From Candidatus Nanoarchaeia archaeon (lineage in GTDB: Archaea; Nanobdellota; Nanobdellia; Woesearchaeales; JANQNC01): DNA of 32,000 bases. The notes under the pieces are model-generated. The model was not told the origin of the DNA. It did not search any database and saw nothing but the letters and a program-made list of their open reading frames with translations. Each line of letters begins with the position of its first letter. Positions within the stretch are counted from its first letter, which is position 1. The stretch lies in contig JANQNC010000001.1 of assembly GCA_028279745.1 (NCBI GenBank), forward strand, positions 1,230,001-1,262,000, written 5' to 3'. Shown here in pieces: positions 1-32,000 of this stretch. Both the position numbers and the translations under genes were made by a program.

Positions 1-195
1 ATCCGCTATCAAAAGTAAAACTTTGTCTTTTGTATTCTCTAGTGCAAAAGTTAAATATTGTGATATGTTTTCTTCATTTATTGAGAAGTCCCGTTCCATG
101 AAGAATCTATTTCCTAAACAAAGGGGGATAATAATGTTGTGTTTCTTTGCTTTGACGTTTTCTTTTGTAGTGTTAAAGTAGTTTTTTAGTTCCAT
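1..195 (-). CDS. N-terminal 65 codons of a gene running off the left edge; weak resemblance to the N-terminus of tRNA-dependent cyclodipeptide synthases (CDPS)
   Basis: Absent from the ORF track because no stop lies in the window. ATG at 195-193 (minus), open to base 1: MELKNYFNTTKENVKAKKHNIIIPLCLGNRFFMERDFSINEENISQYLTFALENTKDKVLLLIAD. The segment HNIIIPLCLGNRFF...ISQYLTFA...KVLLLIAD lines up, from memory, with the AlbC/YvmC pattern H.L.GIS..NS.F...WA....V.hLhA. Cys sits where CDPSs have the catalytic Ser. A TATA-like box lies 20 nt upstream and there is no SD. Confidence 0.35.
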   Translation of the reverse strand, partial: MELKNYFNTTKENVKAKKHNIIIPLCLGNRFFMERDFSINEENISQYLTFALENTKDKVLLLIAD

Positions 196-215
196 CTCGT
201 AATGATAACATCTAA

Positions 216-223
216 ATTTATAA
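216..223 (-). promoter_or_regulatory. TATA-like box for the CDPS-like gene
   Basis: Minus-strand TTATAAAT, 20 nt upstream of the ATG at 195. Confidence 0.5.
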
Positions 224-260
224 GAATCTTTTTCCTATATTTTGCCACAGAATAAAAAGA

Positions 261-268
261 TTTATATA
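261..268 (+). promoter_or_regulatory. TATA box for the Lrp/AsnC gene
   Basis: TTTATATA, 24 nt upstream of the ATG at 293, no SD. Confidence 0.6.
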
Positions 269-292
269 TTATATTTTATAATAGATTAAATT

Positions 293-1237
293 ATGTATGA
301 TTTAAAAGATAAAAAGATACTGGTGGAGCTGGATACGAACTGTAGACAGTCAAATACAAGCATTGCAAAAAAAGTATTGCTCTCAAAAGACGCGGTAGGA
401 TATAGGATAAAACAGTTTGAGAAAAAGAAGGTGGTTGAGGGGTATAGAACACTAATCGATGTAAAAAGACTTGGATACACTCAGTACCGAGTCCTTTTCC
501 AGCTAGTAAATGTTAACAAAGAAAAATTAGACAAACTAATACAAAGCCTAAAAGAAGAAAACATTGTCTGGGGAATAGCAATTAATGAAGGAGAATGGGA
601 TTTGGCATTCACTTGTTTAACAAAAACAGATATAGAATTCAATGATTTCTACGAAAATTTAATGTCTTCTCACAGAACTATAATAAAAAATAGAGTAATT
701 TCTCATATTCTAAAATATCATGAAGTAGGAAGGGGATATTTGGCTAATAAAAGGCAACAGGTGTTAAAACCTGCTATAAATTCTGAAACGGTTGAGATTG
801 ATCGGATAGATCATCAGATTTTACAACTATTATCTGAAAATGCTAGAATGAAACTTGTAGATATGTCAAAAAGATTTGGTTTAAGCAGTATGTTAATCCA
901 TCAAAGAATAAAAAAATTAGAGAAACAGAAGATTATAATTGGTTACAAAGCAAACATAAACGTTCTTAGGCTGGGAAGAGACTATTACGGAATAAAAATG
1001 AACTTAAACGATTACTCCGAGAAAGAACAAATACTAAACGAATTATACTCGCTAAAAGAAATGACTGCGGTTATTTACGCTCTTGGGGGTTATGATTTGG
1101 AGTTTGACCTAGAAGTGAAAGACACAAAAGAATTTCATGAAATAATTAACAACTTAAGAAATAAATTCTCCTCAATCAGAGAGATCAAATACATGCGAGC
1201 AATGGAATATTATAAACTGGCACACTTTCCTAAGTAA
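293..1237 (+). CDS. Lrp/AsnC-family transcription regulator, tandem-duplicated (two HTH plus two effector-domain halves in one 314-aa chain)
   Basis: The classic Lrp N-terminal pattern occurs twice: LKDKKILVELDTNCRQSNTSIAKKVLLSKDAVGYRIKQFEKKKVVEGYRTLIDVKRLG, and IDRIDHQILQLLSENARMKLVDMSKRFGLSSMLIHQRIKKLEKQKIIIGYKANINVLRLG. Each is followed by a ~80-aa alpha/beta half. TATA box at 261-268, ATG at 293, no SD. Confidence 0.85.
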   Translation: MYDLKDKKILVELDTNCRQSNTSIAKKVLLSKDAVGYRIKQFEKKKVVEGYRTLIDVKRLGYTQYRVLFQLVNVNKEKLDKLIQSLKEENIVWGIAINEGEWDLAFTCLTKTDIEFNDFYENLMSSHRTIIKNRVISHILKYHEVGRGYLANKRQQVLKPAINSETVEIDRIDHQILQLLSENARMKLVDMSKRFGLSSMLIHQRIKKLEKQKIIIGYKANINVLRLGRDYYGIKMNLNDYSEKEQILNELYSLKEMTAVIYALGGYDLEFDLEVKDTKEFHEIINNLRNKFSSIREIKYMRAMEYYKLAHFPK

Positions 1238-1251
1238 CTAATTCCCAAATA

Positions 1252-1260
1252 TTTTTAAAT
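1252..1260 (+). promoter_or_regulatory. TATA-like box for the radical SAM gene
   Basis: TTTTTAAAT, 21 nt upstream of the ATG at 1282, no SD. Confidence 0.5.
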
Positions 1261-1281
1261 CATGATTGACTTATTCTAATT

Positions 1282-2391
1282 ATGTATGCTGATCAGATAA
1301 ACATATCATCAAAGTATCTAAATCATATAATGATGGGGCTATCCTTAACATCAGAGAAGTCTGCTACTTTAGTAGGTAATAAGATCCCAGACTTTATTGC
1401 GGGTATGGGTAAAAGAGGAGAGTTCAGGCAAAAACATGGGTTTGTTCCTACACTGATCATGTTTTCTCCAACAAATTGGTGTAATCTAAACTGTATTAAG
1501 TGTTATCCTGAAAGTTCAAAAGAAGAAAGCAAGATACTTCAATATTCAACAATAGACCAAGCGATACAAGAAGGAAAAGAAAAATGGGCAATGCCTTACT
1601 TCTCAATAAGTGGAGGCGAGCCAATAGATCATGCAATCGATATTGCAGAAAGACATCCTCAGGAACTCTTTCAAGTTTACACAAATGGGACATTAATAAC
1701 TAACGAAAAAGCAGAAAAAATTGCACAACTTGGAAACTTATTTCCGTTAATAAGCACTGAAGGAACAAAAGAAGAAACAGATAGAATAAGAGGAAGAGGA
1801 GTTTATGATAAAATAACAAGTGCAATGGATACCTTAACTGAACACAGTGTTGTTTGGGGAGTATCATTTACACTAACTTCAAGAAATGCAGATGTTTACG
1901 AAACAAACTTCTTATACGATATTATAGATAGGGGTGCAATGTTAGGAAGATTCCTAACATATATGCCAACGGGAAGAAACTCTGACTTTAGTAAAGTGCC
2001 TTCAAAAGAACAAAGGAAAAAACAAGGGGAAGCATTAAGAGCGTTAGAAAAAGAGAAGAGATTCTTTTTGCCAATAGACTACTTGAACAATCCAGGGTTA
2101 GTTGAAGGGTGTGGGGCGGCAGGATTAAGGTATGTAAATATAGACCCTGCGGGAGATGTTTATCCTTGTGTATTTATTGACAAACCTGCACAGTATAATC
2201 TAACAAAAGCATACGAAGGAGAATACTTAGAAGTTAATAATTTAGAAGATATCTTAGTAAAGGATACAGTTATGAACCTTACTCGAAGTGTTGCCAGAAA
2301 AAGAGATAGTTCTGAATGTTGTTTAGTAATTGATAAACCTGAAGAGTTGAAAGAAGCTTATGGGATGCATAGTGTTGAACAATGGGAGTAG
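1282..2391 (+). CDS. radical SAM protein with C-terminal SPASM/twitch-like Cys motif
   Basis: CxxxCxxC cluster motif in FSPTNWCNLNCIKCY. Also SISGGEP and a downstream TEG..EETD.IRG.G segment. The C-terminal Cys-rich region EGCGAAGLRYVNIDPAGDVYPCVF...SSECC is typical of auxiliary-cluster domains. TATA-like box at 1252-1260. Confidence 0.85.
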   Translation: MYADQINISSKYLNHIMMGLSLTSEKSATLVGNKIPDFIAGMGKRGEFRQKHGFVPTLIMFSPTNWCNLNCIKCYPESSKEESKILQYSTIDQAIQEGKEKWAMPYFSISGGEPIDHAIDIAERHPQELFQVYTNGTLITNEKAEKIAQLGNLFPLISTEGTKEETDRIRGRGVYDKITSAMDTLTEHSVVWGVSFTLTSRNADVYETNFLYDIIDRGAMLGRFLTYMPTGRNSDFSKVPSKEQRKKQGEALRALEKEKRFFLPIDYLNNPGLVEGCGAAGLRYVNIDPAGDVYPCVFIDKPAQYNLTKAYEGEYLEVNNLEDILVKDTVMNLTRSVARKRDSSECCLVIDKPEELKEAYGMHSVEQWE

Positions 2392-3173
2392 AAACAACCT
2401 GTCTAAAAGAAGCAGCACATCTAGCAAAAAGGGATATGAAATATTGGATTGTTGTGGGGCATCTTTATCTATCTGGTCTGTTTAAGCCTAAACAAGCCAA
2501 AACTGTGAGATCAGCATACTTTTTCTGCAGACATATTGATGATGTGTTAGATGGAGATAGAACAATATCAGAAGATCCAGAAGATTATGCTTACGCAATA
2601 CTCGACTCAATAGAACGTGGAGGTAATAAGCCTAAAATTATGGAGCTTTACAATTATGCTATAAAAAATATTGAGCCAAGAAACGGAGATAAACCTAAAG
2701 AAGATTTCAAAGAAGTGATAAACGTTATGATTTTTGACTATTGCAGATCAAAATTTGGGGCGGTGTTTAGTAGTGAAGAATTAGATGATTATTTCAATAA
2801 AACATTTGAGCATGTTCTGAATTTATCATTTATGATATCTGGATCAAACCTAAGAGGGAAAGATATTCCTGAGATTGTATCCAGTATGGGTCATATATAC
2901 TCTATAAGAGATATGGAGACAGACATATCAAGAAAAATTATCAATATACCCTCTGAAGAATTACAAATGGCAGGGATTAATGGAGATATAAGTTATGAAA
3001 AGATAAGAAACAACCGTTATCTTTTAGACTGGATAGATAATGAGATCTTATTGGGTCTTGATAGCTTGGATGTCTGCAGACAAAAATTAGACAATGCAGA
3101 CAAAGCAAGCAGAAAAGTCTGTTTGCCTTTGGTTGGAGCGATGGAGAGATATTGTAAGAAATATCTTAACTAA
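2382..3173 (+). CDS. squalene/phytoene synthase-family (head-to-head prenyl-diphosphate synthase fold) protein, short form (263 aa)
   Basis: First Asp-rich motif SAYFFCRHIDDVLDGD. Second motif region MGHIYSIRDMETDISRKIINIPSEEL, compared from memory with the family pattern NI.RD..ED...GR.Y.P.E.L. The start overlaps the radical SAM stop by 10 nt (ATGGGAGTAG), indicating translational coupling. Confidence 0.7.
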   Translation: MGVETTCLKEAAHLAKRDMKYWIVVGHLYLSGLFKPKQAKTVRSAYFFCRHIDDVLDGDRTISEDPEDYAYAILDSIERGGNKPKIMELYNYAIKNIEPRNGDKPKEDFKEVINVMIFDYCRSKFGAVFSSEELDDYFNKTFEHVLNLSFMISGSNLRGKDIPEIVSSMGHIYSIRDMETDISRKIINIPSEELQMAGINGDISYEKIRNNRYLLDWIDNEILLGLDSLDVCRQKLDNADKASRKVCLPLVGAMERYCKKYLN

Positions 3174-3373
3174 TCTTGATCACTCAACAAAAACTCAATC
3201 TCAAGTTCTTCTAACTGTTCGATTAATCTTTTATGTTCTGGGATCTGTCTTGAGAAAAGAAGATTCTTGCCGCAAGGACAAAGGTCGTCAACAGGTCTTA
3301 TAGTTGGGAGACCTTTTTGTTGTTCAATATAACAGTAGAACCCACAAGACAAGCATTGGAAATAAAACTTCAT
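3170..3373 (-). CDS. small zinc-ribbon protein (67 aa)
   Basis: Cys pairs CLSC(GFYC) and CPCG about 25 residues apart, with an acidic C-terminal tail. A palindrome-containing promoter region lies directly upstream (3381-3400). Preferred over the overlapping plus-strand ORF 3094-3303. Confidence 0.5.
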   Translation of the reverse strand: MKFYFQCLSCGFYCYIEQQKGLPTIRPVDDLCPCGKNLLFSRQIPEHKRLIEQLEELEIEFLLSDQD

Positions 3374-3380
3374 AATATGT

Positions 3381-3400
3381 TTAAGATATAATTATCTTAA
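3381..3400. promoter_or_regulatory. 8-bp-arm inverted repeat over the zinc-ribbon gene promoter
   Basis: ttaagata-taat-tatcttaa lies 8-27 nt upstream of the ATG at 3373. It overlaps the only TATA-like sequence available for that gene. Confidence 0.45.
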
Positions 3401-3405
3401 ATAGC

Positions 3406-3615
3406 TTATTCGGAGTGATGTCTTGTGTCCAGTGCTTTACTCAGCTCATCTAAAGATACATCGGCAAGAAGAACCATGATTGCATTATCTCTATCTTCTA
3501 TTAAAGTGTGGTCTGGATAGCTGTATTGTTTCTTATCGAGAAAATTACGAAAAAACTTGATGAACTCATCATCTGACAAAAGTTCAAGCTTTTTTGTTAA
3601 TAATTCTTTATTCAT
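3406..3615 (-). CDS. hypothetical protein (69 aa)
   Basis: ATG ORF overlapping the preceding gene by 8 nt in a co-directional operon. No family recognised. Confidence 0.45.
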   Translation of the reverse strand: MNKELLTKKLELLSDDEFIKFFRNFLDKKQYSYPDHTLIEDRDNAIMVLLADVSLDELSKALDTRHHSE

Positions 3616-3799
3616 CTTTTATTCTGATCAGTTCTTCTTTGTCAAGGTAGATGTCAATCTTTTTCCAGTTTAGTTTATTTTCATGCTGTTTTTCATCAGC
3701 ATGAGTGATCTCTGCAGATACCTTAACAGTTTCAGAGCCTTCAACTTTCTTGATCTTTGCCAAAACAAACTTTTCTTTTTCGTCTATATGGATTTCCAT
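3608..3799 (-). CDS. hypothetical protein (63 aa from ATG)
   Basis: The track start at 3814 is TTG. An ATG at 3799 lies 1 nt after the TGA of the upstream gene (TGAgATG). No family recognised. Confidence 0.45.
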   Translation of the reverse strand: MEIHIDEKEKFVLAKIKKVEGSETVKVSAEITHADEKQHENKLNWKKIDIYLDKEELIRIKDE

Positions 3800-3800
3800 C

Positions 3801-4472
3801 TCACTTAACTCCAATCAAACTACCAATGAAATAATCAAGGTCTTGGGCTGCGTTTAGGTCTTTTCTGTTTTGATGTCCAAAATATAACAGACGTGCAAGA
3901 GGTTCTGTACTTAGATCATCTTTAAACAAAATTTTAATAGGGCAGTTACATTTTTTTAGGTATAGTTCAGCTCTCTTTTCTCCACCTAAAAAAGGTATTG
4001 TCTGTGGATGTTCTATGGCCTCTTCGGTGCAGATGAGACCAGATCTTGAATTCATAAGTTTATCATGATCTACTACGAAAACATCACGATTATTTTCTAC
4101 ATCTAGTAAGTTATAGAACTCAGCTAAAGGAAATACGCTTGCACCATTAACTAAACCTAAGTTTTTGGACAGTCTTATGTTTCCGGGATTTCTAAAGTAG
4201 TTAGGTATGTGAGCATAAACATCAACAGGATTTCCTTGTTTTGATATTCCTGTAACTTTAACGCTTGCAGTAAAAAATGCTTTTTCCCAGATTTCAGAAT
4301 TTTTATCGGCTAAAGTTCTTGCATAAGCTGCATCGGGAGCAAACATTGGAAGATAGTTTTGTTCTAAACATTCACCTAAGACAGCATCAACTGACAGCTC
4401 AGCACCATCCATATGCTTTGTACAACAACCATCATAATCACCAATTCCTGAAAATACTTTTATACTTACCAT
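3801..4472 (-). CDS. hypothetical protein (223 aa)
   Basis: Long ORF with SD-like GGGGGA 7 nt upstream of the ATG and a TATA box at 4521-4528. No family recognised. Confidence 0.6.
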   Translation of the reverse strand: MVSIKVFSGIGDYDGCCTKHMDGAELSVDAVLGECLEQNYLPMFAPDAAYARTLADKNSEIWEKAFFTASVKVTGISKQGNPVDVYAHIPNYFRNPGNIRLSKNLGLVNGASVFPLAEFYNLLDVENNRDVFVVDHDKLMNSRSGLICTEEAIEHPQTIPFLGGEKRAELYLKKCNCPIKILFKDDLSTEPLARLLYFGHQNRKDLNAAQDLDYFIGSLIGVK

Positions 4473-4520
4473 TTTTTAATCCCCCATAACTATTATTTTG
4501 AGTTAGAAATGTATAATTTG

Positions 4521-4528
4521 TATATAAA
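4521..4528 (-). promoter_or_regulatory. TATA box for the 4472->3406 operon
   Basis: Minus-strand TTTATATA, 48 nt upstream of the ATG at 4472. The short leader carries GGGGGA. Confidence 0.5.
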
Positions 4529-4561
4529 CGTTAAGAGTTTGTTTTTAAAGAGGCCCGAGTA

Positions 4562-5194
4562 TCATATTGAGTACGTAGCGTGGGTTTTAGCAGTCTCAAT
4601 AAAAGATTTCATCTTATCATGAGATTTTTCCCCTTTGTGCTTTTCAACACCTGAGCTTACATCAACACCGTAAGGTTTTACAGAAATGATCGCTTCAGCA
4701 ACATTATTGGGGTTTAATCCACCGGCTAAAAAGATATTCTTACTGTACTCTTTAGCTTTCTTTGCCAAATCCCAATCGAAAGTCTTGCCAGTGCCTCCCA
4801 TCTTGCCTTCAACATGAGCATCTAAAACAAAAGCATCAACTGAACTATAATTTGGTATTACAGAAAGGCTTTGTTCATCCTTAACTCGGATAGCTTTCCA
4901 AACTTCCAAATGTGAAAAGTTGTTGCAGTATTCAGGAGATTCATTACCGTGGAATTGAAGAACGTCTAACCCTGCCATTTCCGAGATTGTTCTGACTATG
5001 CTAACATCTTCATTTACGAATAAACCAACCTTTTTCGGTCTTCTTACATTATGGCTTATTCCATTTGCCATAGAAGGAGTTATGAATCTAGGACTCCTAT
5101 TGTAAAATACAAAACCAAGATAATCTGCACCTAATTTAGCCGCATCTTGTCCATCTTTAATGTTTGTGATGCCGCATACTTTTACTTGAGTCAT
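4562..5194 (-). CDS. trpF: phosphoribosylanthranilate isomerase
   Basis: From MTQVKVCGITN: ..DAAKLGADYLGFVF...SPRFI.., LQFHGNE, DAFVLDA...GGTGKTFDW, FLAGGLNPNNV, GVDVSSGVE. The start is trimmed from the track value (5302) to the ATG at 5194. That ATG lies 22 nt downstream of a TATA box (5217-5224), and the family begins there. Confidence 0.85.
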   Translation of the reverse strand: MTQVKVCGITNIKDGQDAAKLGADYLGFVFYNRSPRFITPSMANGISHNVRRPKKVGLFVNEDVSIVRTISEMAGLDVLQFHGNESPEYCNNFSHLEVWKAIRVKDEQSLSVIPNYSSVDAFVLDAHVEGKMGGTGKTFDWDLAKKAKEYSKNIFLAGGLNPNNVAEAIISVKPYGVDVSSGVEKHKGEKSHDKMKSFIETAKTHATYSI

Positions 5195-5216
5195 ATAATT
5201 AGGAATAAACATGTTG

Positions 5217-5224
5217 TATATAAG
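5217..5224 (-). promoter_or_regulatory. TATA box for trpF
   Basis: Minus-strand CTTATATA, 22 nt upstream of the ATG at 5194. Confidence 0.55.
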
Positions 5225-5238
5225 TCTTGTTTGAAAAC

Positions 5239-5247
5239 TTTTAAATA
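5239..5247 (+). promoter_or_regulatory. TATA-like box for the 5271 gene
   Basis: TTTTAAATA, 23 nt upstream of the ATG at 5271. Confidence 0.45.
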
Positions 5248-5270
5248 CTTCTTTATAACTGTTGAGGTAG

Positions 5271-5567
5271 ATGTTACAAAATATAAAAGAGTTATTGTAC
5301 ACTTACTTTCCTAGTTTAAAACCTAAAACGAAAGTAAAACCGAAACATCAAGAGATATATTCAAAACTAGAATCATTTGTGTGGCACCCACCTTTAGAAG
5401 AGAATAGTATTGTTAAGTATCTTAGGAACAAAGGGTTTGTGAAGCAGAGTGCTGTTGCGGTGGGAGCAAGTCATAACACATTTCAATATTTCACGTTGAG
5501 TGATAAAGGAAGAGATATGAGAAATTATCTGCAAAGGCTTTATGGTGGATTGAATCCTACGGGTTAA
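5271..5567 (+). CDS. small protein (98 aa), possibly winged-helix DNA-binding
   Basis: The ATG lies 23 nt downstream of TTTTAAATA (5239-5247), divergent from trpF. The C-terminal half IVKYLRNKGFVKQS...YFTLSDKGRDM resembles a recognition helix plus wing. The match is weak. Confidence 0.4.
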   Translation: MLQNIKELLYTYFPSLKPKTKVKPKHQEIYSKLESFVWHPPLEENSIVKYLRNKGFVKQSAVAVGASHNTFQYFTLSDKGRDMRNYLQRLYGGLNPTG

Positions 5568-5568
5568 C

Positions 5569-5577
5569 TTTTATATA
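5569..5577 (+). promoter_or_regulatory. TATA box for the membrane protein gene
   Basis: TTTTATATA, 22 nt upstream of the ATG at 5600. Confidence 0.55.
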
Positions 5578-5599
5578 TTAGATATCATTCCCTATCCTC

Positions 5600-6022
5600 A
5601 TGAATAAGGTCATTAAAAGGTTGATATTGGGTGTTTTAGTACTTTATGTAATCTTGATAAGTATACTGGGTGTTGATTCATCAAAAACATTCTTAGAAAA
5701 CTTTTTGTTTGTTATCAGCTTAATACTGATAGTGGGAATTTTTGTCTGGATAGCATCAATAATAATCAATGTTGTAGATAAAATCAGAGAAAAACATCCT
5801 GAACTTTACAAAAAGATAGGAAGGCCTCACCCACTTGCATTAAATCCTGCAAGAGCTTTTTCAATGTGGGTTCTTGGCTTAAGGTTGATTTTTGAGCCTG
5901 ATTATTTCCCAAAAGATCTGCAGAAATCATTTAAGACATATAGAGTTATGCTTATTGTTTCTCATCTAGTGTGGATTGTATCAATAATGCTATTGGTTCT
6001 AGCAACGGTAATCTTAAACTAA
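5600..6022 (+). CDS. integral membrane protein (140 aa, about 4 TM segments)
   Basis: Hydrophobic stretches LILGVLVLYVILISILGV, FLFVISLILIVGIFVWIASIIINV, MWVLGLRLIF and VMLIVSHLVWIVSIMLLVLATVIL. TATA box at 5569-5577, 22 nt before the ATG. Confidence 0.6.
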   Translation: MNKVIKRLILGVLVLYVILISILGVDSSKTFLENFLFVISLILIVGIFVWIASIIINVVDKIREKHPELYKKIGRPHPLALNPARAFSMWVLGLRLIFEPDYFPKDLQKSFKTYRVMLIVSHLVWIVSIMLLVLATVILN

Positions 6023-6471
6023 AGAGAAACAAAAGTCTTGATGGCTTTGATTATCTCTTCATCGTTTTTGTAAGGCATTGTGAGAATCCCATTTATCTCT
6101 TGTTGGCTTGCTTCTGCTAAAGTGTACAAGAAAGGATTTGTAACTTTTATACTCTCTTTAAGCAAGTTTGAATATCTTTCACTAAACGCTTTAGAATCAT
6201 TAACGAAAACAGTTAACTTATCCAGTTCAGGAAACTGTTCACTTTCTGCAACAGAAAGGATTTCTTCAATATAAAAATCGTTGTTTATTGTTTTAAGGGT
6301 GTTTTTTCTGTAGATAGAAACTATTTCACCCCTTTCAGCGCCAGCGTCATAATCAATCTTGAAAGCCTCATTTTCTCCCTCATATCTTCTTGGACTTTGA
6401 ACTGGAGGAACTTCTTTAAGGAAAATTCCTGTAAACTCTGCAGCTTGAAATGCTAGTTTTGTTAGGTTCAT
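6019..6471 (-). CDS. hypothetical protein (150 aa)
   Basis: ATGA-type 4-nt overlap with the upstream gene. It is the last gene of the 8287->6019 operon. No family recognised. Confidence 0.55.
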   Translation of the reverse strand: MNLTKLAFQAAEFTGIFLKEVPPVQSPRRYEGENEAFKIDYDAGAERGEIVSIYRKNTLKTINNDFYIEEILSVAESEQFPELDKLTVFVNDSKAFSERYSNLLKESIKVTNPFLYTLAEASQQEINGILTMPYKNDEEIIKAIKTFVSL

Positions 6472-7235
6472 CTTCTCGTTAATTCTTGATAGATATCGCT
6501 TATTGTAAGTGGGTTTACCACCCAGTTTCTTAGGTTTATTTTCTTTTCTAGTTTTCCGTCTGAGTGTTGTACGTATCCTAAAGGTTTGAACCTTGGATCA
6601 TTTTTTGATGTTAATGAGTTATCGTTCTCAAGTATCGCTTCTTTTATTTCCCACTGTGGATCAAGTTGTTCTATGTTTATCAGATAAGACATAGGGTTCA
6701 TTGTTCTATCTGATCCATCAATCAAGTTATTTGCAGTTTCGTAGTTGCTCCATGAATCTCCTTGTTTTACCTGTAACCAGGCATGCGGTCCTTTATTTTT
6801 ACCATCATCTTTAATTCCGTAAGCAACTCTTACATTTTTTAATAGATCTGGTCGGTTTTCTTTTTCTGCTATGTGCCTAAAGTTAGTAAATGTGTAAATC
6901 GAAAAGAATAAGCAGTCAGCTTCTCCTTCTTTTGCCAGATTAGCTTTACGTTGAGTACTAAATGGAATCTCTTTCACTTCTAAAAACTTAGAAGTTATGG
7001 CGTGGGCGGTTTTTAGGTAAGTTAATGCAAGATCCTTTTCTTTTGTGTCTTTGAAGTCTAGTTGCCCCAATATTTTGTCGGTGTTTGTTGTCTTTACTAT
7101 CTCTTCTTTTTCAGTATTTACTGTTTGAATCAACTTGTTAGTCGCAAGGTAAAGCAGGGGAGTTGGAGAATAATTTAGAATAAAACCTAAACCTAAAATT
7201 CCTATTCCAATTTTTATCTTATTTTTTAATTTCAT
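6468..7235 (-). CDS. membrane-anchored transglutaminase-like (papain-fold) protein
   Basis: N-terminal anchor KIKIGIGILGLGFILNY. Core-like pattern EADCLFFSIYTF...GPHAWLQVKQGDSWSNYETA (Cys ... HAW.xV ... acidic). SD AGGTGA. 4-nt overlap with the methyltransferase gene. Confidence 0.6.
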   Translation of the reverse strand: MKLKNKIKIGIGILGLGFILNYSPTPLLYLATNKLIQTVNTEKEEIVKTTNTDKILGQLDFKDTKEKDLALTYLKTAHAITSKFLEVKEIPFSTQRKANLAKEGEADCLFFSIYTFTNFRHIAEKENRPDLLKNVRVAYGIKDDGKNKGPHAWLQVKQGDSWSNYETANNLIDGSDRTMNPMSYLINIEQLDPQWEIKEAILENDNSLTSKNDPRFKPLGYVQHSDGKLEKKINLRNWVVNPLTISDIYQELTRR

Positions 7236-7972
7236 TTCTTCACCTTTGCTGTCAGTAAATTATATCTGTAAGGTACTGTAATTTTATCTGGTTGAGTGTC
7301 TAACAGATTGTTTAACTTAGTCATGAAGTTATCTCTATACTCTTCAGGCATGTTAATAACCCAAGACATAGTAGAAACAAGATTAGCATAATCCTCTTTA
7401 CTGAATTCTAATTCAGAACGGTAAACTTTTTTATCTACTTTATTGAATTGGTCACTGTTTTCGATATCATCTTGGATAAAACCTAATGATCTTTTTTTGC
7501 TGAAGTCAGGACAGTTTCTGAAAAACAATTTTTTAACATTACTCAAAAGCTCAGTCTTTTCATACTCTTGAGCTTTCCAAAGAACAGCAAGATAGCCATC
7601 ATTTTTTAACAATTTGTTTGCTTTTTTGTATGCTACTTTGGGATCAACCCAGTGCCAAGCCTGAGCAGAAGTTATAACATCAAAACTATTTTCTGAAAGA
7701 AGAGTATCTTCAAAAGAACTCTTTATGTAAGCAACATTGTATAAATGGGACGTGTTTTGTTTTGCTATGTCGATCAAATCTTGACTTATATCTAAGCCTA
7801 TGATGTCGCATCCTTTTTCAGCAAGCGCTTTTGTTGCTTTGCCTGTGCCGCAACCGACTTCTAAAAAAGTAGTTCCAAGCTTTGCTACATCTTCAATGAC
7901 TTCATTAACATAGCCAGTCCTAGCGGAATCGTAAAGTTTTCCAATAGTCCCGAATGTTCTTTTTAGGTCCAT
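7232..7972 (-). CDS. class I SAM-dependent methyltransferase
   Basis: Motif I FLEVGCGTGKATKALAEKGCDIIGLDIS. Also FDVITSAQAWHWV and LLKNDGYLAVLW, as in the Methyltransf_11/25 families. Confidence 0.85.
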   Translation of the reverse strand: MDLKRTFGTIGKLYDSARTGYVNEVIEDVAKLGTTFLEVGCGTGKATKALAEKGCDIIGLDISQDLIDIAKQNTSHLYNVAYIKSSFEDTLLSENSFDVITSAQAWHWVDPKVAYKKANKLLKNDGYLAVLWKAQEYEKTELLSNVKKLFFRNCPDFSKKRSLGFIQDDIENSDQFNKVDKKVYRSELEFSKEDYANLVSTMSWVINMPEEYRDNFMTKLNNLLDTQPDKITVPYRYNLLTAKVKK

Positions 7973-7975
7973 TAT

Positions 7976-8287
7976 CTACCATCCGCCGTCGATTTCAGCA
8001 CCCAAAATTTTTATTTTTTCAATTCTTTTAGGTTTATCTTTTGAAAATACTGTGCCAGAGTTTGCTGTGCCATAAATTGTACCAACTAAAGAGCCAAGTC
8101 CATCAAGATTTTCCTTCAAATCGATATTTGCTATAGTTTCTATTGTCTTAATCACAGAGTTACTAAGATAAGGGATGTGTTCAATAACTTCGCCTGTAAA
8201 TTTACCTAAGTAATGACCTGCAACTGCACCTACTAGGGTCATGCCAGCAGTTAATGCTAAATTTTTTGCTTTTGTTTTATAGTTCAT
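7976..8287 (-). CDS. small Gly-rich membrane-associated protein (103 aa)
   Basis: One hydrophobic, glycine-zipper-like segment LALTAGMTLVGAVAGHYLG. Strong SD GGAGGT 5 nt upstream. First gene of the operon, with a TATA box at 8327-8334. Confidence 0.55.
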   Translation of the reverse strand: MNYKTKAKNLALTAGMTLVGAVAGHYLGKFTGEVIEHIPYLSNSVIKTIETIANIDLKENLDGLGSLVGTIYGTANSGTVFSKDKPKRIEKIKILGAEIDGGW

Positions 8288-8326
8288 TTTAACCTCCTTT
8301 TTTTTTTAATGGGTAATGGGTGCAAG

Positions 8327-8334
8327 TATATAAA
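8327..8334 (-). promoter_or_regulatory. TATA box for the 8287->6019 operon
   Basis: Minus-strand TTTATATA, 39 nt upstream of the ATG at 8287. The leader contains an A10 run and GGAGGT. Confidence 0.55.
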
Positions 8335-8380
8335 TCTTTGCATTATTTACCCCTATTAAGTGACAACAAACAGCTTAGAA

Positions 8381-8421
8381 TGGTCAAATTTAATGGTTTG
8401 AGGTGGTCGAATTTGGGGTTT
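8381..8421. repeat. two imperfect ~19-bp direct repeats upstream of the 8287 operon promoter
   Basis: tggtcaaatttaatggttt (8381-8399) and tggtcgaatttggggttt (8404-8421), starts 23 bp apart. On the minus strand they lie about 50-90 nt upstream of the TATA box at 8327-8334. Confidence 0.5.
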
Positions 8422-9010
8422 ACGGGGTGTCTAGACGCCCTTTGATGAGTTTCATAGAACTGTCCCACATGTGTTGGGTGTATGGGCAACAGAAGGGTCT
8501 GTTGGTTAATTTCTCATCTTTTGACCAAAAGTCGTAAAAGAATTTAGGATTCATGCCCATGGAATCTGCTGCAGCTTTGAATGTGTCAATGCTTGTGCTA
8601 ACCCAAAGAAAATCTAGGTCATTGAAGACTGCCATCTCCTTACATTCTTTGAAAGGTGTATTGTCTCCTAGTAACCAGTTGTCATGTACTGCAATATAAT
8701 TGACTATCTGTTTAGATTTTTCTTTGTCATAGTTAACTTTTTTTAAGATATCTTTAGCAATGTATGAACCTTCCCGCATATGAAACACTTTTATGTCTTT
8801 ACCTTTGATGTGAGGATTCTTTTCTTTAACTTTGGAGTAACCAACATCGTGAAGAATAACTATGGGCAAAAGAAGTTTTTTATCAAGAGATTCTATATCT
8901 GCGATTTTGTTGGATTCTTTTTGCATCCACTCAATATGGGGGATGTCAAATATTCTTCCTTTTTCATAATATGGCTTTGCCAGCTCCCATATCTTGTCGT
9001 AGGTTGTCAT
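8420..9010 (-). CDS. HD-domain metal-dependent phosphohydrolase
   Basis: PHIEW...LLLPIVILHDVGY...IAVHDNW gives the H...HD...H(D) pattern of the HD superfamily. Confidence 0.8.
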   Translation of the reverse strand: MTTYDKIWELAKPYYEKGRIFDIPHIEWMQKESNKIADIESLDKKLLLPIVILHDVGYSKVKEKNPHIKGKDIKVFHMREGSYIAKDILKKVNYDKEKSKQIVNYIAVHDNWLLGDNTPFKECKEMAVFNDLDFLWVSTSIDTFKAAADSMGMNPKFFYDFWSKDEKLTNRPFCCPYTQHMWDSSMKLIKGRLDTP

Positions 9011-9557
9011 TTTCAGTTTTTTTTATTATTATGCTTAGGTTATCATATGTTTCGGAGTGAAGGTGTTTAACCATCCCTTTAAATTCTGGTGAGTCAATAG
9101 TTCTAAGGTATAACTTAGCTCGTTCATAATCTCTTCTTAGTCTTGATTCTATAGGACCAAAGTCTTTCTCGAACTGACTTGAATAATGATGATAAGGTGT
9201 GTCCTCGTCATTAAAAGCAGAACCTCTCTTTCCAGGACTCCATAGGTCAATCTTGTGAACATTTGGGTAGTTGAATATCGTGTCATATGCAGCTTTTCTT
9301 AAGAAAGATTCAACAAGGTTGTCTAGTTCAAACTTTGCGCCAATGAAAAGATACACATCTTCATCTTTAGGAAACACAACAATGTCTCCTTGTGGAAGAG
9401 TGCCGCCTTCCCTGAAGCTTAAACCATTTCCTTTATCAAACTCTCTGTACTGTGGTTCTCTGATAACGATATCATAACCTAAAGAAGGTTTGGTTATGAA
9501 ACTATTGAAATCCTTAATTGCTTCTAAAAATTGTTCATCTGTTATGAAGTCTGTCAT
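8964..9557 (-). CDS. hypothetical protein (197 aa)
   Basis: Long ORF in the operon. Its 3' end overlaps the HD gene start by 47 nt in another frame. No family recognised. Confidence 0.55.
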   Translation of the reverse strand: MTDFITDEQFLEAIKDFNSFITKPSLGYDIVIREPQYREFDKGNGLSFREGGTLPQGDIVVFPKDEDVYLFIGAKFELDNLVESFLRKAAYDTIFNYPNVHKIDLWSPGKRGSAFNDEDTPYHHYSSQFEKDFGPIESRLRRDYERAKLYLRTIDSPEFKGMVKHLHSETYDNLSIIIKKTENDNLRQDMGAGKAIL

Positions 9558-9561
9558 TTTT

Positions 9562-10002
9562 TTAAATCTTCCTTATGCTTTCTGCAAAGTCAAGCAGTAC
9601 TTTTTCATAAGTCTTGTCTGGATCGTATCTGTTGTTGAATGTAAGGTATCCTTCTGCATCGCTGTTGATAATTATTGTTAAGTCAATCGCATACTCAGGC
9701 ACATTCTTTTTTAGAATTTCTTCAATCTGTTCAGGTAAATTTGATTCGCCCATGCTGTTGTGTTCATTTCTTCCATTAGGTATTAGATGTTGAGAAAGAT
9801 CTGTCGCTTCGTGGATTGTAACTCCTAAGTCTGTAGGGATATTAGATTGTTTGGACTTGTCATAAAAATCAATAGAAGCATAGATCAATGCACTTGAAGA
9901 AACATCTTTAGATCTGCCATCATCAGAAAATATTTTAGTAACTGGAAAGACTTCTGATCTTATGATTCTTCTATCGAATTGGTTGACTAGTTCGTGTTTC
10001 AT
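9562..10002 (-). CDS. hypothetical protein (146 aa from ATG)
   Basis: The start is trimmed to the ATG at 10002, 1 nt after the TAA of the upstream gene. The longer track start would overlap that gene by 38 nt. Confidence 0.55.
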   Translation of the reverse strand: MKHELVNQFDRRIIRSEVFPVTKIFSDDGRSKDVSSSALIYASIDFYDKSKQSNIPTDLGVTIHEATDLSQHLIPNGRNEHNSMGESNLPEQIEEILKKNVPEYAIDLTIIINSDAEGYLTFNNRYDPDKTYEKVLLDFAESIRKI

Positions 10003-10003
10003 T

Positions 10004-10456
10004 TTAATGCGATGCGTGATAAAACAACTGGATCTGTTCAACTATTCCTGAGTTGGGTTGTACAGAAATATTTTTTATTGTAAGTTCTAGTGGTTCTTCT
10101 TTGGTGCTTGTCAGATCTTTACATTCATAAAGATGTAATGCAAGGCTTGCATTAAATGATTTTGTGTTGAAGGGTAATCTTTTATTGAGATATTTTGCAA
10201 ACTTAAACTGAGGGGCTTCAGGGTTAAGTGTTTCTTTTTCAAATAAGGCTCTTAAGCTTTCATCTTTAAGTTTTGAAGCATTAACTTTACCGCTTTTTGC
10301 AATCTGATCATAGAAGTCATGAACATTGCCTGTTAAAGGTAGAACGGGTGGTTCAGTTATTAACAGATTATGGTTGTGGGGATATACAGAATAAGTGGCA
10401 AGCTTATACTTTTGATTTTCGATACTGAATTTCAGACTGTGTAATATTGTAGCCAT
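10004..10456 (-). CDS. hypothetical protein (150 aa), first gene of a leaderless operon
   Basis: The ATG lies 25 nt downstream of a TATA box (10482-10489) with no SD. No family recognised. Confidence 0.55.
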   Translation of the reverse strand: MATILHSLKFSIENQKYKLATYSVYPHNHNLLITEPPVLPLTGNVHDFYDQIAKSGKVNASKLKDESLRALFEKETLNPEAPQFKFAKYLNKRLPFNTKSFNASLALHLYECKDLTSTKEEPLELTIKNISVQPNSGIVEQIQLFYHASH

Positions 10457-10481
10457 TGTAGTAAGAGTTATTGGAGAAGAG

Positions 10482-10489
10482 TATATAAA
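10482..10489 (-). promoter_or_regulatory. TATA box for the 10456->8420 operon
   Basis: Minus-strand TTTATATA, 25 nt upstream of the ATG at 10456. Confidence 0.55.
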
Positions 10490-10521
10490 TGTTTCTGTGG
10501 TTTTACTACTTCGGAGTGGGT

Positions 10522-11043
10522 TTAATTCAAACTATATTTTACAGGAACTACTTTTCCTTTGTGTTCTCCAAATGTTGCTTTTAGTGGAACGCCTCTTAAT
10601 TCGCTAAGCAAATAAGGTATGAAAACACCTGCTAGTTTTTCAGCAGTATGTACCATGTATTCAGAGTTCTTAATATTTTCAGGATTTTCAGTCCACCAAA
10701 TTCCACAACCGCCTTCAATCTTTCTTAACTCTGTTTCTAACTTATTAAGAAGATATTTTGCATGATTGATGCTTTGACTGTTTTTTATCTGGTTATGATA
10801 ATCTCGTTTTAGATGTCTTTTGATATCTTTTTCTATGCTAATATCACATCTTGCTTGTTCATAATCTGCTCCATTGTATAATGGAAGGATTACTTTTGAA
10901 TCGCTTCTAAATACGTCTGGTGCCATTAAGGATCTGTTATCAAGATATTGTATAAATTCATTATTAGAGTTTACTCTTGGTATAGATATTGCAGGCACGG
11001 GTTTAATTCCTTTTTCTTTTAGTTGTTGTAGTATTACTGACAT
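10522..11043 (-). CDS. hypothetical protein (173 aa)
   Basis: SD GAGGAA upstream. The start follows the preceding gene by 3 nt. No family recognised. Confidence 0.55.
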   Translation of the reverse strand: MSVILQQLKEKGIKPVPAISIPRVNSNNEFIQYLDNRSLMAPDVFRSDSKVILPLYNGADYEQARCDISIEKDIKRHLKRDYHNQIKNSQSINHAKYLLNKLETELRKIEGGCGIWWTENPENIKNSEYMVHTAEKLAGVFIPYLLSELRGVPLKATFGEHKGKVVPVKYSLN

Positions 11044-11046
11044 TTT

Positions 11047-11769
11047 TTAGTTCCTCATAATTATCATCGTTTTGAAAGGATCTTCACCAAATGATGCCAA
11101 TGGGTTGTAACCCATACTTTGAATTGATTCTCCATCCACATCAGATGCAATAATTGTCTCAAAATGATCGCTTTTTACTAAAGCTTCTATGTTCTTGAAT
11201 GAGTTGTCAGTTATTGCAACAGTTATAGGTGTTTTCATGATCTTTTCATAGGTAGAGATATTGTCTAAAACTTCTTTCACATCTCCTTCCTGCATGTAGA
11301 TCTGTTTTTCCATTCCATTTATCTCTCTGTTTTGTTTCATGCCGTAACTTATATTTTCATCTACTGCTAAAACTTTAGCTCCAAGATGAGCTGCAGCGAT
11401 AGAATGCTCTCCCAATCTACAATCCGCATCAAGAACCGCTTTTCCTTTCAAGTCTAAATTTTGTAATGCAAGAATACCATATGACGCGTCAGGATCATTA
11501 AAGAACTTCACTGCTTCTTCTCCATACAAAGGGTCGCCTAACCCATAAAAATGAATAAAGTCTATTTGTCCATTTTTGATTTCCGCTGGGAGGTCGCTTC
11601 TTCTTTCGATAGGTCTTACGGGGTATTCTTCAAGACATGCATTAGCAGCATAACCTGGAACATCTTCCCTTGCAGGTATGAATAGTTGTGATCCTACAAG
11701 AAGATGATCAAAACTGTGGTTTTCTAAAAGTTTTAGTAATTCTTCTCTAATTTTGATAGTTGATTCCAT
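11047..11769 (-). CDS. PrmA-like Rossmann methyltransferase fold with degenerate glycine loop
   Basis: KAVLDADCRLGEHSIAAAHLGAKVLAVDEN aligns, from memory, with the PrmA-type motif VLDVGCGSGILSIAAAKLGAK.V.A.D.D. Two of the three loop glycines are replaced (D and R). SD GGAGGA. TATA box at 11808-11815. Confidence 0.55.
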   Translation of the reverse strand: MESTIKIREELLKLLENHSFDHLLVGSQLFIPAREDVPGYAANACLEEYPVRPIERRSDLPAEIKNGQIDFIHFYGLGDPLYGEEAVKFFNDPDASYGILALQNLDLKGKAVLDADCRLGEHSIAAAHLGAKVLAVDENISYGMKQNREINGMEKQIYMQEGDVKEVLDNISTYEKIMKTPITVAITDNSFKNIEALVKSDHFETIIASDVDGESIQSMGYNPLASFGEDPFKTMIIMRN

Positions 11770-11807
11770 TTTATTCCTCCTCTATTTTTGATAGAATTGC
11801 CATTTTA

Positions 11808-11815
11808 TATATAAA
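11808..11815 (-). promoter_or_regulatory. TATA box for the 11769->10522 operon
   Basis: Minus-strand TTTATATA, 38 nt upstream of the ATG at 11769. The leader carries GGAGGA. Confidence 0.5.
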
Positions 11816-11825
11816 TCTGATGAAA

Positions 11826-12101
11826 TCATTTAAAACCTATTCTTTTTAAAAAATAATCTTCAGATGATAAAGCTTCAAGTTTAAGTTTTTGAGTCTTAGC
11901 TAATTTTTTTACTTCTTTAGCTATGTTGGTTTTCTTCTGGTTTTTGCTTATTTCAAAAGATGCAATCTTATCAGTAAGCTTATCAAACTTGTAACTGTCA
12001 TCCACTTCTTTTATTTGAGCCAGGTAAGGTTTGATAACTTTAGACCTAACTTGATTATGTTTGTATTGCTCGGTGCAGTATAGGATCTTTAGAGTTGTCA
12101 T
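11826..12101 (-). CDS. small cytoplasmic protein (91 aa), paralog of 17615-17908 (C-terminal SEDYFLK motif)
   Basis: ATGA overlap with the upstream gene. Shares I.ILY....H, KPYL, FEISK and KLKLEALSSEDYFLKRI with the 97-aa protein at 17615-17908. Confidence 0.6.
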   Translation of the reverse strand: MTTLKILYCTEQYKHNQVRSKVIKPYLAQIKEVDDSYKFDKLTDKIASFEISKNQKKTNIAKEVKKLAKTQKLKLEALSSEDYFLKRIGFK

Positions 12102-13519
12102 TTTTTCCTCTTGTATCTGTCTTCATCAGTTACTTTTTTCTTTTTACTCTCAATCATTCTTCCGTAGAGAGTCAAACCTATGTAAGGTTCATAGTTTTTA
12201 TTCTCATCAATCTTAACTCCTGCTTTAAGGATTCCTGTGCGTTTGCTAGCTGTTATGTTTGGGATGTATTCAATTACTTTTCCTCTTGACATAACTACAT
12301 CAAGACCTGCTCCGATATGCTGATTTCTGAATATGGATGTGTGAGGAAATATTTCTGCACCAACTAAAGCATCATCTCCCTTTTTGAAAGCATGAATAGA
12401 ATAAGCTTGGTTTCCTGAAGTGTATCTTAACATTGCACCAGGCAATACAAAGTTTCTTATCGCAAAAAACAATCTTAGATCATCATTAAGCTTGAAACCA
12501 TTAGTTGCAGTAAAAGCTGCTTTGAACTCTTTATTATCAGAACCTAGTTTTAACCTTAAGCCACTATACTTAAGTGCTAGGTGAGTGAAGTTTCTATCAT
12601 AGTATTCTCCAAATCCTGTTTCGTATCCTAATCCGAGAGGGATTTTTACAAAAGGTATTCTTAATTTTTTAGTATTAGGGTATACTGCTCCTCCCATAAT
12701 GAAACCTGTTTTATCCGGAATGATGTTGACATCCAGAGAAAGCTTTTCCCATGATATATCAAATAGATAACAAGCCATATCATCTTGAGATCCAAATAAA
12801 AGATTTATTGAAGTATTGTTTTTCTTCTTCTTTGGAGGTTTTGCGAACTTTGCAGATTTTGGTTTATCGTTACGATGGGTAAAAATAAGAAGTTCATAAG
12901 AAAGCATTACGTGGTTGAATTTAGAGTATGTGAGCCAGTCAACATTAAGTTTTCGATCTATAATTCCAAACGAATATCCAATCTTAAATCGGTGTTCAAG
13001 TCTAACTGTCGGCTTATTAAATTCATCATGTTTTTTTGAACGATCTGTTTCAGCCACTAAATATACAGAAAGAAGTTTAGCGTCTTCTTTATTGTTTTTT
13101 TTGATTGTTTTTGATTCTAATTTGTCTCCTGTGTTTAGATCAAAACTTTCTATTTTTTGAGAGTGAGTTAGATCAATATGGCTTATAACGCCTTCAATCC
13201 CAAACCCTTTTTTTGAAAATTTGTTATTCTTTCCGCTGATAAAAGGGAACCAATCAACATTTAAACCTACCATGTAGTCTTTTCCATCTATTCCATAAGA
13301 GACTTTGCTGATCAAGTCAGAACCTGCTTTTGCACCTATGCCTATCTTACCCATGTCAAGATTAAGAGATGAGGTTATAGGCATAAAATTAGCTTTTGTT
13401 TCACCATTGTGGTAAACACCTACACCTAAACCAAAATCCTTCTTTTGCTCTTTTGCAAAAAGACTGCCAACAAGAAGTCCTAAACTTATTGCAGCAGCTT
13501 TGATTAAACTCATTTTCAT
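12098..13519 (-). CDS. secreted all-beta protein (473 aa) with outer-membrane beta-barrel-like sequence texture
   Basis: Signal peptide MKMSLIKAAAISLGLLVGSLFA. There are many 8-12-residue strands of alternating polarity with Gly/Asn/Asp turns and aromatic residues: FGLGVGVYHNGE, KIGIGAKAGSD, YMVGLNVDWFPF, HLALKYSGLRLKLGSD, FKAAFTATNGFKL, LRLFFAIRNF, AYSIHAFKKGD, HIGAGLDVVMS, YIGLTLYGRM. A Lys-rich linker sits mid-protein. The start is set at the ATG at 13519, which forms an ATGA overlap with the upstream stop. Confidence 0.6.
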   Translation of the reverse strand: MKMSLIKAAAISLGLLVGSLFAKEQKKDFGLGVGVYHNGETKANFMPITSSLNLDMGKIGIGAKAGSDLISKVSYGIDGKDYMVGLNVDWFPFISGKNNKFSKKGFGIEGVISHIDLTHSQKIESFDLNTGDKLESKTIKKNNKEDAKLLSVYLVAETDRSKKHDEFNKPTVRLEHRFKIGYSFGIIDRKLNVDWLTYSKFNHVMLSYELLIFTHRNDKPKSAKFAKPPKKKKNNTSINLLFGSQDDMACYLFDISWEKLSLDVNIIPDKTGFIMGGAVYPNTKKLRIPFVKIPLGLGYETGFGEYYDRNFTHLALKYSGLRLKLGSDNKEFKAAFTATNGFKLNDDLRLFFAIRNFVLPGAMLRYTSGNQAYSIHAFKKGDDALVGAEIFPHTSIFRNQHIGAGLDVVMSRGKVIEYIPNITASKRTGILKAGVKIDENKNYEPYIGLTLYGRMIESKKKKVTDEDRYKRKK

Positions 13520-13836
13520 AACCAATCTTTGACTTGCATATACTGCTTAAGAATTTCCAACACTTGATCTCTTCTGTAAAGCTCAGGTGTTCTGAAACGA
13601 TCAGAGGTGTTTGGAGGTATAGTGTTAATCTCAATCATGTATTGGTTTTTTACTATCCTGTAATCTAACGATAGAGTGGGAGCATTGTCTTTAGCTTTTC
13701 TCTCAAATCTAGCGTGTTTTTTGTGTTGTTGGTATAGTGGTTTATCTGTTTTGTTCTCAAAACCTAATTCTTTCAGTCCTAAGTGTAGAAGATTTCTATC
13801 TTCCAACCTTTTTGCTTTTTGTATTATTTTTTTCAT
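13516..13836 (-). CDS. small protein (106 aa) whose C-terminal half resembles the C-terminal Mg-ATP strand region of ATP-grasp enzymes
   Basis: LSLDYRIVKNQYMIEINTIPPNTSDRFRTPEL compared, from memory, with Ddl/RimK-type RIDV....G.FYLLE.NT.PGMT..S..P. The protein is far too short for a complete ATP-grasp fold. SD-like AGGGGA upstream. Confidence 0.4.
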   Translation of the reverse strand: MKKIIQKAKRLEDRNLLHLGLKELGFENKTDKPLYQQHKKHARFERKAKDNAPTLSLDYRIVKNQYMIEINTIPPNTSDRFRTPELYRRDQVLEILKQYMQVKDWL

Positions 13837-13851
13837 TTTTTAGTGTCCCCT

Positions 13852-14481
13852 TTAGTTTAGTAGAGAGTCCAGGTTTTGTGTTCTATCCGTAAGGTTTGCT
13901 TTATATGCTAATTTTAACAGTCCTGGTGCTTTTTTTCTAATGTCTTGTTTTATTGCTGCGTATTTGTTTTCTGCAAACTCCCAGACATTTCTAGATTCTT
14001 CGCTTTCCCTTCTGTTGCGGTAAATAAAATTGTTTAACCGTACGCAATCTACGGTGTTTCTCCAGACTTCGCATTTAATTTTTGTTCCTTCTTTAGTTTC
14101 TATGTTCATATCCATCCATCTATGGTGGTTTAAGTATACTATGTCTCCTGAAATTCTTTTGAAATCAAAATTGTCTCTTTCAACAGCTAAAGTATATTTT
14201 GTTCCGTCATCTAACTCTCCTGAGATCTGTAGGTCTATTTCATATTCCCCTTTTGCATTTGCTCGATCTTTTCTCTCAACAACCTTTATGTCAAGTTCAT
14301 TAGTGTTGTTGGCAAATTGTTCAATTTCTGTTATGTATTCATTTACTGGAATGTTTTTAGTTGTGATGGGTAAACTAAATGCAAGCTCTTCTAAAAATGG
14401 TTTGGGATTACAGTTTTTAACTCCGAATGATGCAGCTGCTGCTAACCAAACTGCAATTAGTAGGGATTTTTTTGCATTCAT
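13852..14481 (-). CDS. secreted protein, conserved-signal-peptide family member 3 (209 aa)
   Basis: The start is trimmed to MNAKKSLLIAVWLAAAASFGVKNC (ATG at 14481, 2 nt after the upstream stop, SD GAGG). Shares EYI....F...EL.IK with the neighbouring paralog. Confidence 0.7.
   Translation of the reverse strand: MNAKKSLLIAVWLAAAASFGVKNCNPKPFLEELAFSLPITTKNIPVNEYITEIEQFANNTNELDIKVVERKDRANAKGEYEIDLQISGELDDGTKYTLAVERDNFDFKRISGDIVYLNHHRWMDMNIETKEGTKIKCEVWRNTVDCVRLNNFIYRNRRESEESRNVWEFAENKYAAIKQDIRKKAPGLLKLAYKANLTDRTQNLDSLLN
14416..14481 (-). repeat. conserved signal-peptide cassette, copy 3
   Basis: tttaactccgaatgatgcagctgctgctaaccaaactgcaattagtagggattttttt... The ~50-nt core differs from the copies at 15088-15155 and 15644-15709 at only a few positions, whereas the rest of the genes is diverged. 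Confidence 0.85.
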
Positions 14482-14483
14482 TT

Positions 14484-15155
14484 TTAGTGCCTCTGTATTC
14501 CTGTGATATTTGCGAAAACCATCTTTTCTATGTCGGGATATTGTACCCCTAACCATTTCCTAAATCTGCTCAGTTCTCTACCTCCAATATCTATAATTTC
14601 TTTATGTTCTTCAGTTTTGTAGTCTATTGGGAGTTTGTATTCAATGTTGTTTATCACTGCATCTGTGACTGCGTAATCAGAGCGGTGCTGAAGGTAAGAA
14701 TAGCTTGTGTTACGAGATAAGACGTCTAAACAAAGCGTATGACTTTTGTGGTATAAAGAGTAATCTAGTAGAAGATTGTACTCAGTTTTCAGTAGATTGA
14801 TATTGTTAATTCTCACTTTAGACCTCCCAAAGGTGCCAGGTTTGTATTCTGTTTTAATATTTAGTTCTGGATATTGTGCTTTGAAACTATCAAAAGCAGA
14901 AATGTATTCAAGCAATCTAACATTTTTGTAATCCAGCTTTTTTAAGTTTACTTTAGGAAGTTTAGGTTTTTTCTTTGCTTTAGGAACTTCTTTAACTTTC
15001 TTTTCAAGCTTCTCTCTTCTTTCTAACTCTTCACTGAACGCTTCATGAAGAATCTTTTTTGTTTCATCAATGGGGGGTGCACATTGTTTAACTCCGAATG
15101 ATGCAGCTGCTGCTAGCCAGACTGCGATTAGTAGTGATTTTTTTGCTATGCTCAT
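14484..15155 (-). CDS. secreted protein, conserved-signal-peptide family member 2 (223 aa)
   Basis: MSIAKKSLLIAVWLAAAASFGVKQC. ATGA overlap with the upstream gene. GGAGG upstream. Confidence 0.7.
   Translation of the reverse strand: MSIAKKSLLIAVWLAAAASFGVKQCAPPIDETKKILHEAFSEELERREKLEKKVKEVPKAKKKPKLPKVNLKKLDYKNVRLLEYISAFDSFKAQYPELNIKTEYKPGTFGRSKVRINNINLLKTEYNLLLDYSLYHKSHTLCLDVLSRNTSYSYLQHRSDYAVTDAVINNIEYKLPIDYKTEEHKEIIDIGGRELSRFRKWLGVQYPDIEKMVFANITGIQRH
15088..15155 (-). repeat. conserved signal-peptide cassette, copy 2
   Basis: tttaactccgaatgatgcagctgctgctagccagactgcgattagtagtgattttttt... Confidence 0.85.
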
Positions 15156-15709
15156 TTTTTCAGGGCCTCCGCTTTTTTAACGTATGTATGTATCGAGTCT
15201 GCCTGTTTTCCTGCTACCCGTATCATAACTAATTTTGCATAGTTGTTTTCTTCTTTTGAGACTTGTTCTGTTAGGTACTCTGCCAGATTTATGTGCCACA
15301 TTGCGATATTGAGATAGTGGTTTATTTGTTGCTCTTTTGTAAAGTAGTCCTGTTTTATTTCAGGTCTAGTTTTTATGAATTTTTTTTCTGTCTTAATCGC
15401 TTCTCTTTCTATAAGCTCTTCTAAGTTCTTTTCGATAGCTTCATCTGTCTCTAACCTATGCAGTTTTTCAACAGCATTCAAAAAATTTTGTTGTATCTTA
15501 GGCAAATAATCATCTTTCTGAGTGTTATAATTTTTCTTTTGAGCTTTTTTTTTCTTTACTGCAAAAACTTTTTTTACTTTTTTCTCAAGTTCTTGTTCAA
15601 CTTCAGGAAGAGGTTTTAGAGTACTTGGATCTGTTTTACAATATTTAATCCCAAATGATGCAGCTGCAGCTAGCCAAACTGCGATTAGTAGGGATTTTTT
15701 GAAGTTCAT
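15152..15709 (-). CDS. secreted protein, conserved-signal-peptide family member 1 (185 aa, Lys/Glu-rich helical mature part)
   Basis: MNFKKSLLIAVWLAAAASFGIKYC. The mature part is predicted helical and charged. Confidence 0.7.
   Translation of the reverse strand: MNFKKSLLIAVWLAAAASFGIKYCKTDPSTLKPLPEVEQELEKKVKKVFAVKKKKAQKKNYNTQKDDYLPKIQQNFLNAVEKLHRLETDEAIEKNLEELIEREAIKTEKKFIKTRPEIKQDYFTKEQQINHYLNIAMWHINLAEYLTEQVSKEENNYAKLVMIRVAGKQADSIHTYVKKAEALKK
15644..15709 (-). repeat. conserved signal-peptide cassette, copy 1
   Basis: tttaatcccaaatgatgcagctgcagctagccaaactgcgattagtagggatttttt... Confidence 0.85.
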
Positions 15710-15717
15710 TTTTTTCG

Positions 15718-16125
15718 TTAAAGTCTCTTTTGATACAAAACTTCTATCTCGCTTGCATACTTATATCCGACTCTTACATCTGGCTCTGCAAATGAAACTG
15801 CCCGTTCACTAAGTGGATATTTAGGGTATTTAGACATACTTATCCTGGTGTCCTTATCAATAAGAAGATCCAGGGTTTCTTTGGTTGTTGCCCCGTCATC
15901 AAGTATATTCAAAGCTAAAATTCGGCCACAATCTGTTTTAACTTTTATTATATATTTTGAGTCTTTGGTATACTTTTCCTCAATTACTTTTCCTTGAATG
16001 CTGTTTTTTGTTTTGTATCCAGGAGTAGACATCTTATGAGTTAGTTTAGCAGTTAAGCCTGCAAGCACTATAGCAGTTGCAATTATGCATCTGTTAAGAT
16101 ATTTGTCAAACCTTTTTTTATTCAT
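15718..16125 (-). CDS. N-terminally anchored small beta-rich protein (135 aa)
   Basis: Signal anchor CIIATAIVLAGLTAKL after a basic N-terminus. SD GGAGA upstream. Confidence 0.6.
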   Translation of the reverse strand: MNKKRFDKYLNRCIIATAIVLAGLTAKLTHKMSTPGYKTKNSIQGKVIEEKYTKDSKYIIKVKTDCGRILALNILDDGATTKETLDLLIDKDTRISMSKYPKYPLSERAVSFAEPDVRVGYKYASEIEVLYQKRL

Positions 16126-16161
16126 TTTTATCTCCTATTGTGTTTTTCATTTTAGTTAACC

Positions 16162-16455
16162 TCATGAATATTTTTCTGCTAGTTCTTCTAAGTTAGTGCT
16201 TAGTTTGTTCATTGCAGTCATTACTGGTTCACCGAAAGATTCTCCGCCATAACTTTTGATTTCTTTAGCCATCCTTTTGTAAAAAACATCTTTTAAGAGA
16301 CCTGCTTGTGGTGCTTTTCTTTTCAGATAGTTCATTATCTTTTGGGGTGCTTGTTTAATTCTGTCATTTGATGTTGTATCTTCATTTACCCAAATCATTG
16401 TGTTTCTTATGTATTCAGAACTTTGTTCGCAGATGCTTTTTAGGTTATTTTTCAT
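16162..16455 (-). CDS. hypothetical cytoplasmic helical protein (97 aa from ATG)
   Basis: The track start (16473) is TTG. The ATG at 16455 lies 4 nt after the upstream stop, with GGTGAGAG upstream. Confidence 0.5.
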   Translation of the reverse strand: MKNNLKSICEQSSEYIRNTMIWVNEDTTSNDRIKQAPQKIMNYLKRKAPQAGLLKDVFYKRMAKEIKSYGGESFGEPVMTAMNKLSTNLEELAEKYS

Positions 16456-16459
16456 TGTC

Positions 16460-16828
16460 TTATCTCTCACCAAAGTCTTGTAATTTTCTGTTTAATCTGT
16501 ATAATTTTACACCTTTCTTGTGATCTTCAACTTCTTCCCACTTGTATTCTCCCCAGTTAAAACTAACTAATCCATCCATGTCTTTCATCGCTTCGTCTCT
16601 ATTTTGGTATGCTGCATTTGCTACTAGAACTTCAGCGATCTGCTCTTTTGTGTATAGAGGTGTGTTTCTAGAACCGAACATTAGTTTGATCTCTGATAAT
16701 GCACTTGTTAACATGCTTTGTTTGCCTATTAACATTTTTTCTAGCTGTCTAAGTGTAGCACATTCTTTGTTCTGTGCAGGAACTAGTGTGTTTGTTGTGC
16801 TTAGTATTGCTTTCATGTAGTTTTCCAT
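16460..16828 (-). CDS. hypothetical cytoplasmic protein (122 aa from ATG)
   Basis: The ATG at 16828 (MENYMKAIL) is preceded by AAGGAGGA at optimal spacing. The longer track start lacks an SD. Confidence 0.55.
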   Translation of the reverse strand: MENYMKAILSTTNTLVPAQNKECATLRQLEKMLIGKQSMLTSALSEIKLMFGSRNTPLYTKEQIAEVLVANAAYQNRDEAMKDMDGLVSFNWGEYKWEEVEDHKKGVKLYRLNRKLQDFGER

Positions 16829-16841
16829 TTTATTTTCCTCC

Positions 16842-17231
16842 TTAATTAAATTCAAAAGGGGTTGTAGATAGTACTGATTCTAGGTTGTATATTTTTACTG
16901 TTTCTGATTTGTTTCCTTCTCTATCTACTGCATATACCTCAAAAGTATAAGGCATGTTGTCTCTTACTTCTCTTGGAACTACAAAAGAAGCGCTGTGTTT
17001 TAGTTTGCATCTGTTTACTAGTTTTACTTTTTTGTCTTCACAAACTGCATAAGCAGTCATTCCAACTGCGTTGTTGTCCTTAAAATCTATGTATTTACCG
17101 GATGCATCCTCTAAGACAGGTATTTTTTTATGCTGCTCTGATTCTACTTTTGTTTTTTCAGTTGTTGAACATCCAGTAAACCCAAAATATAATGTTGCGA
17201 TTGTTGCTATAGTTGCTAGTACTTTTTTCAT
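16842..17231 (-). CDS. lipobox-type putative lipoprotein (129 aa), tandem paralog B
   Basis: MKKVLATIATIATLYFGFTGC (lipobox-like FTGC). GGAGGA SD. The first 44 coding nt plus the SD are identical to the upstream paralog. Confidence 0.7.
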   Translation of the reverse strand: MKKVLATIATIATLYFGFTGCSTTEKTKVESEQHKKIPVLEDASGKYIDFKDNNAVGMTAYAVCEDKKVKLVNRCKLKHSASFVVPREVRDNMPYTFEVYAVDREGNKSETVKIYNLESVLSTTPFEFN

Positions 17232-17245
17232 TTTTTATTCCTCCT
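17188..17245 (-). repeat. 58-bp perfect direct repeat, copy 1 (SD, ATG and signal-peptide codons of lipoprotein B)
   Basis: tataatgttgcgattgttgctatagttgctagtacttttttcattttttattcctcct is identical to 17575-17632. Confidence 0.95.
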
Positions 17246-17618
17246 TAAACTTTTGATAACTGTCTACAAATTCTCCAGAAATCTGAGTTAGTTTCCCCCT
17301 TATGTCTATGTCAACCTCACTCTTGAATATGGGTTTTTTGGTTATTACTCTGACACTATCTCCTAATTTGAACGGATCTGCTTTTCCGGAACAGACGTAA
17401 ACGTTACCTTCTTTTGTTCTAATTTCGTATGCGTTGATTTCGCTCATTATGCTTCCATTACCTGTGCCCCATAATGATGCGTTTTTATTGTGTATGCTGT
17501 ATTTGTTAGTGACTCTTCCAACAAGGGGATTTTCAGAATGTGTTGCTTTGTTTTCAGAACATCCTAATCCGAAGTATAATGTTGCGATTGTTGCTATAGT
17601 TGCTAGTACTTTTTTCAT
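17235..17618 (-). CDS. lipobox-type putative lipoprotein (127 aa), tandem paralog A
   Basis: MKKVLATIATIATLYFGLGC (lipobox-like GLGC). GGAGGA SD. ATGA overlap with the upstream gene. Confidence 0.7.
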   Translation of the reverse strand: MKKVLATIATIATLYFGLGCSENKATHSENPLVGRVTNKYSIHNKNASLWGTGNGSIMSEINAYEIRTKEGNVYVCSGKADPFKLGDSVRVITKKPIFKSEVDIDIRGKLTQISGEFVDSYQKFKEE

Positions 17619-17632
17619 TTTTTATTCCTCCT
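17575..17632 (-). repeat. 58-bp perfect direct repeat, copy 2 (SD, ATG and signal-peptide codons of lipoprotein A)
   Basis: Identical to 17188-17245. The copies are 387 bp apart. Confidence 0.95.
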
Positions 17633-17908
17633 CAAGCTTTTCAAGAAATAATCTTCACTTGTTAGTTTTTCAAGAGTGATTCCTTTTTTTTCAGCAAAAG
17701 ATTTGATTCTTATTTGGTTTTTATAGGGGGTTACATAGCTTTCAATCTTGAATACTGAAACTTTTTCAGTTACACTTTCATGGCGAACTGCTTTTCTAAG
17801 GTTTGCAGATTCACCTAGAACAGTCATTAAATAAGGTTCAACAAGCTTGTCCAGTATTGGGTTAAAGTCATGTTTTTTGCTGTCGTAAAATATGGCAATT
17901 CCTACCAT
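17615..17908 (-). CDS. small cytoplasmic protein (97 aa), SEDYFLK family, first gene of operon A
   Basis: ATG at 17908 preceded by a G7 SD-like tract. Paralog of 11826-12101 (EPYL, FKIES, ITLEKLTSEDYFLKSL). Confidence 0.6.
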   Translation of the reverse strand: MVGIAIFYDSKKHDFNPILDKLVEPYLMTVLGESANLRKAVRHESVTEKVSVFKIESYVTPYKNQIRIKSFAEKKGITLEKLTSEDYFLKSLRRNKK

Positions 17909-17921
17909 TTTTCCCCCCCAG

Positions 17922-17942
17922 TAGTCACTTGTTTAGTTACTA
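17922..17942 (-). promoter_or_regulatory. 21-nt palindromic element in the 5' leader of operon A
   Basis: tagtcac-ttgttta-gttacta: 7-nt arms with one mismatch and a 7-nt spacer. It lies 14 nt upstream of the ATG at 17908. Same element as at 21613-21633. Confidence 0.5.
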
Positions 17943-17963
17943 GGTAGAAGTAATTAGATGTAG

Positions 17964-18005
17964 TATTTATATGATTTCCATATAAATTATAGTGAACATT
18001 ATAAA
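17964..18005 (-). promoter_or_regulatory. conserved promoter/operator module, copy A (heads operon A, 17908->11826)
   Basis: The plus strand reads tatttatatgatttccatataaattatagtgaacattataaa. On the minus strand this is TTTATAATGTTCACTATAATTTATATGGAAATCATATAAATA. 39/42 identical to copy B. Confidence 0.75.
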
Positions 18006-18050
18006 AAATGCCCGAAGTAGAAGGGTGCAATGGTGATTTGCTTCTTCGGG
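18001..18050 (-). terminator. hairpin plus T-run terminator-like structure after operon B
   Basis: cccgaag(ta)gaag ... cttcttcggg forms 11 bp with a 2-nt bulge at 18011-18050. On the minus strand it is followed by CATTTTTTAT. It lies 27 nt after the stop of 18077-18796. Confidence 0.55.
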
Positions 18051-18076
18051 TCTTTATTCTTCCTTTAAAATATCAT

Positions 18077-18796
18077 CTAGAACTCTGCTATCGAATTCTC
18101 TTCCTTTGGATTTCTGTATACTAAATAAGAACAGACTTCTTTGATGGATCTGTGGTTTGTATCTACTAAACCACTTTTGACACTGTTTCCGAATATAGAA
18201 GCACCGTTTGCTTTAAAATATGGATAAAGAAGGATGCCTCCTTTTTCTAGCTCAGGTAAGGCTAAGTTATCTATTCCATCAATAAAGAAGTAGGGCTTGC
18301 CTTCGAGACTTGTCACTCTTTTAAAATAATGGTCCATGATTTCTTTTACATTATTCATAGTTTCCGTAAATCTTTTTGTTCTTTTACAACCTAAAACATT
18401 TTTTATGAGGCTGTCTTTTTTAACTTCATCGTAATCTGTTTCTTCTCCTCCTCTAATGAGTCCCATTGTTTTGTTGTCGGAAACTCTGATAAGATTGCTA
18501 TTTTCAGTAGTATATTCATCTGAACCAACAAGATAAGGCTTTAGAAATTCAGGTAGTTCGACAAAATCTCTAAATATCTCCCTTCCCTGTTCGGTTTCTA
18601 TATTTTTGGTTACTGCGTATAAAAGATCAGTTAGTTCGCTGTAGGTAGGGAGTCTTAATATGTCGTCCTCGTGTTTTTTAAGGTCTTCCATCTTTTCTCC
18701 TATGACTCTCTTTGGAGAGAAGTATATGTTTCCTTCAAGACCTTCTACTTTTAGTGCAGGTCTTTGAACTTTTACTTCAATGGTTGTTTCTCTCAT
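18077..18796 (-). CDS. hypothetical protein (239 aa), last gene of operon B
   Basis: SD GAGGT upstream. Followed by a hairpin plus T-run at 18001-18050. No family recognised. Confidence 0.6.
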   Translation of the reverse strand: MRETTIEVKVQRPALKVEGLEGNIYFSPKRVIGEKMEDLKKHEDDILRLPTYSELTDLLYAVTKNIETEQGREIFRDFVELPEFLKPYLVGSDEYTTENSNLIRVSDNKTMGLIRGGEETDYDEVKKDSLIKNVLGCKRTKRFTETMNNVKEIMDHYFKRVTSLEGKPYFFIDGIDNLALPELEKGGILLYPYFKANGASIFGNSVKSGLVDTNHRSIKEVCSYLVYRNPKEENSIAEF

Positions 18797-18799
18797 TTT

Positions 18800-19342
18800 T
18801 TACCTCAAAAAAGTTTCATAAAGGTGTGTTACTAACTTATCATCATCTTTAATCAATTCATTTATTTGTTCTAGTGTTGAATCGATCTTAGGGTCTCCCA
18901 TTGTGTTATCCATTATATCAAAATCTTTTGGGCAAGAGTCTATGTCAAAATCTAGATAGTGTTTACGATTATGGTCAGATATGCTTATGAAATACACTCT
19001 TTCTGATAAATTATCGACTTTATCGCCGTATAACATTTTAGTTAAACCCTTGTAAGTGATGTCTTCTTTAAAGTCTAATGCTAGTCTGTATCCTTCCCTT
19101 TTGTTAACAAATACGGAAATTGCAGATACTGTCATTAAATAAGGTTGAAGTGAGAGTGTTATCCCTTCTCTTTTAGTGCCATCTGTGTCTTTTGAAGTTA
19201 ATTTACTCTGTATGATGTTTTTAGAATCTCCTACTAAATTCTCCATTTTTGATAAATAGTTATCTCCGACTAATCTGGTTAAGTCTGAAGTGGTGTTTAG
19301 TACAAAATTGCTTTTTTCATGTGGGGTTAGTTCTATGTTCAT
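18800..19342 (-). CDS. hypothetical protein (180 aa)
   Basis: ATGA overlap with the upstream gene, and SD GAGGGT within it. No family recognised. Confidence 0.55.
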   Translation of the reverse strand: MNIELTPHEKSNFVLNTTSDLTRLVGDNYLSKMENLVGDSKNIIQSKLTSKDTDGTKREGITLSLQPYLMTVSAISVFVNKREGYRLALDFKEDITYKGLTKMLYGDKVDNLSERVYFISISDHNRKHYLDFDIDSCPKDFDIMDNTMGDPKIDSTLEQINELIKDDDKLVTHLYETFLR

Positions 19343-20091
19343 TTTCTAACCCTCTTTGGATTAAACAAATCTAATGATTTTTTTTCTGTTTCAAGTCTTT
19401 TTTCTTCTCTTCGCTTGTCTGCGTTTGCCAAAAATTTTTCTAGTCTTTTCTTATCCGATTTTGCTTTTGCTGCTTCTTTTTTAAGTTCTTTGTACATTTT
19501 GTTTAAAGCACTAATTAACTTTAATTCAAGTTTTTCTTCAAAATTTACAGAGTGTGGCTTGTTTCCTGAATGGTAAGTTATCTTATTTTTAAAATCTTTA
19601 AACCTATCGTTGGTGTTGAAGTCAATTCCTAATGGGAAAGAGTCAACTAATGAAACTAACCTGTTTTCTTCTCTAGCCATATATTGAAAGTTTTCTTTAC
19701 TTAAATCCTTGTTGTGGAGTATTTTAAACTGGGTTTTATCTGTTTTTTTGCTTCCTTTGTTTCTTGTTTCTTGGAATACGTAAACGAAATCTGTGCTGTC
19801 TTCATAAAAAACTTTTTCATGTGTTATGAATTTGCCATCTGGAGAGATGTAAAGTCTGCTGTACATTGGCATAAGATGATCAAATTCTTTTGAATTTGTT
19901 AATTTATAGGCTAGTTGTTCTATTTTTGTTCTATTTGAATTTTTTTGTAAGTATTTTCTTATAGGTAAAGGTTTAGCATTCACTTTTGTGGCTAAAGCAA
20001 AATAGGTAATCACTGCTGCGGTTGTTGCTATCTTTCCTGCGTTGTCATAAATTTTCTTTCCGATGTTGTATAGTTTTTGTTTTATTGTCAT
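19339..20091 (-). CDS. N-terminally anchored protein (250 aa) with C-terminal Lys/Glu-rich coiled-coil-like tail
   Basis: The track start is GTG. The ATG at 20091 (MTIKQKL) has GAGGAG 5 nt upstream. Anchor KIATTAAVITYFALATKV. Confidence 0.6.
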   Translation of the reverse strand: MTIKQKLYNIGKKIYDNAGKIATTAAVITYFALATKVNAKPLPIRKYLQKNSNRTKIEQLAYKLTNSKEFDHLMPMYSRLYISPDGKFITHEKVFYEDSTDFVYVFQETRNKGSKKTDKTQFKILHNKDLSKENFQYMAREENRLVSLVDSFPLGIDFNTNDRFKDFKNKITYHSGNKPHSVNFEEKLELKLISALNKMYKELKKEAAKAKSDKKRLEKFLANADKRREEKRLETEKKSLDLFNPKRVRK

Positions 20092-20099
20092 TTCTCTCC

Positions 20100-20447
20100 T
20101 CACATCATTGATTCTACTTCTGTTTCTGATAGTTCCATTGCGGGATCTGCGATGTCATGATTATCAAACTCGTCTAGTCTTTCGATTCTTGCTTCAAGTT
20201 TAGCATAAAAGTCTGTTAAGTCATTTCCTGTCATCTTGACAAGATCTATCTTCCTTTCTGAGCTGTGTTCACATCTGTAAAGTGTTTCTTGATCAAATGT
20301 GTTTATGAAATATGTTTTGCCTTCGAACTTTTCGTCATGGAATGCTCCATTGAAACGGTTGTCTAAAATCTCTCTGATGCTGTCATTATTCCATCCTTCA
20401 CTAGGGTTTTGTATGGTCAGATTGTATCCGTTTTCGATTATTTTCAT
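20100..20447 (-). CDS. acidic hypothetical protein (115 aa)
   Basis: SD GGAGAA upstream. No signal peptide. No family recognised. Confidence 0.55.
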   Translation of the reverse strand: MKIIENGYNLTIQNPSEGWNNDSIREILDNRFNGAFHDEKFEGKTYFINTFDQETLYRCEHSSERKIDLVKMTGNDLTDFYAKLEARIERLDEFDNHDIADPAMELSETEVESMM

Positions 20448-20450
20448 TTT

Positions 20451-20627
20451 CTAGTTCTCCATATCGTCATGGTACCATTTGCCGAATCTTGCTTGGGTTA
20501 TCGCTCCCGGGATTCTGTCTAATTCTTCTAGGCTAAGCTTTCTATTGCTCTTGTAAGCTACGCCTCTGTTTATCTCTGATTTCATGAATTGTTTAAGGTC
20601 TAGTTTGTTTTCTTTTGTTTCTTCCAT
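20451..20627 (-). CDS. small ORF (58 aa) missing from the track
   Basis: Hand translation gives MEETKENKLDLKQFMKSEINRGVAYKSNRKLSLEELDRIPGAITQARFGKWYHDDMEN. It fills the otherwise unexplained 236-nt gap inside operon B, and its stop lies 3 nt before the next ATG. Confidence 0.45.
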   Translation of the reverse strand: MEETKENKLDLKQFMKSEINRGVAYKSNRKLSLEELDRIPGAITQARFGKWYHDDMEN

Positions 20628-20683
20628 TTTCTCATTGACTTCTTTGTTTTCTTATTGTGATTCGTTTTTTGGTTCTGTTATTT

Positions 20684-21586
20684 TCATTTCCTCACAGTCA
20701 GTCTTTTGTATTCTGCTTTTTGGCCGTTGTTAACTCCGATTATGTAAGTTCCAGCTCCAACAGGTAGACCGTTCTTGTTTGTTCCATCCCAAACTTTCTG
20801 TCCTTTCAGATCTCTAATCATCTTTCCATGGATGTCGAATACTTTAGCATCGATCCCGTTGTGATTAATGTTGATTTGAGAACCTGATTTTGCAGGGTTT
20901 GGACTAACATTCATACCTTTGTAAATTCTTCTTGGAATGTTTTCAATATTTGCTGGAGGCAGAACCGTTACTACCGTAGATTCGGTTGTGTTTTTGCCTT
21001 CATTATCTGTTATTGTTAATTTGGTTAAATAGGTTCCAGGTTCTGAGTATCTGAATGTTACGGTGTGGTCACCTGCCATTCCGGCGTCTATCTCTCCATC
21101 ATTATCGTGGTCCCATCTGTAGACTATGCTAGGATCAGATCCTGTTATGCTGAATTCTACATCTAAAGGTGCTTGACCTGTAGTCTCTGTTGATCCTACT
21201 ATTCCAGGCGTTCCTGCCTCTCCTTCTGCTTTTTGTGCTGCGATTACAACTGTTTCGCTTGTTTGTTTTCCTTCATTATCTGTAACTGTAACTGTAGCTA
21301 TGTATGCTCCTGGTTCTTCATATCTGTTTGATATTGTGTGGGGGCCGTTTGCGGTTGCATCCACGTTTCCATCTCCGTCAAAGTCCCATTCGTACTTTAC
21401 TATGTTGCCATCAACGTCAAGGCCTGTTGCGGTAAATAAGGTATTTAGCGGCGCAACGCCTGATTGGTTTATTGCGTTAACTGTAACGTATGGTGCTATA
21501 TTATCTGTAGAACTTGCTCTTGCTGCAGGTGTTAAACCTAACACTGCTGACAAAACAAGTGCTGTTAATGTTTTTGCTTTTTTCAT
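20684..21586 (-). CDS. secreted protein with two PKD domains and a T9SS-type/FlgD-Ig-like C-terminal domain
   Basis: Signal peptide MKKAKTLTALVLSAVLGLTPAARA. Two PKD-like repeats: GVAPLNTLFTATG...YEWDFDGDG...Y.EPGAYIATVTVTDNEG, and GQAPLDVEFSITG...YRWDHDNDG...YSEPGTYLTKLTITDNEG. The C-terminus VSPNPAKSGSQINI...AKVFDIHGKMIRDL...WDGTNKNGLPVGAGTYIIGV resembles the Por/T9SS sorting and FlgD-Ig domains. G+C is visibly higher than in the neighbours. Confidence 0.8.
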   Translation of the reverse strand: MKKAKTLTALVLSAVLGLTPAARASSTDNIAPYVTVNAINQSGVAPLNTLFTATGLDVDGNIVKYEWDFDGDGNVDATANGPHTISNRYEEPGAYIATVTVTDNEGKQTSETVVIAAQKAEGEAGTPGIVGSTETTGQAPLDVEFSITGSDPSIVYRWDHDNDGEIDAGMAGDHTVTFRYSEPGTYLTKLTITDNEGKNTTESTVVTVLPPANIENIPRRIYKGMNVSPNPAKSGSQININHNGIDAKVFDIHGKMIRDLKGQKVWDGTNKNGLPVGAGTYIIGVNNGQKAEYKRLTVRK

Positions 21587-21612
21587 TTTTTGTTTACCTC
21601 TTAGTTATCATC

Positions 21613-21633
21613 TAGTCACCTCTTTTGTGACTA
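21613..21633 (-). promoter_or_regulatory. 21-nt palindromic element in the 5' leader of operon B
   Basis: tagtcac-ctctttt-gtgacta: perfect 7-nt arms and a 7-nt spacer. It lies 27 nt upstream of the ATG at 21586. Confidence 0.55.
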
Positions 21634-21657
21634 CTGAGTGGTGAATATACTATCTAC

Positions 21658-21699
21658 TATTTATATGTTTTCCATATAATTTATAGTGAACCTTATAAA
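21658..21699 (-). promoter_or_regulatory. conserved promoter/operator module, copy B (heads operon B, 21586->18077; also abuts the divergent AbrB-PhoU promoter)
   Basis: The plus strand reads tatttatatgttttccatataatttatagtgaaccttataaa. The core atagtgaac lies at 21683-21691, 15 nt from the TATA-like tatttatatg, the same spacing as in copy A. Confidence 0.75.
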
Positions 21700-21710
21700 T
21701 TTTCGAAAGG

Positions 21711-21718
21711 TTTATAAA
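21711..21718 (+). promoter_or_regulatory. TATA box for the AbrB-PhoU gene
   Basis: TTTATAAA, 24 nt upstream of the ATG at 21743. Confidence 0.55.
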
Positions 21719-21742
21719 GGAAAGCCCACTACCCCCTTATAT

Positions 21743-22603
21743 ATGAAAAGAAAAATCATCGAATTAGGCAATAAATGCATGGTAACAAGTCTACCCATAA
21801 AATGGGTCAGAGCAAGAAACCTGCAGAAAGGAGATGAGATAAATCTACAAGAATCAGGCAATGATCTAGTAATTTCTTCAAAAGAATCACAAAAAGAATC
21901 AATAACAATCAACGATCTAGAGAATGCAACAGAAAAAGATTTGAGAACTTTGGTATCATCAATATACCGAAGAGGATACGATGAAGTAATACTAGAAACA
22001 AAGTCAGAATTCTCATTTGCAGAAATAAACAGGATAGTAGACACATTAACAGGATATGTAATTACTGAGCAAACACCAACTAAAATTATAATAAAGAATA
22101 CAATCAAAGAAGATTTTGAAGATTTGAACTCTTTAATGATCAAGTTATTCACAACAACACACTACTTTAATGAGGCAGTAATCAAACATGTTCAATCAAA
22201 AAACAAAGATGAATCAGAAATTGACCAGTTAAGGATGTCAATCATGAGAACAAGAGACTATTGCCAAAGAATGATAAGGCTAACACAACATGAAAGAAAC
22301 AAATCACATGAATATGATACAATAATGTTCTTACTAGAAAGGATAGCTTGTGATTATCATATGATCGCAAGATTCAAAGACATAACAGACAAAGGCGGAA
22401 TCCAAAGGATGAAAGATTTCAATGAGTATCTTGAAGGATTAAGCAAAGTTTTACAAGATGAAGACAAAGAGAAAGGACTAGTTCTAAATCAAAAGATAAG
22501 ACAAACACTAAGAAAGCAGTATGAAAGAAAAGCAGCACTTACTTTGCCTATTATTGAGAATATGTTTAGTTTGTCGATATTAATCCTTGGAAGTCTGGCT
22601 TGA
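21743..22603 (+). CDS. AbrB/SpoVT-domain plus PhoU-like regulator (archaeal 'phosphate uptake regulator' architecture)
   Basis: MKRKIIELGNKCMVTSLPIKWVRARNLQKGDEINLQESGNDLVISS is an AbrB swapped-hairpin pattern. It is followed by a ~230-aa helical region. The start is trimmed from the GTG at 21686 to the ATG at 21743, 24 nt downstream of TTTATAAA (21711-21718). Confidence 0.7.
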   Translation: MKRKIIELGNKCMVTSLPIKWVRARNLQKGDEINLQESGNDLVISSKESQKESITINDLENATEKDLRTLVSSIYRRGYDEVILETKSEFSFAEINRIVDTLTGYVITEQTPTKIIIKNTIKEDFEDLNSLMIKLFTTTHYFNEAVIKHVQSKNKDESEIDQLRMSIMRTRDYCQRMIRLTQHERNKSHEYDTIMFLLERIACDYHMIARFKDITDKGGIQRMKDFNEYLEGLSKVLQDEDKEKGLVLNQKIRQTLRKQYERKAALTLPIIENMFSLSILILGSLA

Positions 22604-22981
22604 TTTTTCTTCTTCTCTTAATGCGTCAAGTCTACCCAAACTTCTATAGTACTTACTTATCTCTGTCTGGTTATAATTTGTTATCTCTTCTGGCCAAGTC
22701 TTAATGTTTTCATGTATCTGGAGATATGTTTCATCACCCATATCAAAGAAAGTGATCCCTTTATCTATAAGTGAAACTAAAGTAATGGTATTATATTCTG
22801 ATTTTGGATAATAATTAAAACCCAAATAACCATCTTTATTATCTGGAGAGACCATAATCAGACCTACTCCGCATTGATCTACCACTACAGATCTGAGAAG
22901 ATGTATGTTATCATCTCCATCTTCTAATTTGATACTTGAGTTTACAATCTTTTCTAATTCGGGTGGTAAGTCTAGTTTCAT
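22580..22981 (-). CDS. hypothetical protein (133 aa), last gene of operon C
   Basis: ATGA overlap with the upstream gene. Its 3' end overlaps the convergent AbrB-PhoU gene by 24 nt. No family recognised securely; there is a faint SUKH/SMI1-like flavour (LPPELEKIV...). Confidence 0.55.
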   Translation of the reverse strand: MKLDLPPELEKIVNSSIKLEDGDDNIHLLRSVVVDQCGVGLIMVSPDNKDGYLGFNYYPKSEYNTITLVSLIDKGITFFDMGDETYLQIHENIKTWPEEITNYNQTEISKYYRSLGRLDALREEEKSSQTSKD

Positions 22982-23529
22982 TTTTTATTTTTTCTCAAAG
23001 AATAGAAATATCTCCATTTACTTCCGGGGTTTCCTATGCCCATAGCTTTTCTTTCTAAAATTCCTTGTTTGAACAATCCATTAAGGTATTTAGAAGCAGT
23101 ATCATAGTGTATCTCTGCAGCTTCTGAGACATGACGAACGGTGTAATTTGCTTCGTTAGTGAAGAACACCTCTATAACTTTTTGTTTAATCGTTTTCTCA
23201 CCTCTAAGAAGGGCTCTACCCATACGACTGTAAGATTTCTTAGCTGGTGTTCCGCCAATGCTCATACCTAGTATACCGAACCTCTTTTGGTACTTTTGGG
23301 TTAAGTTTCGTATTTCAATTTGAATATCTTCTTTTATGCTAGGATCATCTATTGAAAGTAGTTTGTCAATTAAACCACTTGCTTTTTCAAAATCATCTTG
23401 TTTAAAAAACGCATTTATTTTTTCTACGTAACTCATGGCGAGTTTATAGTTTGAGTTCATTGGTTTAGGTGCTTCAGTTGGTCTTGGTGTCTTGGGTTTT
23501 GTATTAACCCCATAATCTTGTTGTGTCAT
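22978..23529 (-). CDS. winged-helix DNA-binding protein (183 aa) with a disordered N-terminal region
   Basis: C-terminal YTVRHVSEAAEIHYDTASKYLNGLFKQGILERKAMG...WRYFYSL gives an HTH plus wing. SD GAGGT upstream. Confidence 0.6.
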   Translation of the reverse strand: MTQQDYGVNTKPKTPRPTEAPKPMNSNYKLAMSYVEKINAFFKQDDFEKASGLIDKLLSIDDPSIKEDIQIEIRNLTQKYQKRFGILGMSIGGTPAKKSYSRMGRALLRGEKTIKQKVIEVFFTNEANYTVRHVSEAAEIHYDTASKYLNGLFKQGILERKAMGIGNPGSKWRYFYSLRKNKK

Positions 23530-23536
23530 TTTTGTT

Positions 23537-23872
23537 TTACCTCTTTTTCTTTTTTATTTTATATGATTTAATCGCATCAAAGTGGAATACAATCCCTCCA
23601 ACGTATCCTGGATCAGGTGTTTCTTTTGAACTTTTGAATTTACCTGAAGCCAATCCTATCTTTTCTTCATCAATCTGATTTACAAAGCCGATAAATATTC
23701 TGTCTGAGTATGTCTGATAAACTTCATCGACTCTCATGTATGTTGGAACTCCGCCAGTAGCTACCATCTCTATCTTAGCGTCAGACCTTAAAGAGATCTC
23801 TAGCTGGTTTCCAAGTTCAACATTGTCTTTCTTCATCTTTAATCTCATTCTATCTTGTTCTGTAGTTTCCAT
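23537..23872 (-). CDS. hypothetical protein (111 aa from second ATG)
   Basis: GGAGGT lies 8 nt upstream of the ATG at 23872 but only 2 nt from the ATG at 23878, so the second ATG is preferred. Confidence 0.5.
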   Translation of the reverse strand: METTEQDRMRLKMKKDNVELGNQLEISLRSDAKIEMVATGGVPTYMRVDEVYQTYSDRIFIGFVNQIDEEKIGLASGKFKSSKETPDPGYVGGIVFHFDAIKSYKIKKKKR

Positions 23873-23884
23873 TTTCATTACCTC

Positions 23885-24169
23885 CTATCTTAACATAGTA
23901 TTTATCAAAAGCTTAACCGATAGTTCTGTGTTCTTGATGTATTCCTTGTGGTAAACTTCAACATTAACTATCTTATCATCACCTGGATGGGTTTCATTGT
24001 AGTGTTTAGCTAAAGCATGAGTTTCTACAAACATCCTGTAAGATCCTATAAAAAACTCTGTGTGGACTGGGTTGGCAGTAGTTGCGCCACCCATAAGATA
24101 CTCAAAGAACTTTTTAGCATTATCAAAGTTCTTTTCTGATTGTGTCAATATTTTTTCTCTTAAGTTCAT
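23885..24169 (-). CDS. hypothetical protein (94 aa)
   Basis: ATGA overlap with the upstream gene. No family recognised. Confidence 0.5.
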   Translation of the reverse strand: MNLREKILTQSEKNFDNAKKFFEYLMGGATTANPVHTEFFIGSYRMFVETHALAKHYNETHPGDDKIVNVEVYHKEYIKNTELSVKLLINTMLR

Positions 24170-24651
24170 TCTTCGCCGATAATCTGATAAGTTTTCTTTG
24201 CTAGATCAATGTGGACTGCTTCGCCTTTTTCTATATCTCGTAGCGATTTAATTTGGATCTCTTCTTTTCTCATGAAATATTTTGGGAAAAAATCAAGTGT
24301 TTCCAGATGACCAACCATGACCAAAGCGTCCGCTTTGTCTCTATTTTCATTAACAAGATCCAGCAGGTTATTCCTAAACTTAGGGTCGTAGGAATAACCC
24401 GTTGGAGAATCGCTTCCGGTCCAAAGATACTGGATCTGCTCAAAATTAGGATCTAGGTGTAAGTGATGAGAAAGTTCCATAGAGCTATCTACTGCTCTAG
24501 GGGCAGTTGAAGAAACTAAGTAGATAGAACCTTCTTTAACAATACTTTTGATCTCTTTAGCTAAGAAATTCATCTGTTGTTTACCAAGTTCATTTATTCT
24601 GTAATCAGGTCCATCGTAGTCTGCATGTCTTGTGATGAATAAATGTTTCAT
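24166..24651 (-). CDS. histidine phosphatase superfamily protein (SixA/PGAM-like, 161 aa)
   Basis: N-terminal LFITRHADYDG (RHG-type motif), SSTAPRAVDS, and VMVGHLETL (second catalytic His). Confidence 0.7.
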   Translation of the reverse strand: MKHLFITRHADYDGPDYRINELGKQQMNFLAKEIKSIVKEGSIYLVSSTAPRAVDSSMELSHHLHLDPNFEQIQYLWTGSDSPTGYSYDPKFRNNLLDLVNENRDKADALVMVGHLETLDFFPKYFMRKEEIQIKSLRDIEKGEAVHIDLAKKTYQIIGEE

Positions 24652-25193
24652 TTTGTATATTGTCCCTTGAGCTTTCTTCCAAAATTATGCAGTTTCAGAG
24701 AGAGTTTGGACTTTTCTTTTGTTTCTCTAACGAACATTATGTACTTTTTGAAAACGTCAACTATTCTGCCTGTTAGAAAGTAATCTTCTTTGATTGATAC
24801 GGGATGTAAGTCATAGTTTGTACCATTTAAAGAAAAGTAAAATGTGAAATCATTATCTCGGTGAGGTCTATGTGCTTTTTCCCAGTCTTTTTCAGCGGGT
24901 CCAATGTGGTTATATGTTTTAATGATTTTTGGAAACTCAATCTCAAGCCCTTTGTATTTAATCTCATTTAGATCTCCGGGGATAGTCATTAACAAAAACC
25001 TTCTAACAAGGATATCTCCCGTTATATCAGAACCACTTTCATTTCTGATAAGTCTTTCCCTCCACCCACTTGTGTTAAATAGATATTTGGGTTTTTCAGC
25101 TTCAAGTGAACTGATAAGATCTGTTAACACTTCTCGAGCCGCAAGTCTTCTTACAAAGCAAGAAGGCGAGTTTAATTCTTTTTCTTTATCCAT
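24648..25193 (-). CDS. hypothetical protein (181 aa)
   Basis: SD GGTGAG upstream. 4-nt overlap with the downstream gene. No family recognised. Confidence 0.55.
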   Translation of the reverse strand: MDKEKELNSPSCFVRRLAAREVLTDLISSLEAEKPKYLFNTSGWRERLIRNESGSDITGDILVRRFLLMTIPGDLNEIKYKGLEIEFPKIIKTYNHIGPAEKDWEKAHRPHRDNDFTFYFSLNGTNYDLHPVSIKEDYFLTGRIVDVFKKYIMFVRETKEKSKLSLKLHNFGRKLKGQYTK

Positions 25194-25195
25194 TT

Positions 25196-25504
25196 TTATC
25201 TCACCAAAACTTCAAAAACTTTGTTTGAAAGAACATCTTCAGGCTCGTGAACTTTTCTTTCTCTGGGTTTTGTGTTAACAGCAACGCCCTCAAGTTTACT
25301 GCCCTTAACAACATCATAGAATTCATCAAACCCTTTGGGGTAGAGCACTCTTATGCTTGTAGTTCCGGGAATGATATGTCTGGAAAAAGCAAGGTCGTTA
25401 AACTGAGAATAGCCTTTAAAACGAGGGGAGATGCCCTCGTCTACACATCTTGAGATGTATTGATCGACTGTTCCATCTTTTGAATTATCATACCAACCTA
25501 CCAT
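25196..25504 (-). CDS. hypothetical protein (102 aa), first gene of operon C
   Basis: Leaderless-type start 23 nt downstream of the TATA-like part of promoter module C. The N-terminus MVGWYDNSKD faintly echoes MVGIAIFYDSKK of the first gene of operon A. Confidence 0.55.
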   Translation of the reverse strand: MVGWYDNSKDGTVDQYISRCVDEGISPRFKGYSQFNDLAFSRHIIPGTTSIRVLYPKGFDEFYDVVKGSKLEGVAVNTKPRERKVHEPEDVLSNKVFEVLVR

Positions 25505-25527
25505 AACAGCATCAGAAAAACTAGAAG

Positions 25528-25570
25528 TATTTATTCTAAATCCTTATAATTCATAGTGAACATTATAGAT
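25528..25570 (-). promoter_or_regulatory. conserved promoter/operator module, copy C (heads operon C, 25504->22580)
   Basis: The plus strand reads tatttattctaaatccttataattcatagtgaacattatagat. The 15-mer atagtgaacattata is identical to copy A. The TATA-like end lies 23 nt from the ATG at 25504. Confidence 0.7.
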
Positions 25571-25571
25571 T

Positions 25572-25934
25572 TTAGAACGGAAGGCTTTCTAAATATTCAA
25601 TAATCTTGTCAGATAGCTCTTTAGAAACTTTATCATAGAATTTAGCAGTTGCTTTGGTCTCAAACTTTTTTAAGATTCTGCTATCATGCCAAAGTTCTAA
25701 GCTTTTAGGTTTGAGCATGTATTTGAATGGGTAGATCTTAAGCTCTATCGTGTCGCCAGGTTCTAGTTTATCGCCATACTTGCTTGCAAGATCAGTAAGA
25801 ATATTCTCTTCATTATTTATTGTAGTGATTATGGTCCTTAACGAAACCTTTTCAGCTTCTTGATTGATCCTTTCTTTAACTTTAAACTCTTGATCTGAGA
25901 TGTAATCTTTTAACTGTTGTAGTGAGTAAGACAT
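25572..25934 (-). CDS. hypothetical cytoplasmic protein (120 aa)
   Basis: The ATG lies 22 nt downstream of CTTTAAATATT (25957-25964) with no SD. No family recognised. Confidence 0.55.
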   Translation of the reverse strand: MSYSLQQLKDYISDQEFKVKERINQEAEKVSLRTIITTINNEENILTDLASKYGDKLEPGDTIELKIYPFKYMLKPKSLELWHDSRILKKFETKATAKFYDKVSKELSDKIIEYLESLPF

Positions 25935-25956
25935 TCTGGAAAGAATGGATAGTTAA

Positions 25957-25964
25957 TATTTAAA
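25957..25964 (-). promoter_or_regulatory. TATA-like box for the 25934 gene
   Basis: Minus-strand TTTAAATA, 22 nt upstream of the ATG at 25934. Confidence 0.5.
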
Positions 25965-25967
25965 GAT

Positions 25968-26228
25968 TCACTTTGCATTATCAAAAAGTAGTCTCTGGAA
26001 GAAAAGAACTGTCCACAACCCTGCATTAACACCAGTAACGATTGTAGAATAAAAAAGATCTAAAGAAAAGAAACCAAAAGTCATAGCATAAAGACCAATC
26101 GCAGTAATTCCTGAAGTCGGTAATGTGATAAAACCTTTTCTTAACTTGAAACCATGATTAACTTGACAGGCTATAGAAAAAGTAAACAAAATGTTGGATA
26201 TAGAAATTAAAGTGTCTTGCCACATCAT
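25968..26228 (-). CDS. small 3-TM membrane protein (86 aa), possibly SemiSWEET/PQ-loop-like
   Basis: Three hydrophobic segments in 86 aa. The first ends in ..FSIACQVNHGFKLRKG, which resembles the PQ-loop motif with CQ for PQ. ATGA overlap with the aroE stop. The match is weak. Confidence 0.45.
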   Translation of the reverse strand: MMWQDTLISISNILFTFSIACQVNHGFKLRKGFITLPTSGITAIGLYAMTFGFFSLDLFYSTIVTGVNAGLWTVLFFQRLLFDNAK

Positions 26229-27178
26229 CTTAGCCAGTCAATAACACTCCTCATTATATCCTCATCAGAAGCATCAAACTTAATATTAGAAACTGCATAC
26301 TTCATAGTGTTTGTTATATCTTTTTTAGGTATCTGTTCAGAAGCATGAACATACTCAAAAGCTTTAACAGCTTGATGCAAAAGCATCCATCTGCCATCTA
26401 TAGCGATGTGGTCTTCTTTCAGAGCACTCTCTAAGAAATAACTTCTGTGACCGTAAACTATGTCCATACAAACTTTTTTCTTGCCTGCTAATTCATCCTT
26501 AGTGAAGATTGGTTTGCTATTATTCTTTTCAAAAGGTAAAGTGTTGATTACAATATCTGATTTTCCAAGAACTGATAAGAAAGGTTCAGAATAACCTCCT
26601 TCATCAAGAAGATGTATTGGGGTTATCTTTTTACCATATTCTTTAGCTCTTGCGCTAAGTGATTTTGCTTTAGCATAAGTACGGTTTGCAATATAGGTTT
26701 TGCCGCCTTCTTCTGCGCAAGCAACTGCAACGGCACAACCAGAACCTCCTGCGCCAAGAACTAAGACATTTTTTCCTTCAATATTTGTATGTTCTTGTAA
26801 AGGTGTAACTGCACCATAACCATCAGTGGAATGACCATAAATCTTTCCGTCTACCTTATGAACTGTGTTAACACCACCAACCATCTTAGCTAATTTATCA
26901 ACTTCAATCAAAGGATGGCAAGCAGTTGGTTCTTTGTAAGGATTTGTAACATTAAAACCTAGAAGCTTATCATGTGTTAATAATAGATCAAGAACTTCTG
27001 TTAAGTCAGAAGGGTGAACATCAAAAGGTATGTATTCAGCATCAATGCCTCTAGAGACATAGACAGCATTCCACATAACTCTAGATTTGCTGTAAGTTGA
27101 AGGATTCTCACCGATAAGACCTACAACTTTCTCATGTTCACTGTTATCGATTAACCATCTTATTTCATTAGGTGTCAT
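26225..27178 (-). CDS. aroE: shikimate 5-dehydrogenase
   Basis: GLIGENPSTYSKSRVMWN..., GFNVTNPYKE, GGVNTV, GHSTDGYG, VLVLGAGGSGCAVAVA. Leaderless start 22 nt from the TATA box at 27201-27209. Confidence 0.85.
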   Translation of the reverse strand: MTPNEIRWLIDNSEHEKVVGLIGENPSTYSKSRVMWNAVYVSRGIDAEYIPFDVHPSDLTEVLDLLLTHDKLLGFNVTNPYKEPTACHPLIEVDKLAKMVGGVNTVHKVDGKIYGHSTDGYGAVTPLQEHTNIEGKNVLVLGAGGSGCAVAVACAEEGGKTYIANRTYAKAKSLSARAKEYGKKITPIHLLDEGGYSEPFLSVLGKSDIVINTLPFEKNNSKPIFTKDELAGKKKVCMDIVYGHRSYFLESALKEDHIAIDGRWMLLHQAVKAFEYVHASEQIPKKDITNTMKYAVSNIKFDASDEDIMRSVIDWLR

Positions 27179-27200
27179 GAAAGTTGGAATTATGGAGTAA

Positions 27201-27209
27201 TATATAAAA
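27201..27209 (-). promoter_or_regulatory. TATA box for aroE
   Basis: Minus-strand TTTTATATA, 22 nt upstream of the ATG at 27178. Confidence 0.55.
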
Positions 27210-27261
27210 TAATGGGTGCGGCCTTTTTAGACTTACTTTAGAGTAGTAAAATATGGAAAAA

Positions 27262-27269
27262 TTTATATA
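27262..27269 (+). promoter_or_regulatory. TATA box for the 27292 gene
   Basis: TTTATATA, 22 nt upstream of the ATG at 27292. Confidence 0.55.
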
Positions 27270-27291
27270 CTCTTTTTGTCTACCCGATAAC

Positions 27292-27918
27292 ATGAATAAA
27301 AAATCTATCTTACTGGCAGTATGGCTAACGGCTGTAGCAACATTTGGAATCAGGAATTGTGAACTTGTGAGTGCAGTCAAACAAAAGGTTAACACAGTCA
27401 AACAAGAGAGAAAAGAAGCAGCTGATAAAAAGTTCGTTAACATCGAGTCCACTAAAAAAGCAGAAGAATTCTTTGAGGCATATGAGGGTTTTAATGTTAA
27501 AGGCAATTATAGAGGCAGAACGTGTAGATTTGAAGTAAATAGATCCTTTAACATGGCTATACGTTACAGCCCGAGGGACCATAATTATGATAAGGAACAT
27601 TATATCCAAACAACTTCGTGGGCGGAATGTGTCATGTATGATTACAATAATGACCTAAGACCTGATAGGTTAGATTTTACTATAAGAAATAGTGATAATG
27701 AGGTCTATACAGAAGGAACAAATCAAAATACTCTTATCAAAATGGCAAACAAGTTGGGTGAAACCACTTTTGTTGCGTATAGATCAAACTTGGACGAGTT
27801 TTCAAAACAAGAAATGAAAAAAATATTTAGAGATTCTGAAAAAGAGATGAAAGGAATTTACAATAAGCTTGGAGTTAGATCAAAACTGAGAAAGTATAGA
27901 TCTCCATTTAGGAGATGA
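27292..27918 (+). CDS. secreted protein, conserved-signal-peptide family member 4 (208 aa), dispersed copy on the opposite strand
   Basis: The start is trimmed to MNKKSILLAVWLTAVATFGIRNC (ATG at 27292, 22 nt downstream of TTTATATA at 27262-27269). Same FG[IV][KR]xC ending as the three tandem members. Confidence 0.7.
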   Translation: MNKKSILLAVWLTAVATFGIRNCELVSAVKQKVNTVKQERKEAADKKFVNIESTKKAEEFFEAYEGFNVKGNYRGRTCRFEVNRSFNMAIRYSPRDHNYDKEHYIQTTSWAECVMYDYNNDLRPDRLDFTIRNSDNEVYTEGTNQNTLIKMANKLGETTFVAYRSNLDEFSKQEMKKIFRDSEKEMKGIYNKLGVRSKLRKYRSPFRR

Positions 27919-27937
27919 AAAAAGATATTCTTTTTTT
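27919..27937. terminator. AT-only palindrome between convergent genes (bidirectional terminator candidate)
   Basis: aaaaaga-tat-tcttttt, with T-runs readable on both strands. It fills the 17-nt gap between the stops at 27918 and 27936. Confidence 0.4.
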
Positions 27938-29297
27938 ACTTTAACTTTAGATCTCCAATCTCTACTCTGAATGCTGCATCTGGATCAATATTGTGCTTTA
28001 CAAGATCTGCGAAGTATTGAGGCAGTCTTATAAAATGACTTGCATCTAAAGTAGCATCCGTATTCTTAATAATTATGTCGTAGTCTAGATCTTCTACTCT
28101 TTCGCTTGCAAGCTTTGTGGGATCGAAGAATACAATACCTAGTTTGGTTTCTCCATAATAATCATACATCTTAACACCCAATAGATACCTGTGCTCTGAT
28201 TCTGTTCTTGCTCCAAAATACCAACCTTCCAAATTTTTGTTTATAGGTTGTATAACTTCTTTAAGAGCATACGCTGAAAGAGCTGCAAAATCTGTACAGT
28301 CTCCAAATACTAGATTTTTATTCTTTTTGGAACCTAACATATTTTGTAAATATCCTTCGTCAGATCCATCTTTGTCTTGGCCATATTTCTGTATCCTGGA
28401 ACGTGAGAAATATTCAGAGAAGGCTATTGCTTCAGTCGCACTTAGTTTAGAAAGTTTCTCTTTAGCTTCTGAAGTGTCACTAACTCCAAGAAGATCAGTC
28501 ATCCTTTCTAGCGTAAGACTTCTTGTCAAAAATCTGTTTCGTATCCTAAGTTCGCTGCAGATATGGTCTAAACTCATATGTGGGTGAGAGTTCATCCAAT
28601 ATGCAAAGAAAGGGTCTTCTTTAGGAGCTTTATTTTTTAGAGATTCTGCTTCTTTTAATGTGTATAAACCTTTAAGCAAGCCAGCTCTGAATTCCATGAC
28701 CTTTTTTGAGATCATATGGGCTAACTTAAGCCTCTTACGATTACCTTCTTTTTGATCTTTTGGAAAGTCAATTCTGTCAAATGCTTTTTGTAGATTATTA
28801 TAGTTTGCAGTGAAAAAAAGATGAGATATTTTATGGTAGTGGTCTTTAAATGCAACCCCGTTATCTGTAAGATAATCAAATAGGTCATCCCATTGTTTTT
28901 TTAGGCTGTGATTTTCATCAACTTGCCAACCAGCTCCAAACTCTACGTTTCGGTTTATGCCCATCTTGAAACTTCGCCAGTCGCTTAATTTGTCATTCAG
29001 TGATTCGGGGATTATTGTACGGTCAAATCCAAGTGTTGGTTCTTCAAGCGCTCTGAGCAGAAGGAGATTGGAAGGAGTGTTTTTTAATTCATTTAGTGTG
29101 TATGTTCCTCTTTTCAGTCCGAAAAAAGCAGTATCTGGAACAACCCAGTCAATGGATGCGAACTTGTTGTTATCATATCTGTTAGATACGCTTTTGGTGT
29201 ACCCTTCACTAAAATGTTTTGTTAGGTCTTCACTATTTGTTCTTGTGCTTAATCCTAGTGCTGTGATAAGTGCTATTGTTAATATTTTTCCTTTCAT
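27936..29297 (-). CDS. secreted protein with C-terminal transglutaminase-like (papain-fold) domain, catalytic triad apparently intact
   Basis: Signal peptide MKGKILTIALITALGLS (ATG at 29297 with AGGTGA SD; the track start is GTG). The C-terminus FGDCTDFAALSAYAL...SEHRYLLGV...IVFFDPTKL matches the Cys/His/Asp core pattern G.C..FA.L ... H....V ... FDPT. Confidence 0.65.
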   Translation of the reverse strand: MKGKILTIALITALGLSTRTNSEDLTKHFSEGYTKSVSNRYDNNKFASIDWVVPDTAFFGLKRGTYTLNELKNTPSNLLLLRALEEPTLGFDRTIIPESLNDKLSDWRSFKMGINRNVEFGAGWQVDENHSLKKQWDDLFDYLTDNGVAFKDHYHKISHLFFTANYNNLQKAFDRIDFPKDQKEGNRKRLKLAHMISKKVMEFRAGLLKGLYTLKEAESLKNKAPKEDPFFAYWMNSHPHMSLDHICSELRIRNRFLTRSLTLERMTDLLGVSDTSEAKEKLSKLSATEAIAFSEYFSRSRIQKYGQDKDGSDEGYLQNMLGSKKNKNLVFGDCTDFAALSAYALKEVIQPINKNLEGWYFGARTESEHRYLLGVKMYDYYGETKLGIVFFDPTKLASERVEDLDYDIIIKNTDATLDASHFIRLPQYFADLVKHNIDPDAAFRVEIGDLKLK

Positions 29298-29302
29298 TTT
29301 TT

Positions 29303-30709
29303 TCACCTTTCAAATAACATATCTTCCATATATCTTTTAACTTTAACATGATGCCTCCTGTCTTTTATAGCATCAGTTGTCTTCAGTATCTTATTAAAAG
29401 TCAAGTTTGCAAACGGATGAAAACCTAACTTGTACGGATCAAAGAAGAATGTGCTCATCTTTGTTTCGTTGTCTTGTTCATAGATTTTTGTAGCAGTCAA
29501 GCAGTATATCCTTTTCTTATTGACCATCTCTTCATTCTTAACACCAAAGTACCAACCTTTTAGGTTCATGTTTACTGGTTTTATGATGTCTTGAAGAACA
29601 TATAGTGCCATCTTGGAAAACATTTCTGAACTGCCCACTATGTAGTGTCCGTCATTGTCTCTGTGGACTCTGCCTTTGCTATCGCTGAAGTATGCGTCTA
29701 TGTCGTAGTCACTGTTGACAGCTTCTGATATGCTGGGGATCATAATTCTTGATCGTGCAAAATATTGTGCAAAAGCTATTGCGTGTGATGGTCTTAGTTC
29801 ACCCAAATGAATCCGCAATTGATATGAGTGTTCTGCATTTATCAGTTTTGCAATCTTTTCTAAAGTCATCTGTTTAGTAAGAACTTTATTCCTGATCTTG
29901 TAATTGCCCTTGTGGAGATTTGACTTGTAACATTTTTTATCATATTCTGCTAACCAGTGTTCAAATACTCTGTTAACTTTTCCTTTTGGGATGGTGTCTA
30001 GTTTTACTGCTTCTTTGTAAGAAGTAAGGCCGTTTAGCAGTTCAGTTCTATATTTAAGAACCATCTTTGAATATTTGTTTAGATCTGCAAGAACTTCTCT
30101 ATATTCTTTTACGGTGTCTTTAGGTGTACACATAAGATCGAATGCAGTTACAAAATTATCGTAATTTGTTGTGTATAAAAGATAGGTGACATCTTTGTCA
30201 TCCATTATCCCTGCATCTCTTAGATAAGAAACAAACTGTTCGCCGCCTTGGAAATGGTCTTTGTCAATGTCCAATAGTTGGAGGCTATTTTTTCTCCAAT
30301 CTGTAAGGTCTATACGAAACCCTGGAGAGGATCTTCTAATCTCTAGCCACTTAGGTTCAATATTCCTGTCTCCAAGTAGAGGAACATCTAACATCCTAAA
30401 CATGTTTTCTTTAGTCATATCCTTAACTTCACTTAGAGTGTAACTTTTTCTTAGGCCGAAAAGACTTTTAGGATTAAACCCTCTTTTCATAGTTGGAAAT
30501 TTCCAAGGAATTTTTGCAAAAGGATTTTCTTTATGTTTAGAGCCTATAGGTTGTTGTTTGTATTTTATCTTATCATTAGCTTTCTTGAACTCTTCTGCAG
30601 CTTCCCTGCCCATCATGAATTCTTCCACATCGAAACCTTTAACTGGAGAAAAATTAATTAAAGTAGCAATCAATGCAGTTGTGATTGTCTTTGCAAAAGA
30701 AATCTTCAT
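29303..30709 (-). CDS. secreted paralog of 27936-29297 with substituted catalytic residues (putative pseudo-transglutaminase-like protein)
   Basis: The start is set at MKISFAKTITTALIATL (ATG at 30709, ATGA overlap with the RHH gene). Homologous blocks include AIAFAQYFARSRI versus AIAFSEYFSRSRI, and GWYFG...ETK...FFFDP. The Cys position reads GSSEMFS (Cys to Ser) and the His position reads Ile. Confidence 0.65.
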   Translation of the reverse strand: MKISFAKTITTALIATLINFSPVKGFDVEEFMMGREAAEEFKKANDKIKYKQQPIGSKHKENPFAKIPWKFPTMKRGFNPKSLFGLRKSYTLSEVKDMTKENMFRMLDVPLLGDRNIEPKWLEIRRSSPGFRIDLTDWRKNSLQLLDIDKDHFQGGEQFVSYLRDAGIMDDKDVTYLLYTTNYDNFVTAFDLMCTPKDTVKEYREVLADLNKYSKMVLKYRTELLNGLTSYKEAVKLDTIPKGKVNRVFEHWLAEYDKKCYKSNLHKGNYKIRNKVLTKQMTLEKIAKLINAEHSYQLRIHLGELRPSHAIAFAQYFARSRIMIPSISEAVNSDYDIDAYFSDSKGRVHRDNDGHYIVGSSEMFSKMALYVLQDIIKPVNMNLKGWYFGVKNEEMVNKKRIYCLTATKIYEQDNETKMSTFFFDPYKLGFHPFANLTFNKILKTTDAIKDRRHHVKVKRYMEDMLFER

Positions 30710-30846
30710 TTTTGTCTCTCCATCAGTTCGTTTACTGCACACTCAACAACATGAGACTTGTTTCTGAAGTTGGTGTTCTTTCTAACTAATTCTTGTATTT
30801 TAGAAACTGTTTTCTCATCTATGGAGATACTGATCCTGCTCTTCAT
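30706..30846 (-). CDS. ribbon-helix-helix (CopG/Arc-like) DNA-binding protein, 46 aa, missing from the track
   Basis: Hand translation gives MKSRISISIDEKTVSKIQELVRKNTNFRNKSHVVECAVNELMERQK: a beta strand RISISI followed by two helices. Leaderless start 25 nt from TTTATAAA (30872-30879). Its TGA overlaps the ATG of the next gene. Confidence 0.65.
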   Translation of the reverse strand: MKSRISISIDEKTVSKIQELVRKNTNFRNKSHVVECAVNELMERQK

Positions 30847-30871
30847 ACTTTATGTGAGAAATTATTACGCC

Positions 30872-30879
30872 TTTATAAA
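30872..30879 (-). promoter_or_regulatory. TATA box for the RHH-transglutaminase-like operon
   Basis: TTTATAAA (self-complementary), 25 nt upstream of the ATG at 30846. Confidence 0.55.
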
Positions 30880-30909
30880 TGTTTGTGTATTTTTACTACC
30901 TTTGAGTAC

Positions 30910-31158
30910 TCATTTTTTCTTCTTAGCAAGCAGTTCTAGAGTTTTAGTTGAGCCCCAGACTGAGATCTTTTGGACAAGCCAGATGCCTCCGCCCATGATT
31001 GCTCCGATCAGTAAAGAAAGAGGTAACTGTCTAAGTTCGAAATCTAAAACGCCCCAAACAAAAATAGCAAAAACTAAACCAAACAAAGGATGAAAGTAAT
31101 CTTTCTTAAGAAACCACTCGTTGTATTTTTTTTCAAGTTTTAGAAGTTTTTTCAGCAT
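30910..31158 (-). CDS. small 2-TM membrane protein (82 aa)
   Basis: Hydrophobic segments LFGLVFAIFVWGVL and LSLLIGAIMGGGIWLV. The start lies 2 nt after the aroD stop. Confidence 0.5.
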   Translation of the reverse strand: MLKKLLKLEKKYNEWFLKKDYFHPLFGLVFAIFVWGVLDFELRQLPLSLLIGAIMGGGIWLVQKISVWGSTKTLELLAKKKK

Positions 31159-31160
31159 TT

Positions 31161-31847
31161 TTAGTAAGTAGGTTCGTAAAAGAGCTCTTTTAAACCACCG
31201 ACAGTTAGTGCTTTCTCTTTGTATTTAAGGTACGCAGACTGAAGCTGGTTAACATTTATTTGTCCAGGAGCAGAAGGCTTTCCAGGTAATGATGCAAAAG
31301 TAAGATAAGAACCATACTCAGGACCTAAAATTCTTGTAACTATTCCTTCAGGACCCATGCAAACACCAATTACTGGGTGAGATGATTTTGCTGTGAATTC
31401 AAGCATCCTTAAACTATCATTAAACGTATTTGCTTTAGCTGCAATCTTAACAATGTCTGCACCCTTATCAAGAGCGCGTGCAAAAAGAGTTTCCATGTTT
31501 TTAGGTAATTCATTAAAATTATGATGAGAAATTATAAGTTCAGTTCCTTTCTTTTCTAAAGGTTGAAAATAATCAAGCTCGATATCAACATAGGCAGCAC
31601 CGATCTCAATAGCTTCTCTTAAATAATCTATTCTTTGCTCTTCACTGCCTTCAAAAAAACCGCCTTCGCGATCAATCCTGTTAGTAACTATTTTAGGAAT
31701 GTTATTGTGTCTGATCAATTTTTCAAGACAAGGATGTCTCATATAATCAATCCTTAATTCAATGATGTCAGCTAGTTTAGCTGCTTCATCCATATCTCTC
31801 AAAGCATCACTCATGTTGTTTGCAGTTATTGGAATTGCGATGTTCAT
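31161..31847 (-). CDS. aroD: 3-dehydroquinate dehydratase, type I
   Basis: IIELRIDYM, NRIDREGG, YVDIELDY, ISHHNF, the active-site Lys context DIVKIAAKA, and CMGPEGIVTRILGPEYGSYLTFASL. Leaderless start 22 nt from the TATA box at 31870-31877. Confidence 0.85.
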   Translation of the reverse strand: MNIAIPITANNMSDALRDMDEAAKLADIIELRIDYMRHPCLEKLIRHNNIPKIVTNRIDREGGFFEGSEEQRIDYLREAIEIGAAYVDIELDYFQPLEKKGTELIISHHNFNELPKNMETLFARALDKGADIVKIAAKANTFNDSLRMLEFTAKSSHPVIGVCMGPEGIVTRILGPEYGSYLTFASLPGKPSAPGQINVNQLQSAYLKYKEKALTVGGLKELFYEPTY

Positions 31848-31869
31848 GATGTATAGAATTAAGAAGAGG

Positions 31870-31877
31870 TATATAAA
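31870..31877 (-). promoter_or_regulatory. TATA box for aroD
   Basis: Minus-strand TTTATATA, 22 nt upstream of the ATG at 31847. Confidence 0.55.
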
Positions 31878-31880
31878 TTT

Positions 31881-32000
31881 TTAGATGAATCGTTTGATTA
31901 TCTTAACATAGTCTTCATTAAGTCCGCCTAACCTAAAGATGACAACTGTGTCAATCTTATTATCTTTACAGAATTTTAAGTCGGTCTCAAACTGTTCAAG
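31881..32000 (-). CDS. C-terminal 39 codons of a gene entering from the right edge
   Basis: Hand translation of the minus strand gives ...LEQFETDLKFCKDNKIDTVVIFRLGGLNEDYVKIIKRFI, with a stop at 31883-31881. The product cannot be identified from this fragment. Confidence 0.45.
   Translation of the reverse strand, partial: LEQFETDLKFCKDNKIDTVVIFRLGGLNEDYVKIIKRFI

Follow-up and report, generated by a model that had tools for sequence, protein, structure and literature searches.

Gene layout and boundaries

The window, i.e. the complete stretch of 32,000 nucleotides that was analysed, contains twelve consecutive open reading frames on the minus strand (g1 to g12, here operon A) running from position 17908 to 11826, with 98.7% of this interval being coding. 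Features described in the following lie on the minus strand unless stated otherwise. Gene calls from a public collection fix the starts of g4 (16828, 122 aa), g5 (16455, 97 aa), g9 (14481, 209 aa) and g11 (13519, 473 aa), and with these starts the junction gaps are, in 5' to 3' order, -4, 3, 13, 4, 36, 8, -4, 2, 15, -4 and -4 nt, reproducing the largest gap of 36 nt and the four ATGA overlaps given in a preliminary description of the locus. Open reading frames, gaps and codon bias bear out its claim of twelve coupled genes in 11826-17908, and the gene order it proposed is recovered with the SEDYFLK pair, the two lipobox proteins, the three leader-sharing proteins and the 473-aa secreted protein. 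It had further assigned GGAGG-type SD sites to most internal genes, a generous wording given that a clear GGAGG or AGGAG is present at five of the eleven (g2, g3, g4, g6 and g8), with weaker or partial sites at several more. By their geometry, internal genes are translated via these SD sites or by ATGA stop-start coupling, as elsewhere in the genome.

Operon A is a real, coding and tightly packed operon, and an independent Logan assembly yields the identical sequence with the same gene calls. The products have no homologs, which would fit some or all of the frames being non-coding artefacts of AT-rich sequence. This reading has a vanishingly small probability and is effectively refuted by frame lengths far above chance expectation (approximately 6e-4 for a frame staying open over 91 codons or more at local base composition, approximately 1e-17 for one of 473 codons), by a codon-position composition matching that of housekeeping genes (GC1>GC2>GC3 and a purine-rich first position in 12/12 frames, as in trpF, aroE and aroD) and by correctly placed SD sites and stop-start overlaps. 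It is further contradicted by a leader peptide kept through synonymous changes, by the significant similarity of the SEDYFLK paralogs and by the confident AlphaFold2 model of g1, all described below.

At the 5' side, a hairpin CCCGAAG...CTTCGGG followed by a T6 run (18002..18050; sequence and RNA fold) is likely the terminator of the upstream operon B, thereby isolating the start of operon A. Promoter module A (42 nt, 17962..18003) is one of three copies in the window and consists of an upstream conserved core, GTTCACTATAATTTATATGGA, containing the palindrome TATAAWTTATA, and a 3' TATA-like element, ATATAAATA, located 55 nt before the g1 ATG. The core has three matches versus zero expected, the module preceding operon A and two neighbouring orphan operons; in copy C the 3' element lies 23 nt from the start codon, corresponding to leaderless geometry, and another copy of the core is found upstream of ilvC. 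Transcription of operon A would start at this regulated BRE/TATA-type module, and its repetition before the two neighbouring operons suggests that all three are probably switched together by a single DNA-binding regulator. No terminator was found 3' of g12, so transcription may continue beyond 11826. A TTTATATA box right after g12 (11808..11815), 38 nt ahead of the following gene (ATG 11769, GGAGG SD), is an independent promoter, marking a plausible operon boundary that is unterminated.

Encoded proteins

The operon is bracketed by two SEDYFLK-family proteins, g1 (97 aa, cytoplasmic, 17615..17908, preceded by an SD-like G7 run) and g12 (91 aa, 11826..12101, ATGA overlap with g11). Their alignment (27% identity, invariant SEDYFLK, Smith-Waterman z = 14.9) identifies them as true paralogs, in agreement with their earlier assignment to one family, and a SEDYFLK profile searched against 5.8e9 clusters matches solely the two window proteins. 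AlphaFold2 predicts a beta-alpha-beta-beta-alpha-beta-beta fold for g1 (pLDDT 78.6, pTM 0.71), suggesting a compact alpha/beta fold for both. Foldseek returns weak matches of the g1 model to the eukaryotic/archaeal ribosomal protein eL22 (E = 5.6e-4, probability up to 1.0), the closest structural match, which shares the two-layer alpha/beta fold and a length of approximately 100 residues. With TM-scores of just 0.35-0.5, an rmsd of 5-7 Å, 14-19% identity and no sequence-level signal, we reject g1 being an eL22 member and regard the resemblance as one of generic fold.

Signal-peptide calls for all products are rule-based. A PROSITE-type lipobox test is passed by g2 and g3 only, confirming the two lipobox proteins described before: g2 (127 aa, 17235..17618, AGGAGG SD, ATGA overlap with g1) is a predicted lipoprotein with MKKVLATIATIATLYFGLG directly before the Cys, and g3 (129 aa, 16842..17231) one with …LYFGFTG at this position. 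Both share a 5' cassette including SD and signal-peptide DNA that is 93% identical over 76 nt, their mature parts being unrelated. Predicted lipobox proteins abound in Euryarchaeota and DPANN, and archaeal Sec lipoproteins with a lipobox include the Haloferax volcanii AliA/AliB substrates (PMC12462473). Like these, g2 and g3 combine a K-rich n-region with a hydrophobic h-region and carry an [F/G][L/T]G-C lipobox within the first 21 residues, and their host is probably also an archaeon of the lipoprotein-rich kind; they differ by mature domains without relatives. The 135-aa protein g6 (15718..16125) has an N-terminal hydrophobic anchor or signal, CIIATAIVLAGLTA, in which sequence rules find neither a lipobox nor a class III motif. 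Export signals are absent from g4 (16460..16828, AAGGAGG SD), g5 (16162..16455) and the basic 106-aa g10 (13516..13836). The label "ATP-grasp-tail-like" given previously to g10 finds no support in HMM libraries (Pfam, NCBIfam), which return no match.

Three consecutive genes encode exported proteins with a common leader of 21 residues, KKSLLIAVWLAAAASFG[VI]KxC, ending at an invariant Cys: g7 (185 aa, 15152..15709; leader KKSLLIAVWLAAAASFGIKYC), with a K/E-rich, probably helical mature part and the leader Cys being its sole Cys, g8 (223 aa, 14484..15155; …FGVKQC, GGAGG SD, ATGA overlap with g7) and g9 (13852..14481; …FGVKNC). In contrast to archaeal Sec lipoproteins, the leader end [VI]-K-[NQY]-C breaks the lipobox at -1 and -2. 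SD and leader DNA are 82-85% identical over 78 nt, with the similarity stopping right after the Cys codon. Among the tandem copies the leader codons show 4-7 synonymous versus 1-2 non-synonymous differences, and of the 21 codons after it 19-20 are different; the excess of synonymous changes indicates that the leader is conserved by peptide-level selection exactly up to the Cys. A fourth copy lies on the other strand, 12 kb away (27292-27918). The three had been called a secreted paralog family, of which the shared leader stands, whereas paralogy beyond it is not demonstrable, g9 having weak full-length similarity to g8 only. Judged from these alignments, g7-g9 carry a shared leader peptide on unrelated or unrecognisably diverged mature domains.

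Bacterial YSIRK-G/S, KxYKxGKxW and ESPR leaders are family-specific signal peptides routing proteins to dedicated pathways. The g7-g9 leader resembles them in being long, sequence-specific and present on otherwise unrelated exported proteins, including the copy at 27292-27918, and differs in lacking any motif similarity (NCBIfam) and in its terminal invariant Cys. Accessory secretion genes were not identified. In Mycoplasma Vlp/Vsp-type variable lipoproteins and Borrelia paralogous lipoproteins, a conserved 5' cassette is likewise followed by divergent mature regions. Near-identical SD/signal DNA, abrupt divergence after the Cys and tandem arrangement are common to these families, g2/g3 and g7-g9. 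Unlike them, operon A is devoid of repeats, phase-variation tracts and invertible elements, its genes are co-transcribed instead of individually switched, its host is archaeal by our assignment, and its leader is kept by peptide-level selection and not by gene conversion alone.

The largest product, g11 (473 aa, 12098..13519), is a secreted, Gly- and aromatic-rich beta-type protein with a signal peptide, MKMSLIKAAAISLGLLVGSLFA, followed by K, and a K-rich C-terminal tail; according to sequence rules the signal peptide is cleavable and no other hydrophobic segments or TM helices are present. Among 1.84 billion (1.84e9) representatives no homolog was found, nor in a word-indexed search. Its earlier description as beta-barrel-like is unsupported by the tools applied: OMP family models in HMM libraries do not match, the AlphaFold2 model has a pLDDT of 30, and a C-terminal aromatic beta-signal is absent.

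None of the twelve products has a significant match in Pfam, PHROGs, PADLOC or NCBIfam, PDB sequence searches, which among g2-g10 covered g2, g3, g6 and g8-g10, were negative, each product forms a singleton cluster at 90% identity, and no relatives were found in GTDB genomes, JGI metagenomes or IMG/VR. For g2-g10 the orphan status is defined by the four HMM libraries, PDB (g2, g3, g6 and g8-g10) and the singleton clusters, and for the shared leader also by pattern scans. The HMM-library and PDB searches thus uphold the earlier statement that no product matches a known archaeal secretion, pilus or S-layer component. Most likely, operon A is a taxonomically restricted orphan cluster of a small-genome (approximately 1.3 Mb, 34% GC), poorly sampled archaeon.

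Domain assignment of the host

With 90.6% of the window coding, 12/12 TTTAWATA boxes are intergenic; eight of the twelve are followed by an SD-less start after 22-25 nt and two by an SD-led start after 38-39 nt. An A-rich BRE-like sequence precedes the boxes, and their pattern recurs in the flanks beyond the window. A spacing of 22-25 nt agrees with published archaeal leaderless geometry, the bacterial distance being approximately 10 nt (PMC6028130). Owing to this box-to-start geometry, which is the one line of evidence for the domain in a window free of informational genes, the host is most likely an archaeon, consistent with the archaeal setting proposed earlier, though the nearest TrpF relatives are bacterial.

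The latter fact belongs to a series of observations that would fit a diderm bacterium of an unsampled lineage, operon A then being an ordinary outer-membrane set of a beta-barrel OMP, lipoproteins and periplasmic proteins. The TrpF relatives obtained from GTDB and JGI are bacterial throughout (Omnitrophota and others, 49-51% identity), the lipoboxes are canonical, a PKD protein bears a T9SS-type C-terminal sorting domain, one terminator consists of a hairpin and a T run, and an adjoining bacterial-type YqeG phosphatase passes the NCBIfam cut-off. We nevertheless consider a bacterial host improbable: the boxes are fixed at the archaeal distance from SD-less starts and are preceded by the BRE-like sequence, the CDP-alcohol transferase scores best, albeit weakly, with archaetidylinositol-phosphate synthase, and g11 lacks the OMP features listed above.

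Putative role of the operon

Sequence rules bear out the mix of seven exported or anchored and five cytoplasmic products claimed before. Seven would exit via Sec, i.e. two lipobox, one N-terminally anchored and three leader-bearing proteins and the large beta-rich g11, and five small basic products, including the SEDYFLK paralogs, would stay cytoplasmic. The exported set probably arose by repeated use of two leader cassettes in front of mature domains that are unrelated or diverge very rapidly. On balance we lean towards operon A being a taxonomically restricted, co-regulated surface-protein operon and not a conserved machine, its products most likely forming a variable cell-surface set through which the cell would contact a host, partner or substrate.

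The preliminary description had instead taken the tight coupling to imply a stoichiometric envelope apparatus with dedicated chaperones or regulators. In such an apparatus the small cytoplasmic products would be the chaperones or regulators, g2, g3 and g7-g9 the subunits and g11 the channel or platform. The single transcription unit with four stop-start overlaps, the seven exported and five cytoplasmic products in fixed order, the bracketing SEDYFLK pair and the dedicated leader on three consecutive genes would all fit such an apparatus. Coupling is weak evidence for it, because the whole window is coupled alike (ATGA overlaps at 7/30 other same-strand junctions, gaps of at most 15 nt at 19/30) and such packing, the genomic norm here, is no signature of stoichiometry. 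Conservation or co-occurrence is not demonstrable since no homologs were found, HMM searches of the operon reveal no energy-coupling component such as an ATPase or membrane permease, g7-g9 differ from the subunits of known fibres in that their mature domains are unrelated, and the AlphaFold2 model of g11 (pLDDT 30) does not bear out a barrel. In bacteria, outer-membrane beta-barrels are encoded together with lipoproteins or secreted subunits in Slam, curli (CsgG/E/F/A/B), Fap amyloid (FapF) and chaperone-usher pilus operons. Operon A resembles these in coupling several Sec substrates to a large beta-rich secreted protein near the 3' end. It differs in that HMMs of those families give no match and that its host, probably an archaeon, may lack an outer membrane, and g11 has a Lys-rich tail replacing the aromatic beta-signal and a barrel topology that is putative at best. 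We regard a dedicated apparatus as unlikely.

Still less probable is that operon A and the surrounding orphan block (approximately 6 to 26 kb) are what remains of an integrated mobile element, such as an archaeal virus or a plasmid, whose small orphan genes would include ones for envelope or host-modifying proteins. The long one-strand run of short overlapping orphan genes, the repeated promoter module, as in viral gene blocks, and a PIN toxin-like gene a few kb away would agree with such an origin, as would the fact that archaeal viromes are dominated by orphans. Against it, Pfam and PHROGs detect no hallmark gene such as integrase, capsid, terminase or Rep, IMG/VR, phage and plasmid collections give no match, and neither a tRNA nor flanking direct repeats are present. 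The block genes share their TATA/leaderless promoter type with aroD and aroE, the module core also occurs upstream of ilvC, and the setting of operon A is chromosomal, with a GC content uniform with the flanks and housekeeping genes on both sides.

Gene structure and predicted exported products of operon A

Operon A comprises 12 consecutive minus-strand ORFs in 11826-17908, referred to as g1 to g12. Start codons were taken from the gene calls of a public collection and of Logan, an independent assembly of the SRR20820740 reads (100% identity across 10.3 kb of compared sequence), fixing those of g4 at 16828, g5 at 16455, g9 at 14481 and g11 at 13519. With these starts the junctions from g1 to g12 measure -4, 3, 13, 4, 36, 8, -4, 2, 15, -4 and -4 nt, bearing out the packed 12-gene operon of the preliminary description with its four ATGA overlaps and a largest gap of 36 nt; 98.7% of the operon is coding. 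The further statement that most internal genes have GGAGG-type SDs holds for g2, g3, g4, g6 and g8, which are preceded by clear GGAGG/AGGAG sites, the other genes having partial sites or relying on overlaps. All 12 genes are real coding genes, since their lengths are beyond chance (at the composition of the window, P is ~6e-4 for an open frame of 91 codons or more and ~1e-17 for 473 codons) and their codon-position composition is that of housekeeping genes, 12 of 12 ORFs showing GC1>GC2>GC3 and a purine-rich first codon position as do trpF, aroE and aroD. The two Logan contigs covering the window break near 17217 / 17603, at the duplicated 5' cassette of g2 and g3, which contains a 35-nt perfect repeat and leads short-read assemblies to fragment inside operon A.

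Lipoproteins were predicted by a PROSITE PS51257-type lipobox rule, [LIVMFWSTAG]2-[LIVMFYSTAGCQ]-[AGS]-C within about the first 40 residues, additionally requiring a positively charged n-region and a hydrophobic h-region. The rule is passed by g2 (…LYFGLGC) and g3 (…LYFGFTGC), whose N-termini read MKKVLATIATIATLYFG(LG/FTG)C and which we classify as predicted lipobox (Sec/SPII-type) lipoproteins, and failed by g7, g8 and g9 (…FG[VI]K[YQN]C) as well as by every other operon A product. The enzyme lipidating the +1 Cys is Lgt in bacteria and AliA/AliB in archaea, and neither AliA nor Lgt was seen in the 32-kb window and ~13 kb of flank. A hydrophobic anchor is present at the N-terminus of g6, and g1, g4, g5, g10 and g12 carry no export signal. 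Products predicted to be exported have basic pI values of 8.4-9.6.

The tandem proteins g7, g8 and g9 have in common a 21-residue leader, KKSLLIAVWLAAAASFG[VI]K[YQN]C, which breaks the lipobox at -1 ([YQN]) and -2 (K/R). A fourth protein, encoded at 27292-27918 on the plus strand 12 kb from the tandem trio, has a KKS[IL]L[IL]AVWL.A.A[ST]FG[VI][KR]NC leader, a mature domain that is unrelated, and a leaderless TATA promoter to itself. The trio, taken earlier for a secreted paralog family, is alike in the leader only: the mature parts of the four proteins show no significant similarity (z <= 2.5), with the exception of g8/g9 as the sole pair giving a faint full-length alignment, and the mature parts of g2 and g3 are not significantly similar either. 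In both leader families the SD/leader cassettes are 82-93% identical at the DNA level and identity drops exactly past the Cys codon. Within the 21 leader codons the tandem copies differ by 4-5 synonymous and 1-2 non-synonymous changes, and the trio differs from the distal copy by 5-7 synonymous changes and 7-8 conservative replacements, whereas 18-20 of the 21 codons after the leader differ. The leader peptide, Cys included, is therefore under purifying selection and its conservation does not reflect recent copying alone. In g7 the leader Cys is the only Cys of the protein, which argues against an intramolecular disulfide. A selected 21-residue leader ending at an invariant non-lipobox Cys could represent a new archaeal sorting or anchoring signal, in a domain whose lipoprotein biogenesis has come to light only recently.

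Host assignment and promoter modules

The operon has chromosomal flanks. Inside the window they encode a tandem AsnC-type regulator (293-1237), a radical-SAM/SPASM enzyme, TrpF, AroE and AroD, and the sequence immediately beyond the window adds ilvD and ilvC. The nearest GTDB relatives of TrpF (4562-5212, minus strand) are all bacterial at 49-51% identity, and a bacterial host had provisionally been assumed on this basis. Anchoring on TrpF yielded 133 loci, 58 from GTDB (all bacterial) and 75 from JGI metagenomes (without taxonomy), with an identity ceiling of 51% in both collections and operon homologs at none of the 133 loci. Judged by these sequences, the source lineage is without a sampled close relative. 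TrpF conflicts with the archaeal promoter evidence given below, and either trpF was gained by horizontal transfer or its distant matches reflect the isolation of the lineage.

The provisional bacterial reading was reversed by promoter geometry. All 12 TTTAWATA boxes of the window are intergenic, the non-coding share being 9.4%; the count of the octamer is not above chance and its placement is the significant feature. Eight of the 12 end 22-25 nt ahead of SD-less start codons, including those of aroD, aroE and the AsnC gene, two further boxes lie 38-39 nt ahead of SD-led starts, and an A-rich BRE-like sequence precedes most of them (boxes e.g. at 261-268, 5240-5247, 5570-5577, 10482-10489, 25957-25964, 27201-27208, 27262-27269 and 31870-31877). 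The pattern also holds beyond the window. A promoter box ~22-26 nt from leaderless starts together with ribosome binding sites on internal genes is an archaeal signature, the distance in bacteria being ~10 nt (PMC6028130). The promoters of the window are thus of the archaeal BRE/TATA type, with leaderless transcripts for first genes and SD sites on internal ones, and we consider the host very probably archaeal, keeping a bacterial host as an improbable rival. A scan for sigma-70 promoters was uninformative, with as many matches in shuffled as in real sequence. According to predictions, lipobox proteins are prevalent in both Euryarchaeota and DPANN (PMC12462473), so that g2 and g3 fit an archaeal host.

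A 42-nt module occurs at 17962-18003, 21656-21697 and 25526-25567 (copies A, B and C), each time ahead of an orphan operon. Its core GTTCACTATRAWTTATAWGGA, which includes the palindrome TATAAWTTATA and is followed by a TATA-like ATATAAATA, has three matches versus 0 expected. The 3' element of copy C (AATAAATA) lies 23 nt from the ATG and is for this reason probably a TATA box, the upstream, palindrome-bearing part being probably a regulator site. Since the module is repeated ahead of three operons, operon A is probably co-regulated with the two others. Beyond the window, ilvC is preceded by a partial fourth copy (~6286-6306 in the L137 coordinates, which serve for sequence outside the window). 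A protein with an AbrB/MazE-like DNA-binding domain at its N-terminus, encoded at 21686/21743/21779-22603 on the plus strand and divergent from copy B, is a candidate to regulate the module; more than one start codon is conceivable, and with the start called in Logan the domain is cut short. Ahead of g1, a hairpin with a T6 run at 18002-18050 probably closes the preceding operon. No hairpin or T-run was found 3' of g12, and the gene that follows carries a TATA box at 11808-11815, making the 3' boundary at 11826 plausible but leaky.

Search for relatives and known systems

Searches of Pfam, PHROGs and NCBIfam gave no significant match to any of the 12 products, and the PADLOC models of anti-phage defence, run on g1 and g4-g12, returned nothing significant, the single match at E <= 0.01 being a partial, chance-level one of g7 to Cas8e (13.7 bits, E = 0.0086). 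PDB sequence searches with seven products (g4, g5 and g7 not among them) were negative. For g11, the 473-aa secreted protein, neither a word-indexed search of 5.8e9 clusters nor an exhaustive phmmer scan of 1.84e9 representatives found a match; g11 is clustered under an unrelated, mis-assigned 37-aa aquaporin fragment acting as representative (P0011/P0012), which hides it from representative-based searches and explains the missing self-match. We regard this fragment as a database artefact and not as a g11 homolog. No relative of g11, of the leader family or of the SEDYFLK family (g1 and g12) came up when GTDB species genomes, JGI metagenomes and IMG/VR were scanned with patterns, phage and plasmid collections gave no match, and all 12 products are singleton clusters at 90% identity. 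A concatenated 1,521-aa query of 11 products recovered not even the self sequences and is not counted as negative. The orphan status of g2-g10 is based on four HMM libraries, the PDB (for products other than g4, g5 and g7) and the singleton clusters, to which the pattern scans add for the shared leader. At the level of sequence, all twelve families are new.

The earlier statement that no product matches a known secretion, pilus or S-layer component is supported by the negative Pfam and NCBIfam searches for all 12, including their S-layer and surface-protein domain models. For type IV pili and archaella we looked for class III signal peptides ([KR][GA] plus a hydrophobic stretch), an assembly ATPase and a polytopic platform protein: no operon A product has a class III N-terminus, and Pfam and NCBIfam detect no ATPase, PilC or FlaJ domain.

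Two functional likenesses suggested in the preliminary description, a beta-barrel for g11 and an ATP-grasp tail for g10, find no backing in these searches. The signal peptide of g11 is typical, ending LFA|K, and no further hydrophobic segment follows. With 8.9% Gly, 11% aromatic residues and many amphipathic beta segments g11 is beta-rich, and the PKD protein encoded first after module copy B scores equally on the amphipathic-strand measure. There is no match to g11 at E <= 0.1 in Pfam and NCBIfam, among whose models are the outer-membrane barrel families (porins, Omp85, FapF, CsgG, Slam, ushers), and nothing better than E ~1 in the PDB. A C-terminal aromatic beta-signal is absent, the protein ending …YIGLTLYGRMIESKKKKVTDEDRYKRKK with a Lys-rich tail and its sole strand-like motif near the C-terminus sitting 18 residues from the end. 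The AlphaFold2 single-sequence model of mature g11 shows hairpins only (pLDDT 30, pTM 0.21) and was left out of the fold search owing to its pLDDT. Two adjacent secreted paralogs between aroE and aroD (27936-29297 and 29303-30709, minus strand; ~450-470 aa, 30% identity) have no family matches, and kinship of g11 with this ~460-aa pair was rejected. The basic 106-aa g10 matches no ATP-grasp model in Pfam, NCBIfam or the PDB, its likeness being a short 'IEINTIPP' stretch recognised by eye.

The SEDYFLK proteins g1 and g12 share 27% identity and an invariant SEDYFLK and, with a Smith-Waterman z of 14.9, are true paralogs. Their profile recovers only the two window proteins, its best PDB match being the ERI1 N-terminal region at E = 0.43, and no further member is significant among the small ORFs of the window; the first gene of operon C, behind module copy C, also begins MVG..YD and was rejected as a member because its similarity is not significant. 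The AlphaFold2 model of g1 from the two-sequence alignment (pLDDT 78.6, pTM 0.71) has the order beta-alpha-beta-beta-alpha-beta-beta. In Foldseek, eL22 proteins are its sole structural neighbours (best E 5.6e-4, TM mostly 0.35-0.5, rmsd 5-7 Å), and BFVD gave no match. Taking a TM > 0.5 superposition with sequence or profile support as the threshold for membership, we rejected an eL22-like fold, TM being mostly below 0.5 and PDB profile support absent; the likeness of the modelled g1 to eL22 is a generic resemblance.

Readings of operon A and the surrounding orphan block

We lean towards operon A being a taxonomically restricted, co-regulated putative surface-protein set with small cytoplasmic partners, which would have been built through re-use of two leader cassettes. 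The dedicated envelope apparatus proposed initially on the grounds of tight coupling is unlikely: the cluster has no ATPase, permease or other energy-coupling component, and the coupling does not single out operon A because the rest of the window is similarly coupled, with ATGA overlaps at 7 of 30 same-strand junctions and gaps <=15 nt at 19 of 30. A domesticated mobile-element remnant is more doubtful still, as no hallmark gene (integrase, capsid, portal, terminase, Rep) is detected by PHROGs or Pfam, there is no tRNA and there are no flanking repeats (neither Rfam nor a tRNA scan gave a match in the window), GC content is flat, IMG/VR, phage and plasmid searches are empty and the promoters are of host type. 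About equally improbable is a bacterial OMP/lipoprotein operon, for which the all-bacterial GTDB relatives of TrpF speak and against which the archaeal placement of the TATA boxes argues.

Very improbable is an outer-envelope module of a double-membraned small archaeon, with g11 as a true membrane-embedded beta-barrel and KKSLLIAVWLAAAASFG[VI][KR]xC as a Cys-dependent signal. If true, g11 would be the first beta-barrel of its kind in Archaea and the leader a new sorting or lipidation signal apart from the lipobox, routing a lineage-specific family to the outer layer. As for the surface-protein set, if its products reside on the cell surface, operon A would make up, together with the two neighbours co-regulated with it, a compact inducible surface toolkit in a lineage without sampled relatives, and in small-genome archaea such surface genes are expected to mediate host or partner contact. 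Clusters of lineage-specific exported proteins that share leaders are familiar from small archaeal genomes rich in dark matter, and nothing here points to a new mechanism, operon A as it stands being another block of archaeal genomic dark matter. The features worth following, of interest beyond this genome, are the selected Cys-terminated non-lipobox leader and the large beta-rich secreted protein beside lipoproteins in an archaeon, the latter bearing on which proteins populate archaeal outer membranes.

The region from trpF to aroE (5200-26200) contains ~40 genes, nearly all without a Pfam match, an orphan stretch of unusual length with host-like GC and promoters. Pfam does recognise a class I methyltransferase (7232-7972), a protein with an HD domain (8420-9010) and the PKD protein (20684-21586, minus strand). 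The PKD protein is secreted and combines two PKD domains with a sorting domain of the T9SS type at its C-terminus ('Por_Secre_tail', TIGR04183, 36 bits versus a cut-off of 23), a bacterial-type domain that is odd if the genome is, as seems probable, archaeal. A 226-aa protein encoded immediately before the window (L137 8183-8863, minus strand) weakly resembles tRNA-dependent cyclodipeptide synthases (E = 1.2e-6, below cut-off) and adjoins the genes of the tandem AsnC regulator and the radical-SAM/SPASM enzyme.

Follow-up and report, generated by a model that had tools for sequence, protein, structure and literature searches.

An exported all-β protein of porin-like texture in a small-genome DPANN-type archaeon: tentatively a soluble surface protein

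Why should a protein with the look of a bacterial porin be encoded in a genome that appears archaeal? In the 32,000-nucleotide stretch of DNA analysed here (the window), an earlier note had picked out one product that seemed, behind a signal peptide, to consist almost entirely of short amphipathic strands, and had likened it to bacterial outer membrane proteins (OMPs). We consider here whether the gene is genuine and where it comes from, how specific the OMP-like texture is, and which kind of protein best fits the evidence.

The gene, its operon and its genome

The gene and its immediate surroundings comprise the following features.

12098..13519, minus strand: target coding sequence, ATG start, 473 residues plus stop
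13454..13519, minus strand: Sec-type signal peptide, residues 1-22, MKMSLIK-AAAISLGLLVGSLF-A followed by K, without a lipobox Cys
11826..17908, minus strand: operon-like unit of 12 tightly packed co-directional genes, the target being gene 11
17958..18005, no strand assigned: conserved 48-nt intergenic element TATAGTGAACNTTATA ahead of the operon, containing the palindromic TATA pair TTTATATG-N5-CATATAAA
18005..18050, minus strand: hairpin (stem of 7 bp, CCCGAAG/CUUCGGG) with a U6 run after it, dG -12.4 kcal/mol, z = -2.06

The target open reading frame is a real, native gene. An alternative TTG start two codons upstream of the ATG gives a product of 475 residues, and the chance expectation for an open reading frame of 475 codons within the window, in DNA of 34% GC, is about 3e-12. 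The gene shares nucleotides with both neighbours, its ATG being overlapped by the stop codon TGA of the gene upstream (ATGA) and its own stop reaching into the start of the one downstream. Codon usage resembles that of housekeeping genes (RSCU r = 0.90; GC 0.339; GC3 0.255), and an identical protein is on record both in NCBI and, on a separate 28.6 kb contig, in a Logan assembly.

The peptides quoted in the earlier note, which gave no strand, are all present in the 473-residue translation of the minus strand, and the Sec-type signal peptide that it proposed is borne out by residues 1-22, which end in LFA before K and form the sole segment with a Kyte-Doolittle 19-residue mean above 1.0 (maximum 1.85, at position 3). 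Cleavage between LFA and K is predicted from the -3/-1 rule. The mature chain of 451 residues has no transmembrane helices and is strongly basic (pI 9.6); the target contains 8.9% Gly, 11.4% aromatic residues and one Cys.

The products of the operon are uncharacterised; they include three proteins with a common signal peptide, two tandem lipobox proteins and one N-terminally anchored protein, while its first and last genes specify paralogous small basic proteins. Pfam produced no significant matches for eight of the operon proteins and PHROGs none for six, and a JGI metagenome scan with an alignment of the shared signal-peptide family found nothing. The 48-nt element occurs twice more, at 21652-21699 and at 25522-25569, and its core motif is matched three times against 0.18 expected. 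The gene for a PKD-domain surface protein is likewise preceded by the element, through which it and the target operon may possibly be co-regulated. Behind the same upstream element, 7 kb from the target, the gene at 20684-21586 encodes a protein in which a T9SS type A sorting domain is recognised at 36.4 bits (cut-off 23); in bacteria this domain implies an outer membrane. The hairpin with its U6 run likely marks the end of the upstream transcription unit.

The source genome is confirmed as archaeal, as the earlier note had supposed; it is small and of DPANN type. The exact TTTATATA sites, 10 in all, are without exception intergenic (3.2 expected; 0 of 100 shuffles). They lie upstream of start codons at a distance of either 30-33 nt, a leaderless geometry, or 46-56 nt, in which class a GGAGG-type purine-rich ribosome-binding motif follows TTTATATA. 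Sites resembling sigma-70 promoters show no enrichment in the window (23 against 23.0 expected). The closest named relatives of the AroD encoded here are from Woesearchaeota, Aenigmarchaeota and Nanoarchaeota, all DPANN, and a copy of AroD is on record from a contig of 1.30 Mb. Some relatives carry bacterial labels; the best-matching contig labelled ‘Pseudomonadota’ is probably mislabelled since its low GC is equal and its TTTATATA density similar. A bacterial contig, which the earlier note had held to be fatal to its interpretation, was looked for, and both the promoters and the AroD relatives proved to be archaeal.

Architecture and strand texture

The mature chain divides into four parts.

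12866..13453, minus strand: N-terminal all-β half, residues 23-218, beta-dominant in 62% of windows
12815..12865, minus strand: Lys/Pro-rich linker, residues 219-235, KPKSAKFAKPPKKKKNN
12152..12814, minus strand: C-terminal all-β half, residues 236-456, beta-dominant in 64% of windows
12101..12151, minus strand: charged Lys-rich C-terminal tail, residues 457-473, ESKKKKVTDEDRYKRKK, without a terminal aromatic residue

The division into two halves thus agrees with the earlier description: both have an all-β texture in which short amphipathic strands alternate with tight G/N/D turns, each is of around 200 residues, and the Lys/Pro-rich segment joins them. Slippage or fusion can be discounted as the origin of the linker, since its DNA contains no long homopolymer. 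Long alternating runs occur at 2.40 per 100 residues in the N-terminal half, where they include an 8-position run at residues 172-186 (VRLEHRFKIGYSFGI), and at 3.27 per 100 residues in the C-terminal half, in which PYIGLTLYGRM is the final predicted strand. The C-terminus reads ...YIGLTLYGRM-IESKKKKVTDEDRYKRKK, so that the last strand is succeeded by 17 residues, most of them charged, of which the final one is Lys; the Lys-rich tail had been correctly read as standing in place of a terminal aromatic residue, and a C-terminal beta-signal is also absent from the sequence. The turns between strands are nearly all short, rather than alternating between short and long. There is no internal duplication, the two halves having no mutual similarity, and no paralogues of the target were found within the window.

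The all-β amphipathic texture exceeds chance. The period-2 hydrophobic moment is larger than the helical moment in 62% of 11-residue windows of the target; by the same measure, E. coli OMPs score 0.48-0.78, fimbrial subunits 0.52-0.71 and all alpha/beta controls at most 0.51. The target has 12 alternating runs in which one face is hydrophobic and uncharged over five positions or more, compared with 6.7 +/- 2.0 in composition-preserving shuffles (P ~0.012). Most of the hydrophobic faces span five positions (some 9 residues). Faces of this length or longer have a density of 2.67 per 100 residues, within the range of E. coli OMPs (1.3-3.4), which we count against a soluble surface protein. This density is the highest among the non-helical proteins of the window (the neighbouring PKD β-sandwich protein has 1.09) and it exceeds that of 16 of 18 soluble β controls; FimH and YbcL, both soluble, reach 2.54 and 2.52. 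Faces of at least six positions (at least 11 residues) occur at 0.67 per 100 residues in the target, compared with no more than 0.72 in soluble β proteins and 1.2-2.7 in small OMPs. By this run measure the target falls in the OMP range for 9-residue faces and in the soluble β range for faces of 11 residues or more. A metric based on amphipathic 10-residue windows was dropped as a test, because with it E. coli OMPs and fimbrial subunits could not be told apart.

The likeness to porins put forward in the earlier note therefore stands in part. The period-2 amphipathicity is genuine and of a strength seen in E. coli OMPs, but it is not specific to them: soluble fimbrial subunits of E. coli display the texture just as strongly, and hence it is not diagnostic.

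Structure prediction adds little to this picture. Single-sequence AlphaFold2 returned pLDDT values of 30.4 for the full-length target and 35.3 for the C-terminal half, and both models are, judged by these scores, unusable; such low-confidence models show hairpin meanders of 8-10 residues. When the C-terminal-half model (pLDDT 35) was compared with the PDB by Foldseek, there was no match at E<=0.001, query-normalised TM-scores were at most 0.27, and the matches were generic, Ig-like and insignificant.

Sequence searches were similarly empty. No Pfam family matches the whole protein or either half at E<=10, OMP families and pore-forming-toxin families (aerolysin/ETX-MTX2, leukocidin) included, and the whole target has only chance-level matches to unrelated proteins in NCBIfam and among PDB sequences, so that the suggested likeness to OMPs finds no backing in these collections. 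Nor was the T9SS type A sorting domain (Por_Secre_tail/TIGR04183) found in the target itself, and PHROGs gave no match for it or for nine nearby proteins. The distribution of homologues, the examination of which had been proposed, was pursued widely and left none to place: a word-indexed search of 5.8 billion proteins came back empty, and no homologue was found by phmmer run exhaustively on 1.84 billion representative proteins, in scans of GTDB (185,579 species genomes) and JGI metagenomes, or in phage records (50,697; tblastn) and IMG/VR. The missing self-hit reflects a clustering artefact, the 90% cluster of the target being represented by an unrelated 37-residue fragment. A local phmmer comparison of the target with six-frame open reading frames of 80 AroD-anchored loci likewise gave nothing; at these loci, TrpF, AroE and AroD are the only products of the window genes to have relatives.

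Soluble surface domains, membrane barrel or foreign gene

Our preferred reading, held tentatively and at a little under even confidence, is of a lineage-specific secreted or cell-surface protein of a small-genome DPANN-type archaeon, composed of two soluble β domains and having a role in the envelope or in contact with a host. We favour it because the operon is rich in exported, lipobox and membrane-anchored proteins, because the signal peptide is the only hydrophobic segment while both halves are periodic in an all-β manner, and because the density of the longer faces (at least six positions) matches soluble β controls. The lack of any OMP-family match and of a C-terminal beta-signal points the same way, as does the 48-nt element held in common with the PKD-domain surface protein gene, with the co-regulation that it may imply.

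Sec would export such a protein, with cleavage after LFA22, and each half might then fold as a soluble domain of β-sandwich or jelly-roll type, a guess to be set beside AlphaFold2 pLDDT values of 30 and 35. Having no membrane anchor, the protein could conceivably be held by its cationic linker and tail on an acidic surface, for which the S-layer or the lipid head groups of its own cell or of a host cell would be candidates. It may act there together with other operon products in a cell-envelope or host-contact apparatus, of a kind typical of episymbiotic DPANN archaea.

Among known proteins, soluble β-sandwich surface proteins (FimH and other Ig-like fimbrial subunits and adhesins, PKD-domain proteins, ConA-like/jelly-roll lectins) share with the target a signal peptide, an all-β multi-domain build with flexible linkers, a preponderance of short strands and turns, and exported proteins as gene neighbours, and their amphipathic-strand scores are identical to its own. 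The target differs from them in having no Pfam or PDB sequence match, its halves are larger than Ig or PKD modules, and it is denser in 9-residue hydrophobic faces than the PKD protein next door. Like DPANN envelope and host-contact proteins, it is exported, belongs to no known family and comes from a small-genome organism with poorly annotated surface proteins. The described DPANN surface components have no sequence or structural link to it.

A membrane-inserting β-barrel, assembled after Sec export as a monomer of at least 20 strands or as an oligomeric pore, is unlikely. The membrane in question would be that of the host cell, with the protein serving as a channel for uptake of metabolites or lipids, or else one of the archaeon’s own, in the form of an outer envelope layer so far unrecognised; docking to anionic lipid head groups would fall to the Lys-rich segments, linker and tail. 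The excess of hydrophobic-face runs over shuffled sequences, their OMP-range density, the composition (Gly, aromatic residues, a single Cys) and the signal peptide as sole hydrophobic helix would all suit a barrel, as would OMP-like motifs such as DFGLGVGVY, RFKIGYSFGI and HIGAGLDVV and, for what the low-confidence models may be worth, the 8-10-residue hairpin meanders. The same texture metrics are, however, compatible with soluble folds; long faces, in strands of at least 11 residues, are as rare as in soluble β proteins, and inter-strand turns are almost all short. There is no match to OMP or pore-forming-toxin families at E<=10, and the 17 charged residues past the last strand replace the terminal aromatic residue and beta-signal. 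Further, a pI of 9.6 and a Lys/Pro linker of interdomain type are atypical of OMPs.

As to the cell, we know of no outer membrane or Omp85/BAM machinery in Woesearchaeota-like archaea, which counts against a barrel; the portion of the genome visible to us is the 32 kb window and ~14 kb of flanks out of ~1.3 Mb. In favour of a barrel may be cited the T9SS type A sorting-domain protein 7 kb away and a barrel-shaped envelope complex seen by cryo-tomography in the DPANN archaeon Microcaldus variisymbioticus ARM-1 (PMC11329633). Full-text literature searches turned up no description of β-barrel membrane proteins native to DPANN archaea, save for a possible distal PopA relative in Altiarchaeales. 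We regard as distinctly unlikely the specific proposal of an archaeal membrane β-barrel, either a self-inserting or oligomeric pore drawing metabolites through the host membrane or a porin of an outer envelope layer, that arose independently of bacterial Omp85/BAM; the porin version would accord with the position of the sorting-domain protein behind the same upstream element.

Bacterial OMPs (Pfam clan MBB: OmpA-like/OMP_b-brl, porins, OmpW, OmpX) resemble the target in their Sec signal, lack of hydrophobic helices, period-2 strands, G/N/D turns, Gly- and aromatic-rich and nearly Cys-free composition, and a range of 9-residue face densities that includes it. In contrast to them, the target has no family match, beta-signal or C-terminal aromatic residue but a Lys-rich tail, a basic pI, a linker of Lys/Pro interdomain-like character, few strands of at least 11 residues and an archaeal host. 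The beta-pore-forming toxins (aerolysin/ETX-MTX2, alpha-hemolysin/leukocidin) are, like the target, secreted and beta-rich. They can form membrane barrels without BAM, to our knowledge the only established route to a barrel in a target membrane for an organism that lacks an outer membrane. Each toxin subunit, however, contributes one amphipathic hairpin, whereas amphipathic strands run throughout the target, which matches none of these families.

It is quite improbable that the target is a structural component of a virus or mobile element that has integrated, for example a two-jelly-roll capsid-like or an envelope protein, and that the operon is the cargo of a selfish element. That the region is a string of small genes sharing one direction, those scanned having no significant match in the databases, is in keeping with this idea, and two β-rich halves of ~200 residues with basic tails recall what we take to be the size of a double jelly-roll capsid protein. 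Against it, neither the target nor nine nearby proteins match PHROGs, the 50,697 phage records and IMG/VR gave no match, and integrase, packaging ATPase, tRNA and flanking att-like repeats are all absent from the window. GC and codon usage are indistinguishable from those of housekeeping genes, the 48-nt upstream element is common to other chromosomal units, and a cleavable signal peptide is unusual in capsid proteins. A provirus, tried as an explanation, was rejected, as no feature in the window and no PHROGs or IMG/VR search supported it.

A bacterial OMP gene acquired horizontally, or a mis-binned bacterial contig, is very improbable and largely refuted. The OMP-like texture, the presence in a neighbouring gene of a T9SS type A sorting domain (a domain characteristic of Bacteroidota) and the bacterial labels on some AroD relatives all invite the idea, which the earlier note had also raised. 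It is disfavoured by native codon usage, by translational coupling within an operon behind an archaeal TATA-type promoter, by sigma-70-like sites at chance level, by the probable mislabelling of the ‘Pseudomonadota’ contig, and by the want of any homologue, bacterial or other, in the 1.84 billion representatives, the 185,579 GTDB genomes or the JGI metagenomes. Finally, a non-functional or spurious open reading frame is barely credible: the lack of homologues leaves no evidence of purifying selection, but the ~3e-12 chance expectation, the operon-style 4-bp overlaps at both ends of the gene and the protein-like, non-random periodicity of the sequence speak against it.

Implications

The texture of alternating hydrophobicity does not, from sequence alone, tell OMPs from fimbrial and Ig-like β proteins, even within E. 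coli. Were the target a transmembrane β-barrel, it would represent the first family of such proteins that is native to archaea, and a true barrel would be relevant both to the means by which episymbiotic archaea tap their hosts and to the question of whether β-barrels can evolve and assemble without Omp85/BAM. If, as we tentatively prefer, it is a soluble surface protein, it would illustrate how much of such genomes lies beyond annotation by sequence methods, and would be one more lineage-specific DPANN envelope protein and a candidate for host-contact studies.

Architecture and strand texture of the exported protein

The minus-strand ORF at 12098..13519 encodes an exported protein that is rich in β-strands. 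Its best-supported reading, held tentatively, is a two-domain all-β surface protein, Sec-exported and cleaved by signal peptidase, in an envelope or host-contact apparatus. Together with the operon's other exported products it would serve a DPANN-type archaeon in that apparatus, and acidic surfaces would retain it through the cationic linker and tail; the fold of the domains, the surface retention and the role are what we infer here.

12098..13519, minus strand: target coding sequence, ATG start, 473 aa (475 aa from a TTG two codons upstream)
Residues 1-22: signal peptide, n-region MKMSLIK, h-region AAAISLGLLVGSLF, then A-K with the predicted cut between the two
Residues 219-235: Lys/Pro-rich linker, KPKSAKFAKPPKKKKNN
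Residues 457-473: tail, ESKKKKVTDEDRYKRKK

Residues 1-22 form the sole hydrophobic segment of helix length, which fits the Sec-type signal peptide proposed in the earlier note, and they look like a Sec/SPase I-type signal lacking a lipobox Cys. Every peptide quoted there, like the linker and Lys-rich tail, is found in the ORF. The mature protein has a pI of 9.6 and contains 12.5% Lys (within the genome's range), 8.9% Gly (among the window's highest), 11.4% F+Y+W and one Cys. Its halves have no detectable relationship to each other or to the rest of the window.

Strand texture was calibrated on 12 E. coli K-12 outer-membrane proteins (OMPs), 18 soluble β-rich exported proteins, among them fimbrial subunits, chaperones, NanM, MalM and CusF, and about 25 other proteins, using three simple measures: period-2 versus helical hydrophobic moment, coverage by 10-residue amphipathic windows, and alternating one-face runs. 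By the first, 62% of target windows are β-dominant, in both halves, compared with fractions of 0.48-0.78 in OMPs, 0.52-0.71 in fimbrial subunits and at most 0.51 in all α/β controls, which bears out the description of the chain as almost entirely amphipathic strands. Window coverage did not separate OMPs from fimbrial subunits. Runs with an uncharged hydrophobic face of at least 5 positions number 12 (2.67 per 100 aa), against 6.7 +/- 2.0 in shuffles of the protein's own composition (P about 0.012). The corresponding densities are 1.3-3.4 in OMPs and 0-1.5 in most soluble β proteins, with FimH (2.54) and YbcL (2.52) as exceptions, and 1.09 in a neighbouring PKD protein. When the face is lengthened to 6 or more positions (strands of at least 11 residues), the target scores 0.67, small OMPs 1.2-2.7 and soluble β proteins at most 0.72. 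The texture is thus real and fits a barrel without being diagnostic, with a tendency towards short strands. The earlier view of an OMP-like protein holds as far as exported, all-β and archaeal; a specifically OMP-like character is not demonstrable.

A membrane-inserting β-barrel or pore is favoured by the density of alternating runs, the OMP-like motifs and the T9SS-type (type IX secretion system) sorting-domain protein nearby, but is made unlikely by short strands, turns that are short on both sides, the missing β-signal, and a basic linker and tail. The target shares with OMPs assembled by the bacterial BAM machinery a signal peptide and the lack of transmembrane helices, but has no OMP family homology in Pfam, NCBIfam or PDB sequences and neither a C-terminal aromatic residue nor a β-signal, ending instead in 17 mostly charged residues after the last strand and a terminal Lys. 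It is therefore not classed as an OMP.

Homology and structure searches

The target found no match in Pfam, NCBIfam or PDB sequences at E<=10, nor did either half in Pfam. Searches were equally negative in a word-indexed set of 5.8 billion proteins, by exhaustive phmmer over 1.84 billion cluster representatives, in GTDB, JGI metagenomes and IMG/VR, and by small-database phmmer against 80 AroD-anchored loci of related and unrelated genomes. β-pore-forming toxins, T9SS cargo and virus structural families gave no match. The target's self-hit is absent because its 90%-identity cluster (P0121/P0122) has an unrelated JGI sequence, a 37-aa aquaporin-like fragment, as its representative, a clustering artefact that hides the protein from representative-based searches. 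Single-sequence AlphaFold2 yielded only low-confidence hairpin meanders (pLDDT 30.4 at full length, 35.3 for the C-terminal half), and Foldseek on the latter model returned nothing significant.

A structural protein of a mobile element or virus is highly improbable; PHROGs and phage genomes contained no match to the target, and the window has no integrase, tRNA, att-like repeat or virus hallmark.

The operon and its shared upstream element

Twelve minus-strand genes form a tightly packed unit from 17908 to 11826, with the target in eleventh place. The target begins with an ATG that shares bases with the TGA of its upstream neighbour (ATGA), and there is a further overlap between its stop and the downstream start, which indicates translational coupling. 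Upstream of the unit lie a hairpin plus U6 run and a TATA-containing element.

17615-17908 and 11826-12101, minus strand: first and last operon genes, paralogous small basic proteins without signal peptides
17235-17618 and 16842-17231, minus strand: tandem lipobox proteins, encoding MKKVLATIATIATLYFG..GC
15152-15709, 14484-15155 and 13852-14481, minus strand: operon copies of the shared-signal-peptide proteins, their signal peptides 79-92% identical to one another
27292-27918, plus strand: fourth shared-signal-peptide protein, its signal peptide 67% identical to the operon copies

The signal peptide KKSLLIAVWLAAAASFG[VI]K[NQY]C is nearly identical in the four proteins that share it, whose mature parts are dissimilar; its final Cys is conserved in a context that is not a canonical lipobox, and a scan of JGI metagenomes with the motif gave no match. 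The unit also encodes one N-terminally anchored protein. The 5' ends and ribosome-binding sites of the lipobox pair are 93% identical over 76 nt (100% over the inner 47 nt), a sign that the leader region was recently duplicated or copied by gene conversion. Between the first and last genes, protein identity is 26% over 92 residues, with a common C-terminal motif LExLxSEDYFLK. No operon protein scanned had a significant match in Pfam (eight scanned) or any in PHROGs (six).

A conserved 48-nt intergenic element, a palindromic TATA pair TTTATATG-N5-CATATAAA followed by TATAGTGAACNTTATA, is present in three copies that are all oriented alike (core motif, 3 matches against 0.18 expected).

17958-18005: upstream of the target's operon
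21652-21699: between divergent PKD/T9SS-sorting-domain and AbrB-type regulator genes
25522-25569: upstream of the 25504 gene cluster

Its sharing suggests that several exported-protein units are co-regulated, and it may be a common operator or bidirectional promoter. Translation of ORF 21686 probably begins at the ATG of codon 20, as its GTG 'start' is itself part of the element.

20684-21586, minus strand: PKD/T9SS-sorting-domain gene, with signal peptide, two PKD domains and T9SS type A sorting domain
27936-29306 and 29303-30709, minus strand: tandem secreted paralogues of 456 and 468 aa, 30% identity over 438 residues
293-1237, plus strand: Lrp/AsnC regulator, two complete modules in a single polypeptide

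In a bacterium, a T9SS type A sorting domain would imply both a type IX secretion system and an outer membrane. The domain here is bona fide (TIGR04183, 36.4 bits, cut-off 23; Pfam Por_Secre_tail, 29 bits, cut-off 27), and promoter architecture marks the genome as archaeal. The gene's GC, 0.413, is the window's highest; its GC3 and codon usage are native. The tandem paralogues, which have no significant family match, lie with one signal-peptide-family gene between aroD and aroE.

The archaeal genome

The window contains ten exact TTTATATA octamers (261, 4521, 5570, 8327, 10482, 11804/11808, 27201, 27262 and 31870), every one intergenic; 3.2 were expected, and none of 100 shuffles reached ten. 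They fall into two spacing classes: 30-33 nt before the start codon (genes starting 293, 5600, 10456, 27178, 27292 and 31847), as for an archaeal TATA box that serves a leaderless mRNA, and 46-56 nt before it, with a purine-rich ribosome-binding motif of GGAGG type after the octamer (genes starting 4472, 8287 and 11769). Together they are a clean archaeal promoter map for an uncultured lineage. The region 11804-11815 is palindromic. A 34-nt sequence including the TATA box recurs with 82% identity at 10484-10517 and 30874-30907, upstream of genes 10004-10456 and 29303-30709 in their promoter-proximal regions, and makes up a second family of related promoters. Around the locus, sigma-70-like matches number 23, exactly the 23.0 expected by chance.

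The housekeeping protein AroD, recorded on a 1.30 Mb contig, has named relatives at 46-52% identity in Candidatus Woesearchaeota, Aenigmarchaeota and Nanoarchaeota. Its best matches in GTDB genomes are on low-GC contigs labelled Woesearchaeota (57, 53 and 52%) and in automatically labelled bins; the top one, labelled 'Pseudomonadota', is probably mislabelled, because it has the window's GC and a similar TTTATATA density. The window's regulators include an AbrB-type protein and the tandem Lrp/AsnC protein, whose HTH_AsnC domains (about residues 3-45 and 169-210) are each accompanied by a ligand-binding domain, making it a covalently fused regulator dimer. We conclude that the source is a small-genome DPANN-type archaeon, probably Woesearchaeota-like, an approximate assignment based on one gene. 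The archaeal origin assumed from the outset is thus upheld by promoter geometry, chance-level sigma-70-like sites and AroD relatives, and the contig does not prove bacterial. Bacterial transfer, raised earlier as an option, or mis-binning is effectively refuted by native codon usage, archaeal operon context and a total absence of bacterial homologues from the databases searched.

The target gene is real and native, with GC (0.339), GC3 (0.255) and codon usage (RSCU r = 0.90 against housekeeping genes) typical of the window. The identical protein is recorded at NCBI on a contig of 1,301,350 bp and again on a separate 28.6 kb contig in the Logan assembly of run SRR20820740. Slippage did not join the halves artefactually, as long homopolymers are absent from the DNA of the linker. 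With about 3e-12 ORFs of this length expected by chance in a window of 34% GC, a spurious ORF is a negligible prospect.

Beyond window position 1, Logan contig L083 (1-9900) encodes IlvD, ketol-acid reductoisomerase, a CDP-alcohol phosphatidyltransferase and a PGP-phosphatase-like protein; with the window's trpF, aroD and aroE, these give a biosynthetic capacity exceeding that of many DPANN genomes. The target itself is an orphan exported protein, a kind of gene common in DPANN genomes, and its one unusual prospect, that of an archaeal membrane β-barrel, is distinctly unlikely.

Follow-up and report, generated by a model that had tools for sequence, protein, structure and literature searches.

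A paralog family with a near-identical N-terminal signal ending in cysteine and strongly divergent bodies in an apparently archaeal genome

The 32,000-nt stretch of DNA analysed here, hereafter the window, carries three tandem genes on its minus strand, A (13852–14481, 209 aa), B (14484–15155, 223 aa) and C (15152–15709, 185 aa), with the stop codon of C overlapping the start codon of B (ATGA). A dispersed gene, D (27292–27918, 208 aa), lies on the plus strand, as the earlier note had proposed, and begins with MNKKSILLAVWLTAVATFGIRNC. It has its own promoter and is apparently leaderless: its TATA box (TTTATATA, 27262–27269, plus strand), 22 nt upstream of the ATG, indicates a putative leaderless transcript of archaeal type. 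As this box falls inside a longer open reading frame starting at 27253, the start codon of D is fixed. Gene G (P0006, beginning MIKKSILIAVWLAAAASFGVKHC) is a fifth paralog from the same genome, approximately 8.1–8.8 kb to the left of window position 1. Genes A, B and C share a minus-strand operon, running from 17908 to 11826, with two further genes, E (16842–17231, 129 aa) and F (17235–17618, 127 aa). The probable promoter/operator of this operon (17958–18005, minus strand) belongs to a 48-nt intergenic repeat that is present three times and has a 9-bp palindrome overlying TATA-like boxes.

TTTATATA occurs 10 times (3.2 expected by chance), always between genes, and stands either 22–25 nt before an ATG without a Shine-Dalgarno sequence or 38–48 nt before an ATG with one. 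Judging from this promoter architecture, the host of the small, AT-rich genome is apparently an archaeon. A second assembly of the same run (Logan contig SRR20820740_124809) is 100% identical over both stretches fetched, window positions 17217–9852, which include the A/B/C array, and 1870–1; an assembly artefact was thus rejected. Independent gene calls on the Logan contig agree with the lengths given above for A to D. Rfam and tRNA scans of the window returned no matches. A search with TrpF as query was uninformative for taxonomy, its only match being an Armatimonadota protein at 43% identity. An origin in a phage or mobile element was considered and discarded, there being no PHROG matches and the flanks carrying housekeeping genes.

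Genes A to D and G are paralogs of one lineage-specific family, in which a near-identical 21-residue N-terminal signal ending in Cys, referred to here as the cassette, is joined to very different bodies. In the window, the cassettes run from KKS to Cys at 14410–14472 in A (KKSLLIAVWLAAAASFGVKNC), 15081–15143 in B (KKSLLIAVWLAAAASFGVKQC) and 15638–15700 in C (KKSLLIAVWLAAAASFGIKYC), all on the minus strand, and at 27298–27360 on the plus strand in D (KKSILLAVWLTAVATFGIRNC). The N-termini of the tandem genes read M-x(2-3)-KKSLLIAVWLAAAASFG[VI]K[NQY]C, and the consensus common to A, B, C and D is KKS-[LI]-L-[IL]-AVWL-x-A-x-A-x-FG-[VI]-[KR]-x-C. The cassette comprises a short n-region, M-x(1-3)-KK-S, a hydrophobic region of 16 residues, rich in Ala, and a closing FG-[VI]-[KR]-x-Cys, which brings the invariant Cys to approximately residue 23–25. 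Positions A10, A15, A17 and G20 are invariant, and the position immediately before the Cys (-1) is the least constrained of all. In the five genes the conserved block has the same exact limits, from KK to Cys, and it is in frame and bounded by codons.

The earlier note had described a signal-peptide-like cassette on diverged mature regions, with a core of about 50 nt nearly constant among A, B and C, and both descriptions hold. In a MAFFT alignment, identity among these three genes within the cassette was 25–29/30, compared with approximately 35–50% elsewhere, the 60 nt upstream of the ATG included. BLASTP found no similarity past the Cys in any pair tested. The 50-nt core pattern matched three times at ≤3 mismatches and never in 100 shuffles. 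Two other claims require adjustment. The EYI...F...EL.IK block said to be shared by A and B is present but weak (z = 2.6, matched by 9/300 shuffles), and the count of four members, though all of A to D belong, was too low by at least one (G).

Genes E and F also share an N-terminal signal, and their conservation likewise stops just past a Cys. Both carry canonical lipoboxes (MKKVLATIATIATLYFG-FTGC in E and MKKVLATIATIATLYFG-LGC in its partner F), and E serves as an internal comparator. At the DNA level the two are 100% identical from -16, at the Shine-Dalgarno sequence, to +44, diverging after Cys-Ser. The pair thus displays the same phenomenon as the cassette family, but with canonical lipoboxes.

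The bodies that follow the cassette differ in architecture. In A, a short spacer lacking a long Lys/Glu/Pro-rich linker leads to a globular domain homologous to that of G and to P0007–P0009. In B, a Lys/Glu/Pro-rich linker (~14925–15080) precedes a globular part without detectable homolog, and in C a Lys/Glu-rich linker (~15512–15637) precedes a Glu/Lys/Leu-rich C-terminal part. The linkers of B, C and G have LE(K/E)(K/Q)VK(K/E)VP..KKK in common, and such a charged segment directly after the Cys would be typical of a tether. The cassette Cys is the sole Cys of C and of G, and an intramolecular disulfide is therefore impossible in these two proteins. The domain shared by A and G also occurs without a signal peptide in other archaeal-type contigs, where start codons are fixed by a TATA box 23–26 nt before the ATG. 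Judged by sequence comparison, the cassette is modular, standing on domains with no relationship, or none that can be detected, to one another.

Relatives of the family were sought in several ways. An hhalign comparison of the A/G-domain profile with B, C and D yielded nothing significant, and Pfam, PHROGs and NCBIfam assigned no family to A–D, G or their neighbours. Word-indexed protein searches with B and D matched only their own genome, and an extended N-terminal profile of four sequences had no match at E ≤10. Back-translated cassette patterns were absent from GTDB representative genomes and from JGI metagenomes; a looser pattern gave seven matches, all attributable to chance (stop codons inside, or high-GC contigs). 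AlphaFold2 modelled A with a pLDDT of 39.6 from the single sequence, which is unusable, and of 75 with five sequences. With the A model, Foldseek found no counterpart in the PDB (best E = 0.42, TM ≤0.27) or in BFVD (best E = 0.03). The reach of our observations is limited to five genes in one uncultured genome, with no orthologs in the genomes and metagenomes searched.

Two causes had been offered for the constancy of the cassette, namely strong selection on a signal-peptide or mRNA feature and gene conversion between paralogs. Since their globular domains are homologous (27% identity over 132 confidently aligned residues by our own count, 31–33% by phmmer and MAFFT), A and G permit a clean test of divergence in the cassette against divergence in the domain. 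Between these two genes, pS is 0.57, dS 1.06 and dN 0.066 in the cassette, compared with 0.57, 1.09 and 0.79, respectively, in the domain. The ratio dN/dS is accordingly ~0.06 in the cassette and 0.73 in the domain, and the two regions differ in pN (Fisher test, P = 6e-9) and not in pS (P = 1.0). With pS equal and dN far lower in the cassette, purifying selection on the peptide, rather than nucleotide homogenisation, keeps the cassette; the signal peptide has evolved at approximately one twelfth the rate of its passenger domain. The D cassette follows the same course. It keeps 14/21 residues of A (67% identical, 90% similar), and its synonymous codons agree with those of A, B and C only at chance level. 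Relative to A, the cassettes of D and G differ at 20/63 and 12/63 nucleotides, mostly synonymously and with the peptide kept, and the invariant Ser after KK is written with three different codons. Strong purifying selection on the peptide is thus strongly supported, as the first of the two proposals held with respect to the signal peptide. Selection of this strength implies that a partner in processing or targeting recognises the sequence specifically.

What kind of signal is so preserved is a separate matter. All five genes combine a basic n-region (KK) with an uncharged, apolar run of 15–16 residues. The hydrophobicity of the cassette (Hessa-scale sum ~0, Kyte-Doolittle mean 2.1) is the same as that of other predicted cleavable signals in the region, while true transmembrane helices from the same genome score about -4 to -4.6 and 3.1, respectively. 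Its hydrophobic core thus resembles a cleavable Sec signal and not a true transmembrane helix. Relative to a lipobox, the cassette conforms at -3 (V or I) and at +1, where the Cys is invariant. It departs from one in its K/R at -2 in all five genes, where an uncharged residue is expected, and in having N/Q/Y/N/H at -1 in place of [GAS]. The family fails a PROSITE PS51257-type lipobox regex while E and F pass it, in agreement with the earlier view that FG-[VI]-[KR]-x-C is not a canonical lipobox; a distinct processing site, as also raised there, is possible.

We infer, with a probability of roughly one in two for the reading taken as a whole, that A–D and G are exported, N-terminally tethered proteins of the cell envelope. 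The cassette would be a family-specific, cleavable signal peptide of the Sec type, read sequence-specifically by a partner for processing or targeting. The Cys would be the first, or very nearly the first, mature residue and would attach the protein to the membrane or envelope, in the manner of a lipoprotein but at a site that is non-canonical. A flexible Lys/Glu/Pro-rich linker in B, C and G would then carry a variable globular head, and a limited amount of gene conversion between the adjacent A, B and C may have added to the constancy of the cassette. The components of this reading differ in strength. The cassette very probably serves as a signal for export or anchoring and is maintained by selection on the peptide; that the Cys is a lipid or tether point is tentative and, in our judgement, slightly doubtful. 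The tether-like linkers speak for this reading, as do the canonical lipoproteins E and F of the same operon, which lose conservation just past the Cys as the family does. Several observations speak against it. Firstly, the lipobox is broken at its two most discriminating positions, -2 and -1, and -1 varies more than any other position, contrary to a classical lipobox, in a genome that uses canonical lipoboxes in E and F. Secondly, the (S/T)-F-G before [VI] is a textbook signal peptidase I site, and the Cys could be mature residue +4 rather than +1. Thirdly, cleaved signals normally evolve fast, and strong conservation is better suited to a retained segment. Lastly, the A/G domain has homologs with no signal peptide, which suggests that the domain is possibly cytoplasmic.

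The second of these points, taken further, gives the alternative that survives best, although we consider it somewhat unlikely: an ordinary Sec signal cut by signal peptidase I at (S/T)-F-G, with a mature protein starting [VI]-[KR]-x-Cys whose Cys, bearing no lipid, serves an intermolecular disulfide or some other attachment to an envelope partner. The cassette has all three regions, n, h and c, and S/T at -3, F at -2 and G at -1, invariant or conservatively substituted in the five genes, fit the (-3,-1) rule by inspection. The match in hydrophobicity with neighbouring cleavable signals is as expected, and the failed lipobox positions are accounted for. However, an ordinary signal leaves unexplained both the stop of conservation exactly at the Cys, as in E and F, and a dN/dS of 0.06 over the entire hydrophobic region, and a charged N-terminal linker of 40 residues is of little use to a soluble secreted protein.

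A bolder reading is also conceivable, though we consider it unlikely. KKS-(hydrophobic)-FG-[VI]-[KR]-x-Cys would then be an undescribed N-terminal sorting signal of a small-genome archaeon, read sequence-specifically by an enzyme or receptor of its own and not by the canonical lipobox pathway of E and F. That partner would process or anchor proteins at or beside the Cys, and the signal would be a module placed on domains which are cytoplasmic in other archaea.

An uncleaved signal-anchor would fit how very strongly the hydrophobic segment is conserved as a peptide. A retained transmembrane helix would pack, through small-xxx-small motifs, on a partner or on other family members, with the Cys at the membrane interface. 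The Ala/Ser/Gly-rich face with its four invariant small residues is in keeping with such packing, and a head set off from its anchor by a charged spacer is reminiscent of TonB- and TolA-like proteins. The segment has, however, only 16 apolar residues and the hydrophobicity of a cleavable signal rather than that of a real helix, and in the AlphaFold2 model of A the cassette is a short, low-confidence helix spanning only residues 5–17. We therefore regard a signal-anchor as improbable.

Nucleotide homogenisation, by gene conversion or cassette shuffling as in the variable surface lipoprotein families of Mycoplasma and Borrelia, finds its best case in the tandem trio. Codons at residues shared among A, B and C are identical at 13–15/18–19 positions against ~7.5 expected (P = 4e-4 to 5e-3), and dS in their cassettes is 0.30–0.51 though their mature parts are unalignable, whereas A and G, at a cassette dS of 1.06, retain detectable globular homology. 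Cassette nucleotide differences group A with B and C (6–8) and not with G (11–12), whereas by its globular domain A falls with G, and the identity of E and F extends across the start codon. These statistics rest on approximately 16 synonymous sites, with a pooled P of 0.014 over non-independent pairs and a P of 0.15 for a single pair. Against homogenisation as the main cause, cassette synonymous sites are as diverged as those elsewhere in the A–G comparison and in all comparisons with D, every difference within the 17-residue core of A, B and C is synonymous, and upstream regions are unconserved. Pfam searches of the window and its flanks gave no match to a recombinase, invertible segment or silent cassette, and long inverted repeats were not seen there. 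Identity at the DNA level, synonymous and upstream sites included, is complete in E and F, partial in A, B and C, and absent from the family as a whole. The proposal of gene conversion is thus refuted for A–G and for D, and we give homogenisation little chance as the principal cause; within A, B and C the codon identity weakly suggests local gene conversion as a plausible minor contributor. Repeat-mediated inversion between D and the tandem genes was a further candidate, rejected as their cassettes are only 68–71% identical over 63 nt.

A class III signal, as in type IV pilins, is very improbable. A prepilin peptidase would cut after KK-S, and the hydrophobic segment would become the helix of a filament core, as in PilA1-6 of Haloferax. 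Leaders of 5–7 residues ending in KK-S supply the short leader and the basic -2/-3 positions of this class (PMC4187195), with an invariant small residue, Ser, and it is typical of pilins to form tandem paralog sets in which the N-terminus is conserved and the C-terminal parts diverge (PMC6491452, PMC4187195). Yet the residue at -1 is Ser in all five genes and not Gly or Ala, and a FlaFind-type regex fails for every member. The hydrophobic domain, rather than continuing for 20 or more residues into a mature helix, is halted after 15–16 by K/R, Cys and prolines, and the 47.8 kb examined of the 1.3-Mb contig yielded neither a pilus ATPase nor a platform protein or prepilin peptidase. Barely credible is an mRNA or DNA element overlapping the 5' coding region, be it a translation-control structure or a protein-binding site: every coding region does carry the block at its 5' end and a weak hairpin is predicted, but the RNAalifold consensus fold reaches only -7.2 kcal/mol with no covariation (term +0.28), the differences of D and G from A spare the peptide and not the nucleotides, and the block respects frame and codon boundaries.

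Among known systems, the variable surface-protein families of host-associated bacteria were the analogy first drawn for this locus. In Mycoplasma Vsp/Vlp/Vsa and Borrelia Erp/Mlp/Vsp, conservation is at the DNA level, reaches upstream and is driven by recombination. The likeness lies in tandem and dispersed paralogs with a near-identical N-terminal signal and divergent mature parts. The analogy finds no support here in that upstream DNA is unconserved, synonymous sites of G and D are saturated and selection acts on the peptide, and in that mature-part repeats and a nearby recombinase are missing from a host that looks archaeal. The family is in this respect a clean worked example of how a "conserved cassette" can arise by peptide-level selection and not by gene conversion.

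The YSIRK-G/S, KxYKxGKxW and SipW-cognate signals are family-specific classes which imply dedicated handling; they are bacterial, with the motif mainly in the n-region. They resemble the cassette in placing a conserved signal on otherwise unrelated or divergent passengers, and differ in that the cassette matches no NCBIfam model. In conotoxins and other secreted-peptide superfamilies, which are eukaryotic, a conserved signal precedes a hypervariable mature part; as here, the signal of conotoxins is far more conserved than the mature region, though the biology is different. Nearer to hand are the adhesion pilins PilA1-6 of Haloferax volcanii, archaeal paralogs with a short basic leader, a conserved N-terminal hydrophobic segment and divergent C-termini, whose H-domain is completely conserved (PMC6491452). 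The cassette differs from these in its Ser at -1, in a hydrophobic stretch of ~15 rather than ~30 residues directly followed by Cys and Pro, and in the lack of visible pilus machinery in the region examined.

Lipoprotein signals, with their lipobox [LVI][ASTVI][GAS]C handled by Lgt and Lsp in bacteria and by AliA and AliB in Haloferax, share with the cassette the basic n-region, the hydrophobic core, V/I at -3 and an invariant Cys at which conservation stops and a flexible tether begins. They differ at -2 and -1, and lipidation of the cassette Cys is putative. The anchoring of archaeal proteins is poorly understood. AliA and AliB, the first archaeal lipoprotein biogenesis enzymes, were described only in 2024–2025, some archaea with predicted lipoproteins lack both, and predicted lipoproteins are prevalent among both DPANN archaea and Euryarchaeota (PMC12462473). 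Set beside these pathways, a slow-evolving signal with an invariant Cys and a broken lipobox, in the same operon as canonical lipoproteins, may offer a testable candidate for a second Cys-linked route of processing or anchoring.

Three adjacent minus-strand genes, A (13852-14481), B (14484-15155) and C (15152-15709), and a dispersed plus-strand gene, D (27292-27918), begin with the signal-peptide cassette that the earlier note had claimed, a 21-residue segment from KKS to Cys; the N-termini read M-x(2-3)-KKSLLIAVWLAAAASFG[VI]K[NQY]C in the trio and MNKKSILLAVWLTAVATFGIRNC in D. The near-constant core of about 50 nt was likewise recovered, its consensus giving three matches at ≤3 mismatches and none in 100 shuffles. 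Along a nucleotide alignment of A, B and C including 60 nt upstream, identity is 25-29/30 in the cassette versus roughly 35-50% outside it, also 5' of the ATG. Past the Cys, BLASTP detected no similarity, and the 'EYI' block said to be shared by two of the genes is present in A and B, but marginal (z = 2.6).

An exhaustive HMMER search with A returned four relatives. One of these, P0006 (hereafter G; 227 aa, N-terminus MIKKSILIAVWLAAAASFGVKHC..., E = 3e-15 against the mature domain of A), is encoded on Logan contig SRR20820740_124809. The L003 stretch of this contig matches window positions 1-1870 at 100% identity, which makes G a further paralog of this genome. This fifth cassette gene lies at L003 10001-10684, some 8.1-8.8 kb to the left of the window, and overlaps its upstream gene by 8 nt. 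Its product has His at -1 and combines a K/P/E-rich linker with a globular domain of the A type. Elsewhere on L003 (1676-2356) there is a weak match to the tRNA-dependent cyclodipeptide synthase TIGR04539 (28 bits, cut-off 45). When the first 100 residues of the five cassette proteins were aligned, a Lys/Glu/Pro-rich linker, LE(K/E)(K/Q)VK(K/E)VP..KKK, was found after the Cys in B, C and G and was absent in A; the short helix motif [EN][YF][FIL]xx[FLI][ED]x[FL] then follows in all five.

The globular parts of A and G are 27% identical over 132 confidently aligned residues by our own count, and 31-33% by phmmer and MAFFT. The domain is some 150 residues long, bears YA..Y.AI..DIN.K.PGL..L.YKS as a C-terminal motif, and occupies 13852-14340 in A, and 6001-6558 and 2414-3007 in contigs L004 and L008, respectively. 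It has no Pfam or NCBIfam match in A or G, and none is recorded for the homologs' gene products; it is an undescribed domain family. An AlphaFold2 model of A, built from five sequences, is confident in the globular part: between residues 41 and 200 pLDDT mostly reaches 82-96, dropping in loops near 71-80 and 101-120, and residues 1-40 are of low confidence. The predicted fold, a helix, an antiparallel sheet and a long C-terminal helix, had no Foldseek match in PDB or BFVD. The remaining relatives, P0007, P0008 and P0009, are signal-less homologs from other metagenomes. Since TATA boxes stand 23-26 nt 5' of the ATG in P0007 and P0009, with no upstream in-frame start, these two are genuinely free of a signal peptide. 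Judged from such gene starts, the domain occurs signal-less in other archaeal-type contigs, which argues that the cassette is a module placed on it.

Substitutions between A and G, counted by the Nei-Gojobori method, bear on what has held the cassette constant. Synonymous divergence is the same in the cassette (pS 0.57, dS 1.06) and the globular part (pS 0.57, dS 1.09; Fisher P = 1.0), while non-synonymous divergence is about 12-fold lower in the cassette (dN 0.066 versus 0.79; P = 6e-9). These values show that the cassette has the same age as the remainder of the gene and is kept by purifying selection on the peptide, as one of the earlier proposals held. D shows the same peptide-level constraint: 14 of its 21 cassette residues are identical and 19 similar, and shared residues use the same codon in 6-7 of 12-13 cases, with 5.0-5.5 expected by chance.

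Gene conversion, the competing proposal, retains some ground in the tandem trio. Across a 17-residue core, A, B and C differ exclusively at synonymous sites; they share 13-15 of 18-19 cassette codons where about 7.5 would be expected (P = 4e-4 to 5e-3), and at dS 0.30-0.51 the synonymous sites are unsaturated. A and G keep their domain homology at dS ~1.06, whereas A-B and A-C show none, so that the trio's cassette looks younger than its gene bodies. Nucleotide differences in the cassette place A with B and C (6-8) and not with G (11-12), while the domain places A with G. This thin pattern would fit local gene conversion, or replacement of gene bodies beside a retained cassette; the conversion statistics rest on some 16 synonymous sites (P = 0.014 for pooled pairs, P = 0.15 for a single pair), and the saturated or chance-level synonymous sites of A-G and D speak against conversion there. 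The mRNA feature also once suggested fares worse, the cassette's consensus RNA fold being weak and covariation absent. An assembly artefact is ruled out as the source of the array because Logan contig SRR20820740_124809, from a second assembly of the same sequencing run, is 100% identical across it.

The 16-residue apolar run of the cassette sums to about 0 on the Hessa scale and averages 2.1 on the Kyte-Doolittle scale, values shared by other predicted cleavable signals of the region, versus about -4 and 3.1 for true transmembrane helices encoded in this genome; the comparison is rough. Hydrophobicity thus points to a cleavable Sec-type signal rather than a permanent anchor or pilin H-domain. 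A FlaFind-type class III expression (criteria from PMC4187195) fails because the cassette has Ser at -1. As proposed, the ending is no canonical lipobox: a PROSITE-type expression matches the neighbouring minus-strand genes E (16842-17231) and F (17235-17618) and fails on every cassette gene, owing to K/R at -2 and N/Q/Y/N/H at -1. The (S/T)-F-G immediately N-terminal to [VI] satisfies the (-3,-1) rule of signal peptidase I. Two candidate cleavage models remain, namely before the Cys (lipoprotein-like, non-canonical) or after the Gly (Cys at +4). We favour the Cys as the putative tether point because conservation stops exactly there, as it does in the canonical lipoproteins E and F of the same operon, because a tether-like linker comes next, and because C and G have no other Cys. 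That a segment presumed to be cleaved is so unusually constrained suggests that some partner would recognise it sequence-specifically; that it marks a distinct sorting pathway we consider rather unlikely.

E and F themselves form a tandem pair with the same pattern and canonical lipoboxes (MKKVLATIATIATLYFG-FTGC and -LGC). At the DNA level the two match at 100% between -16 (GAGGAGGAATAAAAA) and +44, the mature parts diverge past Cys-Ser, and both Logan contigs of the run terminate inside this repeat, at 17217 and 17603.

The window (G+C ~34%) belongs to a 1.30-Mb contig and includes the housekeeping genes trpF, aroD and aroE and those of a double-AsnC regulator and a radical-SAM enzyme among mostly family-less ORFs. 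Three genes in a row at 293-3173 (plus) form an unusual grouping: a fused double AsnC/Lrp regulator (314 aa), a radical-SAM/SPASM enzyme resembling NirJ, Ahb and mycofactocin maturase at scores far under all cut-offs, and a member of the squalene/phytoene synthase family. TATA boxes and leaderless mRNAs are typical archaeal architecture. TTTATATA occurs ten times against 3.2 expected by chance, always in intergenic sequence (for example 261-268, 5570-5577, 27201-27208, 27262-27269 and 31870-31877), either 22-25 nt 5' of an ATG without a Shine-Dalgarno or 38-48 nt 5' of one with GGAGG; genes internal to operons use GGAGG. This placement indicates putative archaeal promoters with many leaderless transcripts, and the copy at 27262-27269 fixes the start codon of D. 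The organism looks archaeal, and weak TrmB-like and archaetidylinositol-phosphate-synthase-like matches in the flanks lend weak support.

A, B and C lie within a long minus-strand operon (~17908 to 11826) of translationally coupled or closely spaced genes, closed by 12098-13519. The 473-aa product of this last gene carries a signal peptide, abounds in Gly and in short alternating hydrophobic stretches, matches no family, and could be a barrel- or porin-like protein of the envelope. A 48-nt intergenic repeat (17958-18005, 21652-21699, 25522-25569; 75-90% identical) carries the palindrome ATTTATATG-n5-CATATAAAT over TATA-like boxes. Its copies adjoin the starts of minus-strand genes at 17908, 21586 and 25504, and the one in the middle extends into the very beginning of a plus-strand ORF at 21686. 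The repeat probably serves as a common promoter/operator of co-regulated operons. The secreted product of the minus-strand gene at 20684-21586, in this archaeal-looking genome, has two PKD domains and, at its C-terminus, a Por_Secre_tail, a type IX secretion sorting domain (TIGR04183, 36 bits, cutoff 23). Overall, 8000-25900, with some 35 mostly small minus-strand genes virtually without Pfam, PHROG or NCBIfam matches, many bearing N-terminal signals or anchors, resembles an island of cell-envelope genes specific to the lineage.

With B and D as queries, word-indexed searches yielded proteins of this genome only, the exhaustive search with A found the cassette on G only, and back-translated cassette patterns had no real match in GTDB representative genomes or JGI metagenome contigs. 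In DPANN archaea and Euryarchaeota, lipoproteins are predicted to be common, and understanding of their biogenesis is just beginning (PMC12462473). Conserved signal peptides on divergent passengers are seen in bacterial variable lipoprotein families, family-specific signals (YSIRK-type, SipW-cognate), conotoxins and the archaeal Haloferax PilA1-6 (PMC6491452). The present family is set apart from these systems by its apparent confinement to one genome, by a non-lipobox Cys ending alongside canonical lipoboxes, and by conservation at the peptide level with synonymous sites saturated.

Follow-up and report, generated by a model that had tools for sequence, protein, structure and literature searches.

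A repeated promoter module with a putative operator, linked to an AbrB-PhoU-type regulator gene, heads three ORFan operons in an uncultivated archaeon

Three near-identical copies (A, B and C) of an intergenic module head three minus-strand operons in a 32,000-nucleotide stretch of DNA (the window) from an uncultivated DPANN archaeon. The module is most likely a promoter together with the binding site of an AbrB-PhoU-type regulator encoded beside copy B, since the same type of regulator adjoins the module in other archaeal metagenome contigs. With modest confidence we favour the fuller proposal that it is a promoter with a built-in operator, bound by this particular protein and defining a local regulon. 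Conservation of the sequence, the geometry of the promoter and linkage of the module to the regulator gene can all be read directly from the DNA (Table 1).

A first-pass annotation had described three copies of about 42 bp upstream of ORFan operons totalling 25 genes, and the sequences read as it described them. Every copy lies between genes and, on the minus strand, immediately precedes the first gene of a string: 12 genes for A (17908->11826), 6 for B (21586->18077) and 7 for C (25504->22580). A repeat search of the window recovered the sites as a single ungapped family (B, 90%; C, 75%). Since the alignment is gapless, the distance from TATTTAT(A/T) to the 15-mer ATAGTGAACNTTATA is equal in all three copies, at 17 nt, and the spacings of 15, 15 and 16 nt given previously have to be corrected. 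Identity between A and B was recomputed as 39/42, the figure already reported (43/48 over the longer alignment), with 33/42 (36/48) for A and C and 32/42 (33/48) for B and C. When the window was shuffled 200 times with dinucleotides preserved, the best match to the A 48-mer averaged 28.4 (sd 0.9) and never exceeded 31, demonstrating that the repeat family, at 43/48 and 36/48, is real and non-random. Exact occurrences of ATAGTGAACNTTATA in the window are confined to the three module sites, and at up to two mismatches there are four matches against 0.54 expected. The fourth, with two mismatches at 27590, is the only one in coding DNA. Moreover, the first genes downstream of A, B and C are mutually unrelated, which argues that the repeats are not a by-product of gene duplication. 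The repeat search found no other non-coding repeats of this kind in the window, in agreement with the earlier claim that no other non-coding sequence there is so conserved; the other large repeat families are paralogous coding 5' ends. On the minus strand copy A reads TTTATAAT-GTTCACTAT-AATTTATATGG-AAATCA-TATAAATA. Copy B occupies the divergent intergenic region between the operon of the PKD protein and the AbrB-PhoU gene, probably the ancestral location, and copy C begins 5 nt past the stop codon of gene 25572-25934.

Table 1. Features of the module copies, the adjoining regulator gene and the operons
Feature	Position	Strand	Details
Module copy A	17958..18005	-	reference copy; heads operon A; nhmmer E=1.2e-5
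Module copy B	21652..21699	-	43/48 to A; 41/42 to the copy on metagenome contig L157
Module copy C	25522..25569	-	36/48 to A; heads operon C
BRE (GGAAATCA) and TATA (TATAAATA), copy A	17964..17979	-	generic-promoter matrix score 10.4
BRE (GGAAAACA) and TATA (TATAAATA), copy B	21658..21673	-	matrix score 11.5
Weak BRE/TATA (GGATTTAG-AATAAATA), copy C	25528..25543	-	under matrix threshold
P1 (core), copy A	17989..18002	.	imperfect palindrome ATAGTG-AA-CATTAT (plus strand); proposed operator
P1, copy B	21683..21696	.	ATAGTG-AA-CCTTAT
P1, copy C	25553..25566	.	ATAGTG-AA-CATTAT
P2 (proximal palindrome), copy A	17965..17987	.	ATTTATATG-GAAAT-CATATAAAT; 9-bp arms; overlaps BRE and TATA
P2, copy B	21659..21681	.	
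P3 (leader palindrome), copy A	17922..17942	.	TAGTAAC-N7-GTGACTA (minus strand)
P3, copy B	21613..21633	.	TAGTCAC-N7-GTGACTA; -8.0 kcal/mol, z -3.5
Terminator-like hairpin	18003..18050	-	CCCGAAG...CTTCGGG then T6; end of operon B; -11.2 kcal/mol, z -1.1
AbrB-PhoU-type gene	21743..22603	+	286 aa; proposed cognate regulator
BRE/TATA (TCGAAAGG-TTTATAAA) of AbrB-PhoU gene	21703..21718	+	matrix score 16.1; 24 nt to ATG, leaderless
Operon A	11826..17908	-	12 ORFan genes without Pfam families; many signal/lipoprotein-like N-termini
Operon B	18077..21586	-	6 genes; first encodes PKD-PKD-Por_Secre_tail protein, others ORFans
Operon C	22580..25504	-	7 ORFan genes, including wHTH-like ORFan 22978-23529

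The sequence supports the proximal half of the module as an ordinary archaeal BRE/TATA promoter, of the form GGAAAnCA-TATAAATA on the operon strand. It fits a matrix derived from 11 of the window's generic promoters (threshold 6) on that strand only, and the copy A score of 10.4 places it among the top 18 sites of the two window strands together. The BRE/TATA of copy B is also kept at three orthologous AbrB-PhoU loci (L018, L019 and L020). In copy C 23 nt separate the TATA-like 8-mer from the ATG, matching the geometry of eight leaderless window genes (22-25 nt); its mRNA would be leaderless, and copies A and B would yield leaders of ~32 and ~48 nt. Inside operons A and C the matrix scan found no other comparable minus-strand BRE/TATA; inside operon B it gave just weak in-gene matches (7.7-9.7). 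The consensus match on the operon strand, the geometry of copy C, a core placed upstream of the BRE and the lack of the element in generic promoters support the promoter/operator reading proposed at first pass.

A DNA-only scan of metagenome contigs returned 17 chance matches and one true relative, on contig L157, where an ORFan operon flanks the module on one side and a divergent AbrB-PhoU homologue on the other, the arrangement of copy B. The L157 module is 40/42 identical to A and even closer to B; the 16 bases flanking it are ~5-6/16 identical to those in the window, and nothing in the L157 locus is alignable beyond the module. Such near-perfect conservation of 42 bases between genomes, spacers included, exceeds the predicted need of a simple dimer site and counts against the operator proposal. 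In a third genome (L162) the corresponding position by an AbrB-PhoU gene is taken by a diverged module (30-31/42), its core being the perfect palindrome TAGTG-TT-CACTA; this locus was found via protein similarity and is therefore not an independent sample. In protein P0017, which is related to L157, an N-terminal gene-call extension is read-through of the upstream DNA, with 15/18 codons kept over the module and 4/12 beyond.

The module might alternatively be a strong or favoured constitutive promoter, spread by duplication or gene conversion and served by no dedicated regulator. Its proximal half is indeed ordinary, its distal half carries two further TATA-like words, TTTATAAT and TTTATATG (the latter scoring 8.5 in copy A), and the intra-genomic copies could be young. 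We nevertheless consider this improbable, because the best-conserved part of the module across three or four genomes is the half that lacks the BRE/TATA and includes the CACTAT half-site, while the regulator gene's own adjacent promoter has diverged. In addition, the TATA of copy C is weak, and the module is missing from eleven stronger generic promoters in the window. Near-identity between distant genomes, together with direct repeats bordering ORFan blocks, would also be explained if the repeats were recombination or mobility sites, either cassette boundaries like integron attC sites or a small mobile element's termini or target. The three direct repeats are 3.7-3.9 kb apart, and the proteins neighbouring the 41/42 copy in the other genome are very different. 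However, this reading is highly unlikely: searches of the window proteins turned up no integrase, transposase or recombinase, viral, phage and plasmid collections gave no module match, L157 and L162 hold a single copy each, always by the regulator gene, the copies differ by 10-25% inside one genome, and the precise promoter geometry would have to be accidental.

On the operon strand the core, P1, is the imperfect palindrome ATAATG-TT-CACTAT, lying upstream of the BRE, ~25 nt from the TATA centre and near -50. In copy A it has one mismatch to ATAGTGNNCACTAT, and the CACTAT half-site is unchanged in all five module copies. Within the window P1 departs by one or two mismatches from a 6+6 palindrome, and equally loose patterns number four against 1.7 expected; such looseness is not rare in AT-rich DNA. 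The centre of P1 in copy B is 28 nt from the minus-strand TATA centre and 25 nt from that of the AbrB-PhoU gene. A distance of 19 nt from the core to the latter TATA (21711-21718), as annotated before, holds when counted from GTGAAC; from the 15-mer it is 13 nt. The arms of P2 are matched at 8/9 in B and L157 and degenerate in C, with no compensatory changes among the five module copies compared. P3 of copy A lies at or shortly past the predicted transcription start, and three of the four GTGACTA words in the window fall in the A and B leaders. The terminator-like hairpin that meets module A at its upstream edge, and overlaps it there, was not called as a terminator by a simple scan.

With P2 capable of hairpin folding (z -1.8 to -3.3 for copies A and B) and a stable hairpin in the B leader, the module could conceivably be or belong to a structured RNA, for instance a small RNA or 5' leader element. 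We give this very little credence: the predicted transcription start falls downstream of the module, the leader hairpin folds weakly in A and L157, no Rfam family matches, and the five-copy consensus fold reaches -1.16 kcal/mol with no compensatory pair and with pairs broken in C and L162.

Between 6019 and 27178 the plus strand carries no gene other than the AbrB-PhoU gene. In the model of its product (pLDDT 92.7), an N-terminal AbrB/MazE swapped-hairpin domain is followed by an alpha/beta domain and then by a six-helix bundle like that of PhoU. The first of these domains fits MazE with an rmsd of 1.4 A, and PF04014 is present in 38 of 40 family members; the best structural matches of the C-terminal bundle are bacterial PhoU proteins (2i0m, 1sum, 1t8b and 4q25), and some family members match PF01895. 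Judged by its N-terminal domain, the protein is a credible DNA binder, and proteins with the AbrB/MazE/VapB fold often bind inverted repeats within the promoters of their own genes (e.g. PMC3384007). The same genome encodes another AbrB-PhoU paralogue, P0003, that is 52% identical.

Two lines of evidence tie the protein to the core. First, among window proteins only AbrB-PhoU has a homologue on L157 or L162, in both cases directly beside the module, which favours it among the regulators put forward at first pass. Second, four other AbrB-PhoU loci (L018, L019, L020 and L163) lack the core upstream. Over its first 30 residues the window protein shares 22-23 with two core-locus proteins (16-18% over the remainder) versus 11-15 with those of the four core-less loci (33-39% identical over the remainder). 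The N-terminal DNA-binding segment thus appears to track presence of the core, in a comparison of 3-4 loci with four. The module-linked N-terminal class, IIELG(H/N)xCMV, accounts for ~15 of 164 sampled family members.

It is possible, though doubtful, that the promoter-operator reading is right and the cognate factor is another protein, in which case the AbrB-PhoU gene would be a target, not the regulator. Alternative factors are the wHTH-like ORFan of operon C, an RHH protein (30706-30846), a tandem Lrp/AsnC protein (293-1237) or an unlinked factor. A core upstream of the BRE suits Lrp/Ptr2- or EarA-type activator sites (PMC5512572), and a double-domain Lrp/AsnC protein is encoded in the window; the Lrp/Ptr2 likeness noted at first pass stands for the position of the core and is a positional analogy only. 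Operon C would also autoregulate its wHTH-like gene, which has weak HTH matches. However, these matches are sub-threshold, the single-sequence structure model of the wHTH ORFan is unreliable and it has no homologue among 5.8 billion protein sequences, so this earlier candidate loses ground, as does the RHH protein, for which no supporting evidence emerged. Since only AbrB-PhoU has a homologue on L157 or L162, the other window candidates cannot explain the module there, and it is the AbrB-PhoU DNA-binding segment that tracks the core.

Returning to AbrB-PhoU as the cognate regulator, we infer its binding, the sign of regulation and the signal from sequence. The ordinary BRE/TATA would drive operon transcription from the minus strand, and P1 would be bound by a dimer of the swapped-hairpin domain. 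Copy B would be the regulator gene's own bidirectional control region; because P1 lies midway between the operon and regulator TATA boxes, the divergent operon and the regulator gene itself would both come under the protein's control. The cassettes at A and C would be additional copies that recruit a further two ORFan/secretome operons to this regulator, for a local regulon of ~25 genes, with the PhoU-like helical bundle as the putative signal-sensing part. We lean towards activation or recruitment at P1, about an even prospect, over repression, which is a lesser but real one, since P1 precedes the BRE and the TATA boxes fall short of consensus, the one in C being very weak. P2, overlapping the BRE/TATA, could repress at higher occupancy.

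The arrangement resembles the activator-dependent archaeal promoters of Ptr2 in Methanocaldococcus jannaschii and of EarA at the fla operon of Methanococcus maripaludis (PMC5512572). These likewise have a short specific site just upstream of the BRE/TATA, at ~-50, which is partly palindromic or repeated, and a sub-optimal operon promoter. In contrast, the predicted binder here has an AbrB/MazE swapped-hairpin fold and not that of Lrp or EarA, the motif is unrelated in sequence, and the site sits inside a 42-bp block conserved base for base; activation, moreover, is here only inferred. The N-terminal fold is shared with the AbrB, MazE and VapB antitoxins (archaeal VapB14, PMC10127717; VapBC operators, PMC3384007), as are a predicted site that is an inverted repeat in the regulator's own promoter region and the common presence of more than one palindrome in the control region. 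Unlike those systems, there is no toxin partner, the N-terminal domain is joined through an alpha/beta domain to a PhoU-like bundle, and the archaeal BRE/TATA setting would be used bidirectionally, with copies of the site at the heads of unlinked operons.

Bacterial PhoU lacks a DNA-binding domain and works through PhoR/PstB, and Pho boxes are PhoB sites whose sequence differs from the module. The C-terminal six-helix bundle matches bacterial PhoU in structure, but AbrB-PhoU carries a predicted DNA-binding domain, and no gene related to phosphate uptake was found in the three operons. Finally, a long near-identical promoter heading several co-directional operons of unknown function recalls the repeated promoters of phages and viruses (T7 class; archaeal virus temporal promoters). 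In contrast to these, the window has no viral hallmark genes (PHROG gave one weak regulator match only) and no viral contig match, and the core of the module is the host's ordinary BRE/TATA.

The repeat at the heads of the three ORFan operons proved to be one ungapped family, bearing out the report of three near-identical copies (A, B and C) in the first-pass annotation. Pairwise, the 42-mers share 39 (A and B), 33 (A and C) and 32 (B and C) bases, rising to 43, 36 and 33 over 48 nt; when the window was shuffled 200 times with dinucleotides preserved, the top-scoring match to the A 48-mer had on average 28.4 identical bases and at most 31. The exact 15-mer ATAGTGAACNTTATA occurs at three sites in the window, all within module copies. 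Because the alignment contains no gaps, the core and the TATA-like end are equally far apart in every copy, and the spacings of 15, 15 and 16 nt first reported were mistaken. Module C begins 5 nt past the stop codon of the upstream gene, and the 3′ end of operon B, a hairpin followed by T6, abuts module A. No further copy was detected by nhmmer with a five-copy profile in ∼100 kb of related archaeal loci, and a contig scan of a genome collection returned only 15 single matches, in unrelated bacteria, which we took as chance. A candidate fourth copy in the window, 77% identical, lies in coding DNA and is missed by the nhmmer profile; it was likewise treated as chance. Within it lies ATAAGGAACATTATA, with two mismatches to the 15-mer, which resembles the core variant inferred for the locus of the homologous protein P0017 (ATAARGAAC) and is probably fortuitous.

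Positions of the module copies, operons and other features (window coordinates except where a metagenome contig is named)
Feature	Position	Strand	Detail
Module copy A	17958-18005	-	
Module copy B	21652-21699	-	90% in the family alignment
Module copy C	25522-25569	-	75% in the family alignment
Operon A	17908->11826	-	12 genes
Operon B	21586->18077	-	6 genes
Operon C	25504->22580	-	7 genes
First and last genes of operon A	17615-17908; 11826-12101		
First gene of operon B (PKD)	20684-21586		
Upstream ORF in B leader	21597-21614	-	5 codons
AbrB-PhoU gene	21743-22603	+	286 aa
AbrB-PhoU TATA box	21711-21718		24 nt ahead of ATG
Overlap of AbrB-PhoU gene and operon C	22580-22603		24 nt
wHTH ORFan	22978-23529		
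Lrp/AsnC tandem protein gene	293-1237		
Ribbon-helix-helix-like gene	30706-30846		46 aa
TATA box of that gene	30872-30879		
Two paralogous ORFans	27936-30742		30% identical
aroD	31161-31847		
aroE	26225-27178		
Gene without family match	12098-13525		475 aa
76-nt repeat	17179-17254; 17566-17641		93% identical, 47-nt stretch at 100%
Tandem paralogues	16842-17231; 17235-17618		
Genes with common signal peptide	13852-14556; 14484-15155; 15152-15709; 27292-27918		
BRE/TATA before the last of these	27262-27269		score 16.1
Mechanical ORF	27253-27918		
Candidate fourth copy	27579-27604		
15-mer-like coding site	27590-27604		
15-mer in L069	7775-10444		giant-virus metagenome contig
GATATGA repeats in L163	40-90		metagenome contig
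ATATGTTTT repeats in L018	3585-3625		metagenome contig

Segmental duplication was rejected. All-against-all BLASTP revealed no paralogy among the first genes of the operons; what follows each of the three copies is a set of mutually unrelated genes, and the repeat is therefore not a by-product of gene duplication. Apart from the PKD protein and weak sub-threshold matches, the 25 operon genes matched no Pfam or PHROG family. An origin from a virus, provirus or plasmid was rejected as well: no PHROG or Pfam hallmark gene of such elements is present in the window. IMG/VR searched with the 15-mer gave chance matches only, viral collections searched with a 20-mer pattern gave none, and phage and plasmid collections contained no BLAST match to the module. 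In a giant-virus metagenome contig (L069) the 15-mer occurs three times inside three near-identical tandem paralogous genes, unrelated to the module. The copies do not behave as the ends of mobile elements or integron-like cassettes: no gene for an integrase or transposase is present in the window, identity among the copies is 75-90% and other genomes carry single copies. Nor does the module behave as a structured RNA, with no Rfam match, a five-copy consensus fold of −1.16 kcal/mol and no compensatory pairs. Inspection by eye also set aside replication-origin recognition boxes, the copies being dispersed direct repeats at operon heads with no orc1/cdc6 nearby.

Several neighbouring genes have features of their own. 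The first gene of operon B encodes two PKD domains and a Por_Secre_tail (29 bits, cut-off 27), unexpected in an archaeal genome; in bacteria this tail is the signal by which proteins are sorted, via their C terminus, to type IX secretion. The 475-aa protein of operon A has a signal peptide and no family match, and by eye appears rich in β-strands, with a glycine/aromatic pattern reminiscent of membrane β-barrels. That operon begins and ends with distantly paralogous genes (26% identity over 92 aa), whose products have the C-terminal motif SEDYFLK in common. A 76-nt repeat, at which the Logan assembly is broken, spans the Shine-Dalgarno sites and signal-peptide-coding 5′ ends of two tandem paralogues. 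A near-identical lipoprotein-like signal peptide, KKSLLIAVWLAAAASFG(V/I)KxC, is found in four otherwise dissimilar proteins, which points to recombination or conversion of a secretion leader across a variable secretome family. The last of these four genes was probably assigned the wrong start, at 27253, by mechanical ORF calling: a strong BRE/TATA precedes by 22 nt the ATG at 27292, where the signal peptide begins and which gives the 208-aa gene called in Logan. The ribbon-helix-helix-like gene has its own leaderless promoter, heads the two large paralogous ORFans and, together with them, separates aroD from aroE.

The promoters of the window are archaeal in layout. The consensus aaAgaTTTATATA precedes the first genes of transcription units and lies 22-25 nt before the ATG in eight genes, the arrangement of leaderless archaeal mRNAs, while internal genes carry GGAGG-type Shine-Dalgarno words. 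The region has a single widely conserved protein, whose homologues are annotated as Candidatus Woesearchaeota or Nanoarchaeota, and related contigs encode archaeal histones, deoxyhypusine synthase, archaeal Lon and Bud32; these features place the source among DPANN-type archaea. A bacterial reading of the promoters was rejected, sigma-70-like sites showing no enrichment (51 found versus 55 expected). The G+C content of the window is 34%, and it contains no tRNA genes or Rfam matches. Using a weight matrix trained on 11 generic promoters of the window (threshold 6), we found that the proximal part of the module, GGAAAnCA-TATAAATA, scored 10.4 in A and 11.5 in B, on the minus strand only; just 18 of ∼64,000 positions on both strands reach 10, and 11 of these are training sites. 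A and B thus match the window's own BRE/TATA consensus in the transcribed orientation, whereas the BRE/TATA of copy C (GGATTTAG-AATAAATA) scores below 6. The 8-mer of copy C lies 23 nt from the ATG, the leaderless geometry of the eight genes. The TATA-to-start distances of 55 nt in A and 71 nt in B give predicted leaders of ∼32 and ∼48 nt, and these leaders carry Shine-Dalgarno-like G-rich words. No comparable matrix match to a rival minus-strand promoter was found inside operons A and C, and the interior of operon B gave weak in-gene matches only.

On the operon (minus) strand copy A reads TTTATAAT-G-TTCACTAT-AATTTATATGG-AAATCA-TATAAATA. Three symmetrical elements can be recognised in the module and the leaders. 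P1, the core, is an imperfect palindrome (ATAATG-TT-CACTAT) ∼25 nt upstream of the TATA centre; the window copies have one or two mismatches to the 6+6 palindrome, a pattern loose enough not to be rare by chance. P2, ATTTATATG-GAAAT-CATATAAAT, overlaps the BRE/TATA and has 9-bp arms in A, 8/9 in B. P3, TAGTmAC-N7-GTGACTA, stands at the start of the A and B leaders, which contain three of the four occurrences of GTGACTA in the window, and is convincing as an RNA hairpin in B only. The B leader also contains a short upstream ORF (ATG ATA ACT AAG AGG TAA), preceded by GAGGTGA, a word within the right arm of the leader hairpin; the stop codon of this ORF overlaps the PKD gene's Shine-Dalgarno site, and the A leader has no such ORF. 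Copy B has its P1 centre 28 nt from the TATA centre of the operon and 25 nt from that of the divergent AbrB-PhoU gene, whose TATA box scores 16.1.

We scanned metagenome contigs with TATAANNNATAGTGAACNTTATA, using DNA alone, and obtained 18 loci. Seventeen match nothing outside the pattern; the remaining one, L157, a 16.5-kb archaeal contig, has the whole module, identical to B at 41 and to A at 40 of 42 positions. Its 16-base flanks are only ∼5-6/16 identical, and there is no other DNA similarity between L157 and the window loci. The L157 module lies between an ORFan operon and a divergent AbrB-PhoU homologue, in the layout of copy B, and because the scan used DNA alone this adjacency of module and regulator is an independent observation. 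In a third genome (L162), reached via the protein, TTATATGTTTTGCATAAGAATTATAGTGTTCACTAAG stands upstream of the AbrB-PhoU gene; this module aligns in register with A, B and L157, matching them at 30-31 of 42 positions, and has as its core a perfect palindrome, TAGTG-TT-CACTA. P0017, 60% identical to the L157 regulator, was analysed from its protein sequence. The 32 codons that its gene call places ahead of the true start are read-through of upstream DNA; compared with the corresponding read-through of L157, 15 of 18 codons match over the module and 4 of 12 over the next 36 nt. At L157 and P0017 the site is conserved beside the candidate regulator gene while the flanks diverge, at L162 a diverged module occupies the same place, and the half-site CACTAT is invariant in the five sequenced module copies. 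Three other AbrB-PhoU loci (L018, L019 and L020-23) keep only the BRE/TATA-like proximal part, without the core. L163 has no core in the available stretch, the contig starting ∼110 nt upstream of the true start. Loci of another N-terminal class carry triplicate motifs upstream of their AbrB-PhoU genes, GATATGA in L163 and ATATGTTTT in L018, without the GTTCACTAT core; these ATATG-containing repeats may be the operator of that class.

AbrB-PhoU is the sole protein of the window with a homologue on L157 or L162. Its family is large, with ∼2,200 cluster representatives at E≤1e-30. The window protein matches the AbrB family PF04014 below the cut-off (E=0.0012, 19.2 bits, cut-off 24.7), and 38 of 40 aligned family members match it, the best at 1.1e-8. 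The structural model is confident (pLDDT 92.7) and comprises an N-terminal swapped-hairpin domain, a middle α/β domain and a six-helix bundle. The predicted N-terminal domain has the swapped-hairpin AbrB/MazE fold, residues ∼1-50 superposing on MazE (1ub4_C, 2mrn) with an rmsd of 1.4-1.5 Å over 45 columns at probability 1.00. The bundle is built of six long helices (128-285), and its top Foldseek matches are bacterial PhoU proteins, with probability 0.97-1.0 but E values of 0.009-0.3 and TM scores of 0.3-0.5; just 3 of the 40 aligned members match PF01895 (PhoU). At its 3′ end the AbrB-PhoU gene overlaps the convergent last gene of operon C, so that antisense transcription of the candidate regulator gene follows from transcription of operon C.

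Of its first 30 residues, the window protein shares 22-23 with two proteins encoded at core-bearing loci, the remainder being 16-18% identical. Four homologues at core-less loci share 11-15 of these 30 residues and are 33-39% identical over the remainder. The segment in common, MKRKIIELG(N/H)xCMVxSLP, defines an N-terminal class to which ∼15 of 164 sampled family members belong. In this small and partly non-independent sample, the predicted DNA-binding segment co-varies with the core.

The first-pass annotation had proposed a dedicated regulon with the wHTH protein and AbrB-PhoU as candidate regulators encoded in cis. We favour AbrB-PhoU over the wHTH and RHH proteins, on the basis of its recurrent linkage to the module and its exclusivity on L157 and L162. 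A single-sequence model of the wHTH ORFan (pLDDT 48.7, C-terminal half <50) is too poor to confirm that label. The Lrp/AsnC tandem protein has no homologue on L157 or L162, and nothing ties it to the module. The three conserved copies have ordinary BRE/TATA geometry, and the block is selectively conserved across genomes and recurrently linked to one AbrB-PhoU class; at the level of sequence these features support the original reading of the block as a promoter/operator module. In the mechanism we propose, a dimer of the AbrB-type domain would bind P1 and the PhoU-like bundle would sense a signal. At copy B the regulator would act on the divergent operon as well as on its own leaderless gene, and A and C would be cassette copies that place two further operons under the same control. 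We lean towards P1 acting in activation, given its position upstream of the BRE and the sub-consensus TATA boxes, of which that in C is the weakest. Repression, or concentration-dependent dual control, is a serious alternative because P2 overlaps the BRE/TATA and because of the known habits of AbrB/MazE/VapB proteins.

The extent of conservation calls for comment. A dimer site needs fewer than 42 bases, and the L157 and B modules differ at one base even though their regulators are only 16-18% identical outside the first 50 residues. Overlapping constraints from the BRE/TATA, the two palindromes and bidirectional use could possibly maintain the full 42 bp; lateral spread of the block together with a matching DNA-binding segment is another possible cause. 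A bolder extension of the latter, which we consider improbable, is a portable cassette in which promoter and operator were copied from B to A and C and move among DPANN genomes with, or towards, a matching AbrB-PhoU N-terminal segment, repeatedly plugging fast-evolving ORFan and secretome operons into one sensor-regulator circuit. Such a cassette would account for the 41/42 identity despite divergent regulators, for the mosaic window regulator, with the DNA-binding segment of one class and the body of another, and for the unrelated genes downstream of each copy.

To our knowledge, gene regulation in DPANN archaea is almost unexplored, since these organisms are uncultivated and ORFans make up most of their gene content. 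The module offers a concrete cis-element that can be tested together with a named candidate regulator, which is rare both for this group and for a large uncharacterised regulator family. It would control ∼25 genes of unknown function, many with signal peptides, whose products may act at the cell surface or in host contact. Our literature and structure searches found no characterised operator, binding site or solved structure for the fused AbrB-PhoU type, and in the literature searched neither a fusion regulator of this type nor a promoter motif from DPANN archaea had been characterised. If our assignment is right, the core would be the first recognition sequence for the large AbrB-PhoU family, and the three copies would show cleanly how a regulon can grow when an entire promoter-operator block is copied. 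The sequence evidence supports an operator-bearing promoter with a putative cognate divergent regulator; this is no new kind of system and adds no new principle of regulation. The module is not a Pho box and, as far as this is testable, not a member of the Lrp/Ptr2 system. In working principle it is like archaeal promoters at which a factor such as Ptr2 or EarA has its site upstream (PMC5512572), and like the autoregulated operators of AbrB/MazE/VapB proteins (PMC3384007, PMC10127717).
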